The position numbers and the translations under genes are program-made. 64,000 bases of DNA from Thioalkalivibrio sp. (GTDB taxonomy: Bacteria > Pseudomonadota > Gammaproteobacteria > Ectothiorhodospirales > Ectothiorhodospiraceae). Shown piece by piece: positions 1 to 64,000 of this stretch (positions are counted from its first letter, which is position 1; the number at the start of each line of letters is the position of its first letter). Under the pieces are notes generated by a model. It was not told the DNA's origin. It worked only from the letters and a program-made list of their open reading frames with translations, and made no database searches. Location of the stretch: contig SKJG01000076.1 in NCBI GenBank assembly GCA_007116035.1, forward strand, positions 72,855-136,854. Direction: 5' to 3'.

Positions 1-156
1 CAGGTCATAGCGCGCCGCCCCGGCGTGCATCATCTCCACCGCGCAGCAGGCCAGCCCGAAGGTCATCGGCCACAGCGAGCCGGTGCGGGCCCAGTTGATC
101 AGCTTGTCGGCGGAAGTGGTGACAAAGCCTTTCTCGAGAACGCCTTCTATTCCCAT
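1..156 (-). CDS. nuoB: NADH-quinone oxidoreductase subunit B, N-terminal 52 codons (gene continues past the window start)
   Basis: Reverse translation reads [52 protein letters not shown], the conserved NuoB N-terminus with the CC Fe-S ligand pair. The ATG at 156 overlaps the nuoA stop. Confidence 0.9.
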
Positions 157-503
157 TCCAGGGCCCCCTTCTTCCATTCATAGATGAAACCGACCACGAG
201 GATGGTCAGAAAGAGCGCCATCGCCAGCAAACCGAACAGTCCGATGCTGTCCAGGGCGACCGCCCACGGAAACAGGAAGGCGATTTCGAGATCGAAGATG
301 ATGAAAAGGATCGCGACGAGGTAGAACCGCACGTCGAACTTCAGGCGGGAATCCTCGAAGGCCTCGAAGCCGCACTCGTAAGGGGAGTTCTTCGCCGCGT
401 CGGGTTTGCTCGGCCCTACCGCCATGCCCAGTGCGAGAGGCACGATACCCGCCACAGCGCCGACGATCAGGAAAATGAGTATGGGCAGGTAACCTTCCAG
501 CAT
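147..503 (-). CDS. nuoA: NADH-quinone oxidoreductase subunit A
   Basis: 118-aa ORF with three hydrophobic segments and the conserved YECGF and FDLE motifs. It lies directly upstream of nuoB. Confidence 0.92.
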
Positions 504-645
504 TCCTTTTCTCCCGAACGCCGCCAGGTGGTGGCAGGTTCTTGGTACGCACCGCCTGAAGACGCGGCACGCAAGACGTGTGTGCTGGGTGAGATCGGTT
601 GCAACAGACGACCGGATCCGGTGCCATCAGACTCACCGGGCTGGG

Positions 646-675
646 AGTCTAGGATAAGGCCGGAAACAGTGTCAA
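646..675 (-). promoter_or_regulatory. Candidate sigma70 promoter for the nuo operon
   Basis: On the minus strand: TTGACA (675-670), an 18-nt spacer, then TAGACT (651-646). An unusually AT-rich tract (676-730) sits upstream. About 140 nt from the nuoA ATG. Confidence 0.3.
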
Positions 676-763
676 GTTCTCTTAATATCGTAACCTATTG
701 ATATACTGGAATTACTTTTCTTTTGCGACAGCCGGTCTTGGCGACACGGCGACCGCGCGGGAA

Positions 764-848
764 TGGTGCAGATGGTGGGACTCGAACCCACACGGCTTTC
801 GCCACTACCCCCTCAAGATAGCGTGTCTACCAATTCCACCACATCTGC
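764..848 (-). tRNA. tRNA-Leu, anticodon GAG, with encoded CCA
   Basis: 85 nt. Reverse complement is GCAGATGTGGTGGAATTGGTAGACACGCTATCTTGAGGGGGTAGTGGCGAAAGCCGTGTGGGTTCGAGTCCCACCATCTGCACCA. It has a 7-bp acceptor stem, anticodon stem CTATC/GGTAG with loop TTGAGGG, a long variable arm and a GTTCGAGTC T-loop. Confidence 0.93.
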
Positions 849-917
849 GTGCACGGTCCTGGGGCGGCCTCGCCGCCCCGCCCCGCCCGGGCCGAGGAGG
901 AGGCCGAGGGCGGGGAA

Positions 918-1268
918 TTACTGGGGTATGTCGCCCGGACGACCCGGCAAGGGGTCGATGGGAAGGGATTCGTCGAGCACCCGCTCCTGGCGGGCCTCTT
1001 CCTGCATCTGATCAATCAGGCTGCGCGCCTCCGGCGCCGATGCGGCGAGGTAGGCGAGCGAGAGACTGTTGACGAAGAATACCACCGCCAGGACAGCGGT
1101 GGCGCGGCTCAGGAAATTGGCCGAGCCTCGCGCGCCGAAGACCGTGGCCGAAGCCCCGCTGCCGAACGCGGCACCGGCATCCGCTCCCTTGCCGTGCTGC
1201 ATCAGCACCAGGGCGATCAGCGCAATCGCCACCACCACCTGCACGACGAGCAGGATGCCATAAATCAT
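918..1268 (-). CDS. secG: Preprotein translocase subunit SecG
   Basis: Begins [38 protein letters not shown], a typical SecG. The ATG at 1268 overlaps the tpiA stop. The secG/tRNA-Leu arrangement is classical. Confidence 0.9.
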
Positions 1269-2041
1269 ACGTTGCCCTGCGCTTGGACCGCGGCAGCGGC
1301 ATTGACGATACCGATGAAGGAATCGGCGTCCAGCGAGGCACCGCCGATGAGTCCGCCGTCGATGTCCGGCAGGCTGAACAGCCCCGGGGCGTTGTCGGCC
1401 TTGACGCTGCCACCGTAGAGAATCCGCAGTCCGTCCGCGACCTTGGGATCGCGGGCCGCGACCCGGGCGCGGATGAAGGCGTGCACCTCGGCCGCCTGCT
1501 CCGGGCTCGCAGTCAGGCCGGTCCCGATGGCCCAGACGGGCTCGTAAGCGACGACCGCGCGGTCGAAGGACGCCACACCTGCCGCGTCCAAGACCGCGTC
1601 GAGCTGTTCCGCCACCACCGCCTCGGTCCGTCCCGCCTCGCGATCGTCCAGCTGCTCGCCGACGCAAAGAATCGGGACAAGACCGACCGACTGCGCCGCG
1701 ATGAACTTGCGTGCGACCCAGGCGCTATCTTCCTGCTGCCGGGCACGGCGCTCCGAGTGACCGACGATCACATACTCGCAGCCCACCTCCTTCAGCATGT
1801 CCGCCGCGATCTCGCCGGTGAAGGCGCCCGCCTTCTCGTCGGAGCAGTCCTGCCCCCCGACGGCGATCGGCTTGCCCTGTAGCTGCGACACGACATCCGG
1901 CAGGTAGACCGCGGGCGGGCACACGGCCACGGCCACGGCGTCACTGCCGCGAATGGCTCCGCTGAGGGCGGACAGGAGTTCCCGATTCGCTGCCAGCGAG
2001 CCGTTCATCTTCCAGTTCCCTGCGACCAGTGCCTTGCGCAT
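1265..2041 (-). CDS. tpiA: Triose-phosphate isomerase
   Basis: Internal start [14 protein letters not shown], with the later VGHSERR and [11 protein letters not shown] motifs. The upstream part of the 306-aa ORF is non-homologous. Confidence 0.93.
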
Positions 2042-2081
2042 GCAATCAACCTTGCTGAAGTATTCAATGAGGCGCGCGATG

Positions 2082-3452
2082 TTACCGGCGCGGTGCCTGC
2101 AAATCAACCTGACCGTCGGCCAGGGCCTCCCGGATGGCATTGGCGATCCGCCCGGCAGCTGCCTCGATACGTACCGCATCGTCACCCTCCACCATCACCC
2201 GGATCAGCGGCTCGGTGCCGGAAGGCCGCAGCAGCACCCGTCCGTTGCGGGCAAGCTCTGCAGAGACCTGTTCGACAATGGCCTTGATCGGCGGCGCCTC
2301 GAGCAACCGAACGACGGAGCCCTCGACGGGCACGTTGATCAGGATCTGCGGATACTTCTTGACTGCCTGCCGCAGGACCGAGAGCGGCTTGCCGGTCCGG
2401 TGCATCAGGTGCGCGACACGCAGGGCCGCGACCGTACCGTCGCCGGTCGTGGTGTGGCTCAGGCAGACGATGTGTCCGGAGCCCTCCCCGCCCAGATGCC
2501 AGCCGTTGCGGCGCAGTTCCTCGAGCACGTAACGGTCGCCCACCCGTGCACGCACGAAGGGAATACCGGCCGCGCCCAGGGCCATCTCGAGACCCAGGTT
2601 GCTCATCTGCGTCCCGACCACGCCCCCGGAGAAGCCGCCGTCGGTATGTTCGGACAGGGCCAGAATCCCGAGGATCTCGTCGCCATCGACGATCTCGCCC
2701 TGTTCGTCGACCAGGATCACGCGGTCCCCGTCGCCGTCGAGCGCGATACCGAGATGCGCGCCCACGGCGAGCACCCGCAGGCGCACTTGCTCGGGATACA
2801 GCGCCCCGCACTCGGCATTGATATTGTAGCCGTCGGGACTGGCGCCAATGGTTTCCACGTCCGCACCGAGTTCGTCGAAGACCTGCGGGGTGACGTTGTA
2901 GGTGGCTCCGTTCGCGCAGTCGATCACCAGCCGCAGGCCCCGGAGCTCCGAGCGCGCGGGAATCGCACTCTTGCAGAACTCGATATAGCGCCCGGCAGCG
3001 TCATGGATCCGTTCCGCCTTCCCGAGGCGGTGCGAATCCAGAGCACCCATGGGTTGCTCGAGGTGGGCCTCGATCGCCTCTTCCGTGGCATCCGGCAACT
3101 TGTCGCCCTCGGGCGTGAAGAACTTGAAGCCATTGTCCTGGTAGGGATTGTGCGATGCGCTGATCACCACGCCCGCCGCGGCTCGAAAGGTTCGGGTCAG
3201 ATAGGCGATCGCCGGCGTCGGCATCGGTCCAAGCAGCGCGATATCGGCGCCCGCCGCTGAAAGACCGGCCTCCAGAGCGGATTCAAACATGTAGCCGGAA
3301 ACCCGCGTATCCTTGCCTACCAGCACTGGGCCCGAACTCTGATGACCCAACACCGTGCCCACAGCGTAGCCGAGCCGCAGTGCAAACTCCGGCGTCATCG
3401 GCCACTCGCCTGTGCGACCACGAATTCCGTCAGTCCCGAAATACTTGCCCAT
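2082..3452 (-). CDS. glmM: Phosphoglucosamine mutase
   Basis: Begins [12 protein letters not shown]. Contains the active-site SASHNP and DGDGDR motifs. Confidence 0.95.
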
Positions 3453-3455
3453 CGA

Positions 3456-4313
3456 TCAGGCCTCCCCTATTCCCTGTTCACCCAACGCCGCCAGAATCGC
3501 CAGCGAATCGGCGGTTTCCCGCACGTCGTGCACGCGCAGGATACTGGCACCCGCGTGCGCCGCCAGCATGGCCGCCGCGACGCTACCCATCAATCGGTCC
3601 GTGACCGGCCTGTTGCCCAGCAAGGACCCGATCAGGGACTTGCGGGACACTCCGACCAGCACCGGGTAGCCCAGGGCCGCCAGCGCCGACAGCCCGCGGA
3701 ACAACGCAATGTTGTGCTCCAGCGTCTTGCCAAACCCGAAGCCCGGGTCGAGCACGATGCGGTCCGACGCCACTCCGCGCGCCAGCAGTGCCTCGGTCTG
3801 TCCGGACAGGAACGCAACGACCTCGGCGACGACATCGCGGTACTGCGGCTGTTTCTGCATCGACCGCGGCGAGCCCTGCATGTGCATCACGCACACGGCG
3901 GCACCGCTCCCGGCCGCCACATCCATCGCGCCCGGGGCCCGAAGACCGTTGACGTCGTTGATCATGCCTGCCCCGGCCGCGACGGCCGCGCGCATCACCT
4001 CGGGCTTGCTGGTGTCCACGGACACCGCGACGTCGACTTCCGTGTGCAACGCGGCAATCACGGGAATCACCCGCTCGAGCTCTTCATCCAGGGGCACGGG
4101 CTCCGCACCCGGACGGGTCGATTCGCCGCCCACGTCGATGATGTCCGCCCCATCGGCGACCAGTCGACACGCATGCGCGATGGCGCTCTCCCGTCCGGCA
4201 AAGCGGCCGCCATCGGAAAACGAATCCGGCGTCACGTTCAGGACACCCATGATCAGGGGGCGGTCCAGCGGCAACCGATGTCCGGCACAGTCCAGGGTCA
4301 GGCGTTCGAGCAT
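3456..4313 (-). CDS. folP: Dihydropteroate synthase
   Basis: Contains IMGVLNVTPDSFSDGG and DIIDVGGESTRPG motifs. The folP-glmM order is conserved. Confidence 0.94.
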   Translation of the reverse strand: MLERLTLDCAGHRLPLDRPLIMGVLNVTPDSFSDGGRFAGRESAIAHACRLVADGADIIDVGGESTRPGAEPVPLDEELERVIPVIAALHTEVDVAVSVDTSKPEVMRAAVAAGAGMINDVNGLRAPGAMDVAAGSGAAVCVMHMQGSPRSMQKQPQYRDVVAEVVAFLSGQTEALLARGVASDRIVLDPGFGFGKTLEHNIALFRGLSALAALGYPVLVGVSRKSLIGSLLGNRPVTDRLMGSVAAAMLAAHAGASILRVHDVRETADSLAILAALGEQGIGEA

Positions 4314-4390
4314 GCCGGGATGGTAATGGATTTACAAACGGAAAGGGGCACCCGGATGCTCTCCGGGTGCCCCCGTGCGGTGCCGTGGTA

Positions 4391-6334
<1,944 letters not shown>

Positions 6335-6373
6335 AATGCCACCTCGAAATCGCTTAGTTCGCTAGAGAGAACG

Positions 6374-7000
6374 TTACACATCCCGGAGCCCTCGCGCCAA
6401 TACGTACACTTCCCGTGACCGAGGCCGCGAAGCTTCCGGCTTGCGCACCACCACACGGCTGAACCGCTTTCGCACCTCGCGCAGGAATTCATCCGAACCC
6501 TGCCCCTGAAACACTTTGACGAGAAAAGCCCCATTCGGTTTCAAAACCTTGACCGAAAGATCCAGCGCCAGTTCACAGAGGTAGATGGCCCGCGGCTGGT
6601 CGACCGCATCCGTTCCCGATAGGTTGGGGGCGATATCCGACAGTACAAGGTCCGCCGGTTCGCCACCCAGCTGGTCTAGGATTGCATGCAGGACCGGCTC
6701 CTCGCGAAAATCCCCGGTCACGATGTCGACACCCGGAATCGGGTCCATCGGCAGGATGTCCGAGGCCACCACACGACCCGAAGGTCCCACGCGCTCCCTG
6801 GCGTACTGGCTCCATCCGCCGGGGGCGGCTCCCAGGTCGACCACGCGCATCCCCGGCCCCAGAAGCTGGTCGCGCCGGTCGATTTCGGCCAGCTTGTACA
6901 CTGCGCGCGCCCGGTAGCCTTCCTGCTGGGCACGCACCACGAAGGGATCGTCGAAGTGCTCCCTGAGCCAGCGTTGGCTGGACTTGCTGCGTTTCGCCAT
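6374..7000 (-). CDS. rlmE: 23S rRNA (uridine2552-2'-O)-methyltransferase RlmE (FtsJ)
   Basis: Internal start [21 protein letters not shown], followed by the [14 protein letters not shown] motif. It lies upstream of ftsH as in E. coli. Confidence 0.92.
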
Positions 7001-7069
7001 CCCCGTTCCCTTCGGACCACCACAGGGCCATGCTACACTCGCCACCCTCGAAAAACCGGTATCTCGTAC

Positions 7070-7381
7070 GTGGACCTGACCGAACCGCAGCGTAAGCTGC
7101 TTCGCAGCCTGGCGCACCCGCGCAAACCCATCGTAACCATCGGCCGCAACGGCCTGACAGATGGTGTGCTCGCCGAACTGGACCAGGCGTTGGAGCATCA
7201 CGAACTGGTCAAGGTCAAGATCAAGATCGGCGATCGGGAAAACCGCAATGCCATGGTCACTGCGATCTGCGAACGCACCGGCGCGGCCTTGATCCAGCGC
7301 ATCGGATTCGTCGCGACCGTGTTTCGGCGCAACGCCGAAAAACCGGTGATCTCCCTGGCTGGAATTCCGCCCCTCAGTTGA
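7070..7381 (+). CDS. yhbY: Ribosome assembly RNA-binding protein YhbY (CRM domain)
   Basis: GTG start. The sequence [49 protein letters not shown] closely parallels E. coli YhbY. Divergent from rlmE as in E. coli. Confidence 0.85.
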
Positions 7382-7853
7382 CGTAGAGGACTTCCAGGAT
7401 TTCGTACTCCCGCGCGCCGCCCGGGGCCTGCACGGTCACCAGGTCGCCCTCCTCTTTGCCGATCAGCGCGCGGGCGATCGGCGAACTCACCGAGATCATG
7501 CCCTGCTTGATGTCGGCTTCGTCATCGCCGACGATGCGGTACGTCACGGCGTTGCCATCTTCCGTGGCCTCAAGCTTCACCGTCACGCCGAAGACGACCT
7601 TGCCGCTCTCCGGCAGGCTGGTGACATCGATGACCTGGGCGTTCGCGAGTTTGCCCTCGATCTCCCGGATCCGCCCCTCGATGAAACTCTGCTGCTCCCG
7701 CGCGGCATGGTACTCCGCGTTCTCCTTCAGGTCGCCATGCGCGCGGGCCTCGGCGATCGCATTCACCACCCGGGGCCGATCCTCGGCCTTCAGCCGGCGC
7801 AACTCCTCTTTCAGCTTCTCGGCACCGGCGACGGTCAGCGGGGTTTTGCTCAT
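7374..7853 (-). CDS. greA: Transcription elongation factor GreA
   Basis: 159 aa, beginning [22 protein letters not shown], with [15 protein letters not shown]. Confidence 0.95.
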
Positions 7854-10800
7854 GGCTCACTCCGACCCTGCAGACTCTCTGCATGCAGGTCCTGCAGACA
7901 GAACACGTTCTCGAATTCCAGGTGGTCCAGTGCCTGCACGGTAGCCAGGGCGCCGGCAATGGTCGTCGTATAGCTCACCTTGTGCATCAGCGCCTCGCGG
8001 CGGATGGTGAACGAATCCGCGGTCGCCTGCTTGCCCTCCACCGTGTTCACGATGAAGCTGATCTCGTCGTTCTTGATCATGTCGACGATATGCGGCCGAC
8101 CCTCGGTGACCTTGTTCACCACTGTCACCTCAACGCCCTCCTCCTGCAGGAAGGCCGCCGTACCCCGTGTCGCCAGCACTTCAAAGCCCAGTTCCACCAG
8201 CCGTCGGCCGACCTTGGCCAGGGTCGCCCGCTTGTCGATCTCGCGCACCGACACGAACGCCTTCCCGCGTGCGGGGAGGAGCACACCGGCCCCCAGCTGG
8301 CTCTTGGCGAAGGCCTCGGCAAAACTTCGGCCGACACCCATGACCTCGCCCGTGGACTTCATTTCCGGCCCAAGGATCGGATCCACGCCGGGGAACTTTG
8401 CAAACGGAAAGACCGCCTCTTTCACCGCGTAAAAAGCCGGTCGCACCGGTTCCACCAACGCCTGTGCCTTCAGGCTGGTGCCCGCCATGCAGCGCGCGCC
8501 GATCTTGGCCAGGGGCAGTCCGACCACCTTGGACACGAAGGGTACCGTGCGCGAAGCGCGCGGATTCACCTCCAGTACATAGATGTCCTCGCCCTTGATC
8601 GCGAACTGGGTGTTCATCAGGCCGATGACCTTCAACCCCACCGCCATCCTGCGTACCTGCTCGGCCATCTCGTCCTGGAGCCGATCGGACAGCGAGAACG
8701 GCGGCAACGAGCACGCCGAGTCGCCGGAGTGGACCCCGGCCTGTTCGATGTGTTCCATGATGCCGCCGATGAACACCTCCTGGCCGTCGCAGATCGCATC
8801 GACATCGACCTCGATCGCATCGTCCAGAAAATGGTCCAGGAGCACCGGAGCGTCGTTCGAGACGGAAACCGCATCGCGCATGTAGCGCTTCAGATCCTCC
8901 TCGTCACGCACGATCTCCATCGCACGCCCGCCGAGCACGTACGAGGGTCGCACGACCAACGGATAGCCGATCTCGGCCGCCAGCTTCTCGGCCTCGTCTT
9001 CGCTGCGGGCGGTGCGGTTCGGAGGCTGGCGAAGATCGAGCTTCTGCAGCAGATGTTGGAAGCGCTCCCGGTCCTCCGCGAGGTCGATGGAATCCGGCGA
9101 CGTACCGATGATCGGCACACCCGCCGCCTCGAGATCGCGCGCAAGCTTCAGCGGCGTCTGGCCACCGTACTGCACGATCACGCCCTTGGGCTTCTCCAAC
9201 GCGACGATTTCGAGCACGTCCTCCAGGGTCAGCGGCTCGAAATACAGCCGGTCGGAAGTATCGTAATCGGTAGAGACCGTCTCGGGATTGCAGTTGACCA
9301 TGATGGTCTCGTAACCATCCTCGCGCATCGCCAGCGCCGCATGGACACAGCAGTAATCGAACTCGATGCCCTGACCGATCCGGTTGGGTCCGCCGCCCAG
9401 GACCATGATTTTCTCGCGGTCAGTGGGCTCGGCCTCGTTCTCCTCCTCGTAGGTGGAGTACATGTACGCCGTCGTCGTCGCAAACTCGGCCGCGCAGGTG
9501 TCGACGCGCTTGTACACCGGCCGCACACCCAGCGCATGCCGTTGCTTGCGCACCGCTTTTTCGGTTTCGTTGAGCAGCCGGGCCAGACGCCTGTCGGAGA
9601 ATCCGCGGCGTTTCAGCTCGAACATCTCCTCCGGACGCAGGTCGTTCAGAAAGCGGTCCCGGGTGGTTTTCTCGATCTCGATCAGCTGGTGGATCTGGGC
9701 CAGGAACCAGCGATCGATCGCGGTCAGACCGAAGATCTCCTCGATGCTGAAACCCGCGCGAAAGCCGTCGGCGACGTTGAAGATGCGCTCTGGCCCGGGG
9801 TTTGCGAGCAATGTGCGCAGTCGCTCGACCACGTCATCGCCCTTCGCATCCACCATCTCATCGAGGCCGTCGACCCCGATCTCGAGCCCGCGCAACGCCT
9901 TCTGCAGGGACTCCTGGAAGGTGCGCCCAATCGCCATGACCTCACCGACCGACTTCATCTGCGTGGTCAGCCGGGCCTGGGCCTGCGGGAACTTCTCGAA
10001 GGTGAAGCGCGGGATCTTGGTGACCACGTAGTCGATCGAGGGCTCGAAGGAGGCCGGGGTCAGCCCTCCAGTGATGTCGTTGCGCAGTTCGTCCAGGGTG
10101 TAACCCACAGCGAGCTTCGCGGCGATCTTGGCAATCGGGAAACCGGTGGCCTTGGACGCCAATGCCGACGAACGCGATACACGGGGGTTCATCTCGATCA
10201 CGATGAGCCGACCGTCATCCGGGTTCACCGCGAACTGCACGTTGGAACCGCCGGTCTCGACGCCGATCTTGCGCAGCACCGCCAGCGAGGCGTCACGCAT
10301 GATCTGGTATTCCTTGTCGGTCAGGGTCTGCGCCGGGGCCACGGTGATCGAGTCACCCGTGTGCACGCCCATCGGGTCGAGGTTCTCGATCGAACAGACG
10401 ATGATGCAGTTGTCCGCCTTGTCGCGGACCACCTCCATCTCGAACTCCTTCCAACCGAGCGCCGACTCCTCCAGCAGCACCTCGTTGGTCGGCGACAGAT
10501 CCAGGCCGCCCTTCACGATCTCCTCGAATTCGTCGCGGTTGTAGGCGATGCCTCCGCCCGAGCCGCCCAGGGTGAACGAGGGTCGGATGATCACCGGGAA
10601 ACCGATCTCCGGCTGCACCCGCTGCGCATCCTCCCAGGAGTGGGCGATGAAGGCCCTGGGCGTGGCCAGCCCGATCTCGCTCATGGCCTCACGGAACCGC
10701 TCGCGGTCCTCGGCCATGTCGATCGCATCCTCGTTCGCGCCGATCATCTCGACGCCGAATTCCTTGAGCACGCCGTGGTTGGCCAGGTCCAGTGCACAGT

Positions 10801-11089
10801 TCAGCGCGGTCTGTCCGCCCATGGTCGGCAACAGCGCGTCCGGACGCTCCTTTTCGATGATCCTCGCCACCACGCGCCAGTCGACCGGCTCGATGTACAC
10901 CGCGTCAGCCGTCTCCGGGTCGGTCATGATGGTCGCCGGATTGGAATTGACCAGGATCACGCGGAATCCCTCCTCGCGCAGGGCCTTGCAGGCCTGGGCG
11001 CCGGAGTAGTCGAACTCGCAGGCCTGGCCGATCACGATCGGCCCGGCGCCGATGATCAGGACGCTCTGGATGTCGGTACGCTTGGGCAT
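7850..11089 (-). CDS. carB: Carbamoyl-phosphate synthase large subunit
   Basis: 1079 aa, beginning [30 protein letters not shown]. Shows the duplicated ATP-grasp halves. Confidence 0.98.
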
Positions 11090-11136
11090 GGCGAGGCAGC
11101 TCCGGAGTCGGATTCGAGTGCGGCTTGGGGAAGAAC

Positions 11137-12270
11137 CTAGCGGCGCGCGGCGCGCATCGCGGCGATGAAATCATCAAAGGCGGGGGCGACATCATGCGGG
11201 CCCGGGCTGGCTTCCGGGTGGCCCTGGAAGCTGAATGCCGGGCAGTCGTTACGCGCAATGCCCTGCAGGGTGCCGTCGAACAGAGAACGGTGTGTGGCCT
11301 CCAGGCAGTCCGGCAGGTTCTGCTCGTCGACCGCGAACCCGTGATTCTGGCTGGAGATCATCACCTTGTTGCTGCGCAGGTCCTGGATCGGATGGTTGGC
11401 CCCGTGATGGCCGAACTTCATCTTCACCGTCCGTGCGCCGCTGGCCAGTCCGAGCAACTGGTGCCCAAGGCAGATGCCGAACAACGCTGTCTGCTCCGTG
11501 CAGAAGCGGCGAATGGTAGCCACCGCGTAATCGCAGGGTTCCGGATCGCCGGGGCCGTTGGAGAGGAAAATCCCGTCCGGCTTCAGGTCCAGGGCGTCCT
11601 GCGCCGATGTGTCGGCCGGCACGACGGTCACCCGGCAGCCGCGATCGACGAGCATGCGCAGGATGTTGTGTTTCATGCCGAAATCATAGGCGACCACGTG
11701 AAACTCGGCGTCGGTCGGGGCCAGCCGGTGCACCGGCCCGTCGAGGTTCCAGGTGCCGTCCAGCCACTCGTAGCGGTTCTTCGTGGTGACCTCGCGGGCC
11801 AGATCCATGCCCTTGATGCCGGGAAAGGCGCGCGCCTGCTCCAGGGCACGCTCGACATTGATCTCGCCCCCCTGCATGCAGCCGTTCTGCGCGCCCTTCT
11901 CCCGCAGGATGCGGGTCAGTTTGCGGGTATCGATGCCGGAGATCGCCACCACCCCGTGACGCATCAGGAAATCGGGTAGCGACTCGCGGCTGCGCCAGTT
12001 GCTGACCAGCGGCGGCACGTCGCGCACGATCAGACCGGCGGCGTGCACCCGTGCCGATTCGTCGTCCTCCGGCGTCGCACCGACGTTACCGATATGCGGG
12101 TAGGTCAGGGTCACCATCTGCCGGGCGTAGGAGGGATCGGTCAGAATCTCCTGGTAACCCGTCATGGCGGTGTTGAAGACCACCTCCCCAACGGTCTCCC
12201 CGACCGCCCCCACGGACTGGCCATGAAACACGGTTCCGTCTTCAAGAACGAGCACAGCGGGCACGGACAC
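11137..12270 (-). CDS. carA: Carbamoyl-phosphate synthase small subunit (glutamine amidotransferase)
   Basis: Contains [35 protein letters not shown] and GICLGHQ. The start is placed at GTG 12270, 5 nt after a GGAGG. The upstream part of the 489-aa ORF is repeat or intergenic sequence. Confidence 0.9.
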
Positions 12271-12435
12271 GGGCACCTCCGGACGGGTGGCTTGCGCGCG
12301 ACCCACCACTGCTGACAGCGGCGAGCACGTTGGCATACGGGATTGGACGCAGTGTACGCGAGCGTCGAAACGCGGTCCAACCGGACGCCTTTCAGAGGTC
12401 CAGGCCAGCAGGCCGACTGGCCGCTTGCGCGCAGC

Positions 12436-12545
12436 GCAGCGTGGAGCGCGGCGGCTTGCCGCCGCTTTGGGACATCCGGATGCACTCCGCGCACCCGACA
12501 GCGGGAGCAAGCCGCCGGACTCCAAAGGGAGCACTCCAGACCGGT
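12436..12545. repeat. REP-like intergenic repeat, copy A
   Basis: Core 1 is TGGAGCGCGGCGGCTTGCCGCCGCTTT (12441-12467). Core 2 is AGCGGGAGCAAGC (12500-12512). Both recur at 13501-13575 and, inverted, at 46683-46914. Confidence 0.6.
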
Positions 12546-13493
<948 letters not shown>

Positions 13494-13500
13494 TTACGCC

Positions 13501-13575
13501 CCGGCGCATCTGGAGTGCGGCAGCTTGCCGCCGCTTTCGGGCAATCGATAGCGGGAGCAAGCTCCCGTAGTCCAC
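13501..13575. repeat. REP-like intergenic repeat, copy B
   Basis: CCGGCGCATCTGGAGTGCGGCAGCTTGCCGCCGCTTTCGGG, then 12 nt, then AGCGGGAGCAAGCTCCCGTAG. Each core is a short GC palindrome around a GCTTGC/GCAAGC centre. Confidence 0.6.
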
Positions 13576-13624
13576 AGGGCGCCGCCCGGAAGCGCCGATC
13601 GAGGCCCCGAGCCGGACCAGCCAT

Positions 13625-14770
13625 TCACCGGATCCGGTTCCGCAGCGTGCCGAATACCGAGACGAGCACACCCAACCCCGCCATTACCGCCGCAAGGACG
13701 TAGACCGAAGCCGGACTCACGCCATCCCACAGATAGCCGCTTGCAAGCGCGCCGATCGCTCCCCCCAGCCCGAAACTCAGCGAGGAATAGAGCGCCTGGC
13801 CGCGGCCCTGCAACCTGCCGGGAAAATACAAGTGGATGAGTGAGATCGCCGCCGCGTGGTACACGCCGTAGCTGGCTGCGTGCAGCAACTGGATGAAGAT
13901 CAGCGCGGACAGGCTCTCCGGAATCGCGGCCAGCAGCCACCAACGCAGCGTGGTCAGCAACAGCGCCACCGTGACCAACGGCCAGGCCCCGAAGCGCAGG
14001 ATCAGCTGGGGCATTACCAGGAACAGCAGCACTTCCGCCGCCACGCCGAGGGCCCAGAGCTGCCCGGCGACGGCCCGGCTGAACCCCTGCCCCTCGACGT
14101 ACAGCGTGAAGAACGCATAGTACGGACCGTGACTGGCCTGCATGAAGAAGCAGGCCGCGAGCAGCGCGATCACCTCCGGGCGGCGCAGTACCGAGAACAG
14201 CGGGGTCAGCCCGTCGCCGGACTGCTGTCCATCCGGGGGCTCGCGCACGCGCAGGGTGACGACATACAGCGCCAGAAGAATCCCGAGCATGATCCAGGGC
14301 AGCCAGCTGAGCGCCAGTCTGTCGAGCAGCCAGCCCAGCCCGACGACGGCGACGATGAAGCCGATCGAACCCCAGAGGCGGACCAGCGCATAGCGGTGGC
14401 TGTCGCGCCCCAGCGCACGCAGGGTGGTGGCCTCGAACTGCGGCAGGATCGCGTTCCAGAAAAAACTGAAGACGGCCATCACCACCGCCAGCCACCAGTA
14501 GCCGGAGTGAAGGAGCACCCCACCGAAGGTCAGGAGGGCCGCGAGCGCACCCCAGCGGATGATGGGCATGCGCACCCCGGTGCGATCGGCGAGCCAGCCC
14601 CAGATGTTCGGGGCAATGATCTTGGTCGCGAGGATGATCGCCATCAGCTGTCCGATCTGGGCGCCGCTGAAGCCCAGATCGGACAGATACGGCCCCCAGT
14701 AGGGCATGAACGCCCCGATACTGGCGAAATAGAAGAAATAGAAGCTCGAGAGGCGAACGTGCTGGTTCAC
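13625..14770 (-). CDS. MFS transporter (MFS_1_like / HcaT-like family)
   Basis: About 12 hydrophobic segments. Begins LSSFYFFYFASIGAFMPYWGPYLSDLGF. The start is placed at GTG 14770; upstream ORF sequence is repeat-bearing intergenic DNA. Confidence 0.8.
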   Translation of the reverse strand: MNQHVRLSSFYFFYFASIGAFMPYWGPYLSDLGFSGAQIGQLMAIILATKIIAPNIWGWLADRTGVRMPIIRWGALAALLTFGGVLLHSGYWWLAVVMAVFSFFWNAILPQFEATTLRALGRDSHRYALVRLWGSIGFIVAVVGLGWLLDRLALSWLPWIMLGILLALYVVTLRVREPPDGQQSGDGLTPLFSVLRRPEVIALLAACFFMQASHGPYYAFFTLYVEGQGFSRAVAGQLWALGVAAEVLLFLVMPQLILRFGAWPLVTVALLLTTLRWWLLAAIPESLSALIFIQLLHAASYGVYHAAAISLIHLYFPGRLQGRGQALYSSLSFGLGGAIGALASGYLWDGVSPASVYVLAAVMAGLGVLVSVFGTLRNRIR

Positions 14771-15052
14771 GGGCTCAGGGTCTTGCTGCCGTGTGAATGG
14801 AAGCAGCCGGTTCGCGCGCAAGGCGCGCTCCTGCGGTTCGGCCAATGCACTGCAAGAGGGCACCTCGTGGGCGCAAGCGCCGGAGCAAGGCGGGCAAGTG
14901 CAGGAACAGTCCCCCGATTGCAAACTTGCCCAGCGCAACGCCGGCGCTTCTGGCGAAGCGATCGGGTACCGAACCTCCCGCATGGCCCACTGGACACCGA
15001 TCCGCTCCAGGGCACGGACCGCGGAAAAGCAGGCTGCAGGATCGCCGAGGGA

Positions 15053-16180
15053 TCAGGAACCGCCGCTGCTGCGCGGAGCTGAACCCTTGATCTCGGTGAA
15101 CGGGGGCAGCCCGGTGCTGACATCGGCATTCTGGGCCCGGTTGCGCAGGGCATGATCCATCAGGACCAGCGCCAGCATGGCCTCGGCGATTGGCGTGGCC
15201 CGAATGCCGACGCAGGGGTCGTGGCGCCCCTTGGTCACCACCTCGACCGGTTCACCCGCCGTGTTCACGCTGCGGCCCGGCAGACGGATGCTGGAAGTGG
15301 GCTTCAGGGCCATGCTGACGCGGATCGTCTGTCCCGATGAGATGCCGCCCAGCACACCGCCCGAGTGATTGCTCAGAAAACCCTCCGGGGACATCTCGTC
15401 CCGGTGCTCGGTGCCGCGCTGGTCGACCACGGCAAAGCCGTCCCCGATCTCCACGCCCTTGACCGCGTTGATGCTCATCATCGCGTGTGCGATGTCGGCG
15501 TCGAGACGGTCGAAGATCGGTTCGCCCCAGCCCGCAGGCACACCGCGGGCTTCGACCTCGATACGCGCCCCGACGGAATCGCCGGACTTGCGCAGCTGGT
15601 CCATGAAGGCCTCGAGTTCCGGCACCCGATCGGGGTCCGGGGCAAAGAAGGGGTTCTGTTCCACGGCGGCCGCATCCCGGTACTCGACCCGGATGGGCCC
15701 GAGTTGCGACAGCCAGCCCCGGATCTCGACACCATAGCGGTGCGCCAGATATCGCTTCGCGACACCGCCGGCCGCCACCCGCAACGCGGTCTCGCGTGCA
15801 GAACTGCGGCCGCCGCCCCGGTAATCCCGAAATCCGTATTTCTGGTGGTAGGTGTAATCGGCGTGGCCCGGACGGAAGCGGTCCTTGATGTCGCCGTAAT
15901 CCTTGGACCGCTGGTCGACGTTCTCGATCAATAAGCCGATCGGAGCGCCCGTGGTCAGGCCCTCGAACACGCCGGAGAGGATGCGGACCTGGTCCGGCTC
16001 GCGGCGCTGGGTGGTGTGGCGCGACTGCCCGGGGCGGCGGCGGTCCAGATCGCCTTGCAAATCCTCCTCGCTCAAAGGAAGACCCGGAGGGCAGCCGTCG
16101 ACAATGGCTCCCAGCGCCTGACCATGGCTCTCACCGAAAGTGGTGACGACGAATGACTGTCCAAAGCTGTTTCCCGACAT
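15053..16180 (-). CDS. aroC: Chorismate synthase
   Basis: Begins [20 protein letters not shown]. Contains RPGHADYTY and GRHDPCV motifs. Confidence 0.96.
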
Positions 16181-16410
16181 CCGTGTAGTGTAGCCCGAGC
16201 CTGCCTGCGGTGGGTATTGTTCCGACTATCCTGCCCTGCGCGATGGTTTATCTTCCTGACCAATTTTCTCGCCCGCTTCGATCCCGAGATACGCGGCGAG
16301 GAATCGGCGAAAGCCCGGTGCAATCGTTTTCGCAAACGAACGGCGTATCATGAAAGGTAGCTGACCGTGCCCCGGAGAGACGCCGTCTTCACGGGCCGGA
16401 AGGAGGTGTC

Positions 16411-18465
16411 ATGTCCGGTACCGGGCAACACGCAGGGTTTTCACCAGCCAACCTTCCAGACCACGACCTGTCGCGGATGCTCCTCGACAGCCTTACAACG
16501 GGCGTCTTCGGCATCGACCTCGCAGGCAGGTTCACCTTCCTGAATCAGGCCGCCACACGGCTGTTCGGCTTCGACACCGCAGAGGCCGTTCTGGGCAAGG
16601 AGAGCCACTCCGTGACCTGCCATGCCAACGATCTCGGGATCCGTTACGAGGGTTCGGAGTGTCCGATCTATCGCGTGATGTCCACCGGCAAATCACTGGA
16701 GAGCGGCACGGACACTTTTCGACGTGTCGACGGCAGCCCTTTCTTCGCACATCTGCACGCGGCACCGCTGAGGGACGGCGATGGCGAGGTCTGTGGCGCG
16801 GTCGTGGCCATCGAGGACATCACCGAGCGCCTCTTCCGGGAACGCACACTGGCCCAGTACAAGGCCGTGTTCGAGGCCGCCCGCGATGCGATCGTACTGC
16901 ACGACCAGCGCGTCATCGTGCACTGCAATCCTTCCAGCGTTGCCCTGTTTGGCGCCCACGCGCCAACCGATCTGATCGGCCGCCATCCCGGCGGCTGCTC
17001 GCCGGAATTCCAGCCCGATGGGAGACCCTCGCGGGAGGCCGCGGATGCCTATACGAAACAGGCGCTGGCGGAAGGTTCGGTGGCGTACGAATGGCTTTGT
17101 CAGGCGCTCGACGGACGCACCTTTCCGAGCGAGGTGATGCTCAGTCGGGTCGATATTCCCGAGGGTCCGATCCTGCAGGCGGTGATCCGCGACATCACGG
17201 ACAGGCAGAGGGCCGAACGGGCACTGCGCCGCAGCGAGTCCGAACTGGCTGCCGCGCAGGAGATCGCGCAACTCGGCAACTGGGCCTGGGACATCGCCAG
17301 CGGAACGATCGCCTGGTCGGATGAAGTCTACCGCATCTTCGGAGTACAACCCGCCAACTTCAGCCCGAATTACAGTGACTTTCTGCGTTTCGTTCATCCG
17401 TCGGACCGGGAACGGATCACCACCGCGATCGACCATGCACTCAGCGGTCCGGGTGACTACGACCTCGAACACCGCATCCTTCGCGCCGATGGCAGCCAGC
17501 GCACGATTCATCAACGGGGCCGGATCGTGCGCGACCCAACGGGAAGGCCATTGCGCATGCGGGGCACCGTCCAGGACGTGACCGAACGCCGGATCCTGGA
17601 AGACCAGCTTCGTTACGAGCGCGATCTCGGGGAGCGGGTCCTCGAGGGGCTGCCCGCGATCTTCTTCCTCCTCGATGCGGGAGGACGCCCGATCCGCTGG
17701 AACCGGAATCTCGAAACGGTCATCGGCGTACCCGCCGACGGGATCGGCGGACACAGGGCCATCGAAGCCGTCGATCCGGCCGACCGGCACCGGGTTGCCG
17801 CAGCGATCCAGAAAACATTGCGCGAGGGGTCGGGCGATGTCGAGGCGGGGCTCGTGTCGCACAACGGCTGGCCGATCCCGTATTACTTCACGGGCAATCG
17901 GGTCGAGCTGGCCAACGAGGTCTTCCTGGTCGGCTTTGGAGTCGATCTCTCGGAGCGCAGGCGCCTGGAGTTGGAGTTGGCACGCCAGGCCTCGCACGAC
18001 AGGCTAACCGGCCTCTACAATCGCTGGAAGTTCGAAGAGGCCCTGAACCTGGAGACGGAGCGCGCCCGTCGCTACGGAACGGCGTTTTCCCTGGTCATGT
18101 TCGACATCGACTGGTTCAAGGAGGTCAACGACACCTTCGGGCACGACGTCGGAGACGCGGTACTCCAGAAAATGGCCGCGGTGGTGGGTCAGCAGATCCG
18201 CCGCACCGATATACTGGCGCGGTGGGGCGGTGAGGAATTCATGATCCTGCTGTCGGAGACCGGCCTGGAGCACGCGACACGGCTCGCGGAGGCCACGCGT
18301 CGCCGGGTGGCGCAGGCGGACTTTCCCGGCCCGGCCCGACTGACGATCAGTCTCGGGGTTACGCAATACCTGCAGGGTGAAACGATATCCACCCTGCTCA
18401 AGCGCGTGGACAAGGCGATGTACGAGGCCAAGCAGCGCGGACGCGACCGCACCGTCGCAACATGA
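16411..18465 (+). CDS. Multi-PAS/PAC sensor diguanylate cyclase (GGDEF)
   Basis: 684 aa with a GGAGG RBS. It has repeated PAS/PAC-like blocks and a C-terminal DRLTGLYNR...RRTDILARWGGEEF, i.e. an intact GGEEF with an RxxD I-site. Confidence 0.9.
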   Translation: MSGTGQHAGFSPANLPDHDLSRMLLDSLTTGVFGIDLAGRFTFLNQAATRLFGFDTAEAVLGKESHSVTCHANDLGIRYEGSECPIYRVMSTGKSLESGTDTFRRVDGSPFFAHLHAAPLRDGDGEVCGAVVAIEDITERLFRERTLAQYKAVFEAARDAIVLHDQRVIVHCNPSSVALFGAHAPTDLIGRHPGGCSPEFQPDGRPSREAADAYTKQALAEGSVAYEWLCQALDGRTFPSEVMLSRVDIPEGPILQAVIRDITDRQRAERALRRSESELAAAQEIAQLGNWAWDIASGTIAWSDEVYRIFGVQPANFSPNYSDFLRFVHPSDRERITTAIDHALSGPGDYDLEHRILRADGSQRTIHQRGRIVRDPTGRPLRMRGTVQDVTERRILEDQLRYERDLGERVLEGLPAIFFLLDAGGRPIRWNRNLETVIGVPADGIGGHRAIEAVDPADRHRVAAAIQKTLREGSGDVEAGLVSHNGWPIPYYFTGNRVELANEVFLVGFGVDLSERRRLELELARQASHDRLTGLYNRWKFEEALNLETERARRYGTAFSLVMFDIDWFKEVNDTFGHDVGDAVLQKMAAVVGQQIRRTDILARWGGEEFMILLSETGLEHATRLAEATRRRVAQADFPGPARLTISLGVTQYLQGETISTLLKRVDKAMYEAKQRGRDRTVAT

Positions 18466-18553
18466 GAGAACAGCTGAAGCGGGTTGTTCTTCCCGCGCCG
18501 GCCATACAGCCTGGCCCGTGCCGCCGCTTCATGGACACCAACGAGGGACCGCG

Positions 18554-18979
18554 ATGACTGCACCACTCCCCAGAAGAGTCACGCCGCAGCAGGCCTTCCA
18601 AAGTCTCGAGAAACGCCCAAGGGATCTCCTCGTGGATATCCGCTCGAGCATGGAGTACCTGTTCGTGGGCCATCCCGTCGGAGCGGTGCACATCCCGTGG
18701 ATCGATGAACCGGATTGGGTGGAGAACCCGCATTTCGTTGCCCAGGTCCGCAAACTGCTCCTGGGCGGCATCGGTGACGAAGGTGAGGACGCCCCGGCCG
18801 TATTCCTGATTTGCCGGAGTGGGAAACGGTCACTGGCTGCCGGACAGGCCCTGATCGCGGAGGGGATCGAAAACGTCTATTCCGTCGACGAGGGGTTCGA
18901 GGGGCCGTTGGACAGCGAGCACCGTCGTTCCACGACTGCGGGCTGGCGCTTTCATGGCCTGCCTTGGGAACAGTGCTGA
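18554..18979 (+). CDS. Rhodanese-like sulfurtransferase domain protein
   Basis: 141 aa with the active-site loop CRSGKRS and the terminal GWRFHGLPWEQ typical of small rhodaneses. Confidence 0.8.
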   Translation: MTAPLPRRVTPQQAFQSLEKRPRDLLVDIRSSMEYLFVGHPVGAVHIPWIDEPDWVENPHFVAQVRKLLLGGIGDEGEDAPAVFLICRSGKRSLAAGQALIAEGIENVYSVDEGFEGPLDSEHRRSTTAGWRFHGLPWEQC

Positions 18980-18980
18980 G

Positions 18981-19874
18981 TCACTGCCCAGGCAGTTGGT
19001 CTCGCGTCAACAGAAAGACGCCCTCGCCGCCGCCGACGAACTCCAGCCAGGTGAAGGGTAGCTCCGGGAAGGCCGCCTCCAGCGCCGGTTGACTGTTCCC
19101 GACCTCGACGATCAACACGCCGCCTGCATTCAGACGAGCCTTGGCCCCGGCGAGTATGCGCCTGACGATGTCCAGGCCGTCCGCCCCGGCCGCAAGCCCC
19201 AGCGAGGGTTCGTGCCGGTACTCGGGCGCGAGTGCCGCCATCTCGCCCGCATCGACGTACGGCGGATTGGAGACGATCAGGTCGAACCTGGGCGCGTCGG
19301 CGAGACCCTCGAAGACATCGCTGACGACCAGCGTGACGCGCTGTTCCAGGTGATGCTCCCGCACGTTGCGACGCGCCACCGCCAGTGCATCGGGCGACAG
19401 GTCGGAGAGCCAGACCTCGGCCTCGGGTAGTACCGTGGCCGTGGCGAGACCGATGCAGCCGCTACCGGTACAGAGGTCCAGCACTCTGCCGATGGCACCG
19501 GGGTCGAGCCATGGGCTGAAACCCATGTCGATCAACTCGGCGATCGGCGAACGCGGGATCAGTACGCGTTCGTCCACGTAGAACGGCAGGCCCATGAACC
19601 AGGCCTCGCGTGTGACGTAGGCGGCGGGCTTGCGGGTCGTGATCCGCATGCGTAGGGCGGCCTCGACCCGGTGTCGCTCGGCGGGAACGAGGCGACTGTT
19701 CCACCAGGTCTCCGGTAGGTCCAGGGGCAGGTCCAGCGCATGCAGCACCAGCCAGGCCGCCTCGTCGATCGCGTTATCCGTACCATGCCCGAAACCGAGC
19801 CCTGCGGCCCGGAACTGGCTGGCCCCAAAACGAATGAAATCGCGGATCGTCCGCAGATCGGTGACCGGATCCAT
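18981..19874 (-). CDS. prmB: 50S ribosomal protein L3 glutamine methyltransferase
   Basis: Internal start MDPVTDLRTIRDFIRFGASQF. Contains DLCTGSGCIG and the NPPY motif (SNPPYV). Confidence 0.88.
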   Translation of the reverse strand: MDPVTDLRTIRDFIRFGASQFRAAGLGFGHGTDNAIDEAAWLVLHALDLPLDLPETWWNSRLVPAERHRVEAALRMRITTRKPAAYVTREAWFMGLPFYVDERVLIPRSPIAELIDMGFSPWLDPGAIGRVLDLCTGSGCIGLATATVLPEAEVWLSDLSPDALAVARRNVREHHLEQRVTLVVSDVFEGLADAPRFDLIVSNPPYVDAGEMAALAPEYRHEPSLGLAAGADGLDIVRRILAGAKARLNAGGVLIVEVGNSQPALEAAFPELPFTWLEFVGGGEGVFLLTRDQLPGQ

Positions 19875-20072
19875 GATAGGAGCCTTGCAAAGAGGTTGCC
19901 GGAACCCGCGCTGCCAGCCTCGGGCATCCGCGCCCGGGGCCCGCTCGCTGGCGTCGCGGCGCGAATTCCCGCACTCTACAACAATCCGATCCCAGGGTGC
20001 GCGACCGCTCTCAGGGGCTAGTACCATCCAGTATTCACACCCTAGTAAATCGCATCTATGGAACTAAATCGT

Positions 20073-20081
20073 TGGTATAAT
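20073..20081 (+). promoter_or_regulatory. Candidate extended -10 promoter (TGgTATAAT) for FimX-like gene 1
   Basis: A perfect TATAAT at 20076-20081 is preceded by TGn, inside an AT-rich island. There is no convincing -35. It implies a 5' UTR of roughly 110 nt. Confidence 0.3.
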
Positions 20082-20202
20082 CTGTTGCAGGGGTGGCCTG
20101 GACCCGAACAAGGGGGCAGGCGCTGCCAGCATGGCGATTGGTTGATGCGCAGCGAGGTGGAGGTCGCACCCGTGCGGCTGGCACCGAGCCGCGAGGGCAT
20201 CC

Positions 20203-22431
20203 ATGATCAATTCGATTAGCGTTCTGTTCATCACCCTGGATCCCGATCTGGCCGGGCAGGTCATCGGCCGCATCCGCTACCGGGGCCACGCGGTCCGGCC
20301 GAAACAGGCCGGCAACGCACGGGACCTCGAGCGTCTGTTGCAGAGCCATCGCTTCGATGCCGTCGTGCTGATCGACGGCGATATGGACATCGGGCTGGAG
20401 GAACTGACCGAGACCCTGCACCGGGCCGGGCGTCAGACCCCCATCGTGATGCTGACCGACCGCGCACAGGAACTGCGCCTGAGCGCGGTCGAAGGCGGCG
20501 CCTTCGCGGTGGTGGACACCGAGAATCACGACGTGGCGGCGGCGATGACGCTGAAGGCCGTCGAGTACCTCAACAAGGGTCGAGAGATCAACCATCTCCG
20601 GACACTGCTGCAGGAAGCAGACCGGCGTTACCTGCTGATGCTGGACAGTTCCCGCTACCCGATCGCCTGTTTTCACGAGGGCGTCGCGACCTATGCGAAC
20701 GACACGTGGCGGAATTGCTTCGAAATGGAACTCAGCGAGAGCCTGGACCGGCTGACCCTCCAGGACCTCGTGATCCCCGATCAGCATGAAGACCTCGCCC
20801 ACCTCCTGCGCATTCGTCAGAACCAACCCGAAAACGTGGAGACCTGCGAGACGCTGACCCTGCGGACCCGTCGCGGACAGACCTTCGACGCCGACCTGCT
20901 CCTGACTGGAGCCGTCATCGGGGGGCAACCCTGTACTGTCGTACACCTCTCGTTTACGGGAGGAGAACCCGCACTCCAGGAACTGAACGGTCCTGCCATG
21001 AAGCCGCTCGGCCATGACCGCAGTCCAGGTCCACCCTCCGGATCGGAAGGGCATACCACGCCGCGAACGGACACGGGAGCCGCACGCGCAAGGCCCAGCG
21101 AAGGGGCCAGGCGCGACGAGCCGGCAAAGCCAGAGGACAGGGCCCAAGTGCCCCGCCCACCGGATGAGCCGCGCGTGGATCCAGCCGAGCTGCAACGGGA
21201 ATTCCTCCGGGCAGTCGAAAGGACCCTGGCAGACACCGCCCGCTCGGAGCGTCCGCTCGGTCTCGTGGTGTGCGCGCTGGATACCCGTGACAGGCAGCCG
21301 GGGGACTCGCCCGACGCCCTTGGCAGCGCACTTCAGCGCAGCCTGGCGATGACCCTTCCCCGCTCCGCAACCGTTGCCGTCCTGGAGAGGGGCCACTGCG
21401 GAATCCTTCTGGCCGACACCAACCGCACGGCGGTCGAAGCGCAGCTTGACACCCTGGTGAAGCAGGTCCAGGGGCAGGCGATCCCCCTCGACGATGGCGG
21501 CACGGTCACCGGCTCCCTGGCCTGCGGCGCCGTGCTGGCGGACGACACGGAGTCCTCCGCGCAGGAACTGCTGGACCGGTGCCATCAGGCGCTTGCCGAG
21601 GCCCGTGCCAGCGGTGGCGGCTGTTACCGTTTCCGCATGCCGCCCGGCATCCAGCAAAGCGATCCCGAAGCCGACGGGATCTGGAAGACCCGCGTCGAGG
21701 AAGCGTTGCAGAAGAACGGCTTGAAGCTCCTGTATCAGCCCATTGTCAGCCTGCAGGGGGACGACGCCCCGCGATACGACGTCTTCGTCCGCCTCGAGAC
21801 CGAGGGTGGGGAGGCCTACGAGCCCAACGAGTTTCTGCCCGCGATGGAACGCAGCGGCGTCGCAGCCCCGCTCGATCGATGGATCATTCAGCACGCGGTC
21901 ATCGCATTGTCCGAGCAGTTGCAGCGCGACCCGCGCACCACCTTTTTCGTCAGGCTCAGCCAGGGGTCCCTGGACGCACAGGCGGTCGTGACCTGGCTGC
22001 AGGAGTTCCTCGAGCATTCCCAGGTTCCAGCGGGGAACATCGTCGTGGAATTCAAGGAAGCGACGATACTGACGCAGCTGGACAGCGCGGGGGCGACGGC
22101 CCAGGGCCTGAAGGCGCTGGGCGTGGGACTCTGCATCGGGGACTTCGGCAACGGGCTTGATCCGTTCACGATTCTGGGGCAGGTGGATGCGGGGTACATC
22201 AAGCTCGACGGTGGCTATATCAGCCGCCTGGCCAGCGACCATTCCGCGCAGGAATCCGTGCGGCAACTCACCGAGACCGCCCATGCGAGCGACCGGCAGG
22301 TCATCGTCCCGATGGTCGAGGACGCCGATACCCTGACCCACCTGTTCAGTGTGCAGGTGAACCTGGTGCAGGGATACTTCGTGCAGCCGCCCAGTGAGCA
22401 GCTGGATTTCGACTTCGCAAGCGGGCTCTAA
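20203..22431 (+). CDS. FimX-like c-di-GMP sensor: REC-like / PAS / degenerate GGDEF / degenerate EAL
   Basis: 742 aa. The GGDEF position reads ERGHC (21385-21399). The EAL position reads DVF (21778-21786). Other EAL-fold signatures are kept: YQPIV, DRWI, GDFGNG, IKLDG, VQGYF. Confidence 0.85.
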   Translation: MINSISVLFITLDPDLAGQVIGRIRYRGHAVRPKQAGNARDLERLLQSHRFDAVVLIDGDMDIGLEELTETLHRAGRQTPIVMLTDRAQELRLSAVEGGAFAVVDTENHDVAAAMTLKAVEYLNKGREINHLRTLLQEADRRYLLMLDSSRYPIACFHEGVATYANDTWRNCFEMELSESLDRLTLQDLVIPDQHEDLAHLLRIRQNQPENVETCETLTLRTRRGQTFDADLLLTGAVIGGQPCTVVHLSFTGGEPALQELNGPAMKPLGHDRSPGPPSGSEGHTTPRTDTGAARARPSEGARRDEPAKPEDRAQVPRPPDEPRVDPAELQREFLRAVERTLADTARSERPLGLVVCALDTRDRQPGDSPDALGSALQRSLAMTLPRSATVAVLERGHCGILLADTNRTAVEAQLDTLVKQVQGQAIPLDDGGTVTGSLACGAVLADDTESSAQELLDRCHQALAEARASGGGCYRFRMPPGIQQSDPEADGIWKTRVEEALQKNGLKLLYQPIVSLQGDDAPRYDVFVRLETEGGEAYEPNEFLPAMERSGVAAPLDRWIIQHAVIALSEQLQRDPRTTFFVRLSQGSLDAQAVVTWLQEFLEHSQVPAGNIVVEFKEATILTQLDSAGATAQGLKALGVGLCIGDFGNGLDPFTILGQVDAGYIKLDGGYISRLASDHSAQESVRQLTETAHASDRQVIVPMVEDADTLTHLFSVQVNLVQGYFVQPPSEQLDFDFASGL

Positions 22432-22464
22432 GCCTGCCCGCCGCATTCCGTTCACGGATCTTCA

Positions 22465-23340
22465 ATGGCCATCCTCGACGCGCTCCTCGCACAACTGCTC
22501 AGGCTGCTTCCGCATCATGCCATTTCCAGGCTCGCGCACCGGCTCGCCCGTTGGGAGTCGCCGCGGGTCCAGCCACTGTTACGCTGGTTCATCAGGCAGT
22601 ATGGCCTGGACATGAGCGAAGCCGTGGAACCGGATCCTGCGGCCTACCCCAGCTTCAACGCGCTCTTCACCCGGGCGTTGCGCGCCGACGCCCGACCGCT
22701 CGAGGGCGACGAAAAAAGCATCCTGAGCCCCGCGGACTCCAGGGTCAGCGCCTTCGGGCCGATCGAGCACGGCCAGATCTTTCAGGCCAAGGGACACAGC
22801 TACACCGTAACCGAACTGCTGGGGGGCTTCGCCGACCTGGCCCGACCCTTTGCCCGCGGGTCGTTCCTGACCGTCTACCTGTCGCCGCGCGACTACCACC
22901 GGCTGCACATGCCGGTTTCAGGCCGCCTGACCACGATGCTGCACATCCCCGGTCGGCTCTTTTCGGTCGCCCCGCGGATCGTCGCCCACACGCCGCGCCT
23001 GTATGCCCGGAACGAGCGCGTGGTGGCCCTTTTCGACACTGCGATCGGTCCCGTCGCCATGGCACTGATCGGCGCGATCAATGTCGGGTCGATCGAGACC
23101 GTCTGGGCCGGCGAGATCACCCCACCCTCAGGCCGGGTCATCACCCGTACCGATTACGGCGATCAGGAGATCCGCCTGCAGCGCGGAGCCGAAATGGGGC
23201 GTTTCAATCTGGGCTCCTCGGTGGTGCTGCTGATGCCCGACCATCCCGTGCACTTCGACGCGGCGCTCGCCCCCGAGACTTTCGTGCGGTTTCGTCAGGA
23301 GATCGCGCGGATCGTGTCCGAGTCAGCCATGCGGACTTAG
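22465..23340 (+). CDS. psd: Phosphatidylserine decarboxylase proenzyme
   Basis: 291 aa with YLSPRDYHRLHMP and the self-cleavage site FNLGSSVV. Confidence 0.92.
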   Translation: MAILDALLAQLLRLLPHHAISRLAHRLARWESPRVQPLLRWFIRQYGLDMSEAVEPDPAAYPSFNALFTRALRADARPLEGDEKSILSPADSRVSAFGPIEHGQIFQAKGHSYTVTELLGGFADLARPFARGSFLTVYLSPRDYHRLHMPVSGRLTTMLHIPGRLFSVAPRIVAHTPRLYARNERVVALFDTAIGPVAMALIGAINVGSIETVWAGEITPPSGRVITRTDYGDQEIRLQRGAEMGRFNLGSSVVLLMPDHPVHFDAALAPETFVRFRQEIARIVSESAMRT

Positions 23341-23351
23341 GCTGCCCCTTG

Positions 23352-24371
23352 TCAGGCGCGGCCCCAGGGGAAGTCGATGACGCGGGCGATATCCGCTTCT
23401 CCGAGCAGACACATCAGCAGACGATCGACCCCCAGCGCCACACCGGCGCAGTCGGGCAACCCGGACGCCATCGCGGAGGCAAAGAAACGGTCGGCCTCCG
23501 GGATCGTCTGGCGGTTGCGCCGTCGGCGTTCGAGATCCTGGCCCTGCCGGGCGGAGAAGATCACGGGGTCGTTCAGTTCGTGGAAGCCGTTGGCCAACTC
23601 CAGGTCACCCCAGTACAGTTCGAACCGGCTCGCGTAGCCCGGGGCGTGTGCGCTGGGCCGAGCCAACACCGCCTGGCTCTCCGGATAATCGAAGACAAAG
23701 GTCAGCTGCCCGGGCGCGAAGCGCGGCGCCAGCACCATTGCCATCAGCGCATCGAGCCAACCGTCGCGATCGAGTTGCCCGGTCATGCCAAGACCCTCGC
23801 GTTGCGCGGCGACCGCGCATTCCTCAGCGCTGCAGGTCAGCGGGTTCAGGCCCAGCGCTTCCTGGAACAGGTCTGCGTAGGCCACCCGCCGTACCGACGC
23901 CGCGGGCCGGTTCCAGTCCGGATCCGCGGCTACCACCGCGTGCACCAGCTCGAGCACCTCGTCCATCAGGCGCCGATCGTCGAAGTCCAGCCGATACCAT
24001 TCGAGCATGCTGAACTCGGGGTTGTGCCGGACGCCCGTCTCCTCGCCGCGGAAGACCCGGGCCAACTGAAAGATGTCGCCGGCACCATCGGCGAGCAGGC
24101 GCTTCATCGGGTACTCGGGAGATGTCTGCAGGTAGCCGGCAGCTCCGTCCGGAGCCCGCGCCCGCCAACTCTCGACGCCGGGATCCAGTGGCGCTCCCCT
24201 GGCGAGGATCGGCGTCTCCACCTCGAGGACGCCCCGTCCGGCGAGGAACCCCCGCAGTGCGGCGTTGAGGCGAGCGCGATAAACCCGGGCCTGCGTGGCA
24301 CAGGGACGCCAGGTCGCTACCGCCGTTTCAGACACCCGCAACCCCTGGCTGGGTCCGGGCCGGCGGGCCAT
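23352..24371 (-). CDS. epmA: EF-P lysine-34 lysyltransferase EpmA (PoxA/GenX)
   Basis: Class II aaRS-like core: GVLEVETP, TSPEYPMKRLL, FRGEE, NPEFSMLEWY, ELANGFHEL, GVALGVDRL. ATG 24371 overlaps the efp stop by 1 nt. GTG 24335 (VSETAVATW) aligns better with the E. coli N-terminus. Confidence 0.9.
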   Translation of the reverse strand: MARRPGPSQGLRVSETAVATWRPCATQARVYRARLNAALRGFLAGRGVLEVETPILARGAPLDPGVESWRARAPDGAAGYLQTSPEYPMKRLLADGAGDIFQLARVFRGEETGVRHNPEFSMLEWYRLDFDDRRLMDEVLELVHAVVAADPDWNRPAASVRRVAYADLFQEALGLNPLTCSAEECAVAAQREGLGMTGQLDRDGWLDALMAMVLAPRFAPGQLTFVFDYPESQAVLARPSAHAPGYASRFELYWGDLELANGFHELNDPVIFSARQGQDLERRRRNRQTIPEADRFFASAMASGLPDCAGVALGVDRLLMCLLGEADIARVIDFPWGRA

Positions 24372-24934
24372 CAGACGCGGGAGACGTATTCACCCGAACG
24401 GGTATCGACCTTGACCACCTCACCTTCCTCGACGAACAGCGGCACCTTGACCACGGCGCCGGTCTCCAGGGTTGCCGGCTTGGTCCCTCCCTGGGCGGTA
24501 TCGCCGCGCAGTCCGGGGTCACACTGGACGATTTTCAACTCGACGAAATTGGGGGGTGTCACGGAGAGCGGTTCGCCGTTCCACAATGTCACCGTGCAGA
24601 CATCCTGTTCCTTCAACCACTGCGCCGAATCGCCCAGCGCCGCCTGTCCCATCGCATATTGCTCGAAGGTATCCGGGACCATGAAGTGCCAGAATTCCCC
24701 GTCGGTGTAGAGATACTGCATGTCGGTGTCCATCACATCGGCCGCCTCGACCGACTCGCCCGATTTGAAGGTCTTTTCCAACACGCGGCCGGTGCGCAGG
24801 TTACGTACCCGGACCCGGCTGAAGGCCTGCCCCTTGCCCGGTTTCACGAACTCGTTCTCGACGATGGTCTGCGGATCGCCGTCGAGTAGAATCTTCAGTC
24901 CGCTCTTGAATTCGCTGGTACTGTAACTTGCCAT
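24371..24934 (-). CDS. efp: Elongation factor P
   Basis: 187 aa, beginning [21 protein letters not shown], with VKPGKGQAF that places Lys34 in the EpmA-type loop. Confidence 0.96.
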
Positions 24935-25003
24935 GTCGTGTCGTCCTCGCGGCGGCCCCGCCGCCTGAAAATCAAAGAAGAGTGGCCGGTCAACGAGGTA
25001 ACC

Positions 25004-26035
25004 ATGCCCACAAATCCCGTTATGATACCCCGAGCCGCTGCGCCCGCACAGACTCCTGCGTGGCAACAGGCCCTGGCCCGGGCGATCGCGGACCCGCACG
25101 AACTGCTCCGGCGTCTGGGACTGGAACCCTCGCTGCTGCAGGACATGGAAAGCGGCGACGCCCTCTTCCGGACCCGGGTACCGGAGAGCTATCTCGCCCG
25201 GATCCGGCCCGGCGACCCACGCGATCCCCTGCTGCTGCAGGTACTGCCGCAGGCGGCAGAGGCCGATGATCACCCGGCGTTCGTCACGGATCCGGTGGGC
25301 GACGCCGATGCGATGGCGGCCCCGGGTCTATTGCACAAGTACCGGGGCCGGGTGCTGCTGGTCACCACCGGCGCCTGCGCGATCCACTGCCGCTACTGCT
25401 TCCGACGCGGATTTCCCTACGGCGAATTCAGCGCGGCGCGGGACTGGCGGCCGGCGCTGGACTACATCGCTGGGCACCCGGACGTCACCGAGGTCATCCT
25501 GAGCGGCGGCGACCCGCTGACCCTGCCCGACACGCGGCTGGCGAACCTGCTGCGCCAGTTGGAGGCCATCCCCCACGTCAGGAGGCTGCGCATCCACAGC
25601 CGGGTGCCGATCGTGCTCCCGGAGCGGGTCGACGATGGCCTGCTGTCCTGGGTGGGCCAGGGCCGGCTGGATCAGGTGTTGGTCCTGCACGCGAACCATC
25701 CCCGGGAATTCGAGGCGCCCGTCGATGGCGCCCTGGCACGCCTGCGTGCCACGGGCATCACTCTGCTGAATCAGTCGGTGCTGCTGGCCGGAGTGAACGA
25801 TGACCTCGATACCCTGTGCCAGCTTCAGGAGGTGGGTTTTGCCGCGGGTGTCCTGCCGTATTACCTGCACCTGCTGGACCGGGTAAGAGGGGCCACCCAT
25901 TTCGACGTCGACGAGGCAAGGGCACGGGCCCTGCATGACGCGATGCGGGTCCGGCTGCCGGGCTATCTCCTGCCGCGCCTGGTCCGGGAGGTGCCGGGGG
26001 CACCGACCAAGACACCCGCTGAACGGGCCCCATGA
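25004..26035 (+). CDS. epmB: EF-P beta-lysylation protein EpmB (lysine 2,3-aminomutase-like radical SAM)
   Basis: Radical-SAM cluster motif [11 protein letters not shown]. Divergent from efp as in E. coli. Confidence 0.9.
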
Positions 26036-26169
26036 CGACGGAACGGACCGTTCCCGCCTGGACCCGCCCGACGCTTCCGCAGGTGCAGACAAAGGCGCGC
26101 AAGGAGATGGCGATCGCACTCGCGTTGATTTAGCATAAAGAAGTTTTGGCGGCAACAACGGAGGGTGCC

Positions 26170-27978
26170 ATGACCGAGCCACATACGAGATCGGGATTCA
26201 CGCTCCCGCCGCGTCATCCGGCTGACGCAGGCAGCTTTGCGCACAGGACACCCGAGGGTCTCGACACCTGGATCAGCAGCCAGCAATCGGGCGACCTGGC
26301 GTCGACCGCCATTGTGTTGCTCGAGGCATTGCGTTCGATCAACCGCATTACGATCGAATACACCATGCTCGCAGGGCTGACCGCTGTGTTCCTCGCCCGC
26401 ATCCCCCCGATTTTCGACCAGATCGACGCACATCTGCGGCAGTTGCCGATCCCCTTGGGGCGCAAGACTCAGACGCTGGCCACAGCCTATTCGGAGGCCC
26501 TGCAGGAACTCGGCATCACCTGCCTGCGTCTGGTGGACGACGGGCTGGAACAGAGACGCCTGCCGGCGCCTGATGCAGCCCCGCTACTGCGCCAGGCCAT
26601 GCTTCTCAACGGACATCAGTGCCTGCATTCCTGGCGTCTCTACCAGCCGCTGCCCGAGGGCACGTGGCTGCAGGTGCAGAGTATCCTGACGCTTGCCGAA
26701 CGGCTGGGGGTCGCGTCCGAACCGGCACTGGAGATGCCCCACGGCCACGCACTGTCACCGGATAGTGTCGAGAGGCTCGCCGCATCCATCGCCGTACTCA
26801 GTTCCACCGGTGTCTATGCCCTCCACCATGGGGAGATCGGCCCTCTGGCCCGTTGGCTGCAGTCCGTGCCGCTGCACTGTTCCGAGCAGGTGCCCGCTGG
26901 CGCCAACGAATCCACGCCGTTGCTGCGCCTGGTGGTGGACGCGGACCGCGCGCCCTCGTTGGTCATCGGTTATCCGGGAACGTCCAGCAACACCCGCTTC
27001 GTCGATCTGGGCCCGGTCCTGACAGCCCTCCGCTCCGGTCCGGCGGGTGCCGCACAGCCAGGCTGGCACCCCTTCGACAGCGGGCTGGACCGCCGACTGC
27101 TGAGCCTTTGGGTGACGCCACCGCAGCGGCGTTACAGCCGCGAGCCGACCGATACCGGCCCGATCATCACGGTGACCGGCCTGCAGGATATTCATGCGCT
27201 GGTCCGAGCGGATTACCGACACCAGAGAAAGGCCGCCATCGGTGAGATCTCGGGAATCCAGGGGGGGCTGGCCGATCCCGTTTCCAGCGGGCCGGCGGAG
27301 ATCCCCGCCGCCTTTTCGGTCGGGATCGGCGATCCCGACGATGCACAGCAGTTCGGCCTGCAGGTCGATGGCGCCGGCTCCCGCTCCGATGACGACCCCC
27401 ATTTCCGCTCGGACCGACAGATGGACCGACTGAGCACGGCGTGGAACAACACCGTACGGGGGATCGATCACCGCCCGGGCAGTGGCGGGCAGCCGCCGAT
27501 GATACGCATGCTCCGCCCCACCGCCGCGCGCATGCGGGATCTGGGGGCCGGGGGGCTCAGACTGGTTCTGCAGTCTCCGGCCAAGAAGATATTCAGTGGC
27601 GACCTGATTGCGATCCGTACGGCGCGCAAGGAGAAGATCTTCTGGCAACTCGGCATGATTCGCTGGCTGTGTTACGAAGACGCCGAAAACATCGCAGTGG
27701 GCATCGAGTACCTTGCACCTGCCTGTGTCCCGACGGACATCCAGCTCTACCGGGGGAACAGACCGTCCGGCCCAGTCCAGCCAGGGCTGTTCTTTCCCCG
27801 GCGCGACCAGCCGGATACCGGGACGCTGGTATTTGCTCCCGGGGCCTTCGGCGCCGGCACACGCGTGGTGTTCCGCGTGAAAGGGGAGGAGCACGTCGTG
27901 AAACTGGAATCCGTCCAGCCCGAGAGCCATACCTTCAGTCGCGCGGACTTCCCGATGCCGGCGCCCCCCCGAACCTGA
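26170..27978 (+). CDS. Large hypothetical protein with a C-terminal PilZ-like beta-barrel region (non-canonical motifs)
   Basis: 602 aa from ATG 26170, which lies 6 nt after a GGAGG. The N-terminal ~450 aa are helical or unassigned. The C-terminus reads RMRDLGAGGLRLVLQS..FSGDLIAIRTARKEKIFWQLGMIRWLCYEDAENIAVGIEYL, resembling the DxSxxG strand and following barrel of PilZ. No properly spaced RxxxR is present. Confidence 0.6.
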   Translation: MTEPHTRSGFTLPPRHPADAGSFAHRTPEGLDTWISSQQSGDLASTAIVLLEALRSINRITIEYTMLAGLTAVFLARIPPIFDQIDAHLRQLPIPLGRKTQTLATAYSEALQELGITCLRLVDDGLEQRRLPAPDAAPLLRQAMLLNGHQCLHSWRLYQPLPEGTWLQVQSILTLAERLGVASEPALEMPHGHALSPDSVERLAASIAVLSSTGVYALHHGEIGPLARWLQSVPLHCSEQVPAGANESTPLLRLVVDADRAPSLVIGYPGTSSNTRFVDLGPVLTALRSGPAGAAQPGWHPFDSGLDRRLLSLWVTPPQRRYSREPTDTGPIITVTGLQDIHALVRADYRHQRKAAIGEISGIQGGLADPVSSGPAEIPAAFSVGIGDPDDAQQFGLQVDGAGSRSDDDPHFRSDRQMDRLSTAWNNTVRGIDHRPGSGGQPPMIRMLRPTAARMRDLGAGGLRLVLQSPAKKIFSGDLIAIRTARKEKIFWQLGMIRWLCYEDAENIAVGIEYLAPACVPTDIQLYRGNRPSGPVQPGLFFPRRDQPDTGTLVFAPGAFGAGTRVVFRVKGEEHVVKLESVQPESHTFSRADFPMPAPPRT

Positions 27979-28264
27979 TCTGTCACGCGCGCCGACCCGC
28001 TCTGCCGTCAGCGCTGGACGCAAGAACTCCGAGCGCGGCCAGCATGGCATCGTCGCCGCCTTCTGATACTCTTCGGTATGATGAAACCCGTCGCCAATGC
28101 AGGGCGATCCCGAATCATGGGGTGGCGGACGGGCAGGGGGCCTTCTTGCTGAACGGACATCATTGCATCCGGAGCGTGCCGATGACACTTCGGGAGGTGC
28201 CGGATGGGGCTGTGCCTGAAGCCTCCCGCCGGTGCGGATGGGTGCGCAGGGTTCAGGAATCCGG

Positions 28265-30337
28265 ATGTCACAGAACATAGAGTCCATCAACGTCCTCTTC
28301 GTGACGCGCGAACCCGAACTCGCGGAGCGCCTGATCAGCTGCGTCCGGATGCGCGGCCGGACGGTCCGCGCGTACCAGGCGGCGGACCGGGCTGAACTGG
28401 AGGAGCGATTGCTGTCGCATCGATTCCACATCATCGTGTTGATCGATTCCGGCATGGACGTAGGCACCCATGATGTCATTGGCGCGCTGCAGAATTCCGG
28501 GCGCCTCACGCCGGTACTGGTGATGACCGACCGGCCAGAAGACGAGCGCGTAGCCGACTACGAAGCCGGCGCCTTCGCCGCCATCAGCCGCGGCCCCGAC
28601 GACGTCGCGGCCATCCTGATTCTCAAGGCGGTGGAATTCCATCTCTGCTGCACCCAGATGCACCGTCTGCAGAGCACCCTGCAGGCGGCTGAACGACGCC
28701 ACCTGCGCCTGCTCCAGGAATCCCCCGAGCCGAACGCCTGTTTCCGGCACGGAAAGATCCTGAATGCCAACGACGCGTGGCGGGAATACTTCAAGATCGA
28801 CACCAGCGAGGACCTGTCCGACTATGGCCTGGGCGACTTCGTCATTCCCCAGCAGCAGGACACGCTACAACAACTGGTGGAAACACGGGCCATTCAGAAC
28901 GACAGCGGCGAGACCCGCCAGACCTTCAGCCTCAGGACAGCGCACGGGCGCAGCTTCGAGGGCGATCTGGTCCTGACCGGCGCCAGCATCGATGGAGAGG
29001 CCTGCGCCGTACTGCGGGTCGTGACCAGCGCCGAAAACGACGCCTCGGAACAACTGTCCGCGATCGACCCGGTCACCGGTCTCCACAACCGCCAGCACCT
29101 CTTCCAGACACTGGAGGGGGTGCTGGCCGCATCGGCACGCGCCGAACTTCCCTTCGCCCTGATCGAGGCGTCAGTGGATGACTTCGAACGGCTTCAAGCC
29201 ACGCTGGGGACGGGCAGTTCGGACATCCTGTTGACCGATATCGGCCTGTTGCTCAGGGAGCACTTCCCCCCTCCGGCGACCGTGGCACGCCTGGGCAACG
29301 AAGACTTCGGCATCCTGGTGCCCAGCGCGCGGCGGACGGAACTCGATCAACGGCTTGCCGCATTGGTGCGGGCCGCCACCGCGAGAGAAATCAATCTCGA
29401 CAAGGGGTCCACGGTCGTCTCCCTATCCTGCGGTGCGATCATCGCGGATGATTCGGCTCCGACGATCGAAGGCTTGCTCGACCAGGCCGCGCGGGCCCTC
29501 GACGGGATCCGCCAGGCTGGCGGCAACGGCTACGCCTTCCAGCACATCCTCTCGGACGCCCATGCCCGGGCCGAATCGGATCAACAGTGGAAGGCACGTA
29601 TCGAGGACGCCATCGCCCACCAGCGGCTGCGACTCGTGTATCAACCCGTGGTGAATCTCCACGGCGGGGATTTTCCGCGCTTCAGTGTCTTCATGCGCGT
29701 GACAGGTCCCGATGGCGAAGTCTACGATCCGAGCGACTTCCTGCCCGCCGCCGAAAGGACCGGGTTGGCGGCCACGATAGACCGCTGGATCATCAGTCAT
29801 GCAATTCAGGCCCTGGCGGCGCGCCTGAAGTCGGATTCCAGGACCACGTTTTTTTTGAAGCTGACCCGGGGTTCCCTGCTCGACGGGTCGGTCGTCGTCT
29901 GGCTGCAGAAGTTCCTGCACAAGCAGCGGGTTCCAGCATCGAGGGTAGTGGTGGAGATCAAGGAGGCGACCATCATCACGAACCTGAAATCGGCGATCGG
30001 CACCGCTCGGGGCCTGAAAGCGATGAATGCTTCGCTCTGTATCGACGACTTCGGCAACGGGCTCAATCCGTTTCACATCCTCCGCCATGTCGATGCCGAC
30101 TACATCAAGCTCGACGGCGCCTTCGTGCGCGACGTCGTCAGCAACGAAAGCAGCCAGAAAGCCATCCGCCGCTTTACCGAAGGCGGACATGCCAAGGGCA
30201 AGCAGATTGTCGTGCCGATGGTCGAGGATGCCGCCACGCTGGCCGTTCTATTCAGCCTGAACGTCAACCTGGTACAGGGCTACTTCGTCCATCCACCCAG
30301 CGAGCAGATGGACTTCGATTTCACCCAGGTGATCTGA
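28265..30337 (+). CDS. FimX-like c-di-GMP sensor paralog: REC-like / PAS / degenerate GGDEF / degenerate EAL
   Basis: 690 aa from ATG 28265 (MSQNIESINVLFVT). The GGDEF position reads GNEDF (29294-29308). The EAL position reads SVF (29684-29692). Colinear with the 20203-22431 protein along its whole length. Confidence 0.85.
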   Translation: MSQNIESINVLFVTREPELAERLISCVRMRGRTVRAYQAADRAELEERLLSHRFHIIVLIDSGMDVGTHDVIGALQNSGRLTPVLVMTDRPEDERVADYEAGAFAAISRGPDDVAAILILKAVEFHLCCTQMHRLQSTLQAAERRHLRLLQESPEPNACFRHGKILNANDAWREYFKIDTSEDLSDYGLGDFVIPQQQDTLQQLVETRAIQNDSGETRQTFSLRTAHGRSFEGDLVLTGASIDGEACAVLRVVTSAENDASEQLSAIDPVTGLHNRQHLFQTLEGVLAASARAELPFALIEASVDDFERLQATLGTGSSDILLTDIGLLLREHFPPPATVARLGNEDFGILVPSARRTELDQRLAALVRAATAREINLDKGSTVVSLSCGAIIADDSAPTIEGLLDQAARALDGIRQAGGNGYAFQHILSDAHARAESDQQWKARIEDAIAHQRLRLVYQPVVNLHGGDFPRFSVFMRVTGPDGEVYDPSDFLPAAERTGLAATIDRWIISHAIQALAARLKSDSRTTFFLKLTRGSLLDGSVVVWLQKFLHKQRVPASRVVVEIKEATIITNLKSAIGTARGLKAMNASLCIDDFGNGLNPFHILRHVDADYIKLDGAFVRDVVSNESSQKAIRRFTEGGHAKGKQIVVPMVEDAATLAVLFSLNVNLVQGYFVHPPSEQMDFDFTQVI

Positions 30338-30394
30338 GTCGCACCCTACGCTCGTTCCTGCCAGCAGCCATTGCGGGCCGGTCCGGTACCGCGC

Positions 30395-31534
30395 CTACTT
30401 GCCCCAGAACTTCAGATCCTCGAAAAAGCCCTTGACCCCGTCCAGCCAGGAGTGCGCCTGGGGACTGTGACGGGTACCGCCCTCCCGCATCGACGAGTCA
30501 AACTCGCGCAGGAGTTCTTTCTGTTGATGCGTCAGGTTGACAGGCGTCTCCACCACCACCCGGCACAGCAGGTCACCGACGCCGCCCCCGTGCACCGAGG
30601 TCACGCCCTTGCCGCGCAGCCGGAACTGCTTGCCGCTTTGGGTCTCGGCGGGGATCTTCAGAGCCACCCGGCCGTTCAGGCAGGGAACCTCCAGTTCGCC
30701 CCCCAGAGCGGCTGTCGCAAAGGAGATCGGCACTTCGCAGAGAAGGTCGTTGCCCTCGCGCCGGAACAGCTTGTGCGGCTTGACCCGGACCTGCACATAG
30801 AGATCGCCCGGCGGCCCGCCGTTGATGCCTGCCTCGCCCTGACCGGAGAGCCGGATCCGGTCCCCGCTGTCGACGCCTGCCGGGATCTTCACGTCCAGGG
30901 TGTTCTGCTTCTGCACCCGGCCGGAGCCGCCGCAGGACTTGCAGGGGTTGGGAATCACCTTCCCGGTGCCGTGACAGCGGGGACAGGTCTGCTGTACCGA
31001 GAAGAACCCCTGCTGGATCCGCACCTGACCGACGCCGTTACAGGTCGGGCAGGTCTCCGGGCTGGTTCCGGGTTCGGCCCCGGACCCGCCGCAGGTCTCA
31101 CAACTCGCGGTGGTCGGCACGCGGATCTTGACCTCGGTCCCGAACACCGCCTCTTCCAGACTGAGGTCCAGGTTGTACTGCAGATCCGAGCCGCGATAGG
31201 CGCGCTGCCCCCCGGCTCGCCCGCCGCCACCAAAGATATCGCCGAAGATGTCTTCAAAGATGTCGCTGAAGTTGCCGCCACCTCCGCCGCCGAAGCCGCC
31301 TGCGGAGGCGTCCACCCCTGCGTGGCCGTAGCGGTCGTAGGCGGCTCGCTTGTTGCTGTCACTGAGGACATCGTAGGCCGCGCGGGCCTCCTTGAACTGG
31401 GCCTCGGCCGCGGAGTCGCCCGGATTACGGTCCGGGTGGTGTTTCATCGCCAGGCGCCGGAACGCCTTCTTGATTGCTTCTGCCGAAGCGTCCCGGGAGA
31501 CACCGAGCACTTCGTAGTAGTCACGCTGCGCCAT
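30395..31534 (-). CDS. dnaJ: Molecular chaperone DnaJ
   Basis: Begins [17 protein letters not shown], followed by HPD, a G/F region and four CxxCxGxG repeats. Confidence 0.96.
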
Positions 31535-31669
31535 ATTGGATCCTTGCGGGTTGCCGCGCCCGCCCGTCCAGGCCACGCGGGAACGCGCACGCCCGGATTC
31601 CTCTCAGCGGTCTCCGGGCGTGCCTGATCGGGTCAGGATACCCACGGCCCGAAGGCCGCGGCATCACTC

Positions 31670-33607
<1,938 letters not shown>

Positions 33608-33677
33608 GGTTAAAGGCTCCTGCAATGAATTGGGTAGGCGCAGCGCGCGGCGTCCGGTCGCTGCCTGTCTGTGGGGG

Positions 33678-33704
33678 ATATGGGGGGCGAATCCGCGTTT
33701 TCAA
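33678..33704 (-). promoter_or_regulatory. Sigma32 (RpoH) heat-shock promoter for dnaK-dnaJ
   Basis: The minus strand reads CTTGAAA, 13 nt, then CCCCATAT. This matches the consensus CTTGAAA-N13/14-CCCCATNT. The -35 element overlaps the grpE stop codon. About 70 nt upstream of the dnaK ATG. Confidence 0.6.
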
Positions 33705-34285
33705 GCATTGCCGTCGGACGGCGCCCGCGACACGATCACCATCGCCGGCCGCAGGACGCGCCCCTGCAGCAGGTAACCCTTCTGCATGGTGAGCAACACG
33801 GTGTTCGGCGGGTGGTCGCTGCTCTCCTGGGTGGTCATCGCCTGGTGCCGTTCGGGGTCGAAGCGCTCACCCGTCGGCTCAACCGCCTCGATGCCGAACT
33901 TCTCGAACGCCTTGTGAAAGGCCTTCAGCGTGAGCTCGGTGCCCTCGATGATGCTGCTGGCATCGTTGGTCTTGCGCGCGGCGTCGAGGCCCATCTCGAG
34001 ACTGTCGCAGACATTCAGCAACTCGGCCGCGAACCGCTCCATCGCGTACTTGTGCGCGGACTCCAGCTCGCGCTCGAAGCGCCGGCGCTGGTTCTCGAGC
34101 TCCGCCTGCGCGCGCAGCACCTGCTCGCGGCGCTGCTCGGCCAACTCCTCGAGTTCGACCAGGCGGGCATGGACGTCCCCTGCATCTTCTGCATCTGCGC
34201 CGGCAAAGGCCGTCTCCGGTCCGTCTTCCGGTTGGCTACGGGTCGGATCGCTGTCGTGTTCCCCGTTCTCCCGCTGATTGGACAT
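33701..34285 (-). CDS. grpE: Nucleotide exchange factor GrpE
   Basis: 194 aa with an acidic N-terminus, a coiled-coil RAQAELENQRRR and a GrpE C-terminal beta domain. Confidence 0.94.
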   Translation of the reverse strand: MSNQRENGEHDSDPTRSQPEDGPETAFAGADAEDAGDVHARLVELEELAEQRREQVLRAQAELENQRRRFERELESAHKYAMERFAAELLNVCDSLEMGLDAARKTNDASSIIEGTELTLKAFHKAFEKFGIEAVEPTGERFDPERHQAMTTQESSDHPPNTVLLTMQKGYLLQGRVLRPAMVIVSRAPSDGNA

Positions 34286-34345
34286 AGGTTCCTCTTGCTG
34301 GTTGAAGAATGAAATGCAACTGTAGCGACCAATGTCGCTCTGTCA

Positions 34346-35398
34346 TCAGGGTTTTGGGGGTTCACCGCGGGAATTCAAGGCCGCGCCGAGAAGCCGTGCG
34401 GTGATGTCGACGATCGGAATGACGCGGTCATAGGACATTCGGGTGGGACCCACCACGCCCAACACCCCGACGATCTCCCCGTCGACGCTGTACGGAGCGG
34501 TCACCACCGAGCAGTGCTCGAACCACTCCAGCCCCGACTCCCGGCCGATGAAGATCTGCACCCGATCGGCGCGGATGCACTGATCGAGGATGGCCAAAAT
34601 CTCGCGCTTCTCGTGAAATGCCTCGAGCAGCTGCCGCAGCCGATGGATGTCGGCCAGCTCATCGTAATCGAGCAGTTGCGTCTCGCCGGCAACGAGCATG
34701 TCGTCCGGTTCGTCCTCGCCGATCGCCTGCTCACCGAGATCGATCGCCGCAAGCATCATCGCATCGAGGTCCCGACGCACCGAGCGCATCTCGGCCAGCA
34801 GCTGGCCGCGAACGATATGCAGACTCTGACCCGCCAGGTGGGCATTCAGATAGTTGGCCATGTTCTGCAGCTCGGGTTGCAGGTAGTCGCGCTCCAGTTC
34901 CAGGACCCGGTTCTGCACCTCCTTGCCGTCGATCACCAGGATCGCGAGGACCCGCCGCTCGCTCAGGCGCAGGAACTCGATCTGGCTCAGCGCCACCTGC
35001 CGGTTTCGCGGCAACCGCACCATTCCCGCCAGGCGGGTCACGCTGGAGAGCACGCTGCCTGCCGTGTCCAACAGGTCCTGGGTCGAGGCCCCGGGGCTGA
35101 AACGGGACTCGATGGCCTCGACCTGCTCCCGGTTCGGCGCGCGGATCTCGAGCAGGGCATCGACGAACAGGCGATAGCCAGCGGCCGTCGGGATGCGGCC
35201 GGCGGAGGCGTGCGGCGCATGCACCAGCCCCATCCCCTCGAGATCGGCCATCACGTTGCGTATGGTCGCGGGGCTCACGTTCAGGCCGCTGGTGCGCGCC
35301 AGCGTTCTGGATCCGACCGGCGTCCCCTCGCGGATATAGCTTTCAATCAATGTGCGCAGCAGTGTCCGCGCCCGGGAATCGAGTTGTATCTCCTGCAT
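34346..35398 (-). CDS. hrcA: Heat-inducible transcription repressor HrcA
   Basis: 350 aa, beginning MQEIQLDSRARTLLRTLIESYIREGTPVGSRTLAR, a winged-helix HrcA N-terminus. Confidence 0.93.
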   Translation of the reverse strand: MQEIQLDSRARTLLRTLIESYIREGTPVGSRTLARTSGLNVSPATIRNVMADLEGMGLVHAPHASAGRIPTAAGYRLFVDALLEIRAPNREQVEAIESRFSPGASTQDLLDTAGSVLSSVTRLAGMVRLPRNRQVALSQIEFLRLSERRVLAILVIDGKEVQNRVLELERDYLQPELQNMANYLNAHLAGQSLHIVRGQLLAEMRSVRRDLDAMMLAAIDLGEQAIGEDEPDDMLVAGETQLLDYDELADIHRLRQLLEAFHEKREILAILDQCIRADRVQIFIGRESGLEWFEHCSVVTAPYSVDGEIVGVLGVVGPTRMSYDRVIPIVDITARLLGAALNSRGEPPKP

Positions 35399-35411
35399 GT
35401 TCCTTCTCTTG

Positions 35412-35469
35412 TCAGCGCTTCAGTCCGCCGAGTGCCAATGCAGTCTATGCCAAGCCCCGATCCAGTCAA
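35412..35469 (-). promoter_or_regulatory. Candidate sigma70 promoter plus degenerate CIRCE-like operator upstream of hrcA
   Basis: Minus strand: TTGACT (35469-35464), 16 nt, TAGACT (35447-35442), then TTGGCACTC-N9-AAGCGCTGA (35438-35412). Against the CIRCE consensus TTAGCACTC-N9-GAGTGCTAA this is 8/9 and 6/9. Confidence 0.3.
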
Positions 35470-35559
35470 GGCCGGATCTGCCCTCGGCGGCGCAGCGCAC
35501 CGGGACCGGGCGAATCCACGGCGGATGCGTGTGTCCACGGTTTACCGGATAATGCGCCG

Positions 35560-36438
35560 ATGCAACGAAGCTTCAGCACCATCGGACTCGTCGGCAAAAC
35601 GGCCGATTCCCGCACCGCCCCGCTGGTCGCGACCCTGCTGGACGCGCTGCACCAGCGCGGTGCCGACGTGATCCTCGAACAGGGCATCGGGAATGGTGTG
35701 AACCCGGGCGCCTTCAGGATCGCCAGCCTGGAGGAATTGGCCGATCAGGCGGACATGGTGGTCGTGATCGGCGGCGACGGGACCCTGTTGGCCACCGCCC
35801 GCGCGGCTGCGCTGCACGAGACCCCGATGCTGGGCATCAATCTCGGCCGACTGGGATTTCTGGTGGACATCCTGCCGGACGATGCGGTGGTGGAACTGAA
35901 CGCGGTACTCGACGGGGCCTACGAGCTGGAACCCCGGGCGATGCTGGAAACGACCCTGCTCCGGGACGGCAGCCCGATCCATCAGGGCGTGGCACTGAAC
36001 GACGCGGTGCTGCACGTGCAGAACGTGATCCGCGTCATCGAGTTCGACACCTTCATCGACGGGCTCGACGTGGGCCGTCTGCGCGCCGACGGTCTGATCG
36101 TCGCCACGCCGACCGGCTCCACGGCCTATTCGCTGTCTGCCGGCGGTCCCATCCTGACGCCGGATCTCGATGCGATGATCATCGTCCCGATCTGCCCCCA
36201 CAGCCTGAATCACCGTCCGCTGGTGGTCAGCGGCAGGGCGGTGATCGAGATCAAGCTGAGCAGCGGCAGCCGCTCGCCGGCCCAGGTCGCGCTGGACGGC
36301 CAAAAGAACCTGGACTTCGCTCCGGGGGACATCCTACGGATCCAGCGCCGGCCGCAGTCGCTGATGCTCCTGCACCCCCGCAACCACCATTTCCTGCGCA
36401 TGCTGCGATCCAAGCTGCGCTGGGGCGAGCATCCCTGA
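35560..36438 (+). CDS. nadK: NAD kinase
   Basis: Internal start MQRSFSTIGLVGK. Contains GGDGTLL and the GINLGRLGFL motif. Confidence 0.92.
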   Translation: MQRSFSTIGLVGKTADSRTAPLVATLLDALHQRGADVILEQGIGNGVNPGAFRIASLEELADQADMVVVIGGDGTLLATARAAALHETPMLGINLGRLGFLVDILPDDAVVELNAVLDGAYELEPRAMLETTLLRDGSPIHQGVALNDAVLHVQNVIRVIEFDTFIDGLDVGRLRADGLIVATPTGSTAYSLSAGGPILTPDLDAMIIVPICPHSLNHRPLVVSGRAVIEIKLSSGSRSPAQVALDGQKNLDFAPGDILRIQRRPQSLMLLHPRNHHFLRMLRSKLRWGEHP

Positions 36439-36458
36439 AAGCGGGGAGCAGAGGCACG

Positions 36459-38180
36459 ATGCTGCGGCACATCACCGTTCGGGACTTCGCGATCATTGAC
36501 AATCTTGAGGTCGAACTGGGCGCCGGCATGACCGCGCTGACCGGGGAGACCGGGGCCGGCAAGTCGATCCTGATCGACGTGATCGGGCTGCTGCTGGGCG
36601 ATCGCGCCGACGCCGCCAGCGTGCGCACGGGAGCGGTCCAGGCCGATCTCAGCGCCGGTTTCGAACTGCCTCCGGAGCATCCCGCAGCCGCATGGCTGAG
36701 GGAACAGGCCCTGGCGGAGAACCCCGGCGAAGATGAAGGCGCCAGCGCCATCCTGCTGCGTCGCGTGATCACGGCGCAAGGCAAGAGCCGGGCATGGATC
36801 AACGGCAGCCCGGTGACGATGGCACAGTTGAAGGACCTCGGACAGTGGCTGGTGGACATCCACGGCCAGCATGCGCACCAGCAGTTCCTGCAACGCCACG
36901 CCCAGCGCGCACTGTTGGACGGTTTCGTCGACGCCGGCCTGCTTGGCCGGGTGGCGGAGGCCCACGGCACTTTGCGCGCCGCCGGCGAACGCCTGGAGTC
37001 GGCACGCGCCCGGCTCGCCAGCGCCAGCGACCGGCTCGACCTGCTCCGGTTCCAGACCGCGGAAATCGCCGAGCTGGCGCCGATGGCAGGCGAATATGCC
37101 GAAATCGCCAACGAACAGACCCTGCTGGCCCATGCCTCGGAGGTGTTGATGGCGCTGCAGGCCGCGCACGAGACCATCGACGCCGAGACCGGACTCGACC
37201 ACGGCATCGGACAGGTCCTTTCGGGACTGCAGGAGGCGGCGCGGCACGACCAACGGATCAGCCCGGTGCTCGAACTCCTGGAGTCCGCGCGCATCCAGAT
37301 GCAGGAGGCCAGCGACCAGTTGCGCCGCATGGCCGACCACGTGGAGATCAACCCGCAGCGCCTCGATGAAGTCGACGCCCGGATCAGTCTTTATCTCCGG
37401 CTCGCCCGCAAGCACCGGGTGGAGCCCGACGAACTGGCTGATCTGCTGCGCACGATGGAGGAGGAACTGGAGGCACTCGACGCCGGCGACGCTGCGCTGG
37501 ATGCCCTGGACCGGGAACTCGCGGCCGCACGCACCGCCTACGACGAAGCCGCCGCCGCGCTGTCGCGCGCGCGCGGCAAAGCGGCCAAGCGCCTGGACAC
37601 CGCGGTCAGCGAGGCGATGCAGGAACTCGGCATGCCCGGCGGCCGGTTCCACATCGATCTCGAGACCCGGCCCGACGAAACGGGTCCACACGGGCGGGAC
37701 CGGATCGAGTTCATGGTCGCCGCCAACCCCGGGACCGCGGCCCAGCCCCTGGCCCGGGTCGCCTCCGGCGGCGAACTCTCCCGCATCGGGCTCGCGCTAC
37801 AGGTGCTGGCGAGCGCCGAACAGGCGGTCGATACCCTGATCTTCGACGAGGTGGACAGCGGGATCAGCGGCGCCGTGGCTGAGGTCGTCGGCTGGAAACT
37901 GCGCGCCCTCGGCGAACGCTACCAGGTCCTCTGCGTGACTCATCTGCCGCAGGTCGCGGCCCAGGCGCATCAACAGATGCAGGTCACCAAGCACCGCGTC
38001 CGGAATCAAACACGCACCGAGATCTCGGCACTGGACGCCGGCGCCCGCGTCGAGGCGATCGCGCGCCTGCTCGGGGGTGTAGCCATGACCGAACGCAGCC
38101 TGGCACACGCCCGGGAAATGCTGGAATCCGCCTCCGGCCGCAACCCCCATCCCGGCCCTGCCACCGCAGACCACTCATGA
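36459..38180 (+). CDS. recN: DNA repair protein RecN
   Basis: 573 aa, beginning MLRHITVRDFAIIDNLEVELGAGMTALTGETGAGKSI, with a long coiled-coil and a C-terminal SGGELSRIGLAL and FDEVDSGI. Confidence 0.96.
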   Translation: MLRHITVRDFAIIDNLEVELGAGMTALTGETGAGKSILIDVIGLLLGDRADAASVRTGAVQADLSAGFELPPEHPAAAWLREQALAENPGEDEGASAILLRRVITAQGKSRAWINGSPVTMAQLKDLGQWLVDIHGQHAHQQFLQRHAQRALLDGFVDAGLLGRVAEAHGTLRAAGERLESARARLASASDRLDLLRFQTAEIAELAPMAGEYAEIANEQTLLAHASEVLMALQAAHETIDAETGLDHGIGQVLSGLQEAARHDQRISPVLELLESARIQMQEASDQLRRMADHVEINPQRLDEVDARISLYLRLARKHRVEPDELADLLRTMEEELEALDAGDAALDALDRELAAARTAYDEAAAALSRARGKAAKRLDTAVSEAMQELGMPGGRFHIDLETRPDETGPHGRDRIEFMVAANPGTAAQPLARVASGGELSRIGLALQVLASAEQAVDTLIFDEVDSGISGAVAEVVGWKLRALGERYQVLCVTHLPQVAAQAHQQMQVTKHRVRNQTRTEISALDAGARVEAIARLLGGVAMTERSLAHAREMLESASGRNPHPGPATADHS

Positions 38181-38208
38181 TCCTTCGGCTTACGGAAGGG
38201 GTCGCGCG

Positions 38209-38634
38209 TCAGTCGCCGCGGTGCGGGCAGTCCTCGTCGAGGCAGTCCCCGTAGAGGACCAGGGCGTGGTCCTTGATCTGGTAACCGTGTTCCTTCGCGA
38301 TCTGGCGCTGGCGCTGTTCGATGGTCTCGTCGAGGAACTCCTCGACACGCCCGCACTGGTTGCAGATGATGTGGTCGTGATGACCGCCCCGCTCCAGTTC
38401 GAAAACGGCCTGGTTGCCCTCGAAGTGCAGACGCGAGACCAAGCCCGCGGCCTCGAACTGGGTGAGCACCCGGTAGACGGTGGCCAGGCCGATTTCCTCC
38501 CCGGAATCCAGTAGTTCGCGGTAGATCGCCTCGGCGGTCAGGTGGCGGGTCTCGGACTCCTCGAGGATCTGGAGGATCTTCATGCGCGGCAACGTGACCT
38601 TGAGTCCCGCCTTCTTCAGGTTTTGCGTTTCCAC
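38209..38634 (-). CDS. fur: Ferric uptake regulator Fur
   Basis: GTG start (V)ETQNLKKAGLKVTLPRMKILQILE. Contains the HHDH and CxxC..CxxxxC metal sites. The longer 317-aa ORF upstream is non-homologous. Confidence 0.92.
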   Translation of the reverse strand: METQNLKKAGLKVTLPRMKILQILEESETRHLTAEAIYRELLDSGEEIGLATVYRVLTQFEAAGLVSRLHFEGNQAVFELERGGHHDHIICNQCGRVEEFLDETIEQRQRQIAKEHGYQIKDHALVLYGDCLDEDCPHRGD

Positions 38635-38736
38635 TGGAAGTGCCCTCGTCGCCCTGGACCCTGCTGCTGACCACGGGCCGATTGTTGTAAGATCGGGCGT
38701 CATGCCCTGAACCGAATCACGGGACACGCCCGCCTG

Positions 38737-39072
38737 ATGCTTAAGATTCTCATTTCTATTGCCACCGTCGCAAGCCTGCTCAGCGCCTGTGGCGGCATTC
38801 CCACCTATCGCCTCGACGTGCAGCAGGGCAACGCCATCGAGGACAGCCGCGTCGCACAGATCCGCGAGGGCATGGCACCGGAGCAGGTGGAGTTCCTCCT
38901 GGGGTCCCCCCAGGTCCGCGGCACTTTCATCCGCGAGGACCGCTGGGATTACGTTTACTACTTCCAACCCGGCCGAGGTCCGACCGAGAAACGAAGGGTC
39001 AGTGTCTTCTTCGAAGGCGGCCGCGTGGCAAGGATTGAGGACACGAACCCCCCTGCGAAGACCGGCGACTGA
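38737..39072 (+). CDS. bamE: Outer membrane protein assembly factor BamE (SmpA/OmlA)
   Basis: Lipoprotein signal LLSAC, then YRLDVQQGN and GMAPEQVEFLLGSP motifs. Divergent from fur as in many gammaproteobacteria. Confidence 0.9.
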   Translation: MLKILISIATVASLLSACGGIPTYRLDVQQGNAIEDSRVAQIREGMAPEQVEFLLGSPQVRGTFIREDRWDYVYYFQPGRGPTEKRRVSVFFEGGRVARIEDTNPPAKTGD

Positions 39073-39133
39073 ACTTCCTGGACGGCTGCAATGCCTGCGT
39101 TCATCGCAGCCTGCGGGGTTCCCCAGTGGGCCA

Positions 39134-39484
39134 CTAGACGCCGCTTTCACCGGCGGATGCACCGCCCTTTTTCGTCGGCTTGCCCTCAGCGGCGCGCTGT
39201 CTCCTGACTTCCTTGGGATCGGCGATCAGGGGACGATAGATCTCCACCCGGTCACGGGGCTTCAATACCGTGTCCATCCGCGTCAGCTTGCCGAAGATAC
39301 CGACCTTCGCCGTCTCCAGGTCGATCTCCGGGAAGCGTTCAGTGATCTTCGACTGGCTCAGCGCATCCGTCACCGTGGCGCCCGCGGGCAGCTGCACGGG
39401 CAACACGACCTGCACGTCAGGACGCGCGTAGGCGACCTCCACGGCGATGGGTTCGCCACCCTGCCCGTCCCCCGGCTCAGCCAT
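39134..39484 (-). CDS. rnfH: RnfH family ubiquitin-like protein (UPF0125)
   Basis: The sequence IAVEVAYARPDVQVVLPVQLPAGATVTDAL...VGIFGKLTRMDTVLKPRDRVEIYRPL is typical of RnfH/YfjF. Overlaps the ratA 3' end. Confidence 0.85.
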   Translation of the reverse strand: MAEPGDGQGGEPIAVEVAYARPDVQVVLPVQLPAGATVTDALSQSKITERFPEIDLETAKVGIFGKLTRMDTVLKPRDRVEIYRPLIADPKEVRRQRAAEGKPTKKGGASAGESGV

Positions 39485-39923
39485 GCATCTCTCCGTGGAT
39501 GACTTTCGCCCGGCGCACAAAGGCGTCGACCAGCGAGTTGGCCACGTGGTTGAAGACCGGGCCGATCGCCAGCGACATCAGCCGGCTGGAAAACTCGAAC
39601 TCGAGATCCAGCGCGATCCGCGTGCCGCGACCCTTTTGCTCTGTGAAACTCCAGGACCCGTGAAGACTGCGGAACGGGCCGTCCACCAGGCGTATATCGA
39701 TGAGGCGCGGCGCCTCCAGCCGGTTCCAGGTGGTGAACGACTTATGCAGCGCTCCCTTGGCCAGTTCGATCGTGGCCTTGACCCTGCCGTTCCGTGACTC
39801 GAGTATCCGGGCACTGCGGCAGTGAGGCAGAAACTCCGGATAGGACTCGATATCGTTCACCAGGTTGAACATCTGTTCGGCCGAATAGGGTACCCACTCC
39901 GATCGCTGGACACGTGTGGTCAT
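39477..39923 (-). CDS. ratA: SRPBCC-fold RatA/YfjG (Coq10-like) protein
   Basis: 148 aa, beginning MTTRVQRSEWVPYSAEQMFNLVNDIESYPEFLPHC. The ratA-rnfH pair lies near smpB as in E. coli. Confidence 0.85.
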   Translation of the reverse strand: MTTRVQRSEWVPYSAEQMFNLVNDIESYPEFLPHCRSARILESRNGRVKATIELAKGALHKSFTTWNRLEAPRLIDIRLVDGPFRSLHGSWSFTEQKGRGTRIALDLEFEFSSRLMSLAIGPVFNHVANSLVDAFVRRAKVIHGEMHG

Positions 39924-41281
39924 CAGACCACGCCGACCGCGCGCAGAAAGACCACCAGGATCGCGATCGGCGCCACGTAGCGGACGAGGAAGTACCACAG
40001 GCTGTAGACGAAGCCGAGTTTCAGGCGCAATTCCGACTGCACCGAGCGCTCGGTCATGCGCCAGCCAACGAACAGCGCGATCAGGAAACCGCCCAAAGGC
40101 AGCAGGATGTTTGCTGTCAGGTAGTCGAGCAGGTCGAGGATGCCCATTTCGAACAGCGTGTAGCCGGACCAGACGTTCAGCGACAGCAGGGCGCCGATCC
40201 CGAGCAGCCATGCGAACATGGCGACCAGCGTGGTCGCGAACACCCGGGTCAATGACAAGTTTTCCACCAGGAAGGCGACCGCCGGCTCGATCAGGGAGAT
40301 CGCCGAAGTCCAGGCCGCGAAGACCAGCAGCACGAAAAAGACGGTCCCGAAGTAGAGCCCCATCGGCATCTCGGCAAAGGCCAGTGGCAGGGTCACGAAG
40401 ATCAGGCCGGGCCCCTGCCCCGGGGAGAGCCCCGCGGCGAAGAGAATGGGGAAAATCGCGAGCCCGGCGAGCAGGGCGACCAGGGTGTCCGCGGCAACCA
40501 CGGCCCCGGAGGTCTTCGCCACCGAGGCCTCGCTGCTCAGGTAGCTGCCATAGACCATGATCGCGCCCATCCCGAGGCTCAGCGTGAAGAAGGCCTGCCC
40601 CATGGCCAGCAGCACTGCATTCGCCGAGAGCGCCGAGAAGTCAGGCTGGAACAGGAACTGCACGCCGGCCATGAACTCGCCCTGCGCCATGGAATAGCCG
40701 ACCAGGACGACCAGCAGCAGCACCAGCAGGGGCATCAGGATCGTCACCGCGCGCTCCAGCCCCGATCGCACCCCGCGGGCGACGACCATCGCCGTCATCA
40801 CCATGAAGATGGTGTGCCACGCCAGCAGAGCCTCGGGGCTCGCCAGCATGGCCCCGAACAGTTCCGAGGAGCCTTCGGCATCGAGCCCGACGAATCCGCC
40901 GCTCCCGGACTTGAAGACGTAGGCCAGCGCCCAGCCGGCGATGACGCTGTAGAAGGACAGGATCAGGAAGCCTGCGAGCACCCCGATCCAGCCCATCAGA
41001 CCCCAGCCGCGGCTCAGCCCCTCTTCGCGCGCCACCGTCAGCATGGTGTTGATCGGGCTCTGGCGCCCGCGGCGCCCCAGCAGGATCTCCGCCATCATGA
41101 TCGGCAACCCGATGAGCAGGATGCAGGCGAGATAGACCAGCACGAAGGCACCGCCGCCGTTGTCACCGACGATGTAGGGAAAACGCCAGATGTTCCCCAG
41201 CCCGACCGCCGAGCCCGTCGCCGCAAGGATAAAGGCCAATCGGGTGGACCACTGACCGTGGATGGAGACCGTCGCTGGCAT
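39923..41281 (-). CDS. Sodium-dependent transporter, NSS/SNF family
   Basis: 452 aa with the hallmark GSAVGLGNIWRFPY and about 12 TM segments. Its stop shares a base with the ratA ATG. Confidence 0.9.
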   Translation of the reverse strand: MPATVSIHGQWSTRLAFILAATGSAVGLGNIWRFPYIVGDNGGGAFVLVYLACILLIGLPIMMAEILLGRRGRQSPINTMLTVAREEGLSRGWGLMGWIGVLAGFLILSFYSVIAGWALAYVFKSGSGGFVGLDAEGSSELFGAMLASPEALLAWHTIFMVMTAMVVARGVRSGLERAVTILMPLLVLLLVVLVGYSMAQGEFMAGVQFLFQPDFSALSANAVLLAMGQAFFTLSLGMGAIMVYGSYLSSEASVAKTSGAVVAADTLVALLAGLAIFPILFAAGLSPGQGPGLIFVTLPLAFAEMPMGLYFGTVFFVLLVFAAWTSAISLIEPAVAFLVENLSLTRVFATTLVAMFAWLLGIGALLSLNVWSGYTLFEMGILDLLDYLTANILLPLGGFLIALFVGWRMTERSVQSELRLKLGFVYSLWYFLVRYVAPIAILVVFLRAVGVV

Positions 41282-41413
41282 CAAAGCTTCCCCCTGTTTT
41301 TTCCGGATTGTGCGGCAACCCCGGCAGGGGCTCAACTGACCGCCTGAGGCAGACTGGAATAGGCGGCAGCAAAGTCAGCCGTACGCGCAGATGCCTTGGT
41401 ATACTGAAGCGTT

Positions 41414-41893
41414 ATGGCGAAAAAGAACCCCAAGAACCAGGCCGCATCCAACACCATCGCGGTCAACCGCAAGGCGAGGCATGACTTCTTCATCGAGGAC
41501 CGGCTGGAGGCCGGACTGGTCCTGGAGGGTTGGGAGGTCAAGTCGTTGCGCGACGGGCGCGCGCAGTTGAGCGAGTCCTACGTGCTCCTGCGCAACGGCG
41601 AGGCGTGGCTGTTCGGCGCCCACGTGACGCCGCTCCCCACGGCCTCGACCCACATCCATCCAGACCCGAGCCGCACGCGCAAGCTGTTGCTGCAGCGCTC
41701 CGAAATCAACCGGCTGATCGGCGCCGTGGAGCGCAAGGGATACACCCTGGTGCCGCTGTCGCTGTACTGGAAGCGCGGCAAGGCCAAGCTCGAGGTCGGC
41801 CTGGCCAAGGGCAAGAAGGAATACGACAAGCGGGCAGTCGACAAGGAACGCGACTGGCAGCGCGAGCGCGGGCGGATTCTGAAGAACGCCTGA
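41414..41893 (+). CDS. smpB: SsrA-binding protein SmpB
   Basis: 159 aa containing [30 protein letters not shown]. Confidence 0.96.
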
Positions 41894-41953
41894 GCGCGCG
41901 CCTGGCAGGCAGGGCTGCCACGACGATTTCGCGGAAAACGCCCGAATCGTTGC

Positions 41954-42057
41954 GGTCGAGCCGGCGGCCTGCTGGCGGGTGTCGGCAGCAGGGATGCTGC
42001 CGTCAAGCCGACAGGGATGTCTTCACGGCGTCCCGCCAGCAGGCCGCCGGCTCGACC
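41954..42057. terminator. 26-bp perfect inverted repeat with nested hairpins between convergent smpB and dnaQ
   Basis: GGTCGAGCCGGCGGCCTGCTGGCGGG (41954-41979) is the exact reverse complement of 42032-42057. The 52-nt spacer contains TGTCGGC...GCCGACA and GGCAGCA-GGGA-TGCTGCC sub-hairpins. There is no U-tract. Confidence 0.5.
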
Positions 42058-42086
42058 GGCACCCCAGGACATCGCGGGGATCCCGC

Positions 42087-42797
42087 TCAGCCGGACAAGC
42101 GCCGCCATTGGCAGGCGCCGCCCGACGACTGGTCCAGCAGGGCGAGCAGATCGTCGTGTTCCGCGCGTTCTTCCGCGCTGGGTTCGATGACGCGTAGAGG
42201 CGCGCTCGAAGCGCGCGCCCGCACCGGCGCCGAGGGACTCGCCGGATCCGGTCCTTCCCGTTCCAGGCCCAACGTCACCTGGCCGCCGGTCATGGCCAGG
42301 TAAACGTCGGCGAGCAGGCCGGCGTCGAGCACCGCGCCGTGCTGCACGCGTCCCGAGGCATCGATCTGGTAGCGCTTGCACAGGGCGTCGAGGGAATTGC
42401 GGCTACCCGGGTGCATCCGCCGGGCGAGCACCAGGGTGTCCAGAATTCCGCAGACGTCCTCGATGCGGCGCACCCGGGCCTTGGCCAGTTTCAACTCGTG
42501 GTTGATGAAACCGACGTCGAAGGGCGCGTTGTGAATGACCAGTTCCGCGCCATCGACGAAATCCAGGAAGCGGTCGACCACGTCTGCAAACCGCGGCTTG
42601 TCCAGCAGGAACTCGTTGCTGATCCCGTGCACCTCGATCGCTCGGGGGTCGATCTCGCGGTCTGGTTGCAGGTACTCGTGCAACCGCTCCCCGGTCAACC
42701 GTCGGTTCACGATCTCCAGGCAGCCGAGTTCGATGATGCGGTGCCCTTCGGACGTCTCCAGCCCGGTGGTTTCCGTGTCGAGCACGATCTGTCGCAT
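42087..42797 (-). CDS. dnaQ: DNA polymerase III epsilon subunit (3'-5' proofreading exonuclease)
   Basis: Begins MRQIVLDTETTGL (ExoI). Also has the HNAPFDVGF and HGAVLDAGLLADVY exo motifs. Confidence 0.95.
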   Translation of the reverse strand: MRQIVLDTETTGLETSEGHRIIELGCLEIVNRRLTGERLHEYLQPDREIDPRAIEVHGISNEFLLDKPRFADVVDRFLDFVDGAELVIHNAPFDVGFINHELKLAKARVRRIEDVCGILDTLVLARRMHPGSRNSLDALCKRYQIDASGRVQHGAVLDAGLLADVYLAMTGGQVTLGLEREGPDPASPSAPVRARASSAPLRVIEPSAEERAEHDDLLALLDQSSGGACQWRRLSG

Positions 42798-42808
42798 AGG
42801 CCGCCTCT

Positions 42809-43282
42809 CTATCCGCCTGGGACCGGTTTGTCGCCCGCCAGCATCTCATCGATGGCCCGGTTCGCCAAGCGGTCGGCACGCTCGTTCTCCGGGTGGCCGG
42901 TGTGGCCGCGCACCCAGAACCACTCGACCTGGTGGCGCTGGGCCTGGGCATCGAGTTGTTCCCAGAGATCCTGATTTTTGACCGGCTGGCCGCTGGAGGC
43001 GCGCCAGCCCCGTCGCTTCCAACCCGGCAGCCAGGACGTGATGCCCTGCTTGACGTATTGCGAGTCGGTGAGCAATTCCACCCGGCAGGGGCGCTTCAGC
43101 GCATCCAGCGCGCGGATCGCTGCCATCAGCTCCATCCGGTTGTTGGTCGTCTCGGGCTCTGCGCCGTAGAGATCGCGTTCCTTGCCACCGAACCGCAGCA
43201 CTGCACCCCAGCCACCCGGACCCGGATTGCCCCGGCACGCCCCGTCGGTGAAGATGTACACCACATCGTCGCCTATGCCCAT
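42809..43282 (-). CDS. rnhA: Ribonuclease HI
   Basis: Internal start [26 protein letters not shown], followed by TNNRMEL and the [12 protein letters not shown] motifs. Confidence 0.94.
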
Positions 43283-43998
43283 TGCGAGGCCCCGCCCGGT
43301 CGAACGGACAGGCGCGACCAGCGCAGACGCGCATGTCGCGGCGATAGCGGGGCCACGTCCCGGCGTCTTGCCACCGTCAGGACGCAGCTGCCCAGGAACG
43401 GCAGCCATGGCGCTGCCAGCGCATCGATGCGGCCCAGGCGGCGATGGAGCGACTGGGGAAGCTGCCCGGGCAGCAGGCTCAGGGTTCGTTGGTGGCGGAC
43501 GCCCAGGCCGGCCTGTTCCAGCCACCGGCGATAAACGCGGCGCTGCAACCCGACAGGCACGACGGTCCCGAGGCTGTTCGCCCCGGCCGGCGGACACGCA
43601 TTGATTTCCAGCAGGAACAGGTGCCCCTCGGGCGCGAGCACGCGCGCGGCCTCTGCGATCACGGCGCCGGCGCCTACGGAAGCCAATCCGGCGTGGGCCA
43701 CCAGCACGCAGGAAAAGGTATCGGAAGCCAACGGCAGTCGTTCCGGCTCGGCATCAAGCCCGGCACTCCCGGAGCCCACCTGTAGCGTCCATGCCGGCCC
43801 GGTCCATTCGGGACGCACCAATGCGATGGGGGCCAGTTCCAGAAAGGAATCCCCGAAACGCAGCGGACACAGCGAGCCAATTTCACGGCGGAGCAACTCG
43901 AGCACCCGGTGGCCCTGCGTGCCGGCGTACCAGTCGCGCAGGCAATCGGCCCGAAATGCTTGGTGAAATGCCTTCTCTGCATTATGCTTCAGGTCCAT
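43273..43998 (-). CDS. Class I SAM-dependent methyltransferase, YafS-like
   Basis: 241 aa from ATG 43998. Its position upstream of rnhA matches yafS synteny. Contains [13 protein letters not shown], typical of a methyltransferase post-motif II region. The family call is weaker than the CDS call. Confidence 0.65.
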
Positions 43999-45565
43999 GA
44001 TTATCCGGCTTCTTCCTCTATCCATCGTCCTGCTGGCCACCGCCCTTCTTGGCACCGGCTGCAGCCTGCATGATCCGGCGAAGACCGCGGCGGCCGACGA
44101 CCCCCACGGGATCCAGGTAGTCGCGGGGCGGAGCACCGCCCAACGACCTCCCCCGGCGCTTTCGCGCGACGCGAGCCGCGCCCTCCGGCAGCCGGTCATG
44201 AAACCCGAGGATGCCCCCGACATCTGGACTCGTGCCCGGTTGGGATTCGCGATGACCGAGTCTCTGTCCCATCCCCGCGTTGCGGTCTACATCGAGCATT
44301 ACCGCCGAAACCCGAACATCATCACAATATCCTCCGCCAGGGCCAAGCCCTTCGCCTATTTCATCCTGACAGAGATCGAGCGCCGCGGCCTGCCGGGCGA
44401 ACTCCTGCTGCTCCCGATCGTGGAGAGCGGCTACGCGGCCGAAGCCACGTCCACAGGGATGGCGGCGGGAATCTGGCAATTCATTCCCAGCACCGGCGAG
44501 CACTTCGGGCTGATCCAGGACGACTGGTACGACGGCCGGCGCGACGTCTACCAATCCACCCATGCCGCCCTGGATTACCTGCAAAGTCTGCATGCCCGCT
44601 TCGGCGACTGGTATCTGGCACTGGCCGCCTACAACTTCGGACAGGGTAATGTGGCCCGGGCCATGGCTGCAAACGCCGCGGCCGGCCGTCCCACCGACTA
44701 CTGGAACCTCGAACTCTCGAGCGAGGCCATGTCCTACGTGCCGCGCCTCCTGGCACTCCGCGCGCTGATCGAACAACCTGCGCGCTACGGCATCACGGTG
44801 CCGAACCTTGCCAACAGGCCCTATCTCCAGCCCGTTCAGCTGGGTCGGCAGGCCGACCTCGAATACGTGGCGGAACTGGCCCGCATCGAGGCGCGGGAAG
44901 TCCTCCAGCTCAACCCGGGTTACCGCAGGGCCATCACGCATCCGCACGCGGCGCAGCACCTTCTGCTGCCTGCGCCGGCGGCACAGCGCCTGCAGGTGGC
45001 CCTGCAGCAGCGCGGCCCCGAATATCCGCTGGTGCGGTACTCCGAATACCAGGTACGCGCGGGCGACAACCTGGGCCAGATTGCCCGGCAGCATGGCGTA
45101 ACCGTGGCCGAACTGCGCGGCGTCAACGGCCTGAACGGGGACATGATCCGGATCGGGCAGCGACTGCGTGTTCCGGTTTCCGGTGCAGCCGTGACGGCCC
45201 CTCCCACACCAAGCCGGGCCGCTCTGGCAGACCAGCGGTATACCGTGCAGGCCGGTGACAGCCTCTGGACGATCAGCCGGCAGTACGGCGTGAGTGTCGC
45301 CAGCATCCGGGAACGGAATGACCTGGCGGTCGATGCCATGCTGCAGCCGGGACAGGTGCTCGAGATTCCGCGGGATCAAGAAGAGGTGACCCTGCGGCGC
45401 GTCGAATACCAGATCCGGCCCGGCGACTCCCTGGGTACGATTTCGCGCCGCTTTCAGGTCGATATCAGTGATGTGCAGCGCTGGAATGCCCTGCATGGAG
45501 ACGGCATCCGCGCCGGCGAGATGCTCACCCTCTACGTTGCCGCCCACCTCGCCGTCGACGGCTGA
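43997..45565 (+). CDS. mltD: Membrane-bound lytic murein transglycosylase D-like lipoprotein with three LysM domains
   Basis: Lipobox LLGTGC, an SLT catalytic region (PIVESGY..AAGIWQFIPSTG) and three YxVxxGDxLxxI LysM repeats. Confidence 0.9.
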   Translation: MIIRLLPLSIVLLATALLGTGCSLHDPAKTAAADDPHGIQVVAGRSTAQRPPPALSRDASRALRQPVMKPEDAPDIWTRARLGFAMTESLSHPRVAVYIEHYRRNPNIITISSARAKPFAYFILTEIERRGLPGELLLLPIVESGYAAEATSTGMAAGIWQFIPSTGEHFGLIQDDWYDGRRDVYQSTHAALDYLQSLHARFGDWYLALAAYNFGQGNVARAMAANAAAGRPTDYWNLELSSEAMSYVPRLLALRALIEQPARYGITVPNLANRPYLQPVQLGRQADLEYVAELARIEAREVLQLNPGYRRAITHPHAAQHLLLPAPAAQRLQVALQQRGPEYPLVRYSEYQVRAGDNLGQIARQHGVTVAELRGVNGLNGDMIRIGQRLRVPVSGAAVTAPPTPSRAALADQRYTVQAGDSLWTISRQYGVSVASIRERNDLAVDAMLQPGQVLEIPRDQEEVTLRRVEYQIRPGDSLGTISRRFQVDISDVQRWNALHGDGIRAGEMLTLYVAAHLAVDG

Positions 45566-45862
45566 CTCGCGCAGCGCTGCCGGCGAAGCTCGGTGGCCTG
45601 GCGGGCGCGTTCGAAGGCCGCGGGAAACGCCTCGAAGGGCCGCTCACCGCGCCCGAGCGCGAAGTCGAAGCCAGAATGACGCACAAAACCCGCGGGCCTT
45701 GCCGGAGCGGTGGTCGCACACCGGTCACATGGGTATGATCGCAGTCGGTTGCACGCGTTCCGGTCCCGTCGCGCATCTTTTGGCGACACCCGCTCAGGCC
45801 GCAGGCAGGCAATGGCTGCGGCCACCGCGGAGCAACACCCATATCGACACGAGGAGGACTGC

Positions 45863-46660
45863 ATGGGGTTTCTGAAGGGTAAGCGCGCGCTGATCGTTGG
45901 TGTCGCCAGCAACCGATCCATCGCCTACGGCATTGCCGAGGCCATGCGCCGTGAGGGTGCCGAACTGGCCTTCACGTATCAGAACGAGCGCCTGCGCGAG
46001 CGCGTGGAGAAGATGGCCGCCGCGTTCGACTCGGATGTCCTCGTGCCCTGCAACGTTGAGAGCGACCAGGAGATCGAACGGGTCTTCGAGCACCTGGACG
46101 ATTACTGGGATGGCCTCGACATCCTCGTGCACTCCGTGGCCTTCGCCCCCAAAGAACAGCTCGAAGGGGACTTTCTCGACAACATCACCCGCGACGGTTT
46201 CCGCATCGCCCACGACGTCAGCTCCTACAGCCTCGCCGCGATGGCCAAGGCTGGAAGGGGCATGATGAAGGACCGCAACGCGTCGATCCTGACGCTGAGC
46301 TACTTGGGCGCGATGCGCGCCATGCCCAGCTACAACGTGATGGGGCTGGCCAAAGCCAGCCTGGAGGCGAACGTCCGCTACCTCGCCTATACGCTGGGGC
46401 CGGAATCGACCCGGGTCAACGCCGTGTCTGCGGGGCCGATCCGGACCCTGGCGGCGGCAGGCATCGGCGATTTCCGCCGCATCCTGGACCACGTCGAGAA
46501 AAACGCGCCGCTGCGCCGCAACGTGACCATCGAGCAGGTCGGCAACGCAGGCGCGTTCCTGTGCTCGGACCTCGCGGCCGGCATCACCGGAGAGGTGATG
46601 TACGTCGACTCCGGCTTCAACATCCTTGGTCTGGGTCCGGGTGAGGTCGGCCTGGATTGA
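45863..46660 (+). CDS. fabI: Enoyl-[acyl-carrier-protein] reductase (NADH) FabI
   Basis: GAGGAGG RBS. Begins [25 protein letters not shown], with the Y..M.LAK catalytic pattern ([12 protein letters not shown]). Confidence 0.95.
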
Positions 46661-46702
46661 TTCCCACGAGCGGGCCATGGAGTGCGGGAGCTTGCTCCCC
46701 CA

Positions 46703-46825
46703 CGTTGGCGTGAAAAAATACAGCCACGGAAGAACACGGACATCACGGAAAACGAAGGGCATTTAAACTCTTTCCCGAGTGTTTCTGTGTCCTTCCGTGG
46801 CGCCCCTTTTCCTCGTCAGGGGTGG
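46703..46825. repeat. CACGGA-hexamer palindromic element, copy 1 (MITE-like)
   Basis: The 77-nt core at 46724-46800 has left arm CCACGGAAGAACACGGACATCACGGAA and right arm ending TTCTGTGTCCTTCCGTGG. It is flanked by a conserved A-run and a T-run plus TCGTCAGGGG. Highly similar to 54988-55110. Confidence 0.75.
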
Positions 46826-46851
46826 CGCAGGGCCATGACGGTTAGCGCGAC

Positions 46852-46914
46852 GGCCAACAGCGGCGGCGAGCCGCCGCACTCCACACGCGCCGGGGATCCT
46901 GGGAGTGCGGTGGC
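46852..46914. repeat. REP-like repeat, copy C (inverted orientation), probably doubling as the ppiD terminator hairpin
   Basis: 46852-46893 is the reverse complement of core 1 at 13501-13540 with a few mismatches. GCCGCCGCACTCCA (46870-46883) pairs with TGGGAGTGCGGTGGC (46900-46914). Inverted core 2 lies at 46683-46703. Confidence 0.55.
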
Positions 46915-46929
46915 CGCTACGGATCGCCC

Positions 46930-48834
46930 CTACTCGAGGTTCTGCGGATAGCGCCGGATCTTGGCCTGCGATTCCAGCCAGGCGAGGTAGGCCCGCATCT
47001 CCGCGCCCGAATAGGCGATCTGCAGGTCGTCGATGACCCTGAACAGATCCGCCACGGCCTCGCTGGGTTCGAGCATCTGCACCGATTCCAGGACAACCAC
47101 GGCGTAGTCGCCATCCGCGAGGCGCAACCCGCTCTTCCGCACCGCATCGTCCCGAGGGGCGGGCATCTGGAAGAGATGATTCATCAACGCCCTGGGCAGT
47201 TCGACATCCTCCTCCGGGCCGGTGGCACGGTTCACGGAGACGGACTGTACCCAGGTCTGCGGCGCCTCCTCGGCGAGTTCGGTGACGGTCCGTCCATTGG
47301 CCAACGCGTCGAGGACGTTCTCGCCCTGCTCCCGCGCGGCCTGCGCGGCCGCATCCCGCCGCAGGATTTCAACAATCTCATCGGCCACCTCGTCGAGGGG
47401 AAGTACCCTGGGCTCCTGACGCTCCTCGACACGCAACACGACGGTACTCCCATCGGGAAGATCTACCGCCTCGCTGTTGCGGCCGTCGCGGCGCACGGGC
47501 GTACTGAAGGCCGCCTCGCGAATCGGACGGAACCGCGCCAGGCCATCACCGGATTCAAGGGTGAACCAGTCGCTGGTCCGGATCTCCAGACCCGTCGCGC
47601 GTGACGCCGGACCCAGGCTATCCGGGTTCTCGAAGGTCTGGGCCAGCAGATCGTCCAGGATCTGGATCTGGCGCTGCTCGGCGCGACGGTCACGGAGATC
47701 TCGCTCGACTTCGTCGCGCACCTCCTCGAAGGGCTGGACGCGCGACGACTCGATATCGGTCACTTCCACCAGATGCCAGCCAAGCCGCGTCCGCACCGGC
47801 TGGCTGATCAGGCCCTCCGGCAGCGAGAAGATCACGGTCTCAAGAATCTGGTCGAGATCGCCCCGGGCAATCTGACCCAACTCGCCCCCGCGGTCGGCCG
47901 ACAGGCGATCGTCGGAATACTCGGTGGCAAGTTCGGCGAAGTCCTCGCCGGCGTCGATGCGTCCGCGAAGCTCGCGGACCCTGGCCTCGGCATCAGCCGT
48001 GTCGTGTTCGATCAGAATCTGCCGCACCCGACGCAGTTCCGGCTCGGCATAGCGCTGCGCGTTCACCTCGAAGTGTTCGCGGACCTCCTCCTCGGTGACG
48101 TCGATCCTGGCCTCCATGTCCGCCGGATCGAGGCGCAGGTAGGCGATCTGCAACCGCTCCGCCGTCGTGAAGCGATCCGGGTTATCGCGGTAGAAAGCCT
48201 CGATTGCGTCATCGCCGACCACGTCGGGACGATCGAAGTCCGCTGCGGCAAAGATGCGCCAGCTGGCGACCCGGATCTGGTTGCGCAGGCGCGCGAACTC
48301 GGTCGCCTTGTCCATCGGGGGATCCCCACTCGCCTCGATCGCCTGCTGAATCTGCGCCAGCACGATGGACTGCGCCATGTCGCGTTCGAAATCCCCGGGG
48401 GAGATGCGCTGGGCCTCCAGCACCGTGCGGTAACGCTCGGGACTGAAGCGCCCGTCCTCCAAAAAGGCGGGGATGCCACGAAGCTCACGGATCACGCCAC
48501 GACCCGAGGCGCGAAAGCCCGCGTCCTCGGCAGCCTGGCGCAGGAGTTCACGCTGGATCAGGGCCTCCAGGGCGGCATTGCGGATCGCGCGCTCATCGAA
48601 GACGTCCGCAGGAATTTCTCCGCCGAACATGCGCGCGAGTTGCTCACGCTGGGCCCGGGTCTCCTGGTGCACGATGCGAACCGTGATCTCCTGTCCGTTG
48701 ACCTCGGCCGCCACCAGCGGCCCTGCACCACCGAAATATTCACCCAGGCCCCAGAGGGCGAATGGAATGGCGATCAGGCCAATGATGACATAGGCAAGCC
48801 AGCCGGTTGCCTTGTCACGAATCGATTGCAGCAT
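46930..48834 (-). CDS. ppiD: Periplasmic chaperone / peptidyl-prolyl isomerase PpiD
   Basis: 634 aa, beginning MLQSIRDKATGWLAYVIIGLIAIPFALWG (N-terminal anchor). It has a SurA-like N-domain and a central parvulin-like region. Confidence 0.9.
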   Translation of the reverse strand: MLQSIRDKATGWLAYVIIGLIAIPFALWGLGEYFGGAGPLVAAEVNGQEITVRIVHQETRAQREQLARMFGGEIPADVFDERAIRNAALEALIQRELLRQAAEDAGFRASGRGVIRELRGIPAFLEDGRFSPERYRTVLEAQRISPGDFERDMAQSIVLAQIQQAIEASGDPPMDKATEFARLRNQIRVASWRIFAAADFDRPDVVGDDAIEAFYRDNPDRFTTAERLQIAYLRLDPADMEARIDVTEEEVREHFEVNAQRYAEPELRRVRQILIEHDTADAEARVRELRGRIDAGEDFAELATEYSDDRLSADRGGELGQIARGDLDQILETVIFSLPEGLISQPVRTRLGWHLVEVTDIESSRVQPFEEVRDEVERDLRDRRAEQRQIQILDDLLAQTFENPDSLGPASRATGLEIRTSDWFTLESGDGLARFRPIREAAFSTPVRRDGRNSEAVDLPDGSTVVLRVEERQEPRVLPLDEVADEIVEILRRDAAAQAAREQGENVLDALANGRTVTELAEEAPQTWVQSVSVNRATGPEEDVELPRALMNHLFQMPAPRDDAVRKSGLRLADGDYAVVVLESVQMLEPSEAVADLFRVIDDLQIAYSGAEMRAYLAWLESQAKIRRYPQNLE

Positions 48835-49092
48835 CGTATCTCCGCCACGAGTCAGAAAGTGGTCAAGCGAGCATCATAACAAGAGGCCAGGATCAGGGAT
48901 ATTCAGAGGCCTACCCCGAAACCGGGACTGGGCCCACTGGCAACGGACTCCGCTTCGGGGTAGGCTCCCGCCCCGGCCATACGCTGAGGGTCTCGGGGGT
49001 CTGCTCCGGAAACCGTGCAGACGCGTCAACCTGCTCCCATCATCTGACCCGTCAGGCGCCAAATCATTCAACCCGGACCCCGGAGGATTGCG

Positions 49093-49512
49093 ATGCGCCA
49101 GGCCACCCATACGCTGACGCTGCAAACGACTGGAAAAGGTCTGTACGAGTGCACCCCCGCAGTTGCGGCGTGGGTCCGCGACAGCGGGATCGAGACCGGC
49201 CTGCTGACGCTTTTCGTCCAGCACACGTCCGCCAGCCTGTTGATCCAGGAAAACGCCGACCCCGATGTCCGGGAAGACCTGGCAGATTTCTTCACACGCC
49301 TGGTCCCGGAGGGGACGACGGTGTACCGGCACCGGTCGGAAGGCCCCGACGACATGCCCGCGCACGTGCGTAGCGCCCTGACACAGGCCCAGCTGAGCCT
49401 TCCTGTGAACGAGGCACGGCCGGCCCTGGGCACCTGGCAGGGTATCTTCCTGTTCGAGCACCGAAACGCACCGAACCGGCGCCGTATCGTCCTGCACCTC
49501 ATTGGCGAGTAG
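49093..49512 (+). CDS. yjbQ: YjbQ family protein (UPF0047, secondary thiamine-phosphate synthase)
   Basis: 139 aa containing LLTLFVQHTSASLLIQENADPDV and GPDDMPAHVRSAL. Confidence 0.88.
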   Translation: MRQATHTLTLQTTGKGLYECTPAVAAWVRDSGIETGLLTLFVQHTSASLLIQENADPDVREDLADFFTRLVPEGTTVYRHRSEGPDDMPAHVRSALTQAQLSLPVNEARPALGTWQGIFLFEHRNAPNRRRIVLHLIGE

Positions 49513-49746
49513 AACCGGCCAGGACAAGGGCTGCCGCGAAGACAGGCACCCAAGCTCAGCAGGGAGCCCGTTCGAGTGCATGACCCGGCATCGCCGCAAG
49601 AGATTGCATTGACCGACCGGGCCGCGAAGGTTAATTTGCAAACAATAAAATACGCCCACCTGGGCGACTGATGATGGTGTTGGGTTCGCCACCTTCAGAT
49701 GAACAAGGCAAGCGACGTGCGCCACTGACGACGGAAAGACACCACG

Positions 49747-51261
49747 ATGACACCCGAGATCCGTAGCGCACTCGAATATTGTCCCAACCTGCCGAGCCCA
49801 CCCGGAATCGCAATTGCGATCGTCGAACTGGGCCGCGATCCGAATGTCGACCTGACATCGCTTGCGCGACTGCTCTCGAAGGACCCTGCCCTCGCCAGCC
49901 GCGTTCTCCGCGCCAGCAACTCCGCCCTGTATGCCCAGCGCCGAAGCAGCAAAAACCTGCGCCAGGCCATGGTCGTTCTCGGCCTCAACGCCACGATGAC
50001 CCTGGCGCTGAGTTTCTCACTCGGTGACATGCTGAACGGCGAACCGGGTACCGCACGGGGCATCAACCGGTATTGGCGCCGCGCGCTGATCTCTGCATCG
50101 GCGGCCAGAATGATCAGCGAGACGATCAAACAGCAGGACGACGAGGAAGCGTTCCTGGCTGCACTGCTGCAGGACATCGGCATCCTGGCCCTCGACGCGG
50201 CGATTCCCGAGGACTACCGCCCGTTGCTCAAGGAGGCGACGGGTCATGATCAACTGCTCAGTGCGGAGCGGGAACACCTGGGCTCGGATCATGGTGAAGC
50301 GGGTTCGTGGCTGATGCGCCATTGGCGCCTGCCCGAGCGCCTGGTACCGATCGCTTCGATGGTCCACGACCCGCTGAGTACGCGGATACCCACGGACACC
50401 CGGGTATTCATCAAATGTGTGGCGGTCGCCGGCCAGATCGCCGACCTGTATCTGGAGCACGAGGATCGCGAGGCCGCGACCGAGCGGCTCGCCCGCAGCG
50501 CGTGGCGCCTGCTCGGCCTGGATGGGGTGTCGCTGGAGACGCTGCTGGCACGGGTTACCGAGGTGCTTCCCGACGTCGCCGGCCTCTACGACACCGAGGT
50601 CATCTCGGCGCGGCAGGCTGCCGGCGTCACCGACCAGGCGCGCGAGATCCTCGCGGCCCGAAATCTTCACTTGATACAACAGGTTTCCGAACAGCAACGC
50701 CAGGTGCAGGACATGCAGGACGTGACCCGGCACCTGCTCGAGACCGCGAACCGCGATGCCCTGACCGGTCTCCATAACCGACGCCGCTTCGATGAGGTTC
50801 TCGAGACGGAATTCCTGCTCGCAAGCGAGAACGGCTGGCCCCTGACCATGGCCTTCATCGACCTGGATCACTTCAAGGGGATCAATGACACGCATGGCCA
50901 TCTGGTTGGTGATGCGGTCCTTTCCAACACGGCGCGCATCCTTACCCAGCATCTGCGCAAGCGCGATTTCATCATGCGCTATGGTGGGGACGAGTTCGTC
51001 GCCCTGCTTCCGGGCACCGGGCTCGAAGATGCCCGCGGCGTCTTCGAACGGCTCCGCGAAGCCATCGTGTCACAGGTGTACGAGGGCGCCAGGGGAGCCC
51101 CTTTCCACTCCACGGTGTCGATCGGCCTGGCCAGCCATATGGACGGACAACGCCGCGCGGGAAGCGCACTGGACCTGGTCCGCGCTGCCGACCGCGCGCT
51201 TTACGAAGCCAAGGGCGGCGGGCGCGACCGCATCGGCATCGACGCGAGCACTGCGGCCTGA
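49747..51261 (+). CDS. HDOD domain-containing diguanylate cyclase (GGDEF)
   Basis: The N-terminal LPSPPGIAIAIVELGRDPNVDLTSLARLLSKDPALASRVLRASNSALY is HDOD-type. The C-terminal RDALTGLHNRR...RKRDFIMRYGGDEF is an intact GGDEF with an RxxD I-site. Confidence 0.88.
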   Translation: MTPEIRSALEYCPNLPSPPGIAIAIVELGRDPNVDLTSLARLLSKDPALASRVLRASNSALYAQRRSSKNLRQAMVVLGLNATMTLALSFSLGDMLNGEPGTARGINRYWRRALISASAARMISETIKQQDDEEAFLAALLQDIGILALDAAIPEDYRPLLKEATGHDQLLSAEREHLGSDHGEAGSWLMRHWRLPERLVPIASMVHDPLSTRIPTDTRVFIKCVAVAGQIADLYLEHEDREAATERLARSAWRLLGLDGVSLETLLARVTEVLPDVAGLYDTEVISARQAAGVTDQAREILAARNLHLIQQVSEQQRQVQDMQDVTRHLLETANRDALTGLHNRRRFDEVLETEFLLASENGWPLTMAFIDLDHFKGINDTHGHLVGDAVLSNTARILTQHLRKRDFIMRYGGDEFVALLPGTGLEDARGVFERLREAIVSQVYEGARGAPFHSTVSIGLASHMDGQRRAGSALDLVRAADRALYEAKGGGRDRIGIDASTAA

Positions 51262-51502
51262 TTCCCGCCCACAGGGAGGAATCGCTTCACGCCTCGCGCA
51301 CCACCCGTCATCCCGCCGCCGCATCCTGCAACCGGATTCGATGGAACTCGGGATCATCATTGGTTCACGACGCACCTACCGCGGACCCCCGTGGTTCCTG
51401 TACCTTTGGGCCCGTGCATGCATTCCATCGGCAGCGCGCTCACCCGATTGTCAAAGCCAGTCATCGTAGAATAGCCCTGCCAGTGCCATCCGAGATCACT
51501 CC

Positions 51503-53371
51503 ATGACGCCGTCTTCCGGACCCAGCGAGAACGATGCCCCATTGGGCGTGGAAGTCCTGCGCCGCCATGGCCTGCGGCGTCAGCCCTTTGCCGACAAGGC
51601 AACCGAGGGCTTCGTGTATAGCGATCCCGCCCTCGACATGCCGGTCGGGGTGCTGCAACAGCGCCTTCAGACCGACAACAAGCCACTATTGCTGCTCGGT
51701 GAGCATGGCGCAGGGAAGAGTACGCAACTGCTGCAACTCCTCTCACGGGGAGCGGGATCCCTGCTCTTCTGCGGTTTCAAGGGCCGGCCGGGGGCACCTT
51801 TCCCAAGTATTGAATACGCCATTCGACAGCAGTGGTCCAAGGCGGCGGATGCGGCCGAAAACACACCGCTGGCTGGGCTGCTCCTGACCCTCTGCCGGGG
51901 CGCACGGCGTCCGGTGCTCGTGATCGACGATGCCCACGTACTCGCGCCAGAGGTTCTGGCGGCGCTCCTGCGACTGCGCCGCGAGGTGAATCGCCACTGC
52001 AGCAGCGCCCTGGGCATATTGCTCGCCGGCGAACCCGGTCTCGAGGATCTGCTGGCACAATGCGTCGATGCCGACACGCCCGCGGAAAAGCACATCGCCG
52101 TCCGCCTTCGGCCCCTGACTCAGGCCCAGACCGAGGCCTATCTTCGGCAGCGCCTGCAGGCGGCCGGTGCGCAGGACCCGAGTCTGCTCTCCGGCGCGAT
52201 CGCCGCCGCGATCCAACAGGAAAGCGGCGGCCGGCCCATGGACATCAACCTCGTGGCCAACCGTTATCTGCAGACCATGGGGACGGACCCGGCCTCGGTG
52301 CAGCAAGGACCCGTGCACGCGGCTCCCGGCACGACCTGGACCGGCTGGCAGCAGCGCTGGACACTGCCTGCAGCGGGGGGCGCGGCTGCCGTATTGGCAA
52401 CGCTGATCGTGGTGGGACTCCTCTACCTGCCGGGAGACGAGGGGCAGCGGCCCGGCAATGCGGCTACGCCGCAGCAACCCAGTGGCACCGCCGTCTTGAG
52501 AGAAGCCCCGGCAGAGCCGCCCTTGCTGCCGACGCCCGATCGTCCGTTCGCGGCGGAGTCACCGGACGCCCAGCCAACCATCCGCGAATCAGCCGCGCCC
52601 ACCACCTCGCGGCCCATGCCGCGACCGCTCGAGTTCTCGGAAGCGCTCCCAGATCCGGAAGCCACCGATCTCCCGGACCCAGGTTCGGAAGCGACCACGG
52701 GCGAGGGAACGTTCCCGGAGCCCGAACCGATACCGCAACTCGCCGAGATTTCCCCGATCGACCCGGAACGCGCTCGGGAGCCTGCCGAGGCCCCTGCCTC
52801 GGAGCCCGAACCCGCCAGCGAGGTCGCCGAGGCCTCCCGCTTGGAACCGGAGCCCGAGATCTCCGTGCTCAGCCCTGGGGAGCCAACCCCCGTGCCCGTG
52901 CCCACCCGCGAGGACACAACCGCACCGCAAGCGGGCCCACAGGTGACGGAACCTCCCGCAGAGGAACCCGATACGCCTCAGACGCAACCAACGGATGGCG
53001 CAGGGATCCCGGGGTCACCTTCGGCCGACACTCCGAACGCGCAACCGCGCCCCGCGCCGGCACGTCGCGAGCTGCGCGATCCGACCTGGCTGCAGGACCG
53101 GGCCGCAGATCGTTTCACCATCCAGATCATTGCCGGTGGCGACCTCGAGGCCCTGCGCAGGTATGCAGGCCGGCTGTCCCTGGACAAGGAAATCGCCTGG
53201 TTTCGAACACGCCGGGACGATCAGGACTGGTATGCCCTTGTGGCAGGCGATTACCCCGACCTGGCTGGTGCCCGCGCGGCGGTCAACAGACTGCCCGCCG
53301 GCGTTCGCCGCAACCAGCCCTGGATCCGAACCTTCGGATCGGTCCAGGAAACCATGGCTCCAGGCCCCTAA
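51503..53371 (+). CDS. ExeA-architecture protein: cytoplasmic AAA ATPase / single TM / Pro-Glu-rich linker / C-terminal SPOR domain
   Basis: Walker A is GEHGAGKST and Walker B is VLVIDDAH. The TM segment is AAVLATLIVVGLLYL. A ~220-aa P/E/A-rich tract follows. The C-terminus RFTIQIIAGGDLEALRRYAG...WYALVAGDYPDLAGARAAVNRLP is SPOR-like. Confidence 0.8.
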   Translation: MTPSSGPSENDAPLGVEVLRRHGLRRQPFADKATEGFVYSDPALDMPVGVLQQRLQTDNKPLLLLGEHGAGKSTQLLQLLSRGAGSLLFCGFKGRPGAPFPSIEYAIRQQWSKAADAAENTPLAGLLLTLCRGARRPVLVIDDAHVLAPEVLAALLRLRREVNRHCSSALGILLAGEPGLEDLLAQCVDADTPAEKHIAVRLRPLTQAQTEAYLRQRLQAAGAQDPSLLSGAIAAAIQQESGGRPMDINLVANRYLQTMGTDPASVQQGPVHAAPGTTWTGWQQRWTLPAAGGAAAVLATLIVVGLLYLPGDEGQRPGNAATPQQPSGTAVLREAPAEPPLLPTPDRPFAAESPDAQPTIRESAAPTTSRPMPRPLEFSEALPDPEATDLPDPGSEATTGEGTFPEPEPIPQLAEISPIDPERAREPAEAPASEPEPASEVAEASRLEPEPEISVLSPGEPTPVPVPTREDTTAPQAGPQVTEPPAEEPDTPQTQPTDGAGIPGSPSADTPNAQPRPAPARRELRDPTWLQDRAADRFTIQIIAGGDLEALRRYAGRLSLDKEIAWFRTRRDDQDWYALVAGDYPDLAGARAAVNRLPAGVRRNQPWIRTFGSVQETMAPGP

Positions 53372-53465
53372 CCGTCTCCGCTCCGGCCAGGCCTCGTGCC
53401 CTGGTCGCGACACTCCTGCAGCGGCTGGCCGCCAAGACGGCATCGGTAGCGCGACCGGACGATGG

Positions 53466-54107
53466 TTATCGCTCGAGCAACAGGGCCCTGCCCTGCCGCT
53501 GGACCTGAACCCGGTTCAGGAAGCTTGCGCCCAGAACCGGAAGCCGCGGTGCGTCCGACTGCAGCACCACGGCCTCGACGTCGTCCAGCACGATGCCACC
53601 GATGCGCACCTGGTCAAGCATCACCCGGTATCCGAATGACAAGCCAGCCGCGGTGCGCGTCTGGGTGAGGTCGCCACGGGCGTAGGCGATGCCCAGACGG
53701 CGCGCCTCGCCGGCGCCCAGAGTCGTGATGGGGGTGTCGGTGTCCACCAGGAAACGAACCGCATGGCCGTTGATGCTGCCCGCCGCGGTCAGGGCCCCGG
53801 AGGCATCCGGGTACACACGCGCCTGAGCAACCGAGTCGCCCCGGGACGCGCCTTCCGTCCGCCGCACCGAGGTGACTTGGCGGCGCTCACCTTGAATCTC
53901 CAGCCAGGCCGTGCCCGTGCGGGTATCAGACGACAGCAGCCGCACGCCCTCCGTGGCGTCCGCCCCCATCATCAACACGTGGCGCTGCCCGTCGATCTCG
54001 ACCAGCACCCGGTCCGGGAAGACTCCCAGCAGCATTGGCTCCCGGGCGAGCAGCGGCGCGCAGCTAAGGCTGACGACAAACAACACCAGGCCGAGGACTC
54101 CGCGCAT
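53466..54107 (-). CDS. Retropepsin-like (TIGR02281-type) aspartic protease homolog with a DTD motif and an extra N-terminal domain
   Basis: 213 aa from ATG 54107, 8 nt after the upstream gene's stop. It has an N-terminal hydrophobic anchor. The sequence INGHAVRFLVDTDTPITTLGAGEARRLGI...VLGASFLNRV matches the bacterial retropepsin-like pattern, but the DTGA motif reads DTDT (53736-53744). Confidence 0.7.
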   Translation of the reverse strand: MRGVLGLVLFVVSLSCAPLLAREPMLLGVFPDRVLVEIDGQRHVLMMGADATEGVRLLSSDTRTGTAWLEIQGERRQVTSVRRTEGASRGDSVAQARVYPDASGALTAAGSINGHAVRFLVDTDTPITTLGAGEARRLGIAYARGDLTQTRTAAGLSFGYRVMLDQVRIGGIVLDDVEAVVLQSDAPRLPVLGASFLNRVQVQRQGRALLLER

Positions 54108-54115
54108 CCGGGAAA

Positions 54116-54937
54116 TCAGTCCGCCCAATCCACGCGGACGTGGATCTCGGTCTCCCCGGCGCCCTGATCCCGGCGCGTGCCCAGCACGCGACGCTCGGTC
54201 GAATCGCGTCGGTGCTCGACACCGGCGATCCGGATCCATTCGCCGATGCCACCGGAAAGCACGGTGTCGACGCGCTGGAAGTCGATACGGCCACCACCGC
54301 TGCGGCTCTCACGCTCGTCCACCTGCTGGATATCGATCCGCACCCGGCCATCCGGGGTGGCCCACGGGCGCACGAGGAATCCACGCTCCAGGTCGCGGTA
54401 GTCGATCTCCGGCCCGACCACGGCACCGGGAAGAACGATGCCGCCGTGGCGCAGGACGGGGATGGACTCACCCGCATGGATGAAGGCCGCTTGCCCCTCG
54501 AGTACGCGCAGAGTCTGAACGCCGCTGTCGCGGTCGTTGGTCTGGCGGCGGATGATCCGGCTCCCCGACCCGTCGCCCACGGCCACGTCGCCGATGCGTC
54601 CCTGCAGTTGCGCCTCGCGCTCGCGGGTCGTTTCGGTACCGCCGCGCCGGACACTGACCACCAGATTCCTGGGAACCGTATCGACCGTGCTGAGTACGTC
54701 ACGCAGCTGGCTCAGTGTCGCCGGGGCCACACGGACGATCAGCCGAAACCCCGTCCCCGTAACGACATCATCGGGACCCAGCAGGGGTTCGATCAGCGGG
54801 ATGATCTCCGCAGCGGGCCGGTTCTGGAGATCGATGATCTCGATCGATTGCTGCGCAGCGCCCTGTGTCGCGGGAAGGCACAGGAACAGGATCAATAGGA
54901 GCCAGCAGGACAGATTCTTCATGGGCGCGGACATCAC
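54116..54937 (-). CDS. Minimal secretin-like protein (signal peptide + Secretin_N-like domain + secretin-core-like domain)
   Basis: 273 aa, or 268 aa from the alternative ATG at 54922. The signal peptide is MKNLSCWLLLILFLCLPATQGAAQ. IEIIDLQNRPAAEIIPLIEPLL..FRLIVRVAPATLSQLRDVLSTVD resembles a secretin N (NolW-like) domain. QTLRVLEGQAAFIHAGESIPV..IDYRDLERGFLVRPWATPDGRVRIDIQQ..DTVLSGGIGEWIRIAGV resembles the secretin core. Confidence 0.65.
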   Translation of the reverse strand: MMSAPMKNLSCWLLLILFLCLPATQGAAQQSIEIIDLQNRPAAEIIPLIEPLLGPDDVVTGTGFRLIVRVAPATLSQLRDVLSTVDTVPRNLVVSVRRGGTETTREREAQLQGRIGDVAVGDGSGSRIIRRQTNDRDSGVQTLRVLEGQAAFIHAGESIPVLRHGGIVLPGAVVGPEIDYRDLERGFLVRPWATPDGRVRIDIQQVDERESRSGGGRIDFQRVDTVLSGGIGEWIRIAGVEHRRDSTERRVLGTRRDQGAGETEIHVRVDWAD

Positions 54938-54987
54938 GGTTCAGGTTCCAGAGGCACCACCGGTCGAGACGGCGCTGAGATGCACAA

Positions 54988-55110
54988 TAACGCAACGCAA
55001 AAAAATAGCCACGGAAGAACACGGACATCACGGAATATGACCGGTATTCAAGCTCTTTTCCGTGTGTTTCTGTGTTCTTCCGTGGCGCGCTTTTTCATCG
55101 TCAGAGGTCG
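54988..55110. repeat. CACGGA-hexamer palindromic element, copy 2 (MITE-like)
   Basis: The 77-nt core lies at 55009-55085. Its left 27 nt are identical to copy 1. CACGGA occurs three times in the left arm, and TCCGTG/TCTGTG three times in the right arm, at 9-10 bp spacing. Located between the divergent secretin-like operon and the fliK-like gene. Confidence 0.75.
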
Positions 55111-55240
55111 TCGCGGTACGTTATTTAGACCGGCAAAAAGAAGGGGAATTCAGGCCACCACCGTATCCATGCCCGCCTTGCCTTCGCGATGTACGCCGGC
55201 AGGTAGTACGATGGAACGTCTTCGGCCCGTCGGGTGACGC

Positions 55241-56584
55241 ATGCAGATACCGCCCCCCGCCCTGAAGGCCACCCTGGCCAGCCCCAGCCCGCGGGCGCCG
55301 GATTGGCAAGCGGGGCAGCGATTGGAGGCCCAGGTAGTCCGCGGCAGCGCTACCGGGGAACAGACTCGGGTCCGGATCGGCGACCAGGAGCTGAGCATGC
55401 GCTTGCCGACGGCAATGCCTCCGGGCAGCCGTCTGAGCCTCGAGGTGGTGCGGGCGGGAGCGCAGCCGTTGCTGCGGCTGCTGGCTCAACCTCCCGTCCC
55501 GCAGCCGTCGGCAGGCCAAGTCGGGATCGGGCCTGGTACAGGGGCGCCTGCCGCACTGACCAGCCTGCTTCCGGCCCAGGGTAGTCAGGCGCCCCTGCTG
55601 GCCGCCCTGTGGTCGATGAGCCGCGACCCCGGGGCCACAATGGCCCTGCCGGGATCAGTACAGGCGGCCATCAAGGATCTCTTCGGGCGCCTGCACACGG
55701 CGACGCAAGCGACGCGGCCGGAGGGTCTGCGCCAGGCGGTACTGGCATCGGGCATCTTCCACGAGGCCGCCCTCGCCGTCGGCCCCGCGGGTTCCGCCAC
55801 GACTGCTGGAGACCTGAAATCGGCCCTCCTCTCCCTGGCAACGCAGCTGCGCGCGCAGCACAGACCGGCGGGCCAGGGCCACGCCGCCGTGCAGACCAAG
55901 CCCGGCGGCGGCGTGGCCAGCGCAGATACCGCGCCGGCGCACCGACTCCCCACTCCGGCTACGTCCACCGCAGCCTCTTCCGCCCGCGCGCTGCCTCAGA
56001 CCGTCGTCCTCCCAAACTGGATCATCGGATCCGCTCGCGAGGCTGTCCCGCCGCGCGCTGGATCCCCCCCAACGCCGCAGGCGCGCCTGACCGCGGACCT
56101 CTCCACCCCGGGACCGCAGGCGCTGCTCGACGGGCTTCGCGCCAGCACCGACCAGGCCCTCGCCCGTCTCGCCCTGCACCAGTGGAGCGCCGTGGAAAAT
56201 GCCGAATCCGGACAGTTGCGATGGCTCCTGGAGTTGCCCCTGCGAAGCGGCGATGGTGTGGATCTGGTTCACCTTTTGATGGAGCGTGAGCGCGAACGCA
56301 GTGGCCCGGACCAGACCCCGGTCTGGCGGGTGGAGATGGCCCTCGACCTTCCTGGCGTCGGACCCGTGCACGTGCGCATCACGGTCTCCGGAGATCAGGT
56401 TGGGACCCACCTTTGGGTCGACGACGAGAACACGGTCGCCCGGGTCCGCAGGGAGTTGCCGAGACTCCGCGAGGCGCTGGAAGGCCGCCAGCTGGAGGTC
56501 AGGGACCTGGGCTGCGCCCCCGGCAAGCCTCCGGAGCAGCAGCCCCCGGTTCGGACCCGGCCCGTGTTGGACGATCGCGCATGA
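55241..56584 (+). CDS. Flagellar hook-length control protein FliK-like
   Basis: 447 aa, Pro/Ala/Gln-rich. The C-terminal WRVEMALDLPGVGPVHVRITVSGDQVGTHLWVDDENTVARVRRELPRLREALE matches the Flg_hook (FliK C-terminal) pattern. Confidence 0.65.
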   Translation: MQIPPPALKATLASPSPRAPDWQAGQRLEAQVVRGSATGEQTRVRIGDQELSMRLPTAMPPGSRLSLEVVRAGAQPLLRLLAQPPVPQPSAGQVGIGPGTGAPAALTSLLPAQGSQAPLLAALWSMSRDPGATMALPGSVQAAIKDLFGRLHTATQATRPEGLRQAVLASGIFHEAALAVGPAGSATTAGDLKSALLSLATQLRAQHRPAGQGHAAVQTKPGGGVASADTAPAHRLPTPATSTAASSARALPQTVVLPNWIIGSAREAVPPRAGSPPTPQARLTADLSTPGPQALLDGLRASTDQALARLALHQWSAVENAESGQLRWLLELPLRSGDGVDLVHLLMERERERSGPDQTPVWRVEMALDLPGVGPVHVRITVSGDQVGTHLWVDDENTVARVRRELPRLREALEGRQLEVRDLGCAPGKPPEQQPPVRTRPVLDDRA

Positions 56585-56862
56585 GCCGGGAGCCACGACG
56601 ACCACCGCGCAAGGCAGTGGCCCTGCATTACGGCGGCGAACGGGCGCCGCGCATCACCGCCAGCGGCAGCGGTCTGATCGCGGAACGCATCCTCGAGCTT
56701 GCCCGTGAACACGATGTCCCGGTGCACGACGATCCCCTGCTCACTGCAGCGCTGTCCCAGGTCCCGGTGGGGGATGAAATCCCCGAAAACCTCTACGTGG
56801 CAGTAGCCGAGGTCCTGGCCTTCGTCTATTTTCTCAGCGGCCGCAGGCCGGGCCAGGAATAG
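56581..56862 (+). CDS. FlhB C-terminal-domain-like small protein (EscU/YscU/HrcU family fragment type)
   Basis: 93 aa with an ATGA overlap on the upstream stop. The sequence AVALHYGGERAPRITASGSGLIAERILELAREHDVPVHDDPLLTAALSQVPVGDEIPENLYVAVAEVLAFV matches the FlhB-CTD fold family that lacks the NPTH autocleavage site. Confidence 0.75.
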   Translation: MSREPRRPPRKAVALHYGGERAPRITASGSGLIAERILELAREHDVPVHDDPLLTAALSQVPVGDEIPENLYVAVAEVLAFVYFLSGRRPGQE

Positions 56863-56876
56863 GACGCGGCCCCGGG

Positions 56877-57281
56877 TCAACCCCCGGTATCGCTCGACGG
56901 CCGGTTCAGCGATAGCAGCAGGTCAGCCTCGCCGCGACTGAGGCCGCAATGCTTCACTAGGTCTTCCCGGCTGGCGCCCTGCGCAGCCAGGCGCAACGCG
57001 TGGTGGTAGGGGCCGGTCTCCGGGTCACGCATCAGCAATTGTTCCTGCTGATCGGTGAGCAGCCGCAGCCGCCGCTCCATCTCCACCTGCCGCTGATCGG
57101 TCACCATGTCGTCGGAGCAGATCGCGCTCAGTGCGCCCTTCAACGACATCAGCTCGGTTTCCTGGGTCTCCAGTCGGCGCTGCAGGTGCTGAACCCGGAT
57201 CCAGCTCACGGCAGCGAGGCCCAGCGCGCCCACCGCCACCAGGAAGACTGCCACCGTCAACAAGATCATCCAAGCGTTCAT
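56877..57281 (-). CDS. DUF2802-like flagellar-cluster protein
   Basis: 134 aa with an N-terminal TM segment (MNAWMILLTVAVFLVAVGALGLAAV), a coiled-coil and a C-terminal LAAQGASREDLVKHCGLSRGEADLLLSL helix-turn-helix-like tail. This is the typical last gene of Pseudomonas-type mot/che clusters. Confidence 0.7.
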   Translation of the reverse strand: MNAWMILLTVAVFLVAVGALGLAAVSWIRVQHLQRRLETQETELMSLKGALSAICSDDMVTDQRQVEMERRLRLLTDQQEQLLMRDPETGPYHHALRLAAQGASREDLVKHCGLSRGEADLLLSLNRPSSDTGG

Positions 57282-57538
57282 ACGTATTCGTCCACGTGAT
57301 GGCCCGCACGGTCGTCGCCGGGGGGGCACGGCCTTGGTTCACCGCCCCCGGGTTCAGCAGTCCCCTGATCGCCGGGCGGTCCGTCCCGCGCGCCACCGCG
57401 CTCTTTTCCAGCCGGGTCATGACGGTCATCACCACCGGGCGGCGGCCTCTGGCGCTTCCTCTCGTCACCCTCCTCCGGGACCCGGCGCCCGGGCCAGGAC
57501 GGGTGGACGGGACGAACCGGCTCGAGGTCAGCAGGCAT
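57278..57538 (-). CDS. Candidate small disordered Pro/Gly/Asp/Arg-rich protein (86 aa), translationally coupled to the DUF2802 gene
   Basis: ATG at 57538. Its TGA overlaps the DUF2802 ATG (ATGA). Third-position G/C content is only moderate and no homology is recognisable. Confidence 0.25.
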   Translation of the reverse strand: MPADLEPVRPVHPSWPGRRVPEEGDERKRQRPPPGGDDRHDPAGKERGGARDGPPGDQGTAEPGGGEPRPCPPGDDRAGHHVDEYV

Positions 57539-57745
57539 GATGCCGATCCCGCGGCCCGAGGCGCGGCTCAATGATGCGATTCCGAACCGGGTTCGACAAG
57601 CGCGCCACGGAAGAAACCCGCAGCGCAGCGTTCGCCCCCGGTTCGCTGAAAGCCCTCTTCGGCGCGTCCCTGAGCGGCCGCCACCAACGGCGCGCGACCG
57701 GGACGATCCTCGCGGGCTCCCTACCGCCCAACGATACCAAGGCAT

Positions 57746-58675
57746 TCACGGGCTGCGCCCCTGCTCTGCCGGCAACGCCCGGTCCCCATCGCTTTGCAGG
57801 GCTGCCGGATCCAGCCGGCGGTCCAATCGGGGAGCATGGTCGGCCAGAATCACAATGGTCACGCGCCGGTTCTGACGCCTGCCCTCGGGTGTCTCGTTGT
57901 CGGCGATGGGACGGTACTCTCCGAAACCGATGGCCGCCATCGTCGTGGGATCCAGGCCATTCTCGACCAGCCGTCGAAGCACGCTGCTGGCCCTGGCGGC
58001 GGACAGTTCCCAATTCGACGGGAACTGCGCCGTACTGATCGGAACATCGTCGGTAAAACCCTCCACATGCACCCGTACGGGAAGGTCTTTCAGGATTCCG
58101 GACAACTCGTCGAGCACCGGGCGTGCCTCGGGAAAGATTTCCGCGCCGCCACTCGCGAACAACAGACTGGTATTGATCTCCACCTCGACCCAGAAGCGTT
58201 CCCGTCGCATGCGGATCAGGTCGGCATCGATCAGGGGGGCCACGGCCCGCTGGATGAGGTCGGCAATCAAGCTCATGCCGCGCGCGGCCTCGCGCAACTC
58301 GTCGTCCCGAAGGCCTCCGTCACCGGACATTCCGACCGCATCCCGGTCGAAGGCATCGAAATCCCTGGGGTCCAGCAGAACCCTGGGTATCGGGACATCC
58401 ATGGGGATGATGGTTCCGGCGTCGCCGGCCGGCGATGTGTGCAGCGCGCGGGACAGGCTTCCCACCTGAATGGGCTCCGGCGCCATCGGTGTACCCCGGA
58501 AGGCGGCCGTCAGGGATTCCGACAATACTCGGAACTTGCCCTCGTTGACCGAGGACAGGGCATACATCACCACGAAGAAGGCGAGCAGGAGGGTGATCAG
58601 GTCGCCGTAGGGGATCGCCCAGGCCTCGTGGTTGGTATGTTCCTCTTGACGTTTCCTGCGTCTGGGCATGGGCAA
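57746..58675 (-). CDS. motD: Flagellar stator protein MotD/MotB (OmpA-like C-terminus)
   Basis: 309 aa containing WAIPYGDLITLLLAFFVVMYA (plug/TM with the conserved Asp). The C-terminal OmpA-like region includes GFTDDVPI..SNWELSAARA..NRRV. Confidence 0.9.
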   Translation of the reverse strand: MPMPRRRKRQEEHTNHEAWAIPYGDLITLLLAFFVVMYALSSVNEGKFRVLSESLTAAFRGTPMAPEPIQVGSLSRALHTSPAGDAGTIIPMDVPIPRVLLDPRDFDAFDRDAVGMSGDGGLRDDELREAARGMSLIADLIQRAVAPLIDADLIRMRRERFWVEVEINTSLLFASGGAEIFPEARPVLDELSGILKDLPVRVHVEGFTDDVPISTAQFPSNWELSAARASSVLRRLVENGLDPTTMAAIGFGEYRPIADNETPEGRRQNRRVTIVILADHAPRLDRRLDPAALQSDGDRALPAEQGRSP

Positions 58676-58728
58676 GCAAACCTATCGGCGGCTGATGCCG
58701 CCCTCATGGAAGATGGGCGGGCTTCCGG

Positions 58729-59469
58729 TCACAGAACGTAGCCCCGCAGTTTGGTCTCGATGTTCCGGGGGTTCTCCCCCTCGGCGATGGCCGTGATCCC
58801 GTCGATGATCATTTCCCGATAGGCGGTCTGGCCCTGGATGGTCATCTTCAGTTTGTTGCTCACCGGAAGAAAGAAAAGGTTCGCGGAGGCGATGCCGTAG
58901 ATGGTCGCCACGAAGGCCGCGGCAATGCCGGGGCCCAGCTTGTCGGGTTCGGCGAGGTTCTGCATCACGGCCATCAGGCCCATGACCGCACCGATGATGC
59001 CGAGTGTCGGCGCGTAGATGCCCATGCTCTCGAAGACCTTGGCCCCCTGGAGATCGAACTGCTCCTTGGTACCCAGATCGACCTCGAGGATGTTGCGGAT
59101 GGTCTCCGGCTCGGTCCCGTCCACCAGAAGCTGCAGACCCTTTTTCGAAAAGGTGTCGGTCTCCTGCTCGGCCAGCGTCTCGAGCCCCAGAAGCCCCTCC
59201 TTGCGCGCGATCTGGCTCCAGTTCACCAACTTGTCGATCGCCTCCTCGGTATCGATCCGGGGCGCGGCGAAGATCCAGGAGATGATGCGCATGCCGTGCA
59301 GGAACGCCTGCAGCTTGGCCTGCAGCAGTGCCGCGGCGACGGTGCCGACCACCACGATAACGAAGGCGGCGCCATTCCACAGCGCATCGATGCCACTGCC
59401 CTTGGCGATCGAGCCGCCCAGGATGGCGACCAGTGCGAGCAGCAGACCGACGATGCTAAGGATGTCCAT
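58729..59469 (-). CDS. motC: Flagellar stator protein MotC/MotA (PomA-like)
   Basis: 246 aa with four TM segments and the conserved APTLGIIGAVMGL and AFVATIYGIASANLFFLP motifs. Confidence 0.92.
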   Translation of the reverse strand: MDILSIVGLLLALVAILGGSIAKGSGIDALWNGAAFVIVVVGTVAAALLQAKLQAFLHGMRIISWIFAAPRIDTEEAIDKLVNWSQIARKEGLLGLETLAEQETDTFSKKGLQLLVDGTEPETIRNILEVDLGTKEQFDLQGAKVFESMGIYAPTLGIIGAVMGLMAVMQNLAEPDKLGPGIAAAFVATIYGIASANLFFLPVSNKLKMTIQGQTAYREMIIDGITAIAEGENPRNIETKLRGYVL

Positions 59470-59683
59470 GATCGCGTACCGTCACACCCGCGCGTGTCTT
59501 TCGCCGAAGTGCCACGGAGCGATCCGTGCCTCGGCCCCGAACTGCCTGATCTTCTTGTTCATCACTCACATCCTCGTGCAGGGGCGCCCGTCGCGTAGCC
59601 GGGTCGGACCCCATCCACCGCGGGCAGGGGCCCACCGTGTCGGGTGGCGGTGCGTTGGCTCGGCCGTTGGTCGGTCCGGGTCT

Positions 59684-60406
59684 TCACGCCTCGGCCACCC
59701 TGCCGGTCCAGTCGGTCATCCGCGCACGCAATCGCACCAGAGCCTGCCCGTGCAACTGGCAAACCCGGGACTCGCTGACGCCCAACACCTCACCGATCTC
59801 CCGCAGGTTCAACTCGTCATCGTAGTACAGCGACATCACCAGCTTTTCACGCTCTGGCAGGCGATCGATCTCACCGGCCAGCGCCTCCCTGAACCCCTCT
59901 TCCTGAAGGCGTTCCAGCGGGTCCGGTTCGCTGCCGGGCAAGCGGTTTTCCCCCTCCGACTCCGGCTCGAAGATGTCCTCGAAGCTCAGCACCCGGGAGG
60001 ATACGGCGTCGCTGACCATGCGCTGGTACTCGTCCAGCCCGACGTCCAGCTCGGCGGCCACTTCCTGGGGCTGCGCCTCCCGCCCTTCCCGATGTTCCAC
60101 GGCCCGCACCGCCTCGCTGACCCGTCGCGCGTTGCGATGCACCGAGCGGGGCGTCCAGTCGGAACGCCTGACCTCATCGAGCATTGCGCCGCGGATCCGG
60201 ATACCGGCGTAGGTCTCGAAACTGGCGCCCTGGCTGGCGTCGTACAGGCGGGCCGCCTCCAGCAGTCCGAGCACGCCAGCCTGGATCAGATCGTCGACCT
60301 GCACGTCCGCCGGCAGCCGCCCCAGCAGGTGATAGGCGATGCGCTTGACCAGCGGTACGTGCTTTTCCACCAGCCGGTTGCGGTCCAAGGTTTCAGTCGG
60401 ATACAT
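59684..60406 (-). CDS. fliA: Flagellar RNA polymerase sigma factor FliA (sigma28)
   Basis: 240 aa with region 2 (DLIQAGVLGLLEAARLYD) and region 4 (LNLREIGEVLGVSESRVCQLH). Confidence 0.95.
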   Translation of the reverse strand: MYPTETLDRNRLVEKHVPLVKRIAYHLLGRLPADVQVDDLIQAGVLGLLEAARLYDASQGASFETYAGIRIRGAMLDEVRRSDWTPRSVHRNARRVSEAVRAVEHREGREAQPQEVAAELDVGLDEYQRMVSDAVSSRVLSFEDIFEPESEGENRLPGSEPDPLERLQEEGFREALAGEIDRLPEREKLVMSLYYDDELNLREIGEVLGVSESRVCQLHGQALVRLRARMTDWTGRVAEA

Positions 60407-60408
60407 GG

Positions 60409-61257
60409 CTAGCCCGCAAACGCCGGCCGTTCCCGGTCACTGGCACCGGAACCCACCAGACGCTCCACAAAGAATTCGATCCTCCCACTGCTGCCACCCG
60501 GTATGGGCCATTTATCGGCCTGTCGTGCCAGTTCCTTGAATGCCTTGGCCGACGGGCTGCCGGGGTAGGCTTCGGTGACCGCCTTCTGGCGCTGCACCGC
60601 CTTGCGCAGATACTCGTCGTGCGGCACCGATCCCGCATGGTCCAGGGTCACGTCCAGGAAGCGGTCACAGACGGCGGTGAGCTTGCGGAACAAGGCTCTT
60701 CCCTCTTCCGGTCCGCGCACCATGTTGGCGAGCACCCGGATGCGGGAGATCCCGTGATCGCGGCTCAGGACCTTGATCAGGGCATAGGCGTCGGTAATGG
60801 ACGCCGGCTCATCGCAGACCACCACCAGCACCTCCTGCACCGCGCGGCAGAAGCTGATCACGCTGTCGTGAAGCCCGGCCGCCGTATCCACCACCAGCAC
60901 ATCCACGGGCTGGCGCATCTCGCTGAATGCCCGGATGATGCCGACATGCTGCGCCGGATCGAGGTCCGCCATGCGCGCCACGCCGGAGGCCGCCGGCACG
61001 ATGGAGATCCCTGCAGGACCCGGAATCAGCGTCTCCTCGAGGCCGATCTCGCCGTTCAGCACGTGAGAGAGGTTGCTCCGGGGCTGCAGCCCCAGCAGCA
61101 CGTCCACGTTGGCGAGTCCGAGGTCCGCGTCCATCAGCATCACCTGACGACCGCCCCGGGCCATGGCCACGGACAGGTTGACCGAGACGTTGGTCTTGCC
61201 AACCCCGCCCTTGCCACTGGCGACGCCGATCACCTGCACGGGTCGAAGGGCATTCAT
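60409..61257 (-). CDS. fleN: MinD-like ATPase FleN/FlhG (flagellar number regulator)
   Basis: Start MNALRPVQVIGVASGKGGVGKTNVS carries the deviant Walker A. The alternative ATG at 61296 would overlap flhF. Confidence 0.9.
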   Translation of the reverse strand: MNALRPVQVIGVASGKGGVGKTNVSVNLSVAMARGGRQVMLMDADLGLANVDVLLGLQPRSNLSHVLNGEIGLEETLIPGPAGISIVPAASGVARMADLDPAQHVGIIRAFSEMRQPVDVLVVDTAAGLHDSVISFCRAVQEVLVVVCDEPASITDAYALIKVLSRDHGISRIRVLANMVRGPEEGRALFRKLTAVCDRFLDVTLDHAGSVPHDEYLRKAVQRQKAVTEAYPGSPSAKAFKELARQADKWPIPGGSSGRIEFFVERLVGSGASDRERPAFAG

Positions 61258-61282
61258 GTGGCGAAGCCCGCTTGCTTGATCA

Positions 61283-62590
61283 TCATAGGGAGGCATGGGC
61301 AAATGAATCCAGGTTGCCGAGGACGCGCCGGGGAGCGCGTGCCTGCTTGGTTTCCGACTTGGTTTCCGACGGTTCCGATACCAGCGAGACCGCGCGGCTG
61401 AGCAGCCGCTGCACCCGGGCGGGCTGCAGATCCTCGGGCACACGCTGCCCCTCGCTGACGAACATCAATGGCAGGTCACCCCCGCAGAGCGCGGACAACA
61501 CCGGCCCGAGACTTGCCGCCTCGTCCAGTTTGGTGATCACGGCGCCCTCCAGCGGCAGGTGCGAGAAGGCCCGGAAGGTTTCCTCGAGCACCAGCTGCTG
61601 CGTATTCGCCGCCACCACCAACAGGGTGCGCAGGCTGGGGAGGGCCGCCAACCCCGCCATTTCCTCGGTGAGACGCAGATCCCTCTGGCTCATGCCGGCA
61701 GTATCCACGAACACCCGCTGCTTCTCGTTCAGCCCCGCCAGAATGTCACCCAGCTCCCGTCCCGTCTGCGCCAGATAGACCGGCACGCCAATGATCTGGC
61801 CGAAGGTCTGCAGCTGCCGATACGCACCGATGCGCACGGCATCGGTGGTCACGAGCGCCAGGGACTGCGGCCCGTGCCGCTGTGCGTAACGGGCCGCCAG
61901 CTTGGCCACGGTGGTCGTCTTGCCGACCCCGCTGGGACCGACCAGCGCGATGATACCCTCCCCGTCCAGCCGCGTCTCGGGCACCACCCGAATGCGCTCC
62001 GCCAGTGCTTCGAGGGCTTCGCGCCACGCCGGTTCGCCGCGATCCGGGCCACGCACGCCGCCGGCGATCTCCCGGGCCAGGCCGTCGTCCAGACCCAGCC
62101 GCTCGAGGCGGCTAACCAACTGGGCGCGTGCCGGCTCCCGCTGCCGGAGGTCGTTCCAGGCAAGGCTCGCCAGCTGGTCATGCAGCATGGAGCGCAGGCC
62201 CTCGATCTCTCGTTGCATGGCCACCAGGGTGGGATCCTGCGACCATTCGATGTCGCGGTCCCGGCGCTCCGGGCTCGGCTGCCACGGTGTCCGCGAGGGG
62301 ACCGCCGCGGATGCCGCCGTCGTTGGCTGCAGCGATTCCAATGGCTCCAACGCGTCCAGCGGTTCGCCCACCGTTTCCAGCGTTGGAGCCGGTGCCGGTG
62401 CCTGCCTTCCTGCACCGTCATCCGCGGCCATCTCGCTGAACATCGCCTGGTCGTAATCCATGGCGGCCACGATCTCGATCCCGCCCTCCACCCGGCGACT
62501 GGAGAGAATCACGGCGTCCGGCCCCTGTTCCTCGCGGACGAGTCGGATGGCTTGGCGCATGTCTGCTGCGAAAAAGCGTCTGATCTTCAT
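61283..62590 (-). CDS. flhF: Flagellar biosynthesis SRP-type GTPase FlhF
   Basis: 435 aa, beginning MKIRRFFAADMRQAIRLVREEQGPDAVILS (B domain). Followed by the GPSGVGKTTT, DTAG and TKLDE GTPase motifs. Confidence 0.94.
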   Translation of the reverse strand: MKIRRFFAADMRQAIRLVREEQGPDAVILSSRRVEGGIEIVAAMDYDQAMFSEMAADDGAGRQAPAPAPTLETVGEPLDALEPLESLQPTTAASAAVPSRTPWQPSPERRDRDIEWSQDPTLVAMQREIEGLRSMLHDQLASLAWNDLRQREPARAQLVSRLERLGLDDGLAREIAGGVRGPDRGEPAWREALEALAERIRVVPETRLDGEGIIALVGPSGVGKTTTVAKLAARYAQRHGPQSLALVTTDAVRIGAYRQLQTFGQIIGVPVYLAQTGRELGDILAGLNEKQRVFVDTAGMSQRDLRLTEEMAGLAALPSLRTLLVVAANTQQLVLEETFRAFSHLPLEGAVITKLDEAASLGPVLSALCGGDLPLMFVSEGQRVPEDLQPARVQRLLSRAVSLVSEPSETKSETKQARAPRRVLGNLDSFAHASL

Positions 62591-62727
62591 GGTCCCTACC
62601 GGTCAGTGCCTGCTGCGTCGATTGAAGCGGAGCCTGGCAGTCGACCACCGCGCAGGAGACGGAAGGATCCGCTCCCACCCGGCTCGCTGTCGTCCCTGCT
62701 CATCCCCCGCTCGCCCATTACCGTCCC

Positions 62728-64000
62728 CTACTTCTGTTCGTCCCTTCCGACGGTCGCCACCACACGAATGCGCTTGGTGTCCGGAATCTCTGTGTAGGCC
62801 AGCACGTTCAGTCCTCTCACGGCCGACCTCAGCCAGCGCGCGACCCAGGCCCGGATATCCGGGGAGACCACCACCACGGCCGGCTCACCCGCCATCTCCT
62901 GACGTTGGGCCGCTTCGGCGATGGACTTCTGGAGCCGCTCGGCAAGGCCTGGCTCGATGCCCGGACCGGAGCTGCCGGCGCCTTGCGAGGACTTCTGCAA
63001 GATCTGTTCCAAAGACGGGTCGAGGGCGATCAAAGGCAGCTCCGACGCCGTTCCGACGATGCCCTGCACGATCGCGCGGGACAGGGACACCCTCACGGCG
63101 GCGGTCAGAACGCCGGGATCCTGACTCTTGGCGCCGTGTTCCGCCAGGGTTTCGGCGATGGTCCGCATGTCCCGGATCGAAACCTGCTCCTCGAGGAGGT
63201 TCTGCATCACGCGCAGCACCACCCCCAGGCTCAAGGTCTTCGGCACCAGGTTCTCCACCAGTTTCGGCGACTGGCGCCCCAGCACGTCCAGCATGTGCTG
63301 GACCTCCTCGTGACCCAGCAGCTTCTGGGCCTGCTCCTTCAGCAGCTGCGAGAGGTGGGTGGCGACGACCGTCCCGGTATCGACCACGGTATAGCCGAGG
63401 CTCTGGGCCTGCTCACGCAGTGCCGGGTCGATCCAGACCGCGTCCAGTCCAAAGGTCGGATCCTTCGTCGCCGTGCCGGGGATCTCCCCGAAGACACGTC
63501 CCGGGTTGATCGCAAGTTCCTGGTCCGGGAAGACCTCTCCCTCGCCGACCGTGACACCCATCAGGGCGATCCGGTAGTGGTTCGGCCCAAGGTCCAGATC
63601 GTCGCGGATGTGCACCGGCTGGATCAGGAAACCCAGTTCCTGGGACAGCTTGCGCCGCACGCCCTTGATGCGGCCCATCAACTGGCCACCCTGGCTGCGG
63701 TCCACCAGCGGGATCAGCCGATACCCCACCTCCAGCCCGATCAGGTCCACCGGCGGCACGTCTTCCCACGAGAGCTCCCGCAGCTCCGGGTTGGACGGCG
63801 GACCCGCCGCGACCAGGGGCTCCATTCCCGCCGCCTCTTCCGCCGCGCGCCGCTGTGCAGTCAGATAGGCGCTCGCCGCCATCAACGTGGCCAGGGAGAT
63901 GAACACCAGGTTGGGCATCCCGGGAACCAGACCCAGAGAGCCCACCACGCCGGAGGCCACGTACATGGCCCGCGGAGTCGCGAACATCTGCTGGAACACC
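62728..64000 (-). CDS. flhA: Flagellar export apparatus protein FlhA, C-terminal part (gene continues past the window end)
   Basis: The frame is open to the window edge. A last TM segment is followed by the cytoplasmic domain (GYRLIPLVD, FLIQPVHIRDD, VVSPDIR). Confidence 0.93.
   Translation of the reverse strand, partial: VFQQMFATPRAMYVASGVVGSLGLVPGMPNLVFISLATLMAASAYLTAQRRAAEEAAGMEPLVAAGPPSNPELRELSWEDVPPVDLIGLEVGYRLIPLVDRSQGGQLMGRIKGVRRKLSQELGFLIQPVHIRDDLDLGPNHYRIALMGVTVGEGEVFPDQELAINPGRVFGEIPGTATKDPTFGLDAVWIDPALREQAQSLGYTVVDTGTVVATHLSQLLKEQAQKLLGHEEVQHMLDVLGRQSPKLVENLVPKTLSLGVVLRVMQNLLEEQVSIRDMRTIAETLAEHGAKSQDPGVLTAAVRVSLSRAIVQGIVGTASELPLIALDPSLEQILQKSSQGAGSSGPGIEPGLAERLQKSIAEAAQRQEMAGEPAVVVVSPDIRAWVARWLRSAVRGLNVLAYTEIPDTKRIRVVATVGRDEQK

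What the first reader, a model, noticed from the sequence alone, without database searches (positions are those of the whole stretch)
51503..54937. Candidate undescribed envelope module: minimal secretin plus retropepsin-like partner, facing an ExeA-architecture AAA/SPOR protein
Three neighbouring genes each resemble one piece of secretin-assembly machinery, yet no T2SS, type IV pilus, injectisome or filamentous-phage genes accompany them.

(i) 54937-54116 encodes a ~270-aa exported protein with one secretin-N-like domain and a secretin-core-like C-terminus.

(ii) Eight nt downstream, so in the same operon, 54107-53466 encodes a membrane-anchored protein. Its first ~60 periplasmic residues (LLGVFPDRVLVEIDGQRHVLMMGADATEGVRLLSSDTRTGTAWLEIQGERRQV) have the small beta-domain look of GspC-HR/PilP secretin-binding domains. 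This is fused to a retropepsin-like domain.

(iii) Convergent with this operon, 51503-53371 has the topology of ExeA/GspA: a cytoplasmic AAA ATPase, one TM segment and a periplasmic peptidoglycan-binding domain. Here that domain is SPOR rather than the ExeA PG-binding domain.

ExeA is established as a peptidoglycan-linked assembly factor for the ExeD secretin in Aeromonas. Linking the three genes here is inference: the AAA/SPOR gene is on the opposite strand and could be an unrelated DamX-like protein.
Basis: partly seen in the sequence, partly recalled or inferred. Interest (0 to 1): 0.7.

Follow-up and report, generated by a model that had tools for sequence, protein, structure and literature searches.

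The report
Orphan mini-secretin with decayed protease partner
A Thioalkalivibrio-type bacterium carries a two-gene operon for an unusually small secretin-like envelope protein and a retroviral-type protease look-alike that has lost its catalytic signature; the pair is real and uncharacterised, but the neighbouring ATPase gene is probably not part of it.

Summary
All three genes exist as described. The 273-aa protein C (54116-54937, minus strand) is a true secretin homologue. It has a signal peptide, one Secretin_N domain and a condensed secretin core, but no N0 domain, no C-terminal amphipathic-loop segment and no S domain. It belongs to a large uncharacterised family of about 260-300-aa proteins (1237 clusters at E<=1e-30).

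Protein B starts 8 nt downstream (53466-54107, minus strand). It is a TIGR02281 retropepsin-like protein with a small N-terminal beta domain that resembles GspC/GspB HR domains only weakly. In the clade where B follows the mini-secretin, the catalytic DTGA motif has decayed (DTDT here) in nearly every member. All 41 unlinked homologues keep D[TS]GA. Both genes are under purifying selection.

The B-C pair is strictly linked in 15 loci, but only in Thioalkalivibrio-like genomes. Mini-secretins elsewhere have other neighbours, often GNAT/DUF7931.

The AAA_22-TM-SPOR gene A (51503-53371, plus strand) is always adjacent in that clade, but the whole region is syntenic. An orthologue lies beside fliK with no pair, and a paralogue follows pilMNOPQ-aroK-aroB.

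Verdict: a clade-specific mini-secretin/pseudo-protease unit. The three-gene ExeA-like module is not supported.

The parts
54116..54937 (-). Gene C: mini-secretin, 273 aa from the GTG start. An ATG at 54922 would give MKNLSCW…. It is an exported protein.
   Evidence: ORF. The family profile matches GspD/PilQ/pIV structures at E 3.8e-21. All 40 PDB Foldseek matches at E<=0.001 are secretins. dN/dS is 0.17 against L001.
54851..54937 (-). Signal peptide of C, about residues 1-29. The hydrophobic core is LSCWLLLILFLCLPATQGA. There is no canonical lipobox.
   Evidence: Hydropathy maximum at residues 9-27. AF2 models a helix at 7-24. Homologues have comparable N-termini.
54644..54850 (-). Secretin_N (N1/N3-type ring-building) domain of C, residues 30-98.
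   Evidence: pLDDT is above 90 with a beta-alpha-beta-beta-alpha-beta order. The profile matches the XcpQ N1 region at 26.5 bits. 22 of 26 homologues hit PF03958.
54521..54643 (-). Variable charged and Gly-rich linker of C, residues 99-139. It replaces a segment that is about 41 residues longer in XcpQ.
   Evidence: pLDDT is below 50. There is a 41-residue gap in the alignment to 5wln. Its length varies among homologues.
54125..54520 (-). Condensed secretin core of C, residues 140-271. It contains the GESIP and GEWI motifs and a final strand EIHVRVD. The polar segment at 238-264 replaces the conserved C-terminal part of the secretin domain.
   Evidence: Pfam Secretin positions 15-130 of 169 match residues 142-248. 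PHROG pIV matches at E 4e-7. Alignments to XcpQ and ExeD stop at query position 245-247. Sequence of 238-264 shown.
53466..54107 (-). Gene B: exported or anchored protein, 213 aa, with an HR-like beta domain and a retropepsin-like domain. It is translationally coupled to C.
   Evidence: 8 nt lie between the TGA of C and the ATG of B. TIGR02281 scores 73 bits. dN/dS is 0.19 against L001. B always follows C, in 15 loci.
53868..54038 (-). N-terminal six-strand beta domain of B, residues 24-80. The motif LLGVFPDRxLV is nearly invariant in the pair-linked clade. It is weakly similar to GspC/GspB HR domains.
   Evidence: AF2 models strands between residues 25 and 79 at pLDDT around 90. T2SSC and T2SSB hits occur in homologues only. 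Invariant columns cluster in this domain.
53472..53825 (-). Retropepsin-like domain of B, residues 95-212.
   Evidence: The family profile matches ApRick/APRc 5c9b at E 4e-18. Foldseek gives 5c9f at TM 0.80.
53733..53744 (-). Degenerate active-site motif D122-T-D-T. The ancestral motif is DTGA.
   Evidence: Alignments. The pair-linked clade shows DTDT, DTDA, DTEA, DPGT, DPGA, DRQA, DREA, DRSA, DPDA, DPDT, DLDA and DAGS, with one DTGS. All 41 unlinked homologues have D[TS]GA.
51503..53371 (+). Gene A: AAA_22 ATPase, one TM segment, Pro/Glu-rich linker and SPOR domain. It is convergent with the B-C operon. It is a neighbour and probably not a component.
   Evidence: Pfam hits. Walker motifs and the TM segment. 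The orthologue in L025 lies beside fliK without B-C. The paralogue in L026 follows pilQ-aroK-aroB.
54938..55240 (.). Divergent intergenic region between C and fliK. It contains an insertion of about 135 bp specific to this window, which carries one copy of a 110-nt repeat and a sigma-54-like TGGC-N7-TTGC motif at 54997-55011 (-).
   Evidence: The motif and the insertion are absent from the 92%-identical relative L001.

Best explanation
Genes C and B form a clade-specific two-gene operon encoding a periplasmic or outer-membrane protein pair.

**Shown**
- C is an exported member of a large uncharacterised family of mini-secretins. It has one ring-building N domain and a condensed secretin core. 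It has no N0 domain, and the conserved C-terminal part of the secretin domain is not detectably matched. Nothing follows the final strand, so there is no S domain.
- B descends from the widespread TIGR02281 family (hydrophobic N-terminus, small beta domain, retropepsin domain).
- B is translationally coupled to C and is found next to C in every locus of its clade.
- In that clade B has lost the DTG catalytic signature while staying under purifying selection. Its N-terminal beta domain is the most conserved part.

**Inferred**
- C oligomerises through its N domain and secretin core into a small secretin-like ring. The ring sits at or under the outer membrane, without a trans-envelope machine attached.
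- B no longer acts as a protease. It acts as a dimeric scaffold, clamp or assembly partner that docks onto C. Docking is most likely through the HR-like beta domain, loosely as GspC, GspB and PilP dock onto their secretins. The contact must differ, because C has no N0 domain.
- Gene A is a DamX-like, ExeA-type ATPase that binds peptidoglycan. It was already at the edge of the flagellar cluster, and the pair lies between it and fliK. A is most likely not a dedicated component of the pair.

The physiological output of the pair is unknown.
For: **C is a secretin homologue**
- The family profile matches PDB secretins at E 3.8e-21.
- 23 of 26 homologues hit Pfam Secretin and 22 of 26 hit Secretin_N.
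- All 40 PDB Foldseek matches at E<=0.001 are secretins.
- The family is large: 1237 clusters at E<=1e-30, and the best 150 are all 240-351 aa long.

**Missing parts of C**
- Only about 65 residues lie between the signal peptide and the core.
- The N domain matches the N1 region of XcpQ, not N0.
- Pfam Secretin positions 131-169 are unmatched, and residues 238-264 are polar and disordered.

**The pair is linked**
- Spacing is 8 nt here. In L023 and L027 the two genes overlap by 4 nt.
- C lies directly upstream of B in the window, L001, L002, L022, L023, L027, L028-L031 and L034-L038.

**Catalytic motif decay in B**
- Every pair-linked sequence lacks DTG except L038, which keeps DTGS.
- All 26 and all 15 unlinked homologues keep D[TS]GA.

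**Both genes are functional**
- dN/dS is 0.17 for C and 0.19 for B at unsaturated dS of about 0.3.
- Invariant columns of B concentrate in the N-terminal domain.

**A is independent**
- L025 carries a 620-aa AAA_22/SPOR orthologue directly beside fliK, an flhB-like gene and DUF2802, with no B-C pair.
- L026 carries a paralogue after pilMNOPQ-aroK-aroB-HD.
- The whole segment MotB … PpiD is syntenic in the clade.
Against: - No direct evidence shows that B and C interact or that C oligomerises. No multimer prediction could be run.
- The HR-like assignment is marginal. This protein gives no Pfam hit itself, the domain profile finds no PDB match, and hhalign against a PilP sequence gives nothing.
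- Asp122 is invariant, and some clade members keep Gly (DPG, DAG) or the full DTG. Residual or unusual catalysis cannot be excluded.
- A closely related mini-secretin (L024, 58% identical) and all more distant ones work without B. B is therefore not needed for the family's basic function.
- A is adjacent in 14 of 14 pair-bearing loci whose contig extends that far. This includes loci where fliK (L002, L034, L035) or the HDOD-GGDEF flank (L027) is missing. A link to A is therefore not excluded.
Confidence: 0.5

Rival explanations
1. Three-gene assembly module. A is the ExeA/GspA analogue: an ATPase anchored to peptidoglycan through SPOR. B is the ExeB/GspB analogue: an HR-like domain that binds the secretin. 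Together they insert the mini-secretin C through the peptidoglycan layer.
For: - A has the order AAA_22, TM segment, PG-binding domain.
- Homologues of B hit Pfam T2SSB and T2SSC.
- GspA and GspB act together on secretins, and SPOR occurs on the Legionella secretin LspD (PMC9239104).
- A is adjacent in all 14 pair-bearing loci where the contig reaches it.
- A paralogue of A lies near the pilQ secretin operon.
Against: [quoted passage not shown]
- An A orthologue sits beside fliK with no B-C pair (L025).
- The whole region is syntenic, so adjacency is inherited.
- None of the 13 mini-secretin loci outside the clade has an A-like or B-like gene within 8-10 kb.
- C lacks the N0 domain that all known HR domains bind (PMC9239104).
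- A carries SPOR rather than PF01471.
Confidence: 0.15
2. B is still an active, unusual aspartic protease. It processes C, for example in the disordered linker at residues 99-139 or the polar 238-264 segment, or it processes other envelope proteins. The HR-like domain targets it to its substrate.
For: - Asp122 is invariant across all 37 aligned sequences.
- The fold is close to the active enzyme APRc.
- One pair-linked member keeps DTGS, and several keep Gly.
- Secreted bacterial retropepsin-like enzymes are active in P. aeruginosa, although they belong to a different family, RloA (PMC12239564).
- Two distant mini-secretin loci have a different peptidase (M61 with a PDZ domain) downstream.
Against: - At least eleven different replacements of the Thr-Gly positions occur among close relatives, including DRQ, DRE, DRS, DPD, DLD and DTD. 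All 41 unlinked homologues keep D[TS]GA. This is the pattern of relaxed catalytic constraint.
- From general knowledge of clan AA enzymes, the Gly of DTG is needed for the active-site loop geometry and the dimer 'fireman's grip'.
Confidence: 0.15
3. The B-C adjacency has no functional meaning. Two unrelated exported proteins were brought together once in an ancestor of this clade and have stayed together by inheritance.
For: - The pair occurs in only one clade, inside a block of conserved synteny.
- Each family is found without the other elsewhere.
Against: - The two genes are tightly coupled, with 8 nt spacing or a 4-nt overlap, kept down to 46% identity.
- B's catalytic motif changed specifically in the linked clade, while its N-domain became highly conserved.
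- Neither gene has been lost singly in 15 loci.
Confidence: 0.12
4. The pair is an accessory of the polar flagellum, for example an extra periplasmic or outer-membrane ring. It lies inside the motility gene cluster next to fliK.
For: - C is divergent from fliK, and the cluster flhB-like gene, DUF2802, motB and motA follows.
- The same position is kept in 12 or more loci.
- A sigma-54-like motif lies upstream of C in the window.
Against: - Mini-secretins outside the clade are not in flagellar clusters.
- The sigma-54-like motif lies in an insertion specific to this window and is absent from the 92%-identical relative.
- L025 has the same flagellar cluster edge without the pair.
Confidence: 0.08

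Closest known systems
Secretins of T2SS, T4P, T3SS and filamentous phage (GspD/XcpQ 5wln, PilQ 6w6m, InvG, pIV 7ofh)
   Same: - C has a Secretin_N ring-building domain followed by the secretin core.
- Recognisable motifs are …LEGxxAFIxxGESIP…, …RGFLVRP… and …GEWIxI….
- The profile E-value is 3.8e-21, and the top Foldseek hits are exclusively secretins.
   Different: - C is about 245 aa when mature. The phage pIV chain 7ofh_A, one of the shortest full secretin chains matched here, is 414 aa.
- C has no N0 domain and a single N domain.
- A linker that is about 41 aa shorter follows the first core strand.
- The conserved C-terminal part of the secretin domain (Pfam positions 131-169) is unmatched. 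By recollection this part includes the amphipathic helical loop.
- C has no S domain and no lipobox.
- No secretion, pilus or phage genes were found nearby.
P. aeruginosa PA2633 (UniProt Q9I0K5, 'Secretin_N domain-containing protein')
   Same: - It is probably a member of the same mini-secretin family.
- A Pseudomonas MAG homologue (L013) sits after JmjC and GNAT genes, like other distant family members.
- PA2633 was detected in a surface-shaving proteome (PMC8959810).
   Different: - Membership was not verified by sequence here.
- No retropepsin partner is adjacent in the Pseudomonas-type locus.
- No function is published in the papers found.
TIGR02281 clan AA aspartic proteases and Rickettsia APRc/ApRick (5c9b, 5c9f)
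   Same: - B scores above the TIGR02281 cut-off.
- It shares the retropepsin fold with APRc (E 4e-18; TM 0.80).
- It has an N-terminal hydrophobic segment.
   Different: - The DTGA motif is replaced by DTDT and is variable in the clade.
- B carries an extra HR-like beta domain.
- B is coupled to a mini-secretin gene, whereas other family members stand alone in housekeeping contexts.
HR domains of GspC, GspB/OutB/ExeB and PilP
   Same: - A small all-beta domain of about 60 residues follows a hydrophobic N-terminal segment.
- The gene lies next to a secretin gene.
- Some homologues reach the Pfam T2SSC threshold (27.4 bits against 27) or hit T2SSB weakly.
   Different: - This protein gives no hit itself, and there is no PDB or PilP match.
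- Known HR domains bind the secretin N0 domain (PMC9239104), and C lacks N0.
- The domain is fused to a retropepsin-like domain. I know of no such fusion in GspB, GspC or PilP.
ExeA/GspA
   Same: A has a cytoplasmic AAA+ ATPase with Walker A and B motifs, one TM segment and a periplasmic peptidoglycan-binding domain.
   Different: - The PG-binding domain is SPOR rather than PF01471.
- No cysteine-peptidase-like region was detected.
- There is no co-oriented gspB gene and no T2SS.
- The gene is convergent with the pair.
- An orthologue is present without the pair.
DamX and the AAA_22+SPOR proteins found downstream of pilQ-aroK-aroB
   Same: - The C-terminal SPOR domain is closest to E. coli DamX (2LFV, E 1.6e-8; NF008153 partial hit).
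- JGI names the homologues 'DamX protein'.
- The T. denitrificans paralogue follows pilMNOPQ-aroK-aroB.
   Different: - By my recollection E. coli DamX has no AAA domain.
- A is about 110 aa longer than the pilQ-linked paralogue.
- A sits at the edge of the flagellar cluster.

Membership tests
Secretin superfamily (PF00263 / PF03958) | C-terminal secretin core domain | tested here: met
   The single sequence scores 20.4 bits, below the gathering score of 27.5. However, 23 of 26 homologues hit PF00263, the family profile matches XcpQ at E 3.8e-21, and all 40 PDB Foldseek matches at E<=0.001 are secretins.
Secretin superfamily (PF00263 / PF03958) | Secretin_N (N1/N3-type) ring-building domain | tested here: met
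   22 of 26 homologues hit PF03958, best E 9e-14. The profile matches the XcpQ N1 region at 26.5 bits. pLDDT is above 90.
Secretin superfamily (PF00263 / PF03958) | N0 domain, which docks the inner-membrane partners GspC, GspB, PilP and SctD | tested here: not met
   Only one domain of about 65 aa lies between the signal peptide and the core. No STN or N0 Pfam hit was found in C or in 26 homologues.
Secretin superfamily (PF00263 / PF03958) | Conserved C-terminal segment of the secretin domain (by recollection the amphipathic helical loop region) and an S domain or lipid anchor | tested here: not met
   Pfam positions 131-169 are unmatched. PDB alignments stop at query position 245-247. Residues 238-264 (AGVEHRRDSTERRVLGTRRDQGAGETE) are polar with pLDDT below 50. 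No lipobox is present.
Secretin superfamily (PF00263 / PF03958) | Gene lies within a T2SS, T4P, Tad, T3SS or filamentous-phage cluster | tested here: not met
   No such genes were seen in the window ORFs or in the annotated loci L014, L016, L022-L024 and L027. No viral relatives were found.
Secretin superfamily (PF00263 / PF03958) | 12-15-mer double-walled gated beta barrel in the outer membrane | not testable with these tools
   Only a monomer model was possible (pLDDT 66.5). No multimer prediction or experiment is available.
TIGR02281 clan AA (retropepsin-like) aspartic protease | Score above the NCBIfam cut-off, and a retropepsin fold | tested here: met
   73 bits against a cut-off of 57.95. 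APRc 5c9f superposes at TM 0.80, rmsd 1.9 A.
TIGR02281 clan AA (retropepsin-like) aspartic protease | Catalytic D-T/S-G-A motif | tested here: not met
   The motif is DTDT in the window. It is degenerate in all pair-linked relatives but one. All 41 unlinked homologues keep D[TS]GA.
GspC / GspB / PilP HR domain | Sequence or profile match to T2SSC (PF11356), T2SSB (PF16537) or PilP | tested here: inconclusive
   This protein gives no hit. Of 22 homologue N-domains, 6 hit T2SSC (best E 9e-5) and 8 hit T2SSB. The profile finds no PDB HR-domain match. hhalign against PilP of L026 gives nothing.
GspC / GspB / PilP HR domain | [quoted passage not shown] | tested here: not met
   The adjacent secretin homologue has no N0 domain. 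Binding itself was not testable.
ExeA / GspA | Cytoplasmic AAA+ ATPase, single TM segment and a periplasmic region | tested here: met
   AAA_22 matches at E 1e-10. Walker A starts at residue 66 and Walker B at 138, and the TM segment is at about 288-309.
ExeA / GspA | Periplasmic PG-binding domain of family PF01471 | tested here: not met
   The only periplasmic Pfam hit is SPOR, PF05036.
ExeA / GspA | Co-located gspB partner and a T2SS secretin | tested here: not met
   A is convergent with B-C. No T2SS genes are present. An orthologue occurs without B-C.
DamX (NF008153) | Equivalog score, and a C-terminal SPOR domain | tested here: inconclusive
   SPOR is present (38 bits; 2LFV at E 1.6e-8). 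The NF008153 score of 43.6 is far below the 256 cut-off, and only the C-terminal part aligns.

The most novel reading that the evidence does not exclude
The 260-300-aa mini-secretins may be a separate, stand-alone class of secretin-derived envelope rings that works outside any known secretion, pilus or phage machine. The HR-like domain of TIGR02281-type retropepsin proteins may be what targets those proteins to such rings in general. On this reading the Thioalkalivibrio operon is the 'Rosetta stone' that exposes the partnership. There the protease has become a pure structural subunit, and the ExeA-like SPOR ATPase next door acts as the peptidoglycan-linked assembly factor.
Probability: 0.12. 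Interest if true: 0.8.

Novelty: new variant of a known kind. Interest (0 to 1): 0.5.

Why it matters
Secretins are studied almost only as the outer-membrane gates of large machines (T2SS, T4P, T3SS, filamentous phage). This window points to a very large and essentially unstudied family of half-size secretin homologues. They lack the docking (N0), membrane-loop and pilotin-binding parts and are not encoded with any such machine. A likely member exists in P. aeruginosa.

The Thioalkalivibrio operon gives the first candidate partner for one of them. It also gives a clean natural example of a bacterial retropepsin turning into a pseudo-enzyme after becoming coupled to another gene.

If the pair forms a complex, it would show what the minimal secretin core can do on its own, and how HR-type domains can recognise something other than N0. 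For now this is a well-supported gene-pair observation with no known phenotype.

Tried and rejected
They were rerun with narrower alignments.
- **A 251-aa gene upstream of an unlinked B homologue** (L019) was tested as a hidden mini-secretin. hhalign found no relation.
- **HR-like domain of B.** The domain profile against PDB sequences gave no GspC, GspB or PilP hit. The only secretin-related line was the PilQ-binding protein TsaP (6ve2_O) at a non-significant E of 0.32. hhalign against a PilP sequence was null. The Foldseek listing for the whole B model showed only aspartic-protease and retropepsin folds, so the N-domain fold could not be searched alone.
- **Sigma-54 promoter idea.** TGGC-N7-TTGC at 54997-55011 is the only match outside the ORFs called. 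It lies in an insertion of about 135 bp that the 92%-identical relative lacks. It was rejected as a conserved regulatory feature.
- **Phage origin.** No relatives were found in IMG/VR. PHROGs gave only the generic pIV hit.
- **Homologue search for A** was swamped by its low-complexity linker and returned only Thioalkalivibrio-type hits. The wider distribution of AAA_22+SPOR proteins was therefore not measured.
- **RloA secreted retropepsins of P. aeruginosa** were considered as the family of B. They are RimB-type (a different family) and keep DTG (PMC12239564).
- **Pseudogene or decay reading** for B and C was rejected from dN/dS of 0.17-0.19.

Full report

Yes. The three ORFs lie at the stated coordinates.

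Gene A (51503-53371, plus strand, 622 aa) has Pfam AAA_22 at residues 59-184 (E 1e-10) and SPOR at 536-610 (E 2e-9). Walker A (GEHGAGKS) starts at residue 66 and Walker B (VLVIDD) at 138. One hydrophobic segment lies at about 288-309, followed by a 226-aa linker rich in Pro, Glu and Ala. Its SPOR domain is closest to E. coli DamX among solved structures (2LFV, E 1.6e-8).

Gene B (53466-54107, minus strand, 213 aa) starts 8 nt after the TGA of gene C. It scores above the cut-off of NCBIfam TIGR02281, the clan AA aspartic proteases (73 against 57.95 bits).

Gene C (54116-54937, minus strand, 273 aa) has an N-terminal signal peptide. As a single sequence it scores only 20.4 bits on Pfam Secretin, below the gathering score of 27.5.

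fliK begins about 300 bp from C, followed by an flhB-like gene, DUF2802, motB and motA; the translations also show a fliA-type sigma factor, a MinD/ParA-type ATPase and flhF beyond them. The rest of the window reads as ordinary chromosomal DNA from the ORF translations (for example DnaK- and DnaJ-like starts).

**2. The mini-secretin (C)**

The sub-threshold hit becomes firm at family level.

- 42 homologues were found, mostly in Thioalkalivibrio and Ectothiorhodospira.
- Of 26 aligned members, 23 hit Secretin and 22 hit Secretin_N.
- The family profile matches P. aeruginosa XcpQ at E 3.8e-21, and then ExeD, PilQ, GspD, pIV, RcpA, BfpB and InvG.
- An AlphaFold2 model has mean pLDDT 66.5, with the N domain above 90. 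All of its 40 PDB Foldseek matches at E<=0.001 are secretins.
- A profile search of 1.84 billion cluster representatives gave 1237 clusters at E<=1e-30. The best 150 are all 240-351 aa long. This is therefore a large family of genuinely short proteins, not a truncation.

C keeps one Secretin_N domain (residues 30-98). The core motifs align with the GspD region around the 'VGQNVPF' motif, which I recall as the central-gate region, and a final strand EIHVRVD is present.

Several parts of a full secretin are missing:

- There is no room or signal for an N0 domain.
- The segment after the first core strand is about 41 residues shorter than in XcpQ and is predicted disordered.
- Pfam Secretin positions 131-169 are unmatched. 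From memory this region carries the conserved P-x-L-G-x-I-P-x-L-G-x-L-F amphipathic loop. The corresponding residues 238-264 are highly charged.
- There is no S domain and no lipobox.

Whether such a protein can cross the outer membrane is open.

**3. The retropepsin-like partner (B)**

The C-terminal domain matches the Rickettsia retropepsin APRc (profile E 4e-18; Foldseek TM 0.80, rmsd 1.9 A). The model has pLDDT 87.5.

The N-terminal 60 residues form six beta strands at pLDDT around 90. Two homologues reach the Pfam T2SSC threshold (27.4 and 27.0 bits against 27). Of 22 N-domains scanned alone, 6 hit T2SSC and 8 hit T2SSB. The window protein itself gives no hit. A domain profile finds no HR structure in the PDB, and hhalign against a PilP sequence is null.

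The N-terminal hydrophobic stretch ends in …CAPLLA|REP and could be a cleavable signal peptide rather than an anchor.

The most informative result is the active site.

- All 26 distant homologues aligned, and all 15 unlinked metagenomic homologues, have D-[TS]-G-A.
- The clade that sits next to a mini-secretin shows DTDT (window), DTDA, DTEA, DPGT, DPGA, DRQA, DREA, DRSA, DPDA, DPDT, DLDA and DAGS.
- One member of that clade (L038) still has DTGS.

So the ancestor was catalytic, and the motif has decayed repeatedly since the gene became coupled to C. The gene is not decaying as a whole. dN/dS against the closest relative is 0.19, compared with 0.17 for C and 0.27 for FliK, at dS of about 0.3. 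The N-terminal domain carries most of the invariant columns (LLGVFPDRxLV…).

**4. How far does the gene arrangement extend?**

I used a genome scan (13 loci), contig look-ups and a metagenome scan with the B clade (26 loci). These were analysed with tblastn, HMM searches and phmmer.

| Locus type | Loci | Neighbours found |
|---|---|---|
| B homologues at 46% identity or more | window, L001, L002, L022, L023, L027, L028-L031, L034-L038 (15 loci) | C directly upstream wherever the contig extends |
| Mini-secretin, Ectothiorhodospira | L003-L006 | No B or A within 10 kb; in L003 and L006 a proteasome-like gene lies next to it |
| Mini-secretin, 58% identical homologue | L024 | No B or A |
| Mini-secretin, distant Gammaproteobacteria | L008-L010, L014, L015 | Follows GNAT and/or DUF7931 genes, often after purB or a JmjC gene |
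| Mini-secretin, Pseudomonas MAG | L013 | Follows JmjC and GNAT genes |
| B homologues at 42% identity or less | L017-L021, L039-L053 | Stand alone, e.g. after thiL-pgpA in L017, L019 and L020; no mini-secretin within 6 kb |

The supporting calls for the mini-secretin contexts are 14, 18, 22, 33, 40 and 74. P. aeruginosa PA2633 is listed as a 'Secretin_N domain-containing protein' in a surface proteome (PMC8959810). It is probably a family member, but I could not check its sequence.

The pair is therefore a real co-inherited unit, but a lineage-specific one.

**5. The AAA_22/SPOR gene (A)**

A is adjacent and convergent in all 14 pair-bearing loci whose contig reaches it. However, the whole block MotB, DUF2802, (FlhB-like, FliK), C, B, A, HDOD-GGDEF, UPF0047, PpiD is syntenic across the clade. 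Adjacency therefore carries little independent weight.

Two look-ups bear on A's independence:

- A 620-aa orthologue (36% identity over 98% of its length) lies directly beside fliK, an flhB-like gene and DUF2802 with nothing in between (L025). No mini-secretin or B-type HMM hit occurs on that locus.
- In T. denitrificans a 507-aa paralogue follows pilMNOPQ-aroK-aroB-HD (L026). I recall damX lying after aroK-aroB in E. coli; this was not tested here.

JGI names these proteins 'DamX protein'. A is thus an ExeA-type ATPase fused to SPOR, with a life of its own at the edge of the flagellar cluster. The B-C pair lies between A and fliK in one clade.

A functional link is not excluded. Adjacency survives loss of fliK in L002, L034 and L035, and loss of the HDOD flank in L027. 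A paralogue again sits near a secretin operon. But nothing positive supports a link.

**6. Comparison with known systems**

In T2SS, GspA (AAA+ ATPase, TM segment, PF01471 PG-binding domain) and GspB (TM segment, HR domain) are usually encoded together. They help the secretin through the peptidoglycan. All characterised HR domains (GspC, GspB, PilP) bind the secretin N0 domain. Legionella LspD carries a SPOR-like domain itself (PMC9239104; PMC4098917 is listed).

The present genes resemble that system only in outline:

- C lacks N0.
- B's HR assignment is marginal, and it is fused to a decayed retropepsin.
- A has SPOR rather than PF01471 and is transcribed convergently.

I therefore do not file the locus as a GspA/GspB/GspD variant. 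C is a secretin-superfamily member of an uncharacterised short subfamily. B is a TIGR02281-derived pseudo-protease. A is DamX-like and ExeA-like.

Literature searches for secretin with retropepsin, for small, orphan, truncated or mini-secretin, and for PA2632, PA2633 or DUF7931 found no description of either family's function or of the pairing.

**7. Most likely mechanism**

C is exported and, like other secretins, oligomerises through its N domain and core into a small ring at or beneath the outer membrane (inferred). B is made in stoichiometric coupling and exported. It dimerises through the retropepsin fold and docks on C, using its strongly conserved beta domain and/or its now non-catalytic peptide-binding cleft. 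It acts as a scaffold or assembly partner rather than as a protease (inferred from the motif decay together with purifying selection).

A binds peptidoglycan through SPOR and probably serves another role. Its recurrent position is next to fliK or to pilQ-aroKB, so a role at the cell pole or in a trans-envelope machine is conceivable.

Confidence is about 0.5 that the functional unit is B-C without A. Confidence in the specific docking model is lower.

**8. Verdict**

The locus is a new variant within known kinds (secretin superfamily and clan AA), with no known function. Interest is moderate at 0.5. The widespread mini-secretin family and the enzyme-to-pseudo-enzyme transition are worth a specialist's attention. 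The proposed three-gene ExeA-like module is not supported by comparative evidence.

Noticed in passing
window 46714-46823 and 54999-55108: A 110-nt direct repeat at 85% identity lies in two intergenic regions. The second copy sits inside an insertion of about 135 bp upstream of the mini-secretin gene, and the 92%-identical relative L001 lacks that insertion. The copy carries a sigma-54-like TGGC-N7-TTGC motif at 54997-55011 (-). No Rfam family matches. It may be a small mobile or repeated intergenic element.
   Followed up: partly
L026 1-9524 (Thioalkalivibrio denitrificans MVBK01000097.1): A 507-aa AAA_22+SPOR paralogue of gene A closes the cluster pilM-pilN-pilO-pilP-pilQ-aroK-aroB-HD. From memory, this is the position damX occupies after aroK-aroB in E. 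coli. The ExeA-like/SPOR architecture therefore recurs next to a genuine secretin operon.
   Followed up: partly
L025 8001-11851: A 620-aa orthologue of gene A lies directly upstream of fliK and an flhB-like gene, in the same orientation, with no mini-secretin/retropepsin pair. This raises the question of whether this ATPase has a flagellum-related or polar role.
   Followed up: no
L008, L009, L010 (about 9435-10880); L014 5266-7041; L015: In distant Gammaproteobacteria the mini-secretin gene directly follows a cytoplasmic-looking DUF7931 protein. The stop and start codons overlap in L008-L010, and the DUF7931 protein is fused to a GNAT acetyltransferase in L014 and L015. purB or a JmjC-type gene often lies upstream, and an M61 peptidase with a PDZ domain lies downstream in L008 and L010.
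   Followed up: partly
L012 4232-5669 (Thioalkalivibrio MAG SKOF01000344.1): The order is GNAT, DUF7931, then a 104-aa ORF consisting only of a signal peptide and a Secretin_N domain, 42% identical to the N-terminus of C. This looks like a truncated or frameshifted copy at the 'ancestral' DUF7931-linked position. The fliK-side copy may therefore be a relocated paralogue.
   Followed up: partly
L003 and L006 (Ectothiorhodospira), about 9900-17300: In both loci the mini-secretin gene is followed by a 268-aa proteasome-type (Anbu-like) protein (Pfam Proteasome on the L003 copy). The large genes further on were not scanned and are unannotated; the operon looks unrelated.
   Followed up: no
window 22129-22416 and 30035-30322: A 288-nt direct repeat at 70% identity lies inside two paralogous large genes (20203-22431, 742 aa, and 28232-30337, 701 aa) with similar N-termini. 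These are probably duplicated signalling proteins.
   Followed up: no
window 56413-56862 (+): A stand-alone FlhB C-terminal-domain protein (TIGR00789 flhB_rel, 86 bits, below the cut-off) is encoded right after fliK and overlaps its 3' end. The same fliK and flhB-like gene pair recurs in the related loci.
   Followed up: no
P. aeruginosa PA2633 (literature): PA2633 (Q9I0K5) is listed as a 'Secretin_N domain-containing protein' among surface-shaved proteins of cystic-fibrosis isolates (PMC8959810). It is a candidate experimentally tractable member of the mini-secretin family. This was not verified by sequence.
   Followed up: partly
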